38,375 nucleotides of DNA from Abditibacteriaceae bacterium (GTDB taxonomy: Bacteria > Armatimonadota > Abditibacteriia > Abditibacteriales > Abditibacteriaceae). Below are positions 1-38,375 of the stretch, piece after piece. A program made the translations under genes and the position numbers. Location of the stretch: contig JANPJS010000164.1 in the NCBI GenBank assembly GCA_031425655.1, forward strand, positions 1 to 38,375. The letters are read 5' to 3'. The notes beneath the pieces were generated by a model. It did no database searches. It was not told the origin of the DNA and saw only the letters and a list, made by a program, of their open reading frames with translations. The first letter of the stretch is position 1, and each line of letters starts with the position of its first letter.

Positions 1-92
1 CGGCAAAGTCGCCCTGCGGCGACTAAAAACTCAGGAAATAGTCCGCGCAGGCGGACTTTGCCGCGTGGTTGCCGCGAATTTATTCGCCCGGC
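1..92. repeat. REP-like palindromic element, probably truncated by the window edge
   Basis: Two short GC-rich hairpins, AGTCGCCCTGCGGCGACT and AGTCCGCGCAGGCGGACT, enclosed by CGGCAAAGT...ACTTTGCCG and followed by GCGAATTTATTCGC; intergenic. Confidence 0.6.
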
Positions 93-298
93 ACTCAGGC
101 AAGGCCTCGAATAATTCCTATGCGTTTGCCCTGTCAAACCCGGCGACATCAGGCTGCCGGGCGTGATAAGATTGTCAGCGGCGCAGTTTTCGATTGCACG
201 CTGAAAAACAGGCGCAGAGTGCCCCAGCGCTCCGGCGCCTGTTTGATTTTTTCACCACTTTTTGATGCAACTAATGACCACATTGCGGAGGCCGAGAC

Positions 299-1873
299 GT
301 GGCGCGTGAGGCGATAGCGGTTGGCTTGGACATCGGCACAACAAAGGTTTGCACCGTTGTCGGACACGGCGATGCCTCCGGCAGAATTACGATCACCGGC
401 GTTGGGCTTGTGCCGTCACGCGGGATGCGTAAAGGCGTCGTCATTGATGTCGAAGACACCATCGCCGCCGTGCGCGATTCGGTCGAACGCGCGCGGCACA
501 TGGCCGGCTACGATTTCCGCTCGGTCTGTGCCGGCGTCACCGGCGACCATATTCAATCGTCGAATCTGCGCGGCACGATTACCGTCGCCGGCCCCGACGG
601 AACCATTACGCCCGAAGACGTGGAGCGCGTGCTGCAAGCGGCGGCTTTGGATGTGCCGCGCGACCGCGAAATTATTCATTCTCTGCCGCGCTACTTCGCC
701 GTGGACGGACAGCGCGGCGTGCGCCGCCCGGTAGGAATGCGCGGACGCCGCCTTGAAGTCGAAACCCACGTCGTGACCGGAACGGCCAGTTTTCTGCAAA
801 ACGTGGTGCAATGCGTCGAAGGCGCCAATCTCACGGTAGATTCGCTTGTCCTCGAACCGATTGCCACCAGCGAAGCCGTAGCCACCTCCGACGAGCGCGA
901 ACTGGGCGTGGCGCTGATTGACATTGGCGGCGGCACCAGCGACATCGCGGTTTTCGTCGAGGGCAGCATCGCGTTTTCGGGCGTGGTGCCGGTGGGCGGT
1001 CATCACGTTACGCGCGACATTTCCATCGGACTGCGCACGCCTTTCGACATCGCCGAGCGCCTGAAAATCGAGCGCGGCGTGGCTTCGCCAAATATGATTC
1101 AGCACGGCGAAGCGTTGGAAATCATGACGGCGGGCAGCGGCGAGCGATTGCGTTTGCCGCGCGCCGTTTTGGGCGAAATCATCGAAGCGCGCATGACTGA
1201 GCTTTTTGAAATGGCGCGCGATATGTTGGGCGATGCCGGCCTTTTGCATCGTCTGCCCGCCGGCGTAATTCTGACCGGAGGCGGCGCACTTTTGCCCGGC
1301 GGCTTGGAATTAGCCGGCGAAATTTTTCAAGCGCCGGTGCGCTTGGGCAAGCCGTTTTTCGTCGAAGGCTGGAGCGAACAAGTGGATTCACCGCAATTTT
1401 CCACCGCTGTCGGATTGCTGCGTTTTGCCTTGCGCCACAACGATCCCGCCGCGCAGGCTTTGCCTGCCGGCGCTTTAGCCGCTTCCGGGCCGCTGCTCGC
1501 CGCCAACCTGACTGCGCCGTCCGCGCCACAGCCGATTGCCGATTTCAATCGCCGCGCCTGGGGCGCTCCGGCCAGCGAACCGGCAGTCATGGAGACTGCA
1601 ACAGCGACCGTCGCAGAGCCAGCCGTGACAGCACCGGACAGCGTTACGAAGGGCGGCGATTTAGCAGACGGAGAAACTCCGTTCGACCGCGTGCCGCCAA
1701 AGTCCCTCAACGGGCAAACCAACACGAATAATTCTCTGGATGCCGCGCGCAAAGAGCGAGACGCTTTTATCTACGATCCTTACGACGAAGACCGCGAAGT
1801 CAAGCCGCCGCGCACGCTCTGGCAAAAAGCGCTGCACAAACTGCGCGAAATCATCGGTTTCGAGATGAATTAA
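299..1873 (+). CDS. ftsA: Cell division protein FtsA with a long disordered C-terminal linker
   Basis: Motifs GLDIGTTKV, DIGGGTSD, GG.HVT.DI, AERLK, IIEARM.E, LTGGG and STAVGLL; amphipathic C-terminal helix LWQKALHKLREIIGF. GTG start preceded by GGAGG. Confidence 0.96.
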   Translation: MAREAIAVGLDIGTTKVCTVVGHGDASGRITITGVGLVPSRGMRKGVVIDVEDTIAAVRDSVERARHMAGYDFRSVCAGVTGDHIQSSNLRGTITVAGPDGTITPEDVERVLQAAALDVPRDREIIHSLPRYFAVDGQRGVRRPVGMRGRRLEVETHVVTGTASFLQNVVQCVEGANLTVDSLVLEPIATSEAVATSDERELGVALIDIGGGTSDIAVFVEGSIAFSGVVPVGGHHVTRDISIGLRTPFDIAERLKIERGVASPNMIQHGEALEIMTAGSGERLRLPRAVLGEIIEARMTELFEMARDMLGDAGLLHRLPAGVILTGGGALLPGGLELAGEIFQAPVRLGKPFFVEGWSEQVDSPQFSTAVGLLRFALRHNDPAAQALPAGALAASGPLLAANLTAPSAPQPIADFNRRAWGAPASEPAVMETATATVAEPAVTAPDSVTKGGDLADGETPFDRVPPKSLNGQTNTNNSLDAARKERDAFIYDPYDEDREVKPPRTLWQKALHKLREIIGFEMN

Positions 1874-1893
1874 GTAATTTTGAGTTTTGCGCT

Positions 1894-1979
1894 ATGTAGG
1901 GGCGCAACAGGTTGCGCCCTGTTCTGCGGCCCCGTTACAAGGGCGCAATCCGCCCAAAGGGCACCCGGCGCCCCTACAT
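1894..1979. repeat. GTAG-type REP doublet (inverted pair)
   Basis: ATGTAGGGGCGCAAC...GTTGCGCCCT followed by AGGGCG...GCGCCCCTACAT; 12-bp terminal inverted repeat starting with GTAG. Confidence 0.75.
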
Positions 1980-1993
1980 TCCAGTTCCCTTTC

Positions 1994-3175
1994 ATGCAAC
2001 AATTCACGCCCCTGCCGCTCCGCGCTCGTAGCGTGTTGGAACTGATAGACACCGCGCTCAAAGTCTACAAGCAGTATTTTCTGGTGCTTCTGGGCTGGTC
2101 GGCGGGAATGCATTTTATCGGCGTTTTGCCGGCGATTTCGCCGCTTTTGGCCTGGATCGGCTATCTGGCGTTTTTGCTCACGCCCTTAAAACTCAGCGTG
2201 GCGGCTTGCTGCATCGCGGGCGCGGTGCGCGGTCAAAACGTGACCTTCGCGCAATGTTGGGAGTTCAGCAAACCACGCTTCGGCGCCATGCTGGGCTGGC
2301 TCATCCTCGCGGGCATTATCGGCTTCCTCGGCTTTCTGCTGACAATGGTGCCGGGCGCCATGTTGATGGGTGCCGTCGCGGTGGGAGCCGGTGCTGCCGG
2401 AAGTAGCGCAGGCAGTGCCGTCGGCATCGCGGGCATGGTTTTCGGGTTCATGCTGTTCTTCTTGGCCATCAGTTTCGGCATGGTTTTCATGTTTTCGTGG
2501 GCTTACATGGTGCCGCTTGTGGTGTGCATGGAAGAAGGTCGCGCGGCACAAGGCCCGATGGCGCGCACATGGGAGCTGCTGCGCGGGCAGTGGGGCCGGC
2601 TCACGGGCTTGATGATGGTATTGGGCATGGCCGTGATGATGATTATGCTCTCAATGGGCGCGGCGGCTACGTGGAGCATGGGTTTCGAGCAGTTGCGCCA
2701 ATCCATTACCGGCGGCAACCCATCGCCGGAATTTCTGCGCCAAATTATGGGCGCCAGCATCGGCATCAGTTTCATTATGATGTTCTTCGAGCCGGCCATG
2801 ATGCTGGCCCTCGTGCTGTTTTATTTGGACGTGCGCGTGCGAAAAGAAGCCCTCGATCTCGAATGGAGCGCGCATCAAACCCAGCCGGTCGAGGCTGCGC
2901 TTTCCGCTGCATATCAGCCTGCGCCGATGGCATCGCCCGGCGTTTTTCCCAGCCCCGCCGAGCCGCTGAGCGCGCCGCAAGAAGCTTTGGCAGCGCCCGC
3001 GCCGTCCGCCGTGCCGTGGCAAAGCCTGGTCGAAGAAACGCCGCCTTCATCGCCGGTTAACGCGCCTTTGCCCGGCGAGGTTGCCACGCTGGCGTGCCCG
3101 AAGTGCGGCGCGCTTTTGCCCGCGACTTCGACGTTTTGCATGACTTGCGGCGCGCTCTTGAAAAGCGACGTTTGA
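1994..3175 (+). CDS. Multi-pass membrane protein with a Pro/Ala-rich tail and C-terminal zinc ribbon
   Basis: PLRARSVLELID N-terminus, hydrophobic helices and YLDVRVRKEALDL are typical of the membrane protein in MoxR/DUF4129/DUF4350 clusters; CPKC...CMTC. Start moved to ATG 1994 because the longer ORF reads through a REP. Confidence 0.75.
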   Translation: MQQFTPLPLRARSVLELIDTALKVYKQYFLVLLGWSAGMHFIGVLPAISPLLAWIGYLAFLLTPLKLSVAACCIAGAVRGQNVTFAQCWEFSKPRFGAMLGWLILAGIIGFLGFLLTMVPGAMLMGAVAVGAGAAGSSAGSAVGIAGMVFGFMLFFLAISFGMVFMFSWAYMVPLVVCMEEGRAAQGPMARTWELLRGQWGRLTGLMMVLGMAVMMIMLSMGAAATWSMGFEQLRQSITGGNPSPEFLRQIMGASIGISFIMMFFEPAMMLALVLFYLDVRVRKEALDLEWSAHQTQPVEAALSAAYQPAPMASPGVFPSPAEPLSAPQEALAAPAPSAVPWQSLVEETPPSSPVNAPLPGEVATLACPKCGALLPATSTFCMTCGALLKSDV

Positions 3176-3187
3176 TTACCAAAAGCC

Positions 3188-4264
3188 ATGCAACGCGCGC
3201 TGCTAATGCTCTGGATATTGTGTGTGCCGATAGCGGCGCACGCCAAACTGCCGACGCCCGCGCCGATAACCGCCGAGCAATATCGCGCCGATTTACAACG
3301 CGCCGCCGCCAAGTTGCGCGCGATGGAAAGCACGCCGCAGCGCCCTTTGGCTTCGCTTTTGACACCTCTGAGCGGCGATAAAAAAGTGCGCCGTGCCGAT
3401 GGCGCAACGCAAATCGCAAGCGGCGACGAGTGGCAGCGGCGCGCTCTTGAAGCGCCGGGCAACGCCACGGTCGCTCAAGTCAAAGCGGCCCGCTCCGGCC
3501 TCGAAGCGCGCCTAAATTCGTTGGACGAATGGCAGCGCCGCGATGCCAACGGCGCTTATTTCGCGGGCGCCGATGCGCAAACGCGCTTCAATCAAATCAA
3601 AAACAGCGGCGCGATTCGCACGGGGCCAACGGCGCTCGAAGATTGGTGGAGCCGCACCAAAAAATCGTTCTACGACTTCTGGAAAAAGCTGGCGGGTTGG
3701 ATGATCTCAAAAACCCCGGCGCCGTCGTCGCGCGTGCCGGTCATTGATCCCCTGTGGATTAAGGCGCTGTTTATCGCATCGGTTTTGGCGTTGCTCGGCG
3801 TGATTGGGGTTTTGGTGTGGCGCACTTTTGGAAATTCGTTCGCGCGCCGCGCGCCACGCCGCGCCGACGAAGTTTTGAGCGACGATGAAGCCCTGCTGCG
3901 CCTGCCGCCCGATGAATTGCTCGAACGTGCCCGCGCCTTCGCCCGCGCCGGCGATTTCCGCGAAGCTCTGCGTCACGTTTACATCCGCCTCTTGCTGCAA
4001 CTCGACGCGCGCGGCGTGTGGCGCTACGATGCGCGCCGCACCAACTGGGAACACATCGAACTGCTGCGCCGCCACGCGGCGCATTCGGCTCTGGCCGCGC
4101 CTTTGGCCGACTTAACGCGCCGTTTCGACCGCGTGCGCTACGGTGGCGCTGCGTGCGATAACACCGATTGGAATCGCTTCGAGAGCGATGCTTTTGCCGT
4201 CGAGGAGGCAGTAGGCGGAGGCAGTAAGCCGACGGCAGTGAGCAAGAGGCAGACGGCAGAATAA
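3188..4264 (+). CDS. DUF4129 domain-containing membrane protein
   Basis: Signal peptide, one TM helix, then GDFREALR..Y...L..L, RTNWE and FDRVRYG signature; located upstream of moxR. Confidence 0.85.
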   Translation: MQRALLMLWILCVPIAAHAKLPTPAPITAEQYRADLQRAAAKLRAMESTPQRPLASLLTPLSGDKKVRRADGATQIASGDEWQRRALEAPGNATVAQVKAARSGLEARLNSLDEWQRRDANGAYFAGADAQTRFNQIKNSGAIRTGPTALEDWWSRTKKSFYDFWKKLAGWMISKTPAPSSRVPVIDPLWIKALFIASVLALLGVIGVLVWRTFGNSFARRAPRRADEVLSDDEALLRLPPDELLERARAFARAGDFREALRHVYIRLLLQLDARGVWRYDARRTNWEHIELLRRHAAHSALAAPLADLTRRFDRVRYGGAACDNTDWNRFESDAFAVEEAVGGGSKPTAVSKRQTAE

Positions 4265-4404
4265 TGGCAAAACTTCATCGAAGCTTCGTTTCCGACTGTG
4301 TAAATTGCCTATCGCACTGCGGCATTGCCGTCTGCCTCCTGCTCACCGCCGTCGGCCATCTGCCTACTGCCGTCTGCCTCCTGCTCACCGCCGCCCACCT
4401 TCTG
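4203..4404. repeat. Degenerate heptamer tandem-repeat palindrome (GGCAGTA/GGCAGAC ... TGCCGTC/TGCCTAC)
   Basis: A run of ~7-bp units GGCAG(T/A)N is followed by reverse-complement units; it overlaps the last ~20 codons of the DUF4129 gene. Confidence 0.7.
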
Positions 4405-4406
4405 AA

Positions 4407-5633
4407 ATGAAATCACGTTTACAGCCCACGCATATTTTGGTCATCGTGCTTTTGGTGGCGACGCTGGTTTTGGGCGCGTTGTCGCAGAAGCGCGAGCAGG
4501 CCGAACTGCCGTGGCCCCGCGCGCAGTTCAGCGATAGCACGCCATTGGGCGGCAAAGGTTTACGCCTGCTTTTCGAGTGGCTGGGCTATCCGGTGCGGCG
4601 CGTGGACAGGCCTCTGCAAAAAATGCCCGCCGATGCCCGCGTCTGGGTTTTACTCGACTACCGAACCACGTTTTCGCGCGCCGAATCGCGCCAATTGCAG
4701 GATTGGGTCAAGAACGGCGGCACCTTACTTTTTGCTGTGCCGCCGTCTGGAGCTGATATTACAGAGTTGGGCGAAGTCCATCATCCGGGCCTCGAACTGA
4801 AAAAACAACTTGACATCGAGAGCATCAACAATTTGAAATGGACGTGGGAAGCCCTGCCGCCTCTTGCGCCGCTGACGCCGGGGGCGCCGGGCAATTATTG
4901 GAGCGATGCGAAGGCAGCGTCAGCCTCACACAGCACAGCGAACATAAAAAAAGGCCGCGTTTTAGAAATCGCAGGCGCCGTGAAAGGCACACAGTTGGCG
5001 CGCCTCGATTTGGGCAAAGGCCGCATCTTCGTGGCCGCCGACGCGCTGCTTTTCACCAATTACGCGCTCGATTCGCCCGACAACGCGACTTTGGTGACGA
5101 ATTTAGTGCGCGCCCACGTTCAGCCGTCGCCAAATGCTGCGATTTACTTCGACGAGCGGCATCACGGCGAAAGCGTGGCGGATGGCGACGCTGAAAAGCG
5201 GTCGTGGGCTTATTATTTGTGGCAGCCGCCGCTGCGTTTTGCCGTTTTGCAAGTGCTTTTCGCCGCGCTATTAACGTGGATGCTCTTCGGGCGCCGACTG
5301 GGCGCGCCCGTGCCATTGCCCGACAACGATCCCGTCACGCGCGCTTCGCATTTCGCGCAGGCGATGGGCGCGTTATTGCATAAAGGCAAACGCCCGCGCG
5401 TAATCGCCGAAATTTTAGGCGACGAGTTTCGACGCAATCTGGCGGGGCGTCTGGGAATGTCGCCGCACGACAGCGACGAAGTTTTGGCCGCTCGCGCCGC
5501 GCAAGTCGCCAATTTGCCCGCCGAACACGTTTTGCGCTTGCTGCGCGTGGCAAAATCGCCAACTGAAAACGAAGACGCGCTGCTCAACGAAGTGCAGCAA
5601 ATGGAAAGCGTTATGAGGAAACTTTCACGATAA
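4407..5633 (+). CDS. DUF4350 domain-containing membrane protein
   Basis: N-terminal TM, P.GGKGL, WVKNGGTL, GKGRI, FTNYAL...DNA, FDE.HHG and GRRLG motifs; start ATG 4407, after the repeat. Confidence 0.85.
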   Translation: MKSRLQPTHILVIVLLVATLVLGALSQKREQAELPWPRAQFSDSTPLGGKGLRLLFEWLGYPVRRVDRPLQKMPADARVWVLLDYRTTFSRAESRQLQDWVKNGGTLLFAVPPSGADITELGEVHHPGLELKKQLDIESINNLKWTWEALPPLAPLTPGAPGNYWSDAKAASASHSTANIKKGRVLEIAGAVKGTQLARLDLGKGRIFVAADALLFTNYALDSPDNATLVTNLVRAHVQPSPNAAIYFDERHHGESVADGDAEKRSWAYYLWQPPLRFAVLQVLFAALLTWMLFGRRLGAPVPLPDNDPVTRASHFAQAMGALLHKGKRPRVIAEILGDEFRRNLAGRLGMSPHDSDEVLAARAAQVANLPAEHVLRLLRVAKSPTENEDALLNEVQQMESVMRKLSR

Positions 5634-6661
5634 TGGAAAACGAATATTCGCCCGCCCTACCGCCCGGAACCGGCGACGAAAAAACCAGCAATGAAATCGT
5701 GGCCGGCACCACGGCGCCGGTCAAGCAGCTCACCGATGCGGTGCGCGCCGAAGTCGCCAAAGCGGTCGTCGGGCAAGACGGCGTCATCACGCAGTTTTTG
5801 ATGGCAATTTTGGCGCGCGGCCACGTTTTGCTCGAAGGCGTGCCCGGCGTGGCCAAAACCCTGACCGCCAAAGCCCTTTCGCACGCTATTGACGCGCCGT
5901 TCAAGCGCATTCAATTCACGCCCGATTTGATGCCGTCGGATGTGCTTGGCACCAACATTTTCGACGCGCGCACTGCGGAATTCACCCTCCGCGAAGGCCC
6001 GGTTTTCACGGGCCTTTTGTTGGCCGACGAAATTAATCGCACGCCGCCCAAAACACAGGCGGCCCTGCTCGAAGCGATGCAGGAACGGCGCGTCACCATT
6101 GACGGGCAAAGTCATCGTTTGCCCGCATCGTTCACAGTTTTCGCAACGCAAAACCCGGTCGAATACGAAGGCACTTATCCCCTACCCGAAGCGCAGATAG
6201 ACCGATTTCTTATTAAAGTGCTCATGACATATCCGTCCACCGAAGAAGAAGTGGCCTTGCTGACGCGCGTGCATCACGGTTTCGACGCGCACGAGTTGGC
6301 CTCGGCAGGTTTGCGCGCCGTCGCCGATGAAGCGGCGTTATCGCGCGCCCGCGACGCGGTGCAAAAAGTCACGGTCAGCGACGGCGTGCTGCGTTACATT
6401 CAGCAAATCGTGGCGCGCACGCGCTCGCTGCCAACACTAACACTCGGCGCCAGCCCGCGAGCCGGAATCGCCATGCTGGAATGTTCCAAAGCCTTAGCCG
6501 CCATGTATGGCCGCGATTACGTCATTCCCGAAGACGTGAAAACTGTGGCGCCGCCGGTCTTGCGCCATCGCGTCTTGCTGCGCGCCGAAGCCGAAATGGA
6601 AGGCCTCCGCCCCGATGATGTCGTGCATTCGGTCGTCGGCGCCGTCGAAGTGCCGCGCTGA
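5633..6661 (+). CDS. moxR: MoxR family AAA+ ATPase
   Basis: GHVLLEGVPGVAKT, RIQFTPDLMPSD, LLADEINR, ATQNPVEYEGTYPLPEAQIDRF and GASPR; start overlaps the upstream stop (TAATG). Confidence 0.96.
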   Translation: MENEYSPALPPGTGDEKTSNEIVAGTTAPVKQLTDAVRAEVAKAVVGQDGVITQFLMAILARGHVLLEGVPGVAKTLTAKALSHAIDAPFKRIQFTPDLMPSDVLGTNIFDARTAEFTLREGPVFTGLLLADEINRTPPKTQAALLEAMQERRVTIDGQSHRLPASFTVFATQNPVEYEGTYPLPEAQIDRFLIKVLMTYPSTEEEVALLTRVHHGFDAHELASAGLRAVADEAALSRARDAVQKVTVSDGVLRYIQQIVARTRSLPTLTLGASPRAGIAMLECSKALAAMYGRDYVIPEDVKTVAPPVLRHRVLLRAEAEMEGLRPDDVVHSVVGAVEVPR

Positions 6662-6662
6662 G

Positions 6663-6773
6663 GAGGGATGAGGGCGGAAGGATGAGGGATGAAAATACGC
6701 CTGCGACGGGAATTTCCAACGGCGCAAAGCGCCGACTTTCATCCCTCCGCCCTCATCTCTCCGCCCTTATCCC
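6663..6773. repeat. Heptamer tandem-repeat palindrome (GAGGGAT/GAGGGCG ... ATCCCTC/CGCCCTC)
   Basis: About four units, a spacer, then about five inverted units, between convergent moxR and cdsA; contains the cdsA stop codon. Confidence 0.8.
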
Positions 6774-8017
6774 ACGAGTAGAAGCTGCGCGTAAATATAC
6801 ACCGCGAAGACGGCAAAAAGCAGCGAATCGCAGCGGTCGAGGATGCCGCCGTGTCCTGGCAGGCAGCCGCCCAAATCTTTGACGCCTAATTCGCGCTTCC
6901 AAAACGATTCCGCAAGGTCGCCTAAGGGCGCCGCCAAAGCGATGAGCACGCCTAACGCCAATCCGTGACGCAGCTCGATTTCTAACAAGCGCGCCATCGG
7001 CACGCAGACGGCAATCGTCGCGGTCAGGCCAGCGACGGCGCCTTCCCATGTTTTGCCCGGTGATAATGGCGTGAGTTTTTCCTTGCCCATCATACGCCCG
7101 GCGAAATAAGCGACGGTATCGCCCGACCACACTGCGATTAAAGTCAGCCACAGCAGCGACGGGCCAAGTTGCGGCATGGCTTCGCCGGGCGGCGTGAAAC
7201 TGAAATCGGGTTCTGCGGCAAAATCGGGCCATGTCAAAGCGCGCAGCAGGATAACGAACACGAACAAACCGGCGTAAAGCGTGGAAAGCAGCGTCAACGC
7301 GATGGATTGCAGCGATAATCGCTGCTGGCGCGGATAGCGCAGCACGCCTTCGACGAGCAATCCGATGAGCAAAACGAATGGCAAAATCCAGATGAGCAAA
7401 GCGCCTGCGCGCGAGCCGCCCGCCGTGAAGCGTTGCGCAAAGAGCAGCACCAGCAGCGCTGGATAAGCCAGTCCGCGCACAAGAGCAAACCCGCCTTGAC
7501 GCAACGCGCCTCCCAATTCGCGCAGCGAAAGCAGCGCCAAAATCGCTATCACGAGATTGAAGGTCGTCGGCCCAATGTGCCACACCAGCCCCGCCACGAT
7601 GGGAATACCGATAAGCGCCGTGACTACGCGCAAGAACAGATTCGATTTTTCTTTCGGCAGCGCAGGACGCACGACTTCGCCTTGAATCGGCACGACCGGC
7701 GGCACCTCGGCTGGCGGAGGCGGAGGAGGAGCAGTGAAATTCTCGCTGGGGGAAACCGTTTCCCAAGATGGAAAAGCCGTTTTCTCGGTCGCAGAAGCCG
7801 CTTGCTCATCGGAAAAAGTGGTTTCCACGGTCGGATTGGCCACTTTCTCAGTGAAAGAAACGGCTTCTTCAACGGGAAATGCCGTCTCGTTCGGCAAAAC
7901 CACATTTTCGAAGGGGGAAGTAGTTTTTTCAGGCGCAGAGTGCGCTTTGTCAGTCGGCAAACCGGCGTTTTCCGGTGTGACATCGGGTGGTTCAATCGGG
8001 TTCGGTTGGTGTTCCAT
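6767..8017 (-). CDS. cdsA: Phosphatidate cytidylyltransferase with an acidic/Pro-rich N-terminal extension
   Basis: DTVAYFAG, SPGKTWEG, GDLAES..KR..GVKD and PGHGGILDRCDS motifs. Confidence 0.95.
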   Translation of the reverse strand: MEHQPNPIEPPDVTPENAGLPTDKAHSAPEKTTSPFENVVLPNETAFPVEEAVSFTEKVANPTVETTFSDEQAASATEKTAFPSWETVSPSENFTAPPPPPPAEVPPVVPIQGEVVRPALPKEKSNLFLRVVTALIGIPIVAGLVWHIGPTTFNLVIAILALLSLRELGGALRQGGFALVRGLAYPALLVLLFAQRFTAGGSRAGALLIWILPFVLLIGLLVEGVLRYPRQQRLSLQSIALTLLSTLYAGLFVFVILLRALTWPDFAAEPDFSFTPPGEAMPQLGPSLLWLTLIAVWSGDTVAYFAGRMMGKEKLTPLSPGKTWEGAVAGLTATIAVCVPMARLLEIELRHGLALGVLIALAAPLGDLAESFWKRELGVKDLGGCLPGHGGILDRCDSLLFAVFAVYIYAQLLLVG

Positions 8018-8966
8018 GCGAGGGTTCGGAATCCGTGTCGGGAATGCGCGCGGCAGCTTGCGTCAGTTCGTAAGCGGCGACGGCTTCGGCGCAGACCAAA
8101 ATAATCAGGGACGAAAAATAAATCCACAGCAGCGTCAGCACAACGCCGGCGACGCTGCCATAAGTCGTTTCGTAGCGGCTCAAGTTTCCCAGAAACGCGC
8201 TAAAAAGCCACTTGGCGCCTTCCCAGAGCAGCGCCGCTAAAATCGCCGCGCCAATCGCGGCGCGCCGCCGTTGAGGCGAACGGCGATTCGGCAAAAAATA
8301 ATACAGCATCCAGAACATCACGACCGTGAGCAGCCAACCCACGATGGCGCTGACCGAACCCCAAAAATAGGGAATGTGATCATCCAGTTGCAGCGGCAAA
8401 TAACCGCTCAGGCTGCGCGCAATACGCACGGCAAAAGTGGCAGCATTGGAGAGAATCCACAACAGCCCGGCGCCGATGAAAGTGCTCCACAGCACGCGCT
8501 GATGCTCCCAGAACCAGCGCGGCTGCGTGTTCGGCCACACGTTGTTGAGAACGGACGCCAGAGTATCGAAATAAGCGCGCCCGCTCCACAAAAGCGGCAC
8601 GATGGCCAGCACGCCCAATGCCGTCGGGTTGGAGCGCCCGGCTAAACCCGCGATCACTTGCGCCAATTCGCTCGACATGGCGTTGCCCGCCGCGCCCGGA
8701 AAAAAGCCTTGAACCCAACTTTGCAAACCTGTGATGGCGCGCGTGTCGTGCGCCAAAAACCGCGCGATAATCGCCACCGCCGCCAAAGTGATGGGAAAAA
8801 GCGAAAGCAATCCGAAAAACGCCAGCGCGCCGGCTACCAGCGCGCATTGATGCTCGTTGTAGCGCTCGACAAATTTCCACCCAAAATGCGCCGCCCACGC
8901 CAAACGCGGACGCCCGCGCAAATACGGGCGCGCGGCTTCGGGCAACGGTTCAAGCAAAGCATTCAT
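7992..8966 (-). CDS. YihY/virulence factor BrkB family membrane protein
   Basis: AGALAFFGLLSLFP, LYYFLPN and YGSVAGVV..LLWIY.S..IILV motifs. Confidence 0.9.
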   Translation of the reverse strand: MNALLEPLPEAARPYLRGRPRLAWAAHFGWKFVERYNEHQCALVAGALAFFGLLSLFPITLAAVAIIARFLAHDTRAITGLQSWVQGFFPGAAGNAMSSELAQVIAGLAGRSNPTALGVLAIVPLLWSGRAYFDTLASVLNNVWPNTQPRWFWEHQRVLWSTFIGAGLLWILSNAATFAVRIARSLSGYLPLQLDDHIPYFWGSVSAIVGWLLTVVMFWMLYYFLPNRRSPQRRRAAIGAAILAALLWEGAKWLFSAFLGNLSRYETTYGSVAGVVLTLLWIYFSSLIILVCAEAVAAYELTQAAARIPDTDSEPSHGTPTEPD

Positions 8967-8969
8967 CGT

Positions 8970-9004
8970 TGGAATTTAGAATGTGGAATTTAGAATGTGG
9001 AATC
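8970..9004. repeat. Heptamer tandem repeat TGGAATT/TAGAATG, five units, no inverted arm
   Basis: TGGAATT TAGAATG TGGAATT TAGAATG TGGAATC fills the intergenic gap. Confidence 0.75.
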
Positions 9005-9620
9005 ACCGCGCGCACACAACGCCGCCCGGCGTGACCACGAAGTCCATCGCAATATCGTGGGGTTCACGCGGCACGGCAGGGATAATTTGCTCTACGAAAG
9101 CGATGCCAATTTTCACGGCTTGCGGAAAACGGGCCAGAGCGCGATCATACCATCCGCCGCCAAAACCGAGACGCCCACCGTTTCGGTCGAAAAACAGTCC
9201 GGGAACGAAAATAACGCTCGGCGCGATTTCGCGCGTTTCAGTCGAAGGCTCGCGCACACCAAAGCGCCCGATTGTCACCGCGTCCAGACTTTCCAACGGC
9301 GCGAAGTAATTTCCACGCGGCGCGGATACCAAGATAGCACGTTCGAGAAGTTGTGCGATAAACCGGTCAATGTTCGCTTCATACGGCGTAGCGAGATAAG
9401 CAGCGACCGTGATGTCAGCTTTAGATTCAAAAAGCGTCCTGAGCGGAGAAGACAGCGGAGAATACATTAGGCGGGCATAAATCATTGCCGATTCCGCCGC
9501 GCGCTCGGTTTCGTTCAACGCGGCGCGAATGGCGCGGCCCTGCGCGCGAAGGCGCTTTTTGGCGGCGATAATATCGGCGCGCGAAGCATCGGGAACGACA
9601 GGCGAATCGAAGTCGGGCAT
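9003..9620 (-). CDS. ygfA: 5-formyltetrahydrofolate cyclo-ligase
   Basis: K..LR, GVREP, VPGLFFDRNGGRLGFGGGWYDR and EPHDIAMD..VT motifs; start placed at ATG 9620 (MPDFD). Confidence 0.93.
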   Translation of the reverse strand: MPDFDSPVVPDASRADIIAAKKRLRAQGRAIRAALNETERAAESAMIYARLMYSPLSSPLRTLFESKADITVAAYLATPYEANIDRFIAQLLERAILVSAPRGNYFAPLESLDAVTIGRFGVREPSTETREIAPSVIFVPGLFFDRNGGRLGFGGGWYDRALARFPQAVKIGIAFVEQIIPAVPREPHDIAMDFVVTPGGVVCAR

Positions 9621-9654
9621 AGCGTTTTCGTTGCGTGAGGGCTGTCGCTGTGTT

Positions 9655-9660
9655 ATTATA
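9655..9660 (-). promoter_or_regulatory. Putative -10 box (TATAAT) for the cyclo-ligase/yihY/cdsA unit
   Basis: Perfect TATAAT on the minus strand ~35 bp upstream of ATG 9620; no convincing -35. Confidence 0.45.
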
Positions 9661-9862
9661 CGTTGACGGCGCCCGCAGTTCTTTGCAGTTTGCAGCGCCG
9701 ATTTTTCGTCCCGACGGCCATGCCGCCGGACACGAGCCGGAACTTCCGGCTTCTCCTCGCTGAGTTGATTTGAAACCGAATGCGCCATGCGGCGCCTTCG
9801 GTTTTTTGTTACCCGGCGCAGGGCGAGAAACACAATATTTCAGGTTTTCAGGAGGCCAAACA

Positions 9863-11005
9863 ATGGCGCAGCAAGGGGAAAATGCATTGATTATCGTCGC
9901 GGGGGCACCCACGACGGTCACGAATACGGCAATCGCCGGAATCATAGACGAAGCCGGCAAAGGCATGCACTTGGCCGACATTTACGGCGCGCAATCGGGC
10001 GCCGGCAGCCTGCTCGACGGCAAATTAGTGGATTTAGGCGCGCAAAAGCGCAAAGTCATCGAAGGTCTGCGACGCACTCCCGGCTCGGTTTTGGGCGGAC
10101 GGCCTCGCCAATTCGAGGAAAGCGAACACGAAGCTTTAATCAACGCGCTGCGCGAAAACGAAATCGGCACCGTTTTCGTCATCGGCGGCCTGCCCGCTTT
10201 GGGCGTGCTGCGCTCTTTGCAAAACGCGGCGCAAAGCGCGGACTATGCGCTCAACACGCTCGGCATCCCACTTTCGGCGGAAAACGAAGTCTTGGCCGGC
10301 GACCACACGCCCGGTTACGGTTCAGCCGCGCGCTTTGCCGCCGGAGCCGCGCGCGACGCCGGTTTTGCCGCCTCATCCGGCGAAGAGCCGATTTTGGTCA
10401 TTGAATACTTGGGCGCGCAATGCGGCTGGTTGGCCGCTTCGACGGCTCTGGCGCGCGATTCACAACGCACCGCGCCGCACGCCATTTTAGTGCCCGAAAA
10501 GCCCGTAGACATCGAGCAAATCGTGGACGAAATGCGCCGCGCTTACTTGAAATACGATTATGTCGTCGCCGTCACGACACAGGGCGCCAAAGCGACGGAC
10601 GACACCTCGCTTGACGGCCAATCGCTGCTCAACTTGCTGACCAACCGCCTGAATCTGACGGGCCGACTGGACAAGCCCGGCACCTTAGCGCAAACCACGC
10701 AAGCCTCCCTCGCCCGCGCCGATTCCGACGAAGCCTACAATCTGGGCAGCCTCGCCGTCCGCTTGTGCGAAGACGGCTGCAGCGGCTACTTGATGACTGT
10801 TCAGCGCGACGCTCACGCCGACCGGGGCGACAAAGGCTATCGCTCCATCGAAAGCACGGTGCGCCTCGACCAAGTGCCCGACGCACCGCGCACTTTGCCC
10901 GAAGAATACCTCAACGCAACCGGCACCAACGTCACCGATGCCTTCACCGATTGGGCGCGGCCCCTCATCGGTGGCGCTTTGCCGGAATATACCTCGCTGG
11001 CGTAA
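9863..11005 (+). CDS. Phosphofructokinase (PfkA/Pfp) family protein with degenerate catalytic motifs
   Basis: Family landmarks TPGS.LG, IGG, DHTPGYGSAA, GWLAA, PE and F.DWARPLIG; GGAGG RBS before ATG 9863. Confidence 0.85.
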   Translation: MAQQGENALIIVAGAPTTVTNTAIAGIIDEAGKGMHLADIYGAQSGAGSLLDGKLVDLGAQKRKVIEGLRRTPGSVLGGRPRQFEESEHEALINALRENEIGTVFVIGGLPALGVLRSLQNAAQSADYALNTLGIPLSAENEVLAGDHTPGYGSAARFAAGAARDAGFAASSGEEPILVIEYLGAQCGWLAASTALARDSQRTAPHAILVPEKPVDIEQIVDEMRRAYLKYDYVVAVTTQGAKATDDTSLDGQSLLNLLTNRLNLTGRLDKPGTLAQTTQASLARADSDEAYNLGSLAVRLCEDGCSGYLMTVQRDAHADRGDKGYRSIESTVRLDQVPDAPRTLPEEYLNATGTNVTDAFTDWARPLIGGALPEYTSLA

Positions 11006-11009
11006 ATTT

Positions 11010-11081
11010 ATTCACCACAAAGACACGAAGGCACAAAGAGTATTTAATTCCTCTTTGTGCCTTCGTGTCTTTGTGGTGAAT
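11010..11081. repeat. Perfect 31-bp inverted repeat built from 8-bp units (RCACRAAG); may serve as a bidirectional terminator
   Basis: ATTCACCACAAAGACACGAAGGCACAAAGAG, a 10-nt loop, then the exact reverse complement; between convergent genes. Confidence 0.9.
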
Positions 11082-11581
11082 TACTTTTGCTTGCGCCGAA
11101 ACACATCCGTCGCCAAGTTTGCCACGCGATCTAAAAATAAAATGCCGTCGAGATGATCGAGTTCGTGTTGCACCACGACGGCCTCGAAATCTTCGGTTTC
11201 CAGCGTGTGTTCGGCGCCGTGTTCGTCAAAATAGCGCACCGTAATTTGCATCGCGCGGCGCACGTTCGCCGTGAAATCGGGCAGCGATAAACAGCCTTCG
11301 CGTCCCAATCGTTCGCCGTCTCGCGCGACGATGACCGGATTAACCATAACCATGTGCCCGTGGCTGGCATCCGCGAATTTCTTGTGCTGCGAGGTGTCTA
11401 CAATCGCCACGCGCCGCATCGCGCCGATTTGCGAGGCCGCGATGCCGACACACGCCGGGCTTGCTGCGCGCGTGTCTTCCAAGTCGCGCACTAATTCACG
11501 CAGCGCTTCGCCGAAGATTTCAACCGGCGCGCAAACTTCTTTCAAACGCGCGTCAGGAACGAGCAAAACAGAACGAATCAT
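11081..11581 (-). CDS. def: Peptide deformylase
   Basis: GIAASQIG, EGCLS and QHELDHLDG motifs; start at ATG 11581, after the repeat. Confidence 0.96.
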   Translation of the reverse strand: MIRSVLLVPDARLKEVCAPVEIFGEALRELVRDLEDTRAASPACVGIAASQIGAMRRVAIVDTSQHKKFADASHGHMVMVNPVIVARDGERLGREGCLSLPDFTANVRRAMQITVRYFDEHGAEHTLETEDFEAVVVQHELDHLDGILFLDRVANLATDVFRRKQK

Positions 11582-11584
11582 TTT

Positions 11585-11660
11585 GAGTGACGAGTGACGA
11601 GTGACGAGTGACGAGTGACGAGTGGCAGATTCGTCACTCGTCACTCGTAATTCGTCACTC
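11585..11660. repeat. Heptamer tandem-repeat palindrome (GAGTGAC)6 ... (CGTCACT)4
   Basis: Directly visible; fills the gap between the ACT gene and def. Confidence 0.9.
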
Positions 11661-12193
11661 TAAAGGGTTTCTTCTTCGAGGGCGCGCATCGAAACCGTGA
11701 CGCTGATTTCGCGCGCGGCGGTTTCCAGCGCGGCTTGCAAAGTTTCAGGAGAAAGATCGGGCGGCAACTGCACCTCGAAAATCATCACATAAACCGTGCC
11801 CGCCGACGCAACGCGGCTTTGCACGTCGGTGATGTTAGCTTCGTGGGCCGACAAAACGCCGGTCAGGCGCGCTAAAAGCCCGGCACGCTCAGCGCCATAA
11901 GCCGTAACGATGAAGCGCGGCGCGTCTTTTTCCTGCTCGGACAGCGGCGCTTCGTCGGCAATTTCGCGGCTGCTGAGAAACAGGCCGTGCGAATTTTCCA
12001 GCGGCGCCAGACGCACTTGCAACTGCGCCAGCGAGATTTCGCCCGGCAGTTCTACGATGAGAATCATGGCGAACTCGCCGGCCAGTCGCGTCATCGTGGT
12101 GTCTTCGATATTACAGCCCGCATCCGCGAGAATCGAAGCGACGGCGTGCGCCATGCCCGGACGGTCGGGGCCAACTGCTGTCAAGATTATCAT
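11660..12193 (-). CDS. Tandem ACT domain protein (GcvR-like)
   Basis: ILTAVGPDRPG...GCNIED..M..L.GEF and a second ACT domain GAERAG...ANITD. Confidence 0.88.
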   Translation of the reverse strand: MIILTAVGPDRPGMAHAVASILADAGCNIEDTTMTRLAGEFAMILIVELPGEISLAQLQVRLAPLENSHGLFLSSREIADEAPLSEQEKDAPRFIVTAYGAERAGLLARLTGVLSAHEANITDVQSRVASAGTVYVMIFEVQLPPDLSPETLQAALETAAREISVTVSMRALEEETL

Positions 12194-12200
12194 TTGATTT

Positions 12201-12287
12201 TTAAACACAAAGACACAGAGACACAAAGATTTTCAGATGTTAATTTTAAATCTGTTCTTCTTTGTGTCTTCGCGTCTTTGTGTTTAA
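12201..12287. repeat. 29-bp imperfect inverted repeat of 8-bp ACACAAAG units, same family as 11010-11081
   Basis: TTAAACACAAAGACACAGAGACACAAAGA ... TCTTTGTGTCTTCGCGTCTTTGTGTTTAA; includes the gatB stop codon. Confidence 0.85.
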
Positions 12288-13747
12288 TTCTGCATTTGCT
12301 TTAGCAAGTCGCGCAACAGCGTATTCACCAGAGCCGGATTGGCTTTGCCGCGCGATTCCTTCATCACGCTGCCGACGAGCGAGCCGAAGGATTTCTCCTT
12401 GCCGCCCAAGTAATCGGCGACGGCTTGCGCGTTGGCTTCGAGAACGCGGCGGCAAATCGCTTCGAGTTCGCCGCTATCGCTGATTTGCTCGATGCCTTTG
12501 GCTTTGACAATCGCGCTCGCGTCTTCGCCGGACGCGACCATTTCGTCGAAAACGTCTTTGGCCTGCTTGCCGCTGATGGCGCCCGAATCAATCAGTTTCA
12601 GCAAATCGCGCAGTTGATTCGGCTTTACCAACGCATCCGCGATGGTTTTACTTTGCGCGTTTAAGCGCCCCAAAAGCTCGTTGGCCAGCCAGTTGGCGAC
12701 GGCTTTTGGTTTGTCGTAATCGCTGGCGGCGCTCTCGAAATAATCGGCGATTTCGCGCGTGGAGGCCAGCACTTCGGCATCGTAAGGCGAAAGGCCCAAT
12801 GCTTCTTGAAAACGCTGGCGCCGGGCGCGCGGCAATTCCGGCATCGCATCGCGCACGCGGCCCAGCCACGCTTCGTCAATGTCCAGCGGCACTAAATCGG
12901 GTTCGGGGAAATAGCGGTAATCGTGCGCTTGTTCTTTCGAGCGCATCGGCTGTGTGGTGCCGCTGGCTTCGTCCCACAGCATCGTCATTTGCTGCACGAC
13001 GCCGCCCGAATCGAGTATCTTTTCCTGCCGCGCGATTTCGGCTCGCAGGCTGTTGGAAACCGACTTCATCGAGTTGAGATTCTTCACTTCGACGCGCGTG
13101 CCAAGTTCACTTTGGCCGTGCGGGCGCAGACTGACGCTGGCCTCGAACCGCAGCCGGCCCTGCTCCATTTTGCAATCGCTGACTTCCAAGTAGAGCAGCA
13201 ATTGGCGCAGCGCCAGCATATAAGCTTCGGCTTCTTCGATGCTTCTCATGTCCGGCAGCGACACCAATTCCAAAAGCGGAATGCCGCTGCGATTGAAGTC
13301 CACCAGACTCGAATCAGGGTCGCCGATGGCATCGCCGTGCTGGCTTTTGCCGGTGTCTTCTTCCATGTGAATGTCGTGCATTCCGACGCGCTTGACAACG
13401 GTTTCGCCGCCGTTCGGCACATCAATTTCGATGAATCCGCCTTCGCCCAGCGGCAAAAGGCGCTGCGAAATCTGATAGGCTTTGGGCAAATCGGGATAGA
13501 AGTAGTTTTTGCGCTCGAAAATGCACTTGGTATTGATCTTCGACCCGAACGCCAAAACCGCACGCAGCGAAAGCTCGACGCTCTTTTCATTCAGAACCGG
13601 CAGCGAACCGGGAAAACCCAGACACACCGGGCAAACCGCTGTATTCGGCGGCGCCAGAGCCACGTTCGGACAAGCGCAAAACTGCTTCGATTCAGTCAAC
13701 AATTCGGCATGGACTTCCATGCCGATCACGATTTCGTATTTGGACAT
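12284..13747 (-). CDS. gatB: Asp-tRNA(Asn)/Glu-tRNA(Gln) amidotransferase subunit B
   Basis: IGMEVHAEL, RKNYFYPDLPKAYQISQ, EEDTGKS, DFNRSG.PL.E, MRSKE.AHDYRYFPEPDL and a Yqey-like tail. Confidence 0.98.
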   Translation of the reverse strand: MSKYEIVIGMEVHAELLTESKQFCACPNVALAPPNTAVCPVCLGFPGSLPVLNEKSVELSLRAVLAFGSKINTKCIFERKNYFYPDLPKAYQISQRLLPLGEGGFIEIDVPNGGETVVKRVGMHDIHMEEDTGKSQHGDAIGDPDSSLVDFNRSGIPLLELVSLPDMRSIEEAEAYMLALRQLLLYLEVSDCKMEQGRLRFEASVSLRPHGQSELGTRVEVKNLNSMKSVSNSLRAEIARQEKILDSGGVVQQMTMLWDEASGTTQPMRSKEQAHDYRYFPEPDLVPLDIDEAWLGRVRDAMPELPRARRQRFQEALGLSPYDAEVLASTREIADYFESAASDYDKPKAVANWLANELLGRLNAQSKTIADALVKPNQLRDLLKLIDSGAISGKQAKDVFDEMVASGEDASAIVKAKGIEQISDSGELEAICRRVLEANAQAVADYLGGKEKSFGSLVGSVMKESRGKANPALVNTLLRDLLKQMQN

Positions 13748-13750
13748 GAT

Positions 13751-14050
13751 TTAATCTGCGCCTGTCAGCAATTGGCGCAATCTCCGCCCGGCGTAGCTTT
13801 CCGCGCCGCCGGGATAGGTTTCGATGAGTTCCAACAACTTTGCCTGCTCGTCGCGCGGCAGCGTCCGCACATCGTAATCAAAATGGCGCGAGGGGCCACA
13901 TTCTTCGAGATAGCCGCTATCGAGGAATCGCAACCAAACATTACACGTTTCCACGATGAAATCAGGCACGCGCGCCGCAACAATTAACTCGTTCCATTCA
14001 TGCTGCCAGCGCGCAAACGCTCGCTCTTCGGCGGTGCGACGAAAAGCCAT
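13751..14050 (-). CDS. Hypothetical protein (99 aa)
   Basis: Fills the gap exactly between the UPF0175-like gene and gatB (1- and 3-bp spacing); no family recognised. Confidence 0.65.
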   Translation of the reverse strand: MAFRRTAEERAFARWQHEWNELIVAARVPDFIVETCNVWLRFLDSGYLEECGPSRHFDYDVRTLPRDEQAKLLELIETYPGGAESYAGRRLRQLLTGAD

Positions 14051-14051
14051 T

Positions 14052-14312
14052 TCACGCCAATTCCTCAGCGACCATCGGTGCCGACCAAGGGGGAGCGATG
14101 CCAGCCGCCCGCGCGTGGCGCATCATTTCCGGCTGCGAGACAGCCGCCATTTCCGCTGCACGCGCCAGCGACACCAAGCCACGCTGATAGAGAAGCAACG
14201 ACTCCTGAATCTTCATCTGGGATAGGCCCAAGAGTAGCAATTCGCCCAAATGTTCCCGGTAGGGTTCAAATGCAGAAGCCTGTTCGTCTGGAATTTCCAC
14301 AACTGCTTTCAT
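14052..14312 (-). CDS. UPF0175 family small HTH protein (antitoxin-like)
   Basis: LYQRGLVSLARAAEMAAVS..E......GI matches the UPF0175 pattern. Confidence 0.7.
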   Translation of the reverse strand: MKAVVEIPDEQASAFEPYREHLGELLLLGLSQMKIQESLLLYQRGLVSLARAAEMAAVSQPEMMRHARAAGIAPPWSAPMVAEELA

Positions 14313-14429
14313 CGTATTTCGCCTCGCGTCTCTGGTGGCGCCAAGTCAGAGGAGCCGCCACCTTGTTTCGATGACTATTTCAACCCCGCACGTTGATTGT
14401 GCCGAAAATGCGCCGATTTACGGCACCCC

Positions 14430-14481
14430 AAAAAACTTAACCCCGTTTCCTCCTTGCGCGCAAGGGAGAAAGCGGGGTTAA
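14430..14481 (-). terminator. Rho-independent terminator of the 14500-15183 gene
   Basis: Long hairpin TTAACCCCG...CCTTGC GC GCAAGG...CGGGGTTAA followed by a T run on the minus strand. Confidence 0.75.
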
Positions 14482-14499
14482 ACAAGACAAAACGCGGAG

Positions 14500-15183
14500 T
14501 TACGCGGTTGGCGTGGTGGCTTGGGCAGCTTGCGGATGCACGCGGCGCATTTCGAGGTGGCTGGCGTTTTTCCACGCACTGAGCAACACGGCGTCTTTGG
14601 TGAAGCGGTTTTTGGCGTAGGCGTCCAGTTTCTTGACGAGTTTCACGCCTTTGGCGATCAGCGCGGCGATGGCGAGGACATCCTCGTGACGAGCGCCTTG
14701 ATGCGTATCCTGCTGCGTGTCGAAAGTCTCGGCGGCAACGATGTCGGCCTGTAAATCGGTCAGCACGTCGTCTTCCATGCCGTAATCCACGAGGAGAGTC
14801 ACTAATTCGGCCTCTTCGGAGAGAATTTTCTCCGCTGCCCGCGCCGCGCTGAGGATTTTGTCGTGAGCGCGGCTATCCGGCCTGCGAAACTTGCCGATCA
14901 GTTCGGGACGCTCGTCTTCATGCGCCCGCGCCACACGATCCATGCCGATGAGATCGAACAGCAGCGAGTCGAACACACCGCCCATTTGCGTGGTGACGGC
15001 GCGTGCAAAGCGGTCACTGGTTTCGCTGGTGCCCGCCAGTTCCGCAATTTGCGCCGCGATGCCCTGCAAGGCCGCCACATTCTGCCCGGCGGGCTTGTCG
15101 GCGGGAAAATAGCCGGCATTATTGCCCGCGAACGCCACAATGTGCCCAAACCGATCCTTTTGCGCCGAGTAAATGTCCTTCAC
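14500..15183 (-). CDS. Uncharacterised, probably all-helical protein (227 aa)
   Basis: GTG start at 15183 with a strong RBS (AAAAGGAG) and its own terminator; amphipathic helical pattern. Confidence 0.8.
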   Translation of the reverse strand: MKDIYSAQKDRFGHIVAFAGNNAGYFPADKPAGQNVAALQGIAAQIAELAGTSETSDRFARAVTTQMGGVFDSLLFDLIGMDRVARAHEDERPELIGKFRRPDSRAHDKILSAARAAEKILSEEAELVTLLVDYGMEDDVLTDLQADIVAAETFDTQQDTHQGARHEDVLAIAALIAKGVKLVKKLDAYAKNRFTKDAVLLSAWKNASHLEMRRVHPQAAQATTPTA

Positions 15184-15197
15184 GCCGTTTCTCCTTT

Positions 15198-15392
15198 TGG
15201 TAAGGCCAACCGGATAAAAGTAACGCCCGAATCGCTCAAAGTAACGCCCAACGGACGACAGTAAGGCCTCATCCAACCAAAGTAAGACTGCTTTCAACGC
15301 AAGTCAGCCCCATTCGAGCCACGTCACGCCGCCCACAACGAAAGTCAGATTTCGCCCCGCCAAAGTCAGGCGCAGCGAAAGAAAGTAAGCCA
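15198..15392. repeat. Array of ten AAGT(A/C)A(G/C) motifs with variable spacers, period 20-21 bp
   Basis: The core G lies at 15200, 15220, 15241, 15261, 15282, 15303, 15323, 15344, 15365 and 15385. Confidence 0.85.
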
Positions 15393-15452
15393 CCCAACAC
15401 CGAAAAATCGCTGCATCCAGCCACTTACACCGCCGGATGCCGCGATTTAACC

Positions 15453-16991
15453 CTACTCCGCCTTCGCAAATAATGCGAGGAATAGTCCTTTGCACAACAT
15501 TGGATGGTCGCCTACCGGCACTATGTTGATGTAAATAGGGCGGCCATCTTCCACCACACGCTTCACCGTTGTAGTGATGTCCTTCATAATGGTGGTGCCT
15601 TGTGACTCCTGATAATTGAAGCTGCCAGCATATTGTGGCACTTTGGTCGAGGTGCTTTCGTTGGCGCCGGGGAGGTTGACAAAAATACGAACCTCCAACA
15701 CCTCATCGTCTGCCAGCCCCTTGAATCCCACGCCCGCAACCCGAAGCATAGCCCGGTTTAACGCCGCCTTCCGAAATTGGCCAGCAGGACTCGCGCTTTC
15801 TGATATTACTGGTTTAGCTTTATCGGGGCCAATTTCGATAGGATAGCGCACATCGAAAAGATTTTCGCTCTGCTCACCACGTTGGCCAATTTGCAACTGA
15901 GTTTGGCGTTCATGTCCCTTTTCGGTAACCAAAATCCACATCATTTTGGCTAAGGCGGCTTCCGCCGTCATGTCCATGCCGCTGATGACGCCACGCTCCA
16001 AGAGGCCACTACTGGCCTCATATAATCCCATCTCCACGCCGCCCTGCACACATTGCGTCACGTTGAGCACAACCTTACCGCTATCAATGCTATCCCCTAT
16101 GACACTCACAAATTCCGGCGGGTCGCTGGGCGCATTGCCAGCACCGAAAGTGCGTAAAACTACACCTTCCAAGTCCGGCGACTTCAGCACAGTTTTCAGT
16201 TGTTTAGGCCCCAAGCCGGGAAAGATGCCGATGTCCATCACGTTGGCGTTGAGTTCACGGTGGATATAAAAAGGCGACTGCTCATTGTTGGCGGGAGGCC
16301 GCACCAAGTCTGTATTGATGCGAATATGCTCCCCAATTTCACCCAATCTGGGGTAATTGGGCGAATCAAACCCCCGCATTGATGTCGTGCTGACTTTGGT
16401 TGTGCGGTTGCCACGAAGCAGAGAATCCGCGAAGCAAATCGTCACCTCCGGCACTAACGGCAGTCCCGTCGCTTTGTAGCCCGCGATATAAATGGCGTTC
16501 ACCAAGTTTTGAATAGCGTCGCTGCGAAGTTGAAAAATCGGAAGTTGCGACCCGGTGATTACCACGGGCTTAGCCAAGTTCGCCAACAAAAACGACAACC
16601 CCGAAGCCGTGTAAGCCATGGTGTCAGTGCCATGTAGCACAACGAAACCATCAACGTCGTCGTATTTATCCTCAATGGCTTCCGCCATGTAAACCCAATG
16701 CTCGTGATTGACGTTGGACGAATCAAGCGGCGGGACAGGATTGCCTTTCTTGTCCGTCAAGCCACCAATTTCCCAATAAATCCCCTCTTTCTCGACGTCA
16801 CGGATAAAAGGTTCAAGGCTCTCTTTATTCGCTGGGATCAAAGGGCTGGCTGTGTTGTTTGGGTCACTCGGCACCATTCCAATGGTGCCACCTGTGTAAA
16901 TTATGAAGACCTTCGCCCTCACCGGTGGTTTTGGTTTGGTCTCTACCTGTGCATTGTCAGCCATCACGTCGTTACTCATGGGAACCTCCAA
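15453..16991 (-). CDS. ansA: Type I L-asparaginase with an additional ~130-aa C-terminal domain
   Basis: IYTGGTIGM, LDSSN, HGTDTMAYTAS, TGSQLP, RGNR..K, FGAGNAP and DMTAEAALAK. The start could be ATG 16979 instead. Confidence 0.92.
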   Translation of the reverse strand: MEVPMSNDVMADNAQVETKPKPPVRAKVFIIYTGGTIGMVPSDPNNTASPLIPANKESLEPFIRDVEKEGIYWEIGGLTDKKGNPVPPLDSSNVNHEHWVYMAEAIEDKYDDVDGFVVLHGTDTMAYTASGLSFLLANLAKPVVITGSQLPIFQLRSDAIQNLVNAIYIAGYKATGLPLVPEVTICFADSLLRGNRTTKVSTTSMRGFDSPNYPRLGEIGEHIRINTDLVRPPANNEQSPFYIHRELNANVMDIGIFPGLGPKQLKTVLKSPDLEGVVLRTFGAGNAPSDPPEFVSVIGDSIDSGKVVLNVTQCVQGGVEMGLYEASSGLLERGVISGMDMTAEAALAKMMWILVTEKGHERQTQLQIGQRGEQSENLFDVRYPIEIGPDKAKPVISESASPAGQFRKAALNRAMLRVAGVGFKGLADDEVLEVRIFVNLPGANESTSTKVPQYAGSFNYQESQGTTIMKDITTTVKRVVEDGRPIYINIVPVGDHPMLCKGLFLALFAKAE

Positions 16992-16999
16992 AACTGTGT

Positions 17000-18079
17000 T
17001 TAGTGCTGCTTTGTTGCACTATCCATTTCGCCTACATAAACCGTCGCCATCATCTCACGCACCGTGTCTATGCGCTCTTCCAATGAAACGATGTCTTCAA
17101 CAATCATTTTATCAACTTGGGCCAACACCCAACGAAACTTGGCGACTGCACAAGCCGCTGTCATGTTGCCGGTGGGGATGGCACCCGCCTCAATCGCCGC
17201 TCGACCCGGTGCGTAGGCAGTGTGCAACGTGGCATTCGCGGGGAATTGGCTGGTAATAATAACGGGCTTGTCCATGCTCGTTGCCTCACGAATGACGCTC
17301 TCGAAAGAAAACTCCCCTTCGTTAGGAACATTTCCAGCCCCGAATGACTGTAATATCACACCCTTGCATTTATCATCTGCCAGGCAATTGCTCAATAGCC
17401 CCGGCTCTAATCCAGGGATCAGAGATAGTTGTAGCACCCCATCGGAGAATTCACTTTTCAAATTGATCTCACCACGCTCACCGTTAGCCTTTTTGGTGGC
17501 CAAAGGATTGATGATGATATCCTCGGTGATATAAGCCAAGGGAAAGTAGGCTGGTGACTCAAAAGCATCGAATCGGCGCTCGTCCTTTTTCTGTGCTCGA
17601 CATCCACGAAAGACAAATTCGCCGAATGAAATCACCACCTCCGCAATGTCTTCGGTGGCGACTTTACAAGCTCGCAACAGATTAACGCGTGCGTCACCAT
17701 GGCGAACTTCGGGAATAGTTTGTGATCCCGTAAAGACGACAGGAAATTTGAGATTGGCGCCCAGCGCAAAAGCGACTGCCGATGCTGAAAAGTGCATCGT
17801 GTCCGTGCCATGTGCGATGACGAATCCCTTGTAACCATCACCTTTGCGCTGATAGACAGCATTCGCCATTGCCGCCCAATCATGATGATTGACGTTCGTG
17901 CTGTCCTTGTTCATCAATGGAACGAATTCTAAATCAACAATCTCGTCTAACTCCGGTGCTACGCGGAGAAAATCAGTGGGATCGGAAGGTGGTTTGAGAG
18001 TGCCGTCTGATAGACGGTTCATGCCAATCGTGCCACCTGTGTAAATCAAGCAAATCTTCGGTTTTTTCGCGTCAGTCAT
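17000..18079 (-). CDS. ansA: Type I L-asparaginase (second, divergent copy)
   Basis: IYTGGTIGM, KDSTN, HGTDTM, TGSQ, RGCRAQK, AFESP and FGAGNVP; ATG 18079 overlaps the upstream stop (ATGACTGA). Confidence 0.92.
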   Translation of the reverse strand: MTDAKKPKICLIYTGGTIGMNRLSDGTLKPPSDPTDFLRVAPELDEIVDLEFVPLMNKDSTNVNHHDWAAMANAVYQRKGDGYKGFVIAHGTDTMHFSASAVAFALGANLKFPVVFTGSQTIPEVRHGDARVNLLRACKVATEDIAEVVISFGEFVFRGCRAQKKDERRFDAFESPAYFPLAYITEDIIINPLATKKANGERGEINLKSEFSDGVLQLSLIPGLEPGLLSNCLADDKCKGVILQSFGAGNVPNEGEFSFESVIREATSMDKPVIITSQFPANATLHTAYAPGRAAIEAGAIPTGNMTAACAVAKFRWVLAQVDKMIVEDIVSLEERIDTVREMMATVYVGEMDSATKQH

Positions 18080-19799
18080 TCGGTTGGCTCTTCGTTTCTT
18101 CGGCGGAATGCTGCTCATCCGCGTTTGGATAGTTAATCACAAATGAAAAAACGCAATTGCCGTTGCCCGTTCTCATGCACAGTGGGTGTTCTACCTCTAC
18201 TTTGTCTTCTTCCTCACCAACAAGCGAAGCTATGACTCCCGCGATATAACCAGCAAATAGTCCGCACAAGTCCAGCTGATCTGGCGTCCGGCCCTCCGCC
18301 AAGAAATTGTCATCTACAAAGATTTTTCCTTCAATGAGGCGTCCCCGTGAATCCAAAATTAGATTATCCGGACGCAATGCGCCCCACCCCACGTTAGAAT
18401 CAAATTCACACCACTCGTCAATTTTTGTTGTGATTAATTCGTCTTGGGAGGCCGCCGCGAACGTTTGGCCAAACAGGTGGCCTGCCTTTCTTCCTCCACT
18501 CTCTAAAATTGGGACTGCTTGGCTTGGCACCAACTCGACGCAGTGGCTTAGAATCATGCGTAAAGTGTCAACTTTAAAAGCAACATTTCGTGCAGCGTCG
18601 TTTAAATGAATTAATCGGCTGTCATGTGGGGACCTTCGCATTTGGAAGACTTTGAAGCTCTCACCCACTTCTTCGGCAGAACCGGGCAAGCCAAGCTTAG
18701 CCCAGAGAATTTTTAGAGCTTGCTCGTTGTCCGGAATTGGCCGTCCGGACAGGTGTTCTACTACTTCGGGGCAAAGCCTGTTGACCAGCTTCAGAATTTC
18801 TCGTGATAGATTAACATTCTGCGAACTGCCATGCAAATCCAGCAGTAGCTGCTCCTTGATTTCTACCCCCCACTCCGAGTGTAGAACATGAGGATACGAA
18901 GGCTGTTTAAGAGCAGAAGGCTGTTCAAGATCAGGAGGCTGTTTAGGAGCAGAAGGCTGTTCAAGATCAGGAGGCTGTTTAGGAAATTGGAGAATGTCCG
19001 CGAAACCTTGGAATTCATCGTGTATCTCGCCAATTAATCCCGAACGCAAGTAGTCTTCCAGAGGAGGGATTCGCGCTAAAATCGGGACCACCTGAAAATC
19101 GGAGAGAGGTATGCCAAAATCCCTCTTAACCTGTTTCCTTTTCTCAACAGCAGAAGCTAAGGCACGGAAGACTTGCTTCGTTCCAGCAATGCCTATCGGA
19201 CTGTTAACAATGAAGCAAGCTACTCTATCAGCAAGTAGGAGATTGCTGGCCCCACCATATCGAGTGATTCCGGCTCTGGCGTCAATAAGGAGATAATCAG
19301 CTTTCAACTGGTGGCTGATAGCGCCCTTTAAATCGTAGAAGAATAATTTGATCTTCTTCTCACCACACATGGACATATCGTAAAGGTCTACCCACGCACG
19401 GTCGGAAAGATGATCCCAATAGCCCTCCTGCGATGGTTTGCCGGTCGGGATGAGCAGCAGTTGCCCGGCTCCTGACACGTTAGTTCCCTCAGCGTCATTC
19501 TTGCGAGTATCGGGTGGCCATAAGGGAATGCAATATTCCTTAATGGACGAAGACTCTTCAAAGGACGAGGGCGCCACTTTCTCATCTACCGGCAACCACC
19601 TCCACATGAAGTCAATGACGCCCGGTCGGTCAATTTCAAAAGGGTTTAGGCCGAAATTGATGGGCAATCCAGGCGCATCAAAATCAAAGTCCAAGAGCAC
19701 GACCTTGTAACCAAGTCGCGCAAGATAGACCCCGACGTTCGCCAGAGTAAAGGTTCGTCCGGCTCCGCCTTTATAAGAGTAAAAGGAAATTGTTTTCAC
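18072..19799 (-). CDS. ParA/MinD-like ATPase (KGGxGRT variant) fused to a C-terminal V4R-like domain
   Basis: FYSYKGGAGRT, DFDFDAPGL and YLLIDARAG at the N-terminus; GWG...C...AGYIAG...EVEH..C...G...CVF at the C-terminus. Confidence 0.85.
   Translation of the reverse strand: MKTISFYSYKGGAGRTFTLANVGVYLARLGYKVVLLDFDFDAPGLPINFGLNPFEIDRPGVIDFMWRWLPVDEKVAPSSFEESSSIKEYCIPLWPPDTRKNDAEGTNVSGAGQLLLIPTGKPSQEGYWDHLSDRAWVDLYDMSMCGEKKIKLFFYDLKGAISHQLKADYLLIDARAGITRYGGASNLLLADRVACFIVNSPIGIAGTKQVFRALASAVEKRKQVKRDFGIPLSDFQVVPILARIPPLEDYLRSGLIGEIHDEFQGFADILQFPKQPPDLEQPSAPKQPPDLEQPSALKQPSYPHVLHSEWGVEIKEQLLLDLHGSSQNVNLSREILKLVNRLCPEVVEHLSGRPIPDNEQALKILWAKLGLPGSAEEVGESFKVFQMRRSPHDSRLIHLNDAARNVAFKVDTLRMILSHCVELVPSQAVPILESGGRKAGHLFGQTFAAASQDELITTKIDEWCEFDSNVGWGALRPDNLILDSRGRLIEGKIFVDDNFLAEGRTPDQLDLCGLFAGYIAGVIASLVGEEEDKVEVEHPLCMRTGNGNCVFSFVINYPNADEQHSAEETKSQPND
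18900..18984. repeat. In-frame 36-bp tandem repeat (~2.4 copies) encoding PKQPPDLEQPSA
   Basis: AGGCTGTTTA(A/G)GAGCAGAAGGCTGTTCAAGATCAGG twice, plus a partial third copy. Confidence 0.9.
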
Positions 19800-19808
19800 T
19801 TTGTCGCC

Positions 19809-20219
19809 TTACCTTCCATTGACTCCTGCCGAATCCACACCCAGATTACCAAACGGAAATCTCCTTTGTTGTAGATGTGGATTAGCAGGAGTAGAACTAG
19901 TGACCGCTTCCGAAGTCGATTTCGTTTTCTCCGGCGTGGACGCGATAGGCGGACTCGTGTCCACTACCAAAACTGCTTCAGGTGCGAGCTTGGAAGACGA
20001 CGCCGGTTGCGTTTCTGCGGGCGCTGGGTTTTCACTTTCTTCAGGTTGCTTCTTAGGGGCCTTGGAGTCCAAACCAACGAGAGGGCCCAACCGGTCTTGC
20101 TCCGGACTTTCTTTGATGAAACTCAAAACTTTTTGCTTGGCCCGGAATGCATCAAAGAGGAACCACAGCCCGGCAACAAAACACACGACTGCAAGGACGA
20201 TAGAAATGATTGTCTCCAT
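19809..20219 (-). CDS. Membrane-anchored hypothetical protein with a Ser/Thr/Pro-rich tail
   Basis: One N-terminal TM helix; 9-11 bp spacing to both neighbours. Confidence 0.65.
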   Translation of the reverse strand: METIISIVLAVVCFVAGLWFLFDAFRAKQKVLSFIKESPEQDRLGPLVGLDSKAPKKQPEESENPAPAETQPASSSKLAPEAVLVVDTSPPIASTPEKTKSTSEAVTSSTPANPHLQQRRFPFGNLGVDSAGVNGR

Positions 20220-20230
20220 GCTAAAATTTC

Positions 20231-20725
20231 TCAGATTTGGCCTGTTTGAATTAAATCTGACAGATGCTCAGTCGTTTTCCATCGCAGCCAATATGCATAA
20301 CATACAACTACAAATCCGATTCCAATAGTTCCAATGACATACCCAGTCAGCATCGCTTCGATTGGTTTAGGGGGTGGATAGGACTGTTGCATAGCAAAGG
20401 ACTTTATGCTCCAATATATGCTCAGTAAGATCACGCTTAACACATAGGCCAATGACGGCTGATCGTCGAACCATGCTTGCTGTTCCAAGCCATATCGCTT
20501 TTGATCGTATGCGATGTCGGTGCCAACTCCAAGAACGAGCATAGCACCGAAAAGAAGCAAATTTCCGTCCGCAAATGCTCTCTGAAAAGGGTATGGAGTT
20601 CCATTCACAATGAATTTGATCGCAACCATTATCATGAAGATGATGGGCAATACGACTCTATAACGGAACCAAATTTTATCTTTGAAGCGCAAAAGATAGA
20701 TTTTATTAGCTGCGTCGTTAGGCAT
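20231..20725 (-). CDS. Hypothetical four-TM membrane protein
   Basis: Four hydrophobic segments; AAAGGAGG RBS before the ATG. Confidence 0.75.
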   Translation of the reverse strand: MPNDAANKIYLLRFKDKIWFRYRVVLPIIFMIMVAIKFIVNGTPYPFQRAFADGNLLLFGAMLVLGVGTDIAYDQKRYGLEQQAWFDDQPSLAYVLSVILLSIYWSIKSFAMQQSYPPPKPIEAMLTGYVIGTIGIGFVVVCYAYWLRWKTTEHLSDLIQTGQI

Positions 20726-20815
20726 CTATTCCTCCTTTGGGCGCAAGTAAAGTTTCTGCTTGAACAGGTTGCAATCCGCCGAATTTGTGCTCACGCTTCC
20801 AAAATCAAACAGCCG

Positions 20816-22285
20816 CTACTTTCGTATCGTGTCTGCTCTTTGCTCATGCCACTCCGTCGCCATCTCGTAAGCGTGCGCCGTTCGCAGCAGCGTGCTTTCG
20901 CTGAGCAGATTTCCGATCAATTGTAAGCCAAGCGGCATACCGTCTTGAAACCCGCACGGAAGAGACAACGCAGGAACGCCGGCCATGTTGACGGGGATAG
21001 TGGCGGAGTCGGCCATCTTCATACTCATTTGGTCGCCGGATTTCTCGCCGATACGATAGGCGATACCGGGTGCGGTGGGTGTGGCCAGCATGTCGCACTT
21101 TTCAAAAGCTTTTTCAAAGTCGCGGCGAATGAGCGTGCGCACTTTTTGCGCCTTGAGATAGTAGGCATCGTAGAATCCACTGCTCAATGCGTGGGTTCCG
21201 ACCATGATGCGGACGCGCACTTCGGGGCCAAAACCAGAGGCGCGAGACTTGGAATACATTGCTACGATGTCGTCGCCCGGTTCGGCCACGCGCAGGCCGT
21301 ATTGCACACCGTCATACTTAGCCAAATTCGAAGAAGCCTCACATGGGGCAATAATATAATACGCCGCTAAAGCGTAGTCAAGGCTTGGCATCGAAATTTC
21401 CACAGCCTCAGCGCCCAGTTCGCAGAGTTTGTCCACGGCGGCGCGCACGGCGTCGGCCATGTAGCCTTCGATGCCTTGCGCGAAAAACTCTTTCGGCACG
21501 CCGATGCGAAGGCCTTTCACGTCGCCGGTCAGGGCGTCGAGATAATTGGGCAAAGGCCGATCAATCGAAGTCGAATCGCGGCGGTCGTGGCCGGCGATGG
21601 TTTGCAACAGCAGCGCGGTATCGCGCACATCGTTGGCAATCGGGCCGATTTGGTCGAGCGACGACGCATAAGCGATTAAACCGTAGCGCGAAACCAAGCC
21701 ATACGTCGGTTTCAGGCCGACGCAGCCGCAATAAGCCGCCGGTTGGCGAATCGAGCCGCCGGTGTCGGAACCAAGCGCAAGAGGCGCTTCCAACGCGGCC
21801 ACGGCAGCCGTTGAGCCGCCCGAACTGCCGCCGGGCACGCGATTCAAATCCCACGGATTGCGCGTCGGGAAAAAGGCCGAGTTTTCCGTTGAACTGCCCA
21901 TCGCAAACTCGTCCATGTTCGCTTTGCCGATGACGACCGCGCCGTCGGCGGCGAGGCGCTCGACGACGTGCGCGTCGTAGGGCGGCACGAAGTTTTCGAG
22001 CATCTTCGACGAACAGGTGGTTTTCACGCCGCGCGTGCAAAGCAGGTCTTTGACCGCGATGGGCACGCCGCCTAAAGCGCCGATGTCCTCGCCCGCCGCC
22101 ACGCGACGATCCAGCGATTCGGCGCGCCGCCGCGCTTCTTCGGGCAAAACCGTGACGAACGCTTTCACACGCTCTTCGACCGCTTCGATGCGCCGCAAAA
22201 ACTCGTCGGTGACTTCGCGGCACGAGAGTTTCTTTTGTTTAATCTGCTGCGCCAGTTGAAAGGCGCTGAATTCGATGAGGGACAT
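20816..22285 (-). CDS. gatA: Asp-tRNA(Asn)/Glu-tRNA(Gln) amidotransferase subunit A
   Basis: Amidase signature VKD, GKANMDEFAMGSS, PGGSSGGS, GSDTGGSIRQPA and YDAYYLKAQKVRT. Confidence 0.98.
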   Translation of the reverse strand: MSLIEFSAFQLAQQIKQKKLSCREVTDEFLRRIEAVEERVKAFVTVLPEEARRRAESLDRRVAAGEDIGALGGVPIAVKDLLCTRGVKTTCSSKMLENFVPPYDAHVVERLAADGAVVIGKANMDEFAMGSSTENSAFFPTRNPWDLNRVPGGSSGGSTAAVAALEAPLALGSDTGGSIRQPAAYCGCVGLKPTYGLVSRYGLIAYASSLDQIGPIANDVRDTALLLQTIAGHDRRDSTSIDRPLPNYLDALTGDVKGLRIGVPKEFFAQGIEGYMADAVRAAVDKLCELGAEAVEISMPSLDYALAAYYIIAPCEASSNLAKYDGVQYGLRVAEPGDDIVAMYSKSRASGFGPEVRVRIMVGTHALSSGFYDAYYLKAQKVRTLIRRDFEKAFEKCDMLATPTAPGIAYRIGEKSGDQMSMKMADSATIPVNMAGVPALSLPCGFQDGMPLGLQLIGNLLSESTLLRTAHAYEMATEWHEQRADTIRK

Positions 22286-22289
22286 AGAT

Positions 22290-22370
22290 AGTTGGGTGGT
22301 TTGGTTGTCTGGTGGTTTGGTTGCTCGGTGGCGAAATCAACCACCTAACAACCTAACCACCAGACAACCT
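22290..22370. repeat. Octamer tandem-repeat palindrome (GGTGGTTT/GGTTGTCT ... TAACCACC/AGACAACC)
   Basis: Fills the gatC-gatA gap and abuts the gatC stop codon. Confidence 0.8.
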
Positions 22371-22689
22371 ATTCCGCTTCCACGACGCGCGGCACTTGAA
22401 ACATCGCGGCAGCTTGTTCGGGCGCGTTTTGCAAGGCGGCTTCGGGCGTCAGGCCGGGGCGCGAAACATCGGCGCGCAGCACGTTGACAACCGGCAAAAC
22501 GTGATCGGTCGGTTCCACGCCTTCGGTGTCGAGTTCCTTTAATTTCTCGAAGTAACCGAGAATCTGCGACAATTCAGTCGCCGCGCGATCTCGTTCGCTT
22601 TCCGAGAGGTGCAAACGCGATAAATTGGCGATGTAATTGACTTCGTCGTCGGTTAGGCGCAGGTTCGGCTGCGGATTTTGCTCGCTCAT
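22369..22689 (-). CDS. gatC: Amidotransferase subunit C
   Basis: IANLSRL, LDTEGVEPT, LRAD and NAPE....FQVPRV; directly upstream of gatA. Confidence 0.96.
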   Translation of the reverse strand: MSEQNPQPNLRLTDDEVNYIANLSRLHLSESERDRAATELSQILGYFEKLKELDTEGVEPTDHVLPVVNVLRADVSRPGLTPEAALQNAPEQAAAMFQVPRVVEAE

Positions 22690-25298
22690 GGCGTGGTTTT
22701 CTTTCCCCTCGTTTGTGGAATCATCTTCGGCGCTGCCGATGGCAATATCTCGACGGGCGCGTTTTTGCCGGTCGCGCGGCGCAGCGATTCTAAAACTTCG
22801 CGCGCTTGCCGGCGTAAGCGCGCTGCTGCCATCGCGTCCGATTTTTCCGCGATTTGCGCGGCGTCCTGCAAGCGCACGGCTAAAGCGATTTGCTCAGCGA
22901 TTGTTTGCTCGATTTGCACGGCTTGCGGCTCTAAAACAGCGCGCAAGCGCCGCGCAAAAGGGTTCGATTGCCCCGCCGATTGCGTCCAGCCAATCTGTGT
23001 GCGGCGCCAATCGCTAAGCGCGGCCCGCGCACTATTTCCCACGCCCAATGGCCCGTTCGGCCACGCGGCATCGCCGACAATAACGGCAGCCAAACGCGGC
23101 ACAGCACCTTTGTCTTCGCGGAAAACCGCCTGCCACAGCCACACACGTCCGCCGCGCAGCAGTGCGCGCGTCGGGCCGGGTTTCCAAGCCCGCGCCGAAC
23201 CGGATGACACCGGCAGCGCGTCACGCACGCGCGAATCGAAAGCGCCCGGCCCGGCCAAGCCGGAATCAAGCGGCGCCGTTGCTCCGTCGAAGCGATGCAG
23301 CGTCAGACGACCATATTCTTCGCCGTCGCAGCGCGCTGTGAGAATTGCCGCTGTGCTGTCGCCGATTTCGGAATCGCTCATCACAGCGTGCAATGCGAGG
23401 CCGCGCTCATCAAGTGCATAAAACGGCGATTGCGCTTCGTAAATGTCCGCCGCGCCCACCTGTCGCGCCGCCTGCCAGCGCTGCGCGCCAACGGTTTCGC
23501 CCAGCAGTTCCGCTTGAATTTTCAAAAGTTCGATTGGATACCGCTGATGCTCGCGCAATTCGTTCGGCATCGGCTGCACCAAGTCAGGAAACGCGCCTTG
23601 CCAAGCCCGCAAAAGCGGGTCGGCATCGGGCCGCGCGGCGTAAAAATGCGTGGCGCCCGTCGCCGAATCCATGACCATTTTAACTGAATCGCGCGCTGCG
23701 TTGAACGTGCGCCCGCTTAAGGTTTGCCCGCGTGCTCCGGGAAACGAATCGCTGACGCACAGCAAGTCGAGCATCCAGACGATGCGGCCTTCAAACATCA
23801 CGGCGCAAGGCACGCCGCCGGGCACTAAAAAGGGCGCCAGCGCACGGGCGCGCTCGGCCATATCGGGCCGAAACATCAAGCGTTTATCGCGCGCCGCCAA
23901 CACGCGCACATCGCGGAGCCGCCACGCCCAGCTCAGGCGCGTGAAAAGCGAATCGAGAGCCATATCGCCGGCTTCGCTCGGCCCCGATTGCGCCGCGCCG
24001 ACGCCAAAAATCGCCGGCGGCGTTGCGCGTAAATTCGTAGATATTGATGCGGCTGAGGAGGCGTCTAAAATCACGGCGCCGGGCGCGTCCTCGCAGACGC
24101 CAACGGCGATGGAACGCACGCCGCTTTTCGTCACCAATCGGTCTATTTGCAAAGCGGCGCCTTTGCACAAAGCGGCGCGGCGCAGACGTGCGCCGTCCCA
24201 CAACGGCAGTCGCGCCAGAGCCGCATCGTTCCACGCCAACGACGCGCGCCGGGCCGCTACGGCGTCGGACAACAGATTCCGTTCTTGAATCGAAATGTCG
24301 TCTAAATCCCACGCCCTCTGCGTTGCCAAAAGCTGCGCGCGACGAAACGGGGCTTCGCGCCGCGGTTCGTCCCAAGCGCCTAAAGCCACGAGGCGCGGCA
24401 CGGAAAACAAGAGCAGTGGCGGCGCGATCAGGGCTGCCAAACCAACCCGCAGCGAAGCGCGCACGCGAAAACAGCACGCCGCCAGCAGCGACAAGGCCAT
24501 CCATAAACTCAGCACGCTGCACAGCCACAAAACGGGCCGGCGCGCCTGCCAATCGAGGAAAGTGAGGCCGGTCGGAGACAGCGCTAAATCGAAGGGCGCC
24601 AAAAGAAACCGCGCGGCGCGGCTGGCGAACCACAGGGCGCCGAGCAAAGCCAGACAACGGAAGGCCGCGCGAGGCAAAATCGGGCGTCGCGTCAGAAATT
24701 GCGCCGCACCGCGTCCTATCGCCAGCGGCAGCGCAGCCAAAAGAGCGACATTTACCGTCCTTTGTGCCGCGTCGAGCAGCAGATACAAGGCGGGTAACTG
24801 AAACGTCCACAGTCCGGCATCAAGGCGCCACGGCGTCACCGAAATCCGCCAATCGTCGCCGTTAAAAAGCAGGATTTGCGGCCAACGGCGCGCCGCGTCC
24901 TGCGCTGTCAGGAAAGCCAAAATCAGAATTAAAAACTGGAGCCAGCGCGCGTCCAAGCGATTCAGCGACTTTAATCGCCACTCTACCCAATCGTAGCGCG
25001 GCGGCAAATTGAGCCGTGCCGGAGGCAGCGATGCGAAAATCCGCAGAGGCCACGCCGCCAATCCCAGCGTGCCAAACGCCGTCGCGCAGAATAAAAAACC
25101 TTGCGTGCGAAGCCGGGTTTGAAACGCAGCGCCAAAGCCAAGAGCATCCTGCCATTGCGCCTCACACCAAAGCGCAATCGCGCCGTCGAGAAGCCACAAA
25201 ACCAGTAGTGCCAACGCGATTCGCCTGACGATAGGCCGATGCAGCGCACGCGACAAATCAAGAATTAGTCGTCTGCACCACGCGAAGAATCGAGACAC
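22686..25298 (-). CDS. UPF0182 family membrane protein (divergent)
   Basis: W..ALGF...F.T, F.LP, TQRAWDL, LPLWD, APFL, G...W.LD, N..RDSVK, DPLLRAW...FP and H.RYP landmarks. Start uncertain. Confidence 0.8.
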   Translation of the reverse strand: MSRFFAWCRRLILDLSRALHRPIVRRIALALLVLWLLDGAIALWCEAQWQDALGFGAAFQTRLRTQGFLFCATAFGTLGLAAWPLRIFASLPPARLNLPPRYDWVEWRLKSLNRLDARWLQFLILILAFLTAQDAARRWPQILLFNGDDWRISVTPWRLDAGLWTFQLPALYLLLDAAQRTVNVALLAALPLAIGRGAAQFLTRRPILPRAAFRCLALLGALWFASRAARFLLAPFDLALSPTGLTFLDWQARRPVLWLCSVLSLWMALSLLAACCFRVRASLRVGLAALIAPPLLLFSVPRLVALGAWDEPRREAPFRRAQLLATQRAWDLDDISIQERNLLSDAVAARRASLAWNDAALARLPLWDGARLRRAALCKGAALQIDRLVTKSGVRSIAVGVCEDAPGAVILDASSAASISTNLRATPPAIFGVGAAQSGPSEAGDMALDSLFTRLSWAWRLRDVRVLAARDKRLMFRPDMAERARALAPFLVPGGVPCAVMFEGRIVWMLDLLCVSDSFPGARGQTLSGRTFNAARDSVKMVMDSATGATHFYAARPDADPLLRAWQGAFPDLVQPMPNELREHQRYPIELLKIQAELLGETVGAQRWQAARQVGAADIYEAQSPFYALDERGLALHAVMSDSEIGDSTAAILTARCDGEEYGRLTLHRFDGATAPLDSGLAGPGAFDSRVRDALPVSSGSARAWKPGPTRALLRGGRVWLWQAVFREDKGAVPRLAAVIVGDAAWPNGPLGVGNSARAALSDWRRTQIGWTQSAGQSNPFARRLRAVLEPQAVQIEQTIAEQIALAVRLQDAAQIAEKSDAMAAARLRRQAREVLESLRRATGKNAPVEILPSAAPKMIPQTRGKKTTP

Positions 25299-25398
25299 GC
25301 GAGAAGTTTAGCGACTTCAATCACCGTAAAATGGTCGTTTTGTAAAATCGGCTACCTCGCGCTTGAAAACCGGCTTTAAGCCGTGTGGCGCAGAGCAA

Positions 25399-25956
25399 TT
25401 ATGCTGCAAGCCAATCGCAAACGCGCCCAACGGACAAGCGGAACCACACGGTGTATCTTTCCGGTTGCGCGTCTATGTCCGCACGCAGTTCGGCGAGGGA
25501 AACCCATTTCCAGCCGTCTATTTCGTCGCGGTTTGGCTGTGGGTCGCCGCTATATTCGCCAACGAAAACGTGGTCGAATTCGTGTTCGGTCAGGCCGCTG
25601 CGCGCGTCGTGGGCGCGATAAATAAAGCTGAAAATTTCTTGCAACGGCACATCGAATCCCATTTCTTCGCGCAAGCGACGATGAGCAGCAGCGCTCAACT
25701 CTTCGCCTTTGCGCGGATGGCTGCAACACGCGTTTGTCCAGCGCCCGCCAAAGTGATATTTATTTTCGCCGCGCAGTTGCAAAAGCATCCGCTGTTCGCG
25801 GTCGAATATGAATATCGAAAAGGCGCGATGCAGAACCCCGCCATCTTCGTGCGCCCTCTGTTTGGCTAACGAGCCAATACAGTGATCGTTTTCGTCTACT
25901 AATATCAACTCGTCTTCGAGTTCTGATATTTCGGGAGAAACTAAGGTCGTCATCAT
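25399..25956 (-). CDS. idi: Isopentenyl-diphosphate delta-isomerase type 1
   Basis: LHRAFS, WTNACCSHP, RRLREEMG, EHEFDHV and YTVWF motifs. Confidence 0.96.
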   Translation of the reverse strand: MMTTLVSPEISELEDELILVDENDHCIGSLAKQRAHEDGGVLHRAFSIFIFDREQRMLLQLRGENKYHFGGRWTNACCSHPRKGEELSAAAHRRLREEMGFDVPLQEIFSFIYRAHDARSGLTEHEFDHVFVGEYSGDPQPNRDEIDGWKWVSLAELRADIDAQPERYTVWFRLSVGRVCDWLAA

Positions 25957-26685
25957 TCAATCTCCAGAGAAAAAAGCATGGGCAAAAATTCCCAGCAATA
26001 CAACCCCAACTAAGGCAGGCAGCCAGAGCGACATCCAAAAGCTAACGCTGCTCCAAAAACTGAGAATCAGCAAACTGCTGCCGATAACGCCAACCGGCGG
26101 AATTTCTCTACCGATGCGCGGCGCCAATCGCCACAGCAGCCACGCGGCGACGCTGCCCGTAAGCATCCAGCCCGCGAAATTCTGCGCCGGCACGCCGTAA
26201 AAAACTCCCGGAGCCTCGAAACGCCAAAAGCCCTGCGCGACTGCCGCCGGATCGAGCACGATATCTATCGCCACCAGCAACGCGCCGCTCACTAAAATTC
26301 CCGCCCACGCGGTTGCCGTCCAACGCCGCGCGATGGCAGTTGCGGCACAAACTAACGGCGTCCACGCGAAAGGCACAGTCCAGGGCACGATGCCGAACAA
26401 AAGCACACCAATTTTTTCGCCGTATGTGAAACGGCCATAAGGCCAGCCGGTGATAATCGCTGCGCTTTCCAGCAGCAGCCCAAAAACGCCCAAAACCGTT
26501 AGCAAGATCACGCCGTCGCGCCAACCCAGCCACCTCACAACAGCGCGGTAGCAGGGCCACGCAAAAATCACCACAAAGAGCGCCGAAATGTGCGCTAATT
26601 CGGGCCTTACCGGAATTTTCGCCACAAAAAAACCACAAAGCGCCTGCATTGCCATCGCAGTTGCCCACAATGCGCGTGACGGCAT
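25957..26685 (-). CDS. cruF: Carotenoid 1,2-hydratase, CruF family
   Basis: E......GWPYG.F.Y, VPW.VPFAW, D.VLDPAAV..GFW and GVP.QNF.GW. Start uncertain (ATG 26685 chosen; TTG 26766 would overlap the divergent gene). Confidence 0.88.
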   Translation of the reverse strand: MPSRALWATAMAMQALCGFFVAKIPVRPELAHISALFVVIFAWPCYRAVVRWLGWRDGVILLTVLGVFGLLLESAAIITGWPYGRFTYGEKIGVLLFGIVPWTVPFAWTPLVCAATAIARRWTATAWAGILVSGALLVAIDIVLDPAAVAQGFWRFEAPGVFYGVPAQNFAGWMLTGSVAAWLLWRLAPRIGREIPPVGVIGSSLLILSFWSSVSFWMSLWLPALVGVVLLGIFAHAFFSGD

Positions 26686-26738
26686 TTTTTTGCTGTCCGA
26701 AGCCGCTTTTTCGCCGCCGGCTTCGCTAAAATTAAGAA

Positions 26739-27608
26739 GTGCCGCCTTATTCTCCAACACAGTCAAAACTTTCCCCCAGCCAATTACTTCGTGTCAGCCG
26801 GCCCCGTTTCTGGATTTATCTTTTCGGCCCTTACATCGTGGGCCTTGCCGCCGGAGCGCAAAAGCTCGACGATTTCTTCGGTTGGCCGCTACTCGTTTTT
26901 GCGCTTTATTTTACGCTGCCGGCCAACCTTCTCGTTTACGGCGTCAACGATATTTTCGATTACGAAACCGACCGAGATAACGCCAAAAAAACCGGCTACG
27001 AAAGTCTGGTGCCGCCCGATCAACGCACCTCGCTCTGGACGGCGATTGCGTTTTGCAATCTGCCGTTTCTGCCTGCGCTGGCCTTTCTTTCGCCGGCGGC
27101 GATGCTGGCGTTTTTCGGCTTCGCGCTCTGCGGTGTTTTCTACTCGGCGCCGCCACGTTTCAAAACCAAACCACTGCTCGATTCCACCTCGAACGTGCTT
27201 TATATTTTCCCCGGCGTTTTGGCTTTCTATTTAGCCGGCGGAAGAACACTTTCGCCATCACTTTTTGGTGCCGCGTGGTGCTGGGCAATGGCCATGCACG
27301 CTTATTCCGCCGTTCCCGACATCACTGCCGACAAAAATAATGGCTTGCACACTGTCGCCACATTTCTCGGTTTTCGCAGCACCCTTTTGCTTTGTCTGGC
27401 CCTTTATTTAGCGGCGGCTTTTCTTTCCTTTTCAACATTGGGCGCTTTATCCATCGCGCTGGGCGCTATTTACGCCGGTCTCATGCTTTTTTCGTTAACG
27501 CGGCGCGATGAACAGCAGTTACTTCGCGTTTACCGGTTTTTTCCACTCGTCAACACCGCGTGCGGCGCCGCCTTGTTTTTCGCGGCCTGCGGGCGCAAGT
27601 TCTTCTAA
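26739..27608 (+). CDS. lyeJ: UbiA-family prenyltransferase, lycopene elongase LyeJ/CrtEb type
   Basis: SRPRFWIY, YGVNDIFDYETD, YSAPP.RFK..P.LDS.SN and AVPDI.AD...GL.T.A; carotenoid cluster context. Confidence 0.82.
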   Translation: MPPYSPTQSKLSPSQLLRVSRPRFWIYLFGPYIVGLAAGAQKLDDFFGWPLLVFALYFTLPANLLVYGVNDIFDYETDRDNAKKTGYESLVPPDQRTSLWTAIAFCNLPFLPALAFLSPAAMLAFFGFALCGVFYSAPPRFKTKPLLDSTSNVLYIFPGVLAFYLAGGRTLSPSLFGAAWCWAMAMHAYSAVPDITADKNNGLHTVATFLGFRSTLLLCLALYLAAAFLSFSTLGALSIALGAIYAGLMLFSLTRRDEQQLLRVYRFFPLVNTACGAALFFAACGRKFF

Positions 27609-27609
27609 T

Positions 27610-29124
27610 TTACAGCGTTGATAAATGCCCTGCCGATTTATCGCCGATAATGCGTTTATAAGCCAATTCGGCGCTGATAAGGCAAATCGGCATTCCGATT
27701 CCGGGATTGGTGTTGGCGCCGACATAAAATAGATTCGTCAGTTTTTTGCTCTTGTTATTAGGCCGCAGAATCGCCGTTTGATTGATGGTGTGCGCTAATC
27801 CCAACGCTGAGCCTTGCAGGTTGTTGTAGCGTTCCCGAAAATCACGGCCCCAGAATACGCGGCGATAAACAATTCGCTCGCGCAAATTCGGAATATTCAG
27901 TTCGCGCTCCAGTGTATCCAGCGTTTTTTCGGCGACGCGTTCAAGCTGCTCCGGCGTTGCTTCCAAACCGGGCGCGACCGGCACCAAAACGAATAGATTT
28001 TCCTGTCCCGGTGGCGCCACACCTTCATCGCTGACGCTGGGCGCGCACACGTAAATAGAAGGGTCGGTCGGCCAACACGGCGTATCGAATATCTCGGCGA
28101 AATTCGCTTTCCAATCCTGCGAAAAAATCAAATTATGATGCGCGATGCCCGGCACTTTGTCTTTAAGTCCAAGATATAAAATAAACGCCGAAGGCGCTAA
28201 AGTGCGCGTTTCCCAATAGCGTTTTGAATGGCTGCGATGCGGTTTTCCCAATAATTTGCTTTCGGTGTGATGAATATTCGAGTTCGCCACGATTAAATCG
28301 GCGGAATATTCGGCACCGTTTTCCAATCGCACACCGCGCGCCTTGCGGTTTCGTCCCGTTAAAATGCGCTCGACGGGCGCATCGGTGAAATATTCAACGC
28401 CCAATTTCTCGCCGATATTTCGCAGCGCTTTCACGATTTCATAGATGCCGCCGCGCGGATAAAACACGCCCATATTAAAATCTATATGGCTCATGATGTT
28501 ATAAAGCGCGGGCGTGTTATAAGGCGAGCTGCCCAAAAAAACCAGTTGATATTCCATGATTTTCTGGACTTCATCGGTCGAGAAATACTTCGCCACATAA
28601 TCGCTCATGCGCGCGAAAACTTCCAATTTACGGCCTTCAGTTGCGACCTGTTTATTGAAAAAATCGAAAACCGTATCGTAATTTTTATACATAAAACCGC
28701 CCAGCGCGATTTCGTATTGGTTTTTCGATTTCTCCAGATATTCTTTTAATTTATCGCCGGAACCGGCCTCGATTTCTTCAAAGGTCGCCAAATCGCGCCT
28801 TAAATCAGAATAAAAATCGTAATGACGGCCCGTATCCTTGAAGTGAATGCGATAGGAAGGCGAAAGCCGGATTAAATCGAGATGATCTTCGACGCGTTCG
28901 CCGATGAGCGAAAAAAAGCTCTCGAAGACATCGGGCATCAAATACCACGACGGCCCCATGTCGAAAGTGAAACCTTGTGCCGAAAACGTGTTGGCAACGC
29001 CGCCCAACGTGTCGTTTTTTTCAAATAATTGAACGGCGTAGCCTTTTTTGGCCAGCAAACACGCTGTCGCCAGACCGCCGATGCCGCCACCAATAATAGC
29101 GGCTTTATTCGTTCCTTCAATCAC
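27610..29124 (-). CDS. crtI: Phytoene desaturase family protein (CrtI, or CrtD-like)
   Basis: IIGGGIGGL FAD motif, FDMGPSWYLMPDVF and PGIGMPICLISA. Confidence 0.9.
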   Translation of the reverse strand: MIEGTNKAAIIGGGIGGLATACLLAKKGYAVQLFEKNDTLGGVANTFSAQGFTFDMGPSWYLMPDVFESFFSLIGERVEDHLDLIRLSPSYRIHFKDTGRHYDFYSDLRRDLATFEEIEAGSGDKLKEYLEKSKNQYEIALGGFMYKNYDTVFDFFNKQVATEGRKLEVFARMSDYVAKYFSTDEVQKIMEYQLVFLGSSPYNTPALYNIMSHIDFNMGVFYPRGGIYEIVKALRNIGEKLGVEYFTDAPVERILTGRNRKARGVRLENGAEYSADLIVANSNIHHTESKLLGKPHRSHSKRYWETRTLAPSAFILYLGLKDKVPGIAHHNLIFSQDWKANFAEIFDTPCWPTDPSIYVCAPSVSDEGVAPPGQENLFVLVPVAPGLEATPEQLERVAEKTLDTLERELNIPNLRERIVYRRVFWGRDFRERYNNLQGSALGLAHTINQTAILRPNNKSKKLTNLFYVGANTNPGIGMPICLISAELAYKRIIGDKSAGHLSTL

Positions 29125-30019
29125 GATTTTCTCTCCACGCGCCCACCGTCAGCGCCAGTTTTTCCGGCAAAGTTGTGCGCGCCCGTCCTGCAAACACATC
29201 CCATTCGCGCGCTTCCAGTTTGTCTAAGATTGCGCGATAAAGCGTGCCGGCCAGGCGCACCGGCAAGCGACCTTCGGGCGCCAGCATCGGGACGCCTAAA
29301 TTCGATTCGTTATAAAGCGTGTGCGCCCGCTTCGCTTGAAATCGCGCGAACTCGGCAAAGCGGCTCGAAAACCGTCTTGCAGCAATGTCTTCTTCACTCA
29401 AGCCGAAACGTGCGAGTTCATCTAACGGCATATAAATTCGCCCGCGCTCTATGAAATCTTCGTCAATATCGCGCAGAAAATTCGTGAGCTGCATCGCGTA
29501 GCCAAGCTGCGCCGCGTGATGCAAAGCGCGTTCGTCGCTGAAACCGACAACGTGCGTCATCATCAATCCGACGACCGCTGCCGAACCATACATATAGTTT
29601 TCCAACTCGGCGTAGTCGGCGTAACGCGTCTTTTCCAAATCGCTTTCCATCGCCGCTAAAAAGCTTTCGCTGTGCTCGAAGGGAACTGCATAGCGATGGA
29701 AAACATAAGACGTGACGCGCAAAATCGGGTCTTCCGAATCGCCATCGCGGTAGGCGCGCTCCCAATTTCGGCGCCATAAATCCAGTCGGCGCCGCACTTC
29801 CAGCGCTTCCTCGACATCTTGCGGCGCGGCACTGTCTACGATTTCATCGGGCACGCGAAAAAACGCGTAAAGCGCATACGTCGCCAATCGCGTTTCGCGT
29901 GGGAAGAGTTGCGACGCGAAATAATAACTCGTGCCGTGCTTGCGATGCAAGCGCCGCGCAATCTCAAAATCCGGCAGCAATTCTTTCGGATGCTCGATAG
30001 TCTCGCTTATAGTTTTCAT
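29117..30019 (-). CDS. crtB: Phytoene synthase
   Basis: LYAFFR.PDEIVD, YMYGSAAVVG and MQLTNFLRDIDED...GRIYMP motifs. Confidence 0.95.
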   Translation of the reverse strand: MKTISETIEHPKELLPDFEIARRLHRKHGTSYYFASQLFPRETRLATYALYAFFRVPDEIVDSAAPQDVEEALEVRRRLDLWRRNWERAYRDGDSEDPILRVTSYVFHRYAVPFEHSESFLAAMESDLEKTRYADYAELENYMYGSAAVVGLMMTHVVGFSDERALHHAAQLGYAMQLTNFLRDIDEDFIERGRIYMPLDELARFGLSEEDIAARRFSSRFAEFARFQAKRAHTLYNESNLGVPMLAPEGRLPVRLAGTLYRAILDKLEAREWDVFAGRARTTLPEKLALTVGAWRENRD

Positions 30020-31176
30020 GAGGGCCGCCTTTGCATCAGCATAAGTAATTCTTCAAACGCGCCGCGATGGCGCGCCGGCACCGGCGATTGCTCCAGCAAC
30101 ATTTGGGCGCGCTTCAAATGTCGTTCGATGTCGGCGCGCCCTCGCGCTAAAGCGCCCGATGCTTCAAATACGCTCAAAACCCGGCAGCGGTCGGCAGGCG
30201 TGAGATCGGCGCCCAATAAATCGCGCAGTTGCTCGCATTGGGCAGGCGTGCCGCACTCGAAAACGTATTGCGTGAAATAAGTGTGCTGCCCTTCACGCAA
30301 ATCCGCGAACAGAGTTTTACGCGTGGTTTGAGGCGTGCCCGTCAGGTCAAGCAAATCATCCTGAATCTGAAAAGCAAGCCCGACCGCAAGGCCGAATTCG
30401 TGACAGAATTTTTCGGCCTCCACGCCGCGTCCGGCTAATGCGGCGCCGATTTGCAGAGGACGAATAAACGTGTAAGACGCGGTTTTCAAGAGCATTTTCT
30501 GCTCAATATCCGCGAAAGTCACGGTTTCGCGCGCCATCATGTCCACATCCAACATTTCGCCCAAAACCACTTCGTCAACCATGCGCGAAAAGTATCGCCG
30601 CGCACAGTTATGCGCCGCGCCCTCGAAATCACGATTGGCATGAAACGCTTCCTGCGCCCAGCCGAACAGCATATCACCTAATAATAGCGCTTGCGCTTGA
30701 CCGATGCGCTCGGCGTCGCACGAAAAATCCTGCTTTCCAAGATGTGCGGCGACGGCGCGCTGAACTGTCGGCAAGCCGTGTCGCTCCGTCCCGTTATCAA
30801 TAATGTCGTCGTGAATCAGACAAAACAAATGAAACAATTCCAGCGAAACCAATAAGCGCATCACCTTCGGGTCGTCGTGTCCGCCCAAAGCGCGATACAT
30901 CAAATACGCCGCATAGGGTCGCACGCGTTTACCACGCGCCGACGCCATGCGCCGAGGGTAATCGCATAGCAGTTCCAGCGATGGGGCCGCGCCAGACAGC
31001 GCGAAACTCTGCGTCTTTTCAGCAATGAATTGCTCCAAAGGCGCCTGAAAATGCTGTTGAAACGCGCCGAGATCGAGCAACGTATGCTCGCGCGCCTTCG
31101 GCCTGTAGGAAGACGACACGCGCACAGGCCACACGATTCCCAGTGCCGGCTTCATAAACGCAAGAGCAGTTTTCAT
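30016..31176 (-). CDS. crtE: Polyprenyl (geranylgeranyl) diphosphate synthase
   Basis: GKRVRP, LIHDDIID...RHG, KTASY and FQIQDDLLD; GAGGAG RBS ahead of ATG 31176. Confidence 0.9.
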   Translation of the reverse strand: MKTALAFMKPALGIVWPVRVSSSYRPKAREHTLLDLGAFQQHFQAPLEQFIAEKTQSFALSGAAPSLELLCDYPRRMASARGKRVRPYAAYLMYRALGGHDDPKVMRLLVSLELFHLFCLIHDDIIDNGTERHGLPTVQRAVAAHLGKQDFSCDAERIGQAQALLLGDMLFGWAQEAFHANRDFEGAAHNCARRYFSRMVDEVVLGEMLDVDMMARETVTFADIEQKMLLKTASYTFIRPLQIGAALAGRGVEAEKFCHEFGLAVGLAFQIQDDLLDLTGTPQTTRKTLFADLREGQHTYFTQYVFECGTPAQCEQLRDLLGADLTPADRCRVLSVFEASGALARGRADIERHLKRAQMLLEQSPVPARHRGAFEELLMLMQRRPS

Positions 31177-31219
31177 AATGGAGGCCACTCCTCAAATAAA
31201 CTTTTCGCCTCGCACTAAT

Positions 31220-31263
31220 ATCTTAGACTTATTTATGACGACTTGTCAACAAAACTTAGACAA
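31220..31263 (-). promoter_or_regulatory. crt promoter (TTGACA-N18-TAAGAT) overlapped by four 11-bp direct repeats (CarH/LitR-like operator)
   Basis: Plus-strand units ATCTTAGACTT, ATTTATGACGA, CTTGTCAACAA and AACTTAGACAA; -35 at 31244-31249. Confidence 0.65.
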
Positions 31264-31299
31264 AGCAGCAATTTTGCTTATTTCCTCGGTAACGCGGCA

Positions 31300-31336
31300 A
31301 AGAAGAGCCGGGCGCTGTTTTAGCGCCCGGTTTTTT
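31300..31336. terminator. Intrinsic terminator hairpin downstream of yyaL
   Basis: GCCGGGCGCT-GTTTT-AGCGCCCGGT with a T run on plus and a pyrimidine-rich run on minus. Confidence 0.7.
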
Positions 31337-31349
31337 CAATCTTTCCAAT

Positions 31350-33530
31350 TTAGTCGCTGCCGCCTTCGAGAAGGGCTTTTTCTAATTCTTCGGCGCTTGT
31401 CACGGGTTGGCGACAGGCGAAGTTGCGGCACACATAAGCCGCCGCCTTGCCGTTTATTGGCTTCATCTCGGCGATCCAACCGGCGCGGCGCGATAGTTCG
31501 GCGTGCGCCGCGCCGCCATCGGCCAAAACTACGGTTTTATAAGGAATGAAAGCCGAATGCAGAACGCGCAGTAAAGCGCGCGTGTCGTCGGCATTTGGCT
31601 CTCCGGCGATAACGATGTGCAAAGGCGGCGACGCGGCGAAAATCGCCGCCGACACCATTGCCGGAAGCGCGCTGGGAACTTGCATCAAGCGCGACGAAAA
31701 AGCGTGCAAAGTGGCCACACCCGGCGCGCGAAAATCGTCGTCGTCGAACAACTGCGCGAGGCGCAAATTGGCTAACGCGGCCAGCGACGAAGCCGACGGT
31801 TCGGCGCCGTCATAATCTTCTTTCAGGCGCACTAAAATGTCGGACGATGGCGCGCCATCGAAATACGCGCCGCCGTTGGTATCGAAGAACTGCTCGTTAA
31901 GCGTTCGCAAAACCGCCTCGGCCCACCACAGAGTTTCGTTGTCGAACCCGGCTTCAAATAAATCGAGCAGACCGAGCGAGAGAAAAGCGTAATCGGCGGC
32001 GAAACCGGGCACGTTGGCCGGGCCGTTCATCCAATGGCGGCGCAGCGTGGCGGCGCTTTCGTCCCACAATTCGGCGCGAATGAAAGCGGCGGCGCGGCGC
32101 GCGGCGTTGAGATATTTTTCGTCGTCCAAAACTTGCGCGGCGCGTGCGAAAGCCGAAATCATCAGGCCGTTCCACGCCACGATGATTTTCTCGTCGCGGT
32201 GCGGGCGCGGACGCGTCGCGCGCACTTGCATCAGCTTTTCGCGGCTGCGTGCTAAAACTTCTTCGACTTCGCCCGCGCTGCGTTCAAAATGCGCCGCGAT
32301 GGTTTCAAGTGACCCGGCGCGGTAAAGGATATTCTTGCCTTTAAACTCGCCATGCGGATCGCCCTGCGAAGGCGCGTTGCCTTCGGGTTTCACGCCGTAA
32401 TAAGCGCAAAACAGTGGCGCGTCTTCGCCTAAAACATCTTCGAGTTCCTGCCAAGTCCAAACGTAAAAAGCGCCTTCTTTCTTCAGGGATGAGGGATGAG
32501 GGATGAGGGCGGAATTTTCATCCCTCATCCCTCCGCCCTCATCCCTTTCCGCGCTGTCGGCGTCTTCGGCGGCGAAAAAGCCGCCGTTTTCGTGTGTCAT
32601 GTCACGCAGCACATAATCTAAGGTGTCGCGCGCAATTTGCGCGTGAAACTCGTCGCCCGTGAGCTGAAACATTTCCAGATGCGCGTTCACCAGTTGAGCT
32701 TGATCGTAGAGCATTTTTTCGAAATGCGAGACAATCCACGCCGAGTCCACGCTGTAACGATGGAATCCGCCGCCTAACTGGTCGTTCATGCCGCCTAAAG
32801 CCATCGCGCGCAGGGTTTGGCGCGACATCTCAACGGCTTCTTCCGGCCCGCCCGCTGTGAAATGGCGATGCAGAAAATCGTGCGTGACCGGACGTGGAAA
32901 CTTCGGCGCATCGCCAAAACCGCCCAAATGCGCGTCGTAAGTGCCGGCGATTTGCTGATAACAGCGCGCGGCAATTTCGTCCCACGGCAGCTTGACGAAT
33001 TCGGTTTCGCCCTTCGCTTCAGCCATTTCGCGTAGCGCACTCGCCACGCTTTCTCCCGATTGCAAGACGTTGGCGCGGTCACTTGTCCAAGCGTGCGCTA
33101 TGTGACGCAGCAAAGTTACAAAACCGGGGCGCCCGTAAGCGTCCATCGGCGGAAAGTAGGTGCCGCCGTAAAACGGCTTGAGATCGGGCGTGAGAAAAAC
33201 CGACATCGGCCAGCCGCCCTGCCCGCCCGATGCGTGCTGCACGAACGTCATGTAAATGCGGTCAATATCGGGCCGTTCTTCGCGGTCAACCTTGATATTC
33301 ACGAAATGTTCGTTCATCACCTGCGCGACAGCTTCGTTTTCAAAGCTTTCGCGCTCCATAACGTGGCACCAGTGACAAGTCGAATAGCCGACCGAAAGGA
33401 AAATCGGCTTGTCTTCGTGCCGCGCACGGTCAAAGGCGGCCTCGCCCCACGGCAGCCATTCGACGGGATTGTGTGCGTGCTGCAAAAGATACGGGCTTTT
33501 CTCGCCCGTGAGTTGGTTGGTATGTTTCAT
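31350..33530 (-). CDS. yyaL: YyaL/DUF255 thioredoxin-domain protein with an (alpha/alpha)6 barrel
   Basis: [54 protein letters not shown]...EGAFY and AYVC.NFAC motifs. Confidence 0.95.
32485..32546. repeat. Heptamer tandem-repeat palindrome inserted in frame within yyaL
   Basis: AGGGATG x3, AGGGCGG, then CATCCCT/CCGCCCT units; same units as 6663-6773. Confidence 0.88.
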
Positions 33531-33615
33531 AAATCTCGCTTTGGGTGTAGCAGGTCAGCGCGCGGGGCGCTTTATGTGCCGAAAGATTGCGATATGCTTT
33601 GCTTGAAGGAACACC

Positions 33616-34290
33616 ATGAAAAGACTCCAATTTGCTTTATGGCTTGTGCTGGTCGGAAGCGTCGCGGCGCCGCGCGCCGTCCAAGCGCAGTCAGCCGCCG
33701 AATACCCGGACGTGCCGCGCGGAAACTGGGCTTACGACGGCATGAGAAAGCTGATTCAAGCCGGCATTCTCGACCATAGCCTTTTCGATACGTATAGCGG
33801 CCCTTTGACAGTAACTCGCTTGGAATTCGCACGGGACATCGCACGCATTCCAAGTGAGCAGCTATTATACCCCGATGTCCCGCGCAAGCATTGGGCTTTT
33901 GAGGCGGTTGACCGTATCTCAAGCGCCGGTCTCGTGGAAGGACATCCCGATGGCCTCTTCCGAGGTGACCAACCATTGACTCGTTACGAATTTCCGGTGG
34001 CGATTATTCGGATGATAGGGGGTCATTATATTGAAGGAAGCAGGCCTCAATTCCGATGGAAGTCGCTGGATGAACTGGAAAAGGACAGGCTGTTCTCTGT
34101 CACTCGCAGCACCGATGTGCCACGCGGCCATTATGCTTATGAAGCGGTGCAATTGGTGCAGCGACTGGGAATCATGCAAGGCAATTCGCAACAGCAATTT
34201 TTAGGGGATAAACCCCTGACCCGCTACGAATACGCGATGGCAGCGCGACGATTTTGGACTTTGCTCCGGGCGATGCGTGTTCCTCAATAA
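33616..34290 (+). CDS. Secreted protein with three S-layer homology (SLH) domains
   Basis: Signal peptide; three DVPR..(W/Y)A(Y/F) ... TR(L/Y)E(F/Y) repeats. Confidence 0.88.
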   Translation: MKRLQFALWLVLVGSVAAPRAVQAQSAAEYPDVPRGNWAYDGMRKLIQAGILDHSLFDTYSGPLTVTRLEFARDIARIPSEQLLYPDVPRKHWAFEAVDRISSAGLVEGHPDGLFRGDQPLTRYEFPVAIIRMIGGHYIEGSRPQFRWKSLDELEKDRLFSVTRSTDVPRGHYAYEAVQLVQRLGIMQGNSQQQFLGDKPLTRYEYAMAARRFWTLLRAMRVPQ

Positions 34291-34306
34291 TTCTGCGAAC
34301 CCAGCC

Positions 34307-35332
34307 TCATTTGATGCGCCACAGTTTGACGGTGCCGTCATCGCCGCCACTGGCGAGCGTCCGACTATCAGGGGAAAAGTCAAGCAAGCTCGTGTTTGGG
34401 GCAGGAATTCGACGCAAGAGATTGCCGGTCTTCATATCCCAAAGACCAACATCGGTCATTCCGACGGTTTGTCCAGCCAGAACACTGCAATCGGGTGAGA
34501 TGGAAACGGTGTAACGGCCATCAACCGGGTTACGAAAACTTTTCAGCGAAAACTCCCTGATTTTCAGGCCGCTCTTATAATTTGCAACGACGACCTTATT
34601 GAGGCGCGGATTGAACAAAAACAGACGCCCGTCCACAGTGCTGGCAACGGAAAAAATAAACTCTCGCATCAGACGATCCAACTTGAGCAGGCGCATTTTC
34701 TTCGTCTCAATGTCCCACAGTTGTAATCCTGCACCGGCAGGCTGTCCTCGCTCTTGCTCCCGGAAATAACTGACCAAAACCGTTTTTTTATCGGCTAACA
34801 TCCCAACATCACTTTGCACAGCGCTACCGCTCGGCTTTTGATTCAAGGGGAACAGCAACTTCGGCGAAGCCGCGCCAAAAACACTCCACGATGCTATCCA
34901 TTCCTGCTCGCCCGCCCCGGAAACGACGCCTAACCAGGTCTTCCCGTCAGGCGGGAAATTTAACCAAGCAGGCGTAAAACCGCTGGGCCACGCTATAAAT
35001 TTAAAGCGCTCCGGCAAGGCTGTGCCCTTGTCAGGCAGGTCATCGGCGGACACGATAAAACGCTCATTGCCCAGATAAGCAGGAACAAAGCCTTGATACA
35101 TCAACTTAAGCACGACACGCTTTGCGGCCACGTCCCAAACGTAAAATTCCTCCGAATCATCGGCCAGAATGTAACGGCCATCAACTGTGAACGACGCGGA
35201 AGACAAAGAGCCACCGGAGCCGGGAACAATAACCAATGTTTTCGGCGACAGTTCGTTACAAGCAGCGGCGAAGGCGAACAGCGCCAGCGGCACAGCGAGC
35301 AGCAGCGCGATTTTCCAAAAGCGTTTGTTCAT
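34307..35332 (-). CDS. Membrane-anchored WD40/beta-propeller protein
   Basis: N-terminal hydrophobic anchor; FSPDSRTLASGGDDGTVKLW and LWD repeats; ATGA overlap with the upstream paralog. Confidence 0.88.
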   Translation of the reverse strand: MNKRFWKIALLLAVPLALFAFAAACNELSPKTLVIVPGSGGSLSSASFTVDGRYILADDSEEFYVWDVAAKRVVLKLMYQGFVPAYLGNERFIVSADDLPDKGTALPERFKFIAWPSGFTPAWLNFPPDGKTWLGVVSGAGEQEWIASWSVFGAASPKLLFPLNQKPSGSAVQSDVGMLADKKTVLVSYFREQERGQPAGAGLQLWDIETKKMRLLKLDRLMREFIFSVASTVDGRLFLFNPRLNKVVVANYKSGLKIREFSLKSFRNPVDGRYTVSISPDCSVLAGQTVGMTDVGLWDMKTGNLLRRIPAPNTSLLDFSPDSRTLASGGDDGTVKLWRIK

Positions 35333-36261
35333 TTGATGCGCCACAGTTTGACGGTGTCTGTGAAGGCTACGGCTAATGTGCGGCCATCGGGGGAAAAAGC
35401 GAACTCCCAAGCAAAGTTTGGCAAATCTATTTGTCGAAGCCGCTGTCCACTCTCAATATCCCACAGGCTAATTTGGAAATCGCCCTTAAACATGGCGTGT
35501 GCTGCCAGCATTGTTCCGTCGGGCGACACTTTGAAGATCATTCTGCTGCCACGAGGCGAAATTACGGCAACAGAACCTTGCACCTTCCCTGTTGCGCAGT
35601 TCCAGATTTGCACCTTGCTGCCATCACTCAGCGCTATAAACATTGATGGGTTATACATTGGAGACGGGTTATGCATTGGATAAGTGACGTGGGTTTCCTG
35701 CGGAATCTTAAACCGCAGATTTCCTTTCAAATCCCAAATGTGCTTTTCGTCCGTCAGAGTCGCTTTGTCTGACATAATTCGGAGGCGACGATCGGGAACT
35801 TCCTGTAGACGCACATAAAGTTTTGGAGCGAGGTCGGAACGCCAGTTCCATCGAAAGAGGGCGCGGCTATGAACGTCATACAACTTCGCTAAAATAAGCG
35901 TTGATTGATCGGCCAAAACTCCTACAAGAACAAAGCTTTGAGGCACCCAAGTGACGATTTTCTTGTCCCGCACCGAAAGAATTTGCATAGAGTCGGCTAA
36001 ATATTTTCCGTTCTCGATTAAGGAACAGGGAAAACCCATTTCGAGGCTTGACGATGTGCTCGACGCAAGATCGCAAATATAGACTGGAGAACCCTCAAGG
36101 ATCAAGGTGCGGCCATCGGAAGAGAACTGAAGTTCGCTCGGTTCGACGGCTTCCGTTTTAATCGTCCGAGGCCGCCACGAATTATAATTGGCGATGGTGG
36201 CGAACAGCGCCAGCGGCACGGCGAGCAGCAGCGCGAATTTCCAGAAGCGGCGGCGTTTCAT
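35329..36261 (-). CDS. Membrane-anchored WD40/beta-propeller protein (paralog)
   Basis: Same anchor; FSSDGRTL, SPDGTMLA and FSPDGRTLA...TVKLWRIK. Confidence 0.88.
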   Translation of the reverse strand: MKRRRFWKFALLLAVPLALFATIANYNSWRPRTIKTEAVEPSELQFSSDGRTLILEGSPVYICDLASSTSSSLEMGFPCSLIENGKYLADSMQILSVRDKKIVTWVPQSFVLVGVLADQSTLILAKLYDVHSRALFRWNWRSDLAPKLYVRLQEVPDRRLRIMSDKATLTDEKHIWDLKGNLRFKIPQETHVTYPMHNPSPMYNPSMFIALSDGSKVQIWNCATGKVQGSVAVISPRGSRMIFKVSPDGTMLAAHAMFKGDFQISLWDIESGQRLRQIDLPNFAWEFAFSPDGRTLAVAFTDTVKLWRIK

Positions 36262-36323
36262 AAGCGTTAGTTTGGCGCTTTGTGTGCCGAAGGGTTACGG
36301 TATGCTTTGATTGGAGGAGAAAA

Positions 36324-36638
36324 ATGAAAATTATTCATCTGACGTTGGGCATAATGCTGGCCGGAGCTGCATTCGGACTCTCGGCGTCTTCGGCTATCGC
36401 GCAGCCTCAAAAACCGGAGTTCCCGGATGTGCCGCGCGATCACTGGGCTTACGAAGCCGTGAGCCGATTGGCCGCTGCTGGAATCATTGAAGGCTATCCA
36501 TCGGGCTATTTGCGCGGCCCTGAATCGCTACAGCGCCGCACTCGGTCGCCTCGCGCGCTGTTGAATTTGCCGCCCTTGCCTCGCTTTTCTTTGCGTCGGC
36601 CACAAAAGCCGCTTTTTGCCGATCAACACACTTTATGA
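36324..36638 (+). CDS. Small secreted protein with one partial SLH domain
   Basis: GGAGGAG RBS, signal peptide and FPDVPRDHWAYEAV..L...GIIEGYP; the closing TRYE motif is absent. Confidence 0.75.
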   Translation: MKIIHLTLGIMLAGAAFGLSASSAIAQPQKPEFPDVPRDHWAYEAVSRLAAAGIIEGYPSGYLRGPESLQRRTRSPRALLNLPPLPRFSLRRPQKPLFADQHTL

Positions 36639-37696
36639 GAAGCCAAAAGGTTTCGAGCCTGCTCTTTTGCCTACTCGTTGCAGTATGCCGCGCGGCGCAC
36701 TGCGAACCGGCGTCCGGCGTGATTGTCACGACGGAATACGGCATCGGCAAAAACGGCGAGGCCGTCGGGCAAAAACGCACTCAGCGCATCACGTTTCAGG
36801 GCCACAATGTTCGCACGGAAACTCTTATTGGGGCGGAACTTGTCGCGGTGTCGGTCGGCGGCGATTATTCGTGGTCGTCGGCACCGGCGGCGGGGCGAAT
36901 TCCCTTCGAGAATCAGCCACGCAAGGCCGATGCGGACACGGTTTTGCTTGCCTATCCGGCGCTGATTCGCCAAAATTTCGCGCGGCTTTTCGCGCCGCAT
37001 CCGCAGGTCGGCAAAGAAGCCGTCAAAGGCTTCCCGGCGAGGAAATACTTGTGGCATCAGGATGCACTTGTCGTCGGCGACATAAGGGCAGACGCGCAAG
37101 ATATTTTCTACTGGATTTACGACGACGAAGACTTTCCTTTTCCTCTGGCGCGCATATCGGACACCGGCGGAGCGCAGGAACTCCTCGAATTTCGTTTAAA
37201 CGTCCCGGTGCCGCCGGAATCCTTCACGCCTCCGCAAGGTTTGGCACCCGTCCAGCTTTTTCATCTGCCGCAAAAACCCTTTGTCGTTGAACTTCAGGAA
37301 ACCCGAAAATCCACAAAATACGGCTGGATTGTGCGTTCGAGCGAAGTTTTCGCGGGCGATGGCGACAAAGTCACGCGCACTTACAAGTCCACCACCGAGC
37401 AAAACGGCAAACCCAACGCTTTTGCGCCGCCGCCCGAAACTATAACTTACGAGCAGGCCGGCGCCGCTTTAGGTAATCGCCTGCAATTACCGATGTGGAT
37501 GAGCGTCAAAAAAACCGGCGACGAAACCGTTTTAAAATGGCCCTGCACGGTGCTGGAAAACCTCATCGAAGGTCTGCCTAAAGAAAAATCGTGGATTGCC
37601 GACCATCCGCTTTTGGGCACGATTCGCCTGCGTGTCACGACGGAATCGCCCGGCGACATCAGCGAGCGCAGCGTCACACGGATTGAGATTGGCTGA
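36635..37696 (+). CDS. Secreted hypothetical protein, possibly two LolA-like repeats
   Basis: Signal peptide; VGKEAVKGFPARKY...YW and TGDETVLKWPCTVL...SW resemble each other; ATGA coupling to the upstream gene. Confidence 0.65.
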   Translation: MRSQKVSSLLFCLLVAVCRAAHCEPASGVIVTTEYGIGKNGEAVGQKRTQRITFQGHNVRTETLIGAELVAVSVGGDYSWSSAPAAGRIPFENQPRKADADTVLLAYPALIRQNFARLFAPHPQVGKEAVKGFPARKYLWHQDALVVGDIRADAQDIFYWIYDDEDFPFPLARISDTGGAQELLEFRLNVPVPPESFTPPQGLAPVQLFHLPQKPFVVELQETRKSTKYGWIVRSSEVFAGDGDKVTRTYKSTTEQNGKPNAFAPPPETITYEQAGAALGNRLQLPMWMSVKKTGDETVLKWPCTVLENLIEGLPKEKSWIADHPLLGTIRLRVTTESPGDISERSVTRIEIG

Positions 37697-37701
37697 GAGA
37701 T

Positions 37702-38373
37702 TTATTCCAGCGTTGCCACGCCCCACGCATCGGGTTTATAAAGCGCGTGCGCGTTATGGAAATTAGCGCCTAAAATCGCTTCGCCGGTGAGTAAATCGCT
37801 GTCGTTGGCTAAAAAAGCGAAGCGAAAAGCGCTTTTGGAGCGCGGCACAAATGCGGCGTCGAGCCAGTTCCATGGCAGGCGCAGCGTCAGAATATAGCCC
37901 GCTTTTTCGACTTCGACTTTCGTAGCCAGCGGATTCATATTCCAAACGGGTTGGTCAATCGCCACGCCGCGAAAAGCCATCGGATGCGCGCGTTCGCCAT
38001 CGTTGTAAAGCACTAAGTTGAAAACACGCGCCGGTTGAAAATCGTTTTCGCCCGTGTAAAAACGCAGATGCAGCGAATCGGCGTTCCACCACGGCTGTTG
38101 CGGCCCGATGGGCTGCCACGGCGTTGCGTCGGCGATTTTTACGCGCAAATAAAGCGCGTTTTCGTCCCATAAAGCGCGCAGATTGGCCGAGCGTTCGCCA
38201 ACTATTTCCGGCGAAAGCGCAACCGGGCCGATTTCCCTCGCGCGATCCCACGCGGCAGGCGTTTCCAACGGCGACACAGCGGTTCGCGCAATGGGAACGG
38301 GAGCCGAATTCGCCGGCAGCCCCCACCCAGCCTCCCCCGGAGGGGGAGGAGTTACGCCTCTTCTCGCAGGCGT
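37702..38373 (-). CDS. Protein with a C-terminal CBM9/DOMON-like sugar-binding domain, probably 5'-truncated by the window
   Basis: ALWDENALYL...I.D, W.ADS..L, GY......PW..L and NDSD; the frame stays open from 38277 to the window end. Confidence 0.7.
   Translation of the reverse strand, partial: TPARRGVTPPPPGEAGWGLPANSAPVPIARTAVSPLETPAAWDRAREIGPVALSPEIVGERSANLRALWDENALYLRVKIADATPWQPIGPQQPWWNADSLHLRFYTGENDFQPARVFNLVLYNDGERAHPMAFRGVAIDQPVWNMNPLATKVEVEKAGYILTLRLPWNWLDAAFVPRSKSAFRFAFLANDSDLLTGEAILGANFHNAHALYKPDAWGVATLE
38320..38351. repeat. REP-like element CCCCCACCCAGCCTCCCCCGGAGGGGGAGGAG
   Basis: CCTCCCCC-GGA-GGGGGAGG hairpin with a C-rich leader. Confidence 0.55.
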
Positions 38374-38375
38374 TA

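Follow-up and report, generated by a model that had tools for sequence, protein, structure and literature searches.

Gene organization and genomic slot

The locus lies in a window of 38,375 nucleotides (the whole stretch of DNA analysed) from an Abditibacteriaceae bacterium and consists of a block of five open reading frames, all on the minus strand, which encode, in this order, a four-transmembrane (4-TM) protein, a 1-TM protein, a ParA-like ATPase fused to a V4R domain (ParA-V4R), a short asparaginase (AsnS) and a long asparaginase (AsnL). The block and its surroundings comprise the following features.

22369-22689: host gatC, beside gatA
20816..22285, minus strand: host gatA, co-directional, 90 bp upstream of the block
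20725-20231, minus strand: 4-TM membrane protein by hydropathy, 164 aa
20219-19809, minus strand: 1-TM protein, 136 aa, one N-terminal helix by hydropathy and a low-complexity tail
19799-18072, minus strand: ParA/MinD-like ATPase (residues 1-~350) fused to V4R (~384-560), 575 aa
18898..18984: 36-bp tandem repeat inside the ATPase gene, 2.4 copies, in-frame, encoding a Gln/Pro-rich spacer
18079-17000, minus strand: short type I asparaginase AsnS, 359 aa, Pfam PF00710 and PF17763
16991-15453 (512 aa from TTG) or 16979-15453 (508 aa from ATG), minus strand: long AnsA-type asparaginase AsnL
13751..15297, minus strand: other slot cargo preceding gatB (265-aa unknown protein, 86-aa UPF0175 protein, 99-aa unknown protein)
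12284-13747: host gatB, on the far side of the slot

Spacing across the block is 11, 9, -8 and 8 bp. The gaps of 8-11 bp and the 8-bp overlap described in the initial annotation hold at most junctions, the exception being the start of AsnL, which is more likely the ATG at 16979, behind a GGAGG; this start leaves a 20-bp gap and gives 508 aa, the length of the database copy (P0094). The ATG of AsnS overlaps the ATPase stop by 8 bp, and an alternative upstream ATG would give 372 aa. The block is low in GC, as had been claimed (0.495 vs 0.567 for the genome), with 0.6% of 1,890 equal-size windows equally low, and GC3 ranges between 0.45 and 0.60 in its genes vs 0.70 in gatA/gatB.

What had been overlooked is that the block is inserted within a gatC-gatA...gatB operon, where the interval from gatA to gatB forms a slot of variable content. 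The remaining slot cargo has host-like GC and lies outside the module. The slot holds unrelated cargo in 4/4 other relatives examined; in one relative without the module (G002), a gene of ~100 aa before gatB resembles the slot cargo, as judged by eye, while in another (G001) the module likewise lies inside gatCAB. Possibly, gatA and the block are co-transcribed; no terminator-like match lies between them on the minus strand, and promoter and terminator counts show no excess over chance.

The ParA-V4R ATPase

The ATPase domain scores above the cut-off of the NCBIfam KGGVGR-motif variant AAA ATPase model NF047398 (104.9 bits, cut-off 90), and its predicted structure (pLDDT 84.9) resembles MinD (4v02, Z 22.7). 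It carries the signature S8-Y-K10-G-G-x-G-R15, D37-x-D39 and P43-G44 of the ConB2 type, which is described in section 12 of an October 2026 bioRxiv preprint by Li, Burroughs and Aravind (10.64898/2026.10.19.760177) as having an Arg where Walker A otherwise has its Lys, with a PG following sensor-1; R15 is found in 30/33 sequences and P43 in 33/33. In a fold search with the model, residues 384-560 align with PoxR (5fru; Z 15.7, rmsd 3.5, 167 aligned), DmpR (Z 15.6, rmsd 3.0, 167 aligned) and the V4R structure 2oso (Z 12.7); the Pfam V4R match itself is under the cut-off (20.5 vs 31 bits, E 5e-4). Together, the NF047398 score and the V4R fold of the model bear out the ATPase-V4R fusion seen in the initial annotation.

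With the XylR, DmpR and PoxR sensors this region shares the V4R fold (Z 15.6-15.7), but it differs from them in standing behind ParA rather than ahead of a sigma-54 AAA+ domain, in its low identity (13%) and in including polar residues among its invariant positions (D401, N405, T412, W463, F466, D467, G471 and G473, in 33/33). The invariant Asp, Asn and Thr would fit a polar ligand and make a phenol improbable. A search for V4R-only homologues returned nothing, and L118 holds one complete non-ParA V4R fusion (359 aa) whose N-domain has no convincing Pfam match. The 36-bp tandem repeat is missing from the aligned ATPase homologues. Complex prediction for AsnS and ParA-V4R gave 0.40, 0.00 and 0.00 in its runs, the mark being 0.32, a result that counts neither for nor against an interaction.

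Unlike the TIR-ParA/FxsC-type and PCTM systems, the C-terminal partner is here a V4R, not TIR/TPR/STAND or a TM segment, and the membrane proteins are separate genes. Identity as a PCTM system (ParA with a C-terminal TM segment; section 19 of the preprint) is discarded because ParA here ends in a soluble V4R, and PADLOC PDC-M28 because only residues 2-46 match the 438-position PDC-M28B model; PADLOC gives no system match in the block beyond the Walker A region.

The membrane-protein genes

Among 4,580 ORFs, the 164-aa 4-TM protein is the best non-training match (E 2.4e-5) of a profile built from the 4-TM proteins of L105, L138 and L124, which were chosen by eye; on this profile it appears as a distant homologue of the 4-TM genes found upstream of ParA-V4R elsewhere. 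It has no match in Pfam, NCBIfam or PADLOC, and an Atlas search returned unnamed clusters only, with low recognition; it is a candidate sensor or membrane effector. The 1-TM gene is conserved in position, not in sequence: phmmer finds no homologue of the 136-aa protein, and a 1-TM gene stands immediately ahead of ParA-V4R also in L096, L099, L124 and L133.

The two asparaginases

AsnS and AsnL, the sole tblastn matches in the genome for either query, are 35% identical over 333 aa, a strong divergence that the initial annotation had noticed, as it had the TGGT Thr, HGTDT and catalytic Lys of each. Both retain the GGT-Thr, Ser, HGTD and Lys, as well as a Tyr in the C-domain loop. The catalytic set is nearly fully conserved in both enzymes (43-47/47). 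They share this set and the fold (Z 39-44) with the type I L-asparaginases (E. coli AnsA, guinea-pig ASNase1 5dnc, Thermococcales) and archaeal GatD, but differ from them in being two divergent tandem genes, in the jelly-roll domain of AsnL, in the NTPase/TIR fusions of the family and in scoring under the TIGR00519, AnsA and GatD cut-offs. On PRK09461 and TIGR00519, respectively, AsnL reaches 277.9 (cut-off 376) and 254.6 (cut-off 260.5), and AsnS 169.8 and 229.7. A housekeeping AnsA identity is discarded, both enzymes being under curated cut-offs and AsnL having an extra domain, as is GatD (TIGR02153; 204.3 and 152.5 vs 324 bits); tblastn with GatB across the genome, in search of a GatE partner, matched gatB itself only. 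Since asparaginases of this type bind a free alpha-carboxylate, direct deamidation of Asn-tRNA was set aside.

Within a tree of 51 rows, AsnS forms one side of a branch with 100% SH-aLRT, as a distinct clade. Among the best 150 representatives of its homologues, 86 have at least 650 aa, and 81 of these 86 carry an N-terminal Walker A; AAA_35 matches were found in the scanned subset of the long representatives. In other organisms, the commonest arrangement in this clade places the asparaginase behind an AAA_35/STAND-like NTPase in a single protein. A single 918-aa protein (P0215) joins ParA, a V4R-like region and a short asparaginase.

AsnL, whose predicted structure (pLDDT 91.3) matches guinea-pig ASNase1 (5dnc) with Z 43.6, has an additional C-terminal jelly-roll domain of ~138 aa (residues ~375-512 of the 512-aa frame), overlooked in the initial annotation. 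In a fold search with the model, this domain resembles Ralstonia tyrosinase (7xio; Z 14.8, rmsd 2.4, 122 aligned), and it matches the PPO1_KFDV profile with E 0.004, under the cut-off, with 4/8 family members giving a match. It is thus like the C-terminal domain of latent tyrosinases/polyphenol oxidases (7xio, PPO1_KFDV, DUF7868) in fold and in a weak profile match, but is joined here to an asparaginase. A latency role is described for the polyphenol oxidase domain (PMC6997208), and by fold likeness the AsnL domain is a possible latency lid. As a lead, Atlas gives DUF7868/PPO1_KFDV 0.82-0.84 for it.

Recurrence and exchange of partners

The three core genes recur together in distant taxa, a co-occurrence on which the initial annotation had made its reading depend, and chance assembly of the three is thereby refuted. 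ParA-V4R stands next to the short enzyme in 21/69 metagenomic clusters. Of the 69, 62 encode the long enzyme along with the short one, as do 24/25 of those with at least 2.5 kb on both sides; the short enzyme is directly followed by the long one in 50/71 clusters. Distances of AsnS and AsnL correlate (Mantel r 0.63 over 51 pairs, kin not being independent). The long enzyme is also found without the short one (L002-L004). In a profile scan of genome contigs, the full AsnL alignment matched generic motifs and, among the matches listed, L001-L004, L030 and L039 are family-like.

The NTPase varies among loci: it is ParA-V4R, NACHT or a paired AAA_35 to which the short enzyme is fused. V4R is found in 30/71 clusters and a racemase-fold partner in 22/71, with both together in 0/71, although this exclusion tracks two tree lineages and is close to one evolutionary event, not many. 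One or the other, as a separate ligand-binding domain, is present in 52/71. AAA_35 occurs in 19/71 clusters, 15 with racemase and 0 with V4R, and 15/71, many being short contigs, have none of the three. Racemases fused to a YbaK-like N-domain (hhalign E 7.6e-6, probability 84%) have both catalytic Cys replaced in 8/11 cases, whereas stand-alone racemases keep both in 4/5. The AsnS/AsnL pair is therefore the constant core, around which switch and sensor parts are exchanged.

The module is rare and patchy: part of it is present in 1/60 relatives, and it is found in 0/200 further genomes of the phylum of G062, itself a genome with AsnRS. No type I asparaginase match was obtained in 58/60 relatives, nor any match in a plasmid collection at E 1e-50; a phage collection gave 4 matches of 30-36% identity.

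Defence-type neighbourhoods include Wadjet twice, in a Chlorobium MAG where the core triple stands between two jetCD copies, and a GNAT toxin-antitoxin pair. L098 and L127 (two cases in the latter) have TIR fused to the long enzyme, the short enzyme is found fused to DUF4062, and further neighbours are SLATT, NACHT, RelA-like proteins, transposases, a methylase and Vsr. Genes of Asn/Gln metabolism (GatA/GatB/GatDE/AsnA) accompany 9/71 clusters vs 0/74 control loci, a weak and mostly Bacteroidota control made of the other 74 single-asparaginase loci from the AsnL contig scan, 13 of which have class II synthetase matches. L154 and L165 were dropped from an initial 11 as LysRS-like cross-matches (L154 being confirmed as LysRS). 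By eye, the GatA-like genes of L147 appear inside a prophage (terminase/portal).

Relation to predicted V4R-asparaginase systems

The initial annotation did not recognise the combination as a named system. Nonetheless, V4R-asparaginase conflict systems are predicted computationally in section 36 of the preprint, and the locus, with its ConB2 ParA, C-terminal V4R and coupled asparaginase gene (8-bp overlap), can be assigned to them on sequence and modelled folds. It shares with them the coupling of a ConB2 ParA-V4R to an asparaginase-family gene and the messenger logic. The main text of the preprint, to which this comparison refers and whose Figures 5H/6E and supplements may show part of what follows, makes no mention of two distinct asparaginases, a tyrosinase-type C-domain, AAA_35/NACHT subtypes, YbaK-racemase partners, 4-TM/1-TM genes or a gat/asnA link. 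It describes related V4R domains on which TIR, HEPN or 2TM effectors take the place of ParA, and proposes, as a proposal only, that an asparaginase-made messenger binds V4R, with anti-invader activity. As far as that text goes, the parent system is a one-paragraph computational prediction, for which this locus and its relatives define a testable gene set that includes both asparaginases and the two membrane genes.

Proposed mechanism and alternatives

Our preferred, still tentative reading is a mobile anti-invader module around AsnS and AsnL, in which triggered amide hydrolysis would yield an aspartate-type signal that acts through V4R on the ParA switch. At rest, the tyrosinase-type C-terminal lid of AsnL, the NTPase or both would keep the pair inactive. 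AsnS and AsnL may form mixed oligomers, because type I active sites are completed by the Tyr of a neighbouring subunit, as with Tyr308' acting in trans in guinea-pig ASNase1 (PMC12128190), and both keep a loop Tyr. A trigger, either infection or envelope disturbance, perhaps through the 4-TM/1-TM pair, would set the enzymes to hydrolyse Asn, Gln or some related amide, and binding of the aspartate-type product by V4R would drive the fused ParA into an active multimer, the step that would bring about arrest. The dead Asp/Glu-racemase fold of the sister subtype would bind the same product and control the fused YbaK-like tRNA deacylase. Being so abundant in metabolism, L-Asp would make a poor messenger, unless a special substrate is involved.

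The sensor-switch-effector module of the initial annotation stands as a conserved, mobile, conflict-type module, given the recurring triple and the P0215 fusion; what is disputed is the direction of control. There, the ATPase would control the asparaginases as a depleting effector. In the fuller depletion model, ParA-V4R or AAA_35 would switch on the pair, which would drain Asn/Gln together with GatA-like amidases and Asp racemase, so that translation or nucleotide synthesis would run short in invader and infected cell alike. The fusions of the short enzyme to P-loop NTPases and ParA-V4R, the latency-type domain, the GatA-like genes flanking the module in stretches without gatB (L096/L147, L134, L150, L159, L163) and active racemases, which would remove more Asp, argue for depletion. 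Nevertheless, the fusion racemases are mostly dead, AsnA, which remakes Asn, adjoins the module in L099/L146 and L110, and neither AsnRS nor GlnRS exceeds the cut-off in the host genome (97% complete), so that free Asn is unnecessary for its translation and only a Gln drain would bite. Depletion is a somewhat unlikely account. The preprint, together with the mutual exclusion of V4R and racemase, makes us incline to a role of the asparaginases in producing a signal, upstream of V4R-ParA. Against signalling, the C-terminal AsnS of AAA_35 fusions sits where STAND sensors do, and TIR stands directly on AsnL. These fusions, like DUF4062-AsnS, fit equally well a sensor or scaffold role, in which an oligomer of asparaginases, type I enzymes being allosteric oligomers, senses how much Asn/Gln is present or binds to a protein of the invader, and brings together the fused or adjacent TIR, DUF4062, AAA_35 or ParA, catalysis serving only to reset the signal. 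The near-complete catalytic set of both enzymes and the separate ligand-binding domain already present in most clusters make this role improbable.

A function outside defence, either a regulated nitrogen/ammonia supply tied to tRNA-dependent amidation (as a GatD-like donor for GatB/GatE) or stress-controlled amide catabolism, would account for the gat/asnA association (with its weak control), for the module inside gatCAB in the window and in G001, for the AsnS score of 204 bits on GatD models vs 170 on AnsA (all under cut-off) and for L151, where a lone short enzyme stands ahead of aspS-gatC-gatA-gatB with a triad-less GatA. In the host, however, the catalytic triad of GatA is intact, the slot takes unrelated cargo in other relatives, the Rfam search gives no T-box or other riboswitch, and a rare, low-GC module with TIR, NACHT and Wadjet among its contexts is atypical of core metabolism; such a function is quite unlikely. 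Chance neighbours in an insertion hotspot would explain the slot and a 1-TM gene without detectable homologue, but are scarcely credible given the same gene order in distant taxa and the occurrence of the parts as fusion proteins.

If the signal model were true, prokaryotic immune signalling could run via an amino-acid derivative rather than a nucleotide; if depletion were, Asn/Gln starvation would act as defence. The family comprises unexplored asparaginases, possibly latent and heteromeric, for which the tyrosinase-type domain is a candidate off-switch, while the dead racemase-fold partner points to a candidate ligand class. An unlikely, broader version would put the twin asparaginases at the signal-producing centre of a wide immune family, with a tyrosinase-derived latency domain, an aspartate-type messenger read either by V4R, with ParA as output, or by a dead aspartate-racemase fold that would release a YbaK-like tRNA deacylase, and neighbouring GatA/GatB/AsnA genes buffering or tuning host Asn/Gln. 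As a separate observation, the Rfam search matched one tRNA in L150 and, at window positions 39-62, a lone CRISPR-repeat-like stretch of 24 nt.

Composition and genomic slot of the module

All five genes of the block reported in the initial annotation are present, with intergenic gaps of 11, 9, -8 and 8 bp, in the following arrangement:

15453..20725 (-), five-gene block, opening with a 4-TM protein (164 aa), a 1-TM protein (136 aa) and a ParA-V4R ATPase (575 aa)
17000..18079 (-), short asparaginase, AsnS (359 aa)
15453..16979 (-), long asparaginase, AsnL (508 aa)

For AsnL, the ATG at 16979 is the more likely start and, as it is preceded by GGAGG, a last gap of 20 bp rather than 8 is favoured. 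The low GC of the block also holds (0.495, compared with 0.567 across the 5.98-Mb genome), and only 0.6% of 1,890 equal windows in the genome reach such a value. The gatC-gatA genes end 90 bp ahead of the block, which is followed by three cargo genes with host-like GC and then by gatB. As had been proposed, the two asparaginases diverge strongly (35% identity to each other); they are the sole ones recovered by tblastn of the genome.

Among 60 relatives, G001, a genome of the same genus, has two parts of the module on two contigs: the ATPase (50% identity) follows gatA, and the long enzyme (60%) precedes gatB. G054 encodes one ordinary asparaginase and 58 gave no match. Since 1.2-4 kb of unrelated genes fill the gatA-gatB slot in the genomes G002, G003, G005 and G007, this slot can be regarded as a cargo hotspot (window 13747-20816 and loci L090-L095), with different genes in these four and in G001. 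By eye, these include an apparent restriction-endonuclease-like gene and a DUF4337-like gene in G002, and an SDH/ClpP-like protease gene in G007.

Recurrence and pairing of the two enzymes

The module is real and conserved. In a Chlorobium MAG, ATPase, short and long enzymes follow the order of the window, flanked on each side by a Wadjet jetCD copy; the short enzyme there shows 61% identity. A short-enzyme motif scan, covering motif-bearing members, gave at least 80 rows from at least 79 loci, grouped at 90% into 69 metagenomic clusters, or 71 with loci L001 and L030 added. Among the matches listed, the long enzyme is present in 62 of 69 clusters, including 24 of the 25 whose flanks reach 2.5 kb or more on each side, and directly follows the short one in 50 of 71; loci L002-L004 have the long enzyme without the short one. 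In 200 further genomes from the phylum of G062, a type R genome, the short-enzyme profile found no match at E 1e-90.

Phylogenetically, a branch with 100% SH-aLRT support sets the short enzymes apart, partly by construction, and the long enzymes cluster with AnsA-type controls; therefore the pair does not stem from a recent duplication. Short and long distances correlate (r 0.63, 51 pairs, in which kin are not independent).

The combination, not recognised in the initial annotation, belongs to the V4R-asparaginase systems predicted computationally only weeks earlier (bioRxiv 10.64898/2026.10.19.760177, section 36). In the main text of that preprint, "asparaginase" occurs six times, within section 36 and the legend of Figure 6, and "AAA_35" does not occur. 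The core of two enzymes, the putative lid domain and the other subtypes exceed that text; the figures or supplements of the preprint may nevertheless include two asparaginases.

Structural features of the ATPase and the asparaginases

The 575-aa protein belongs to the ParA/MinD ATPases of the KGGVGR type. In fold searches of its model (pLDDT 84.9), the N-terminal part matches MinD (Z 22.7) and residues 384-560 match the V4R sensors PoxR (Z 15.7) and DmpR (Z 15.6). It carries both motifs by which section 12 of the preprint defines the ConB2 immune branch, an Arg-for-Lys Walker A and a PG motif. Near relatives of the ATPase domain (P0006-P0056) present different C-terminal regions, in forms of about 600 aa (one with a weak TPR match) and unannotated forms of about 840 aa.

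The AsnL model (pLDDT 91.3) is AnsA-like (5dnc, Z 43.6) with an additional jelly-roll domain, whose top match is a Ralstonia tyrosinase (Z 14.8, rmsd 2.4, 122 aligned), all later rows being below 10; weak PPO1_KFDV matches were found in 4 of 8 family members. In plant PPOs the C-domain covers the active site and the enzyme stays latent (PMC6997208); by analogy, the jelly-roll domain may act as a latency lid. The catalytic set, described as intact in the initial annotation, is kept in 43-47 of 47 aligned members for both asparaginases, and takes in a C-domain Tyr. From its position, we take this residue as the counterpart of Tyr308' of guinea-pig ASNase1, which is supplied by the neighbouring subunit (PMC12128190), so a mixed AsnS/AsnL oligomer would be feasible.

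Subtypes of the module

Type V, the subtype of the window, contains V4R, present in 30 of 71 clusters, and in the ParA-V4R form in 21 of 69, among the matches listed. Multi-TM and/or 1-TM genes lie upstream in L096/L147, L099, L105/L138, L124, L133 and L156. A profile from three such 4-TM proteins, picked by eye, ranks the 164-aa protein of the window first (E 2.4e-5, 4,580 ORFs), so the membrane genes form a recurring accessory, though not a universal one; G001 and L001 have other genes in their place. Protein P0215 unites ParA, the short enzyme and a V4R-like region in a single chain; the V4R-like region was identified through a motif rather than by Pfam. Further arrangements include a non-ParA V4R fusion with long and short asparaginases and a RelA/SpoT-like gene, adjoining a C5 methylase and Vsr (L118:8455-15180), and a cassette with a GatA-like gene, the module, radical SAM genes and a transporter (L147:1-18205, equal to L096). 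The latter is flanked by terminase and portal genes of an apparent prophage, judged by eye; an NCBIfam search with the apparent terminase gave no match. In L099:1-8011 a type V module lies between an archaeal-type gatD and asnA/gatE, flanks that suggest an archaeal host.

Type R follows the order HTH-AAA_35, AAA_35-short enzyme fusion, long enzyme and YbaK-like/racemase fusion. Among the matches listed, AAA_35 occurs in 19 and the racemase fold in 22 of 71 clusters, never alongside V4R. Of the best 150 short-enzyme representatives, 86 are 650 aa or longer, and 81 of these have a Walker A motif at the N-terminus. Both catalytic Cys are gone in 8 of 11 full-length racemase fusions and kept in 4 of 5 stand-alone racemases. 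The YbaK-like domain joined to an Asp/Glu-racemase fold (L113:8638-10020 and 10 similar genes) is apparently an undescribed sensor-deacylase.

Elsewhere, NACHT-pentapeptide pairs replace the NTPase (L108, L129), TIR is fused to the long enzyme (L098, L127) and DUF4062 to the short one (L174). An unannotated family of about 250 aa, often accompanied by YbaK, follows the long asparaginase in six clusters (L149:4394-5164, L152, L161, L131, L140, L158).

Amino-acid metabolism and possible mechanism

Among the matches listed, gatA, gatB, gatD/E or asnA neighbour the module in 9 of 71 clusters, vs 0 of 74 loci of a weak control. In five clusters the module is flanked by a GatA-like gene, with no gatB within the fetched stretch; the K/S/S triad is kept in three of these proteins and has Thr at the second position in two. 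Further neighbours are synthetases (Asp, Lys, Ser, Arg) and YbaK. This neighbourhood may reflect a functional tie or, in part, use of the hotspot. In L151:2403-7615 a solitary short asparaginase precedes an aspS-gatC-gatA-gatB run, whose GatA retains none of the three triad residues.

A role in conflict is probable overall, every step from trigger to outcome being inferred. Within it, the best single reading, although a tentative one, is a signal relay, in which released amide hydrolysis would yield an aspartate-type product perceived by V4R and passed to ParA. It is favoured because two unrelated ligand-binding folds, one of them an Asp-binding fold that no longer catalyses, take each other's place beside an enzyme pair that stays constant. 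Two points weigh against it: the abundance of Asp, and a V4R/racemase exclusion that tracks two lineages.

Depletion by the asparaginases as effectors is rather unlikely, as a lack of free Asn would not directly block translation in this host, a point that also favours the relay. The host genome encodes AsnB and gave no AsnRS or GlnRS over the cut-off; among five other genomes, AsnRS was found in one (G062). The literature search on asparagine depletion, bacteriophage and abortive infection returned nothing. Asparaginases serving as sensor or scaffold appear improbable, and a Gat-linked metabolic role, to which the gat neighbours would belong, is given equally little weight.

Other features of the window

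39-62 (-), one Rfam CRISPR-DR28 match barely over threshold, probably due to chance
34307-36261 (-), two overlapping ORFs with WD40/beta-propeller matches, possibly a single frameshifted gene
25957-31188, cluster of carotenoid type (polyprenyl synthase, phytoene synthase, desaturase, cruF-like); UbiA is encoded on the other strand, and the stretch at 27.5-29.5 kb within the cluster is likewise low in GC
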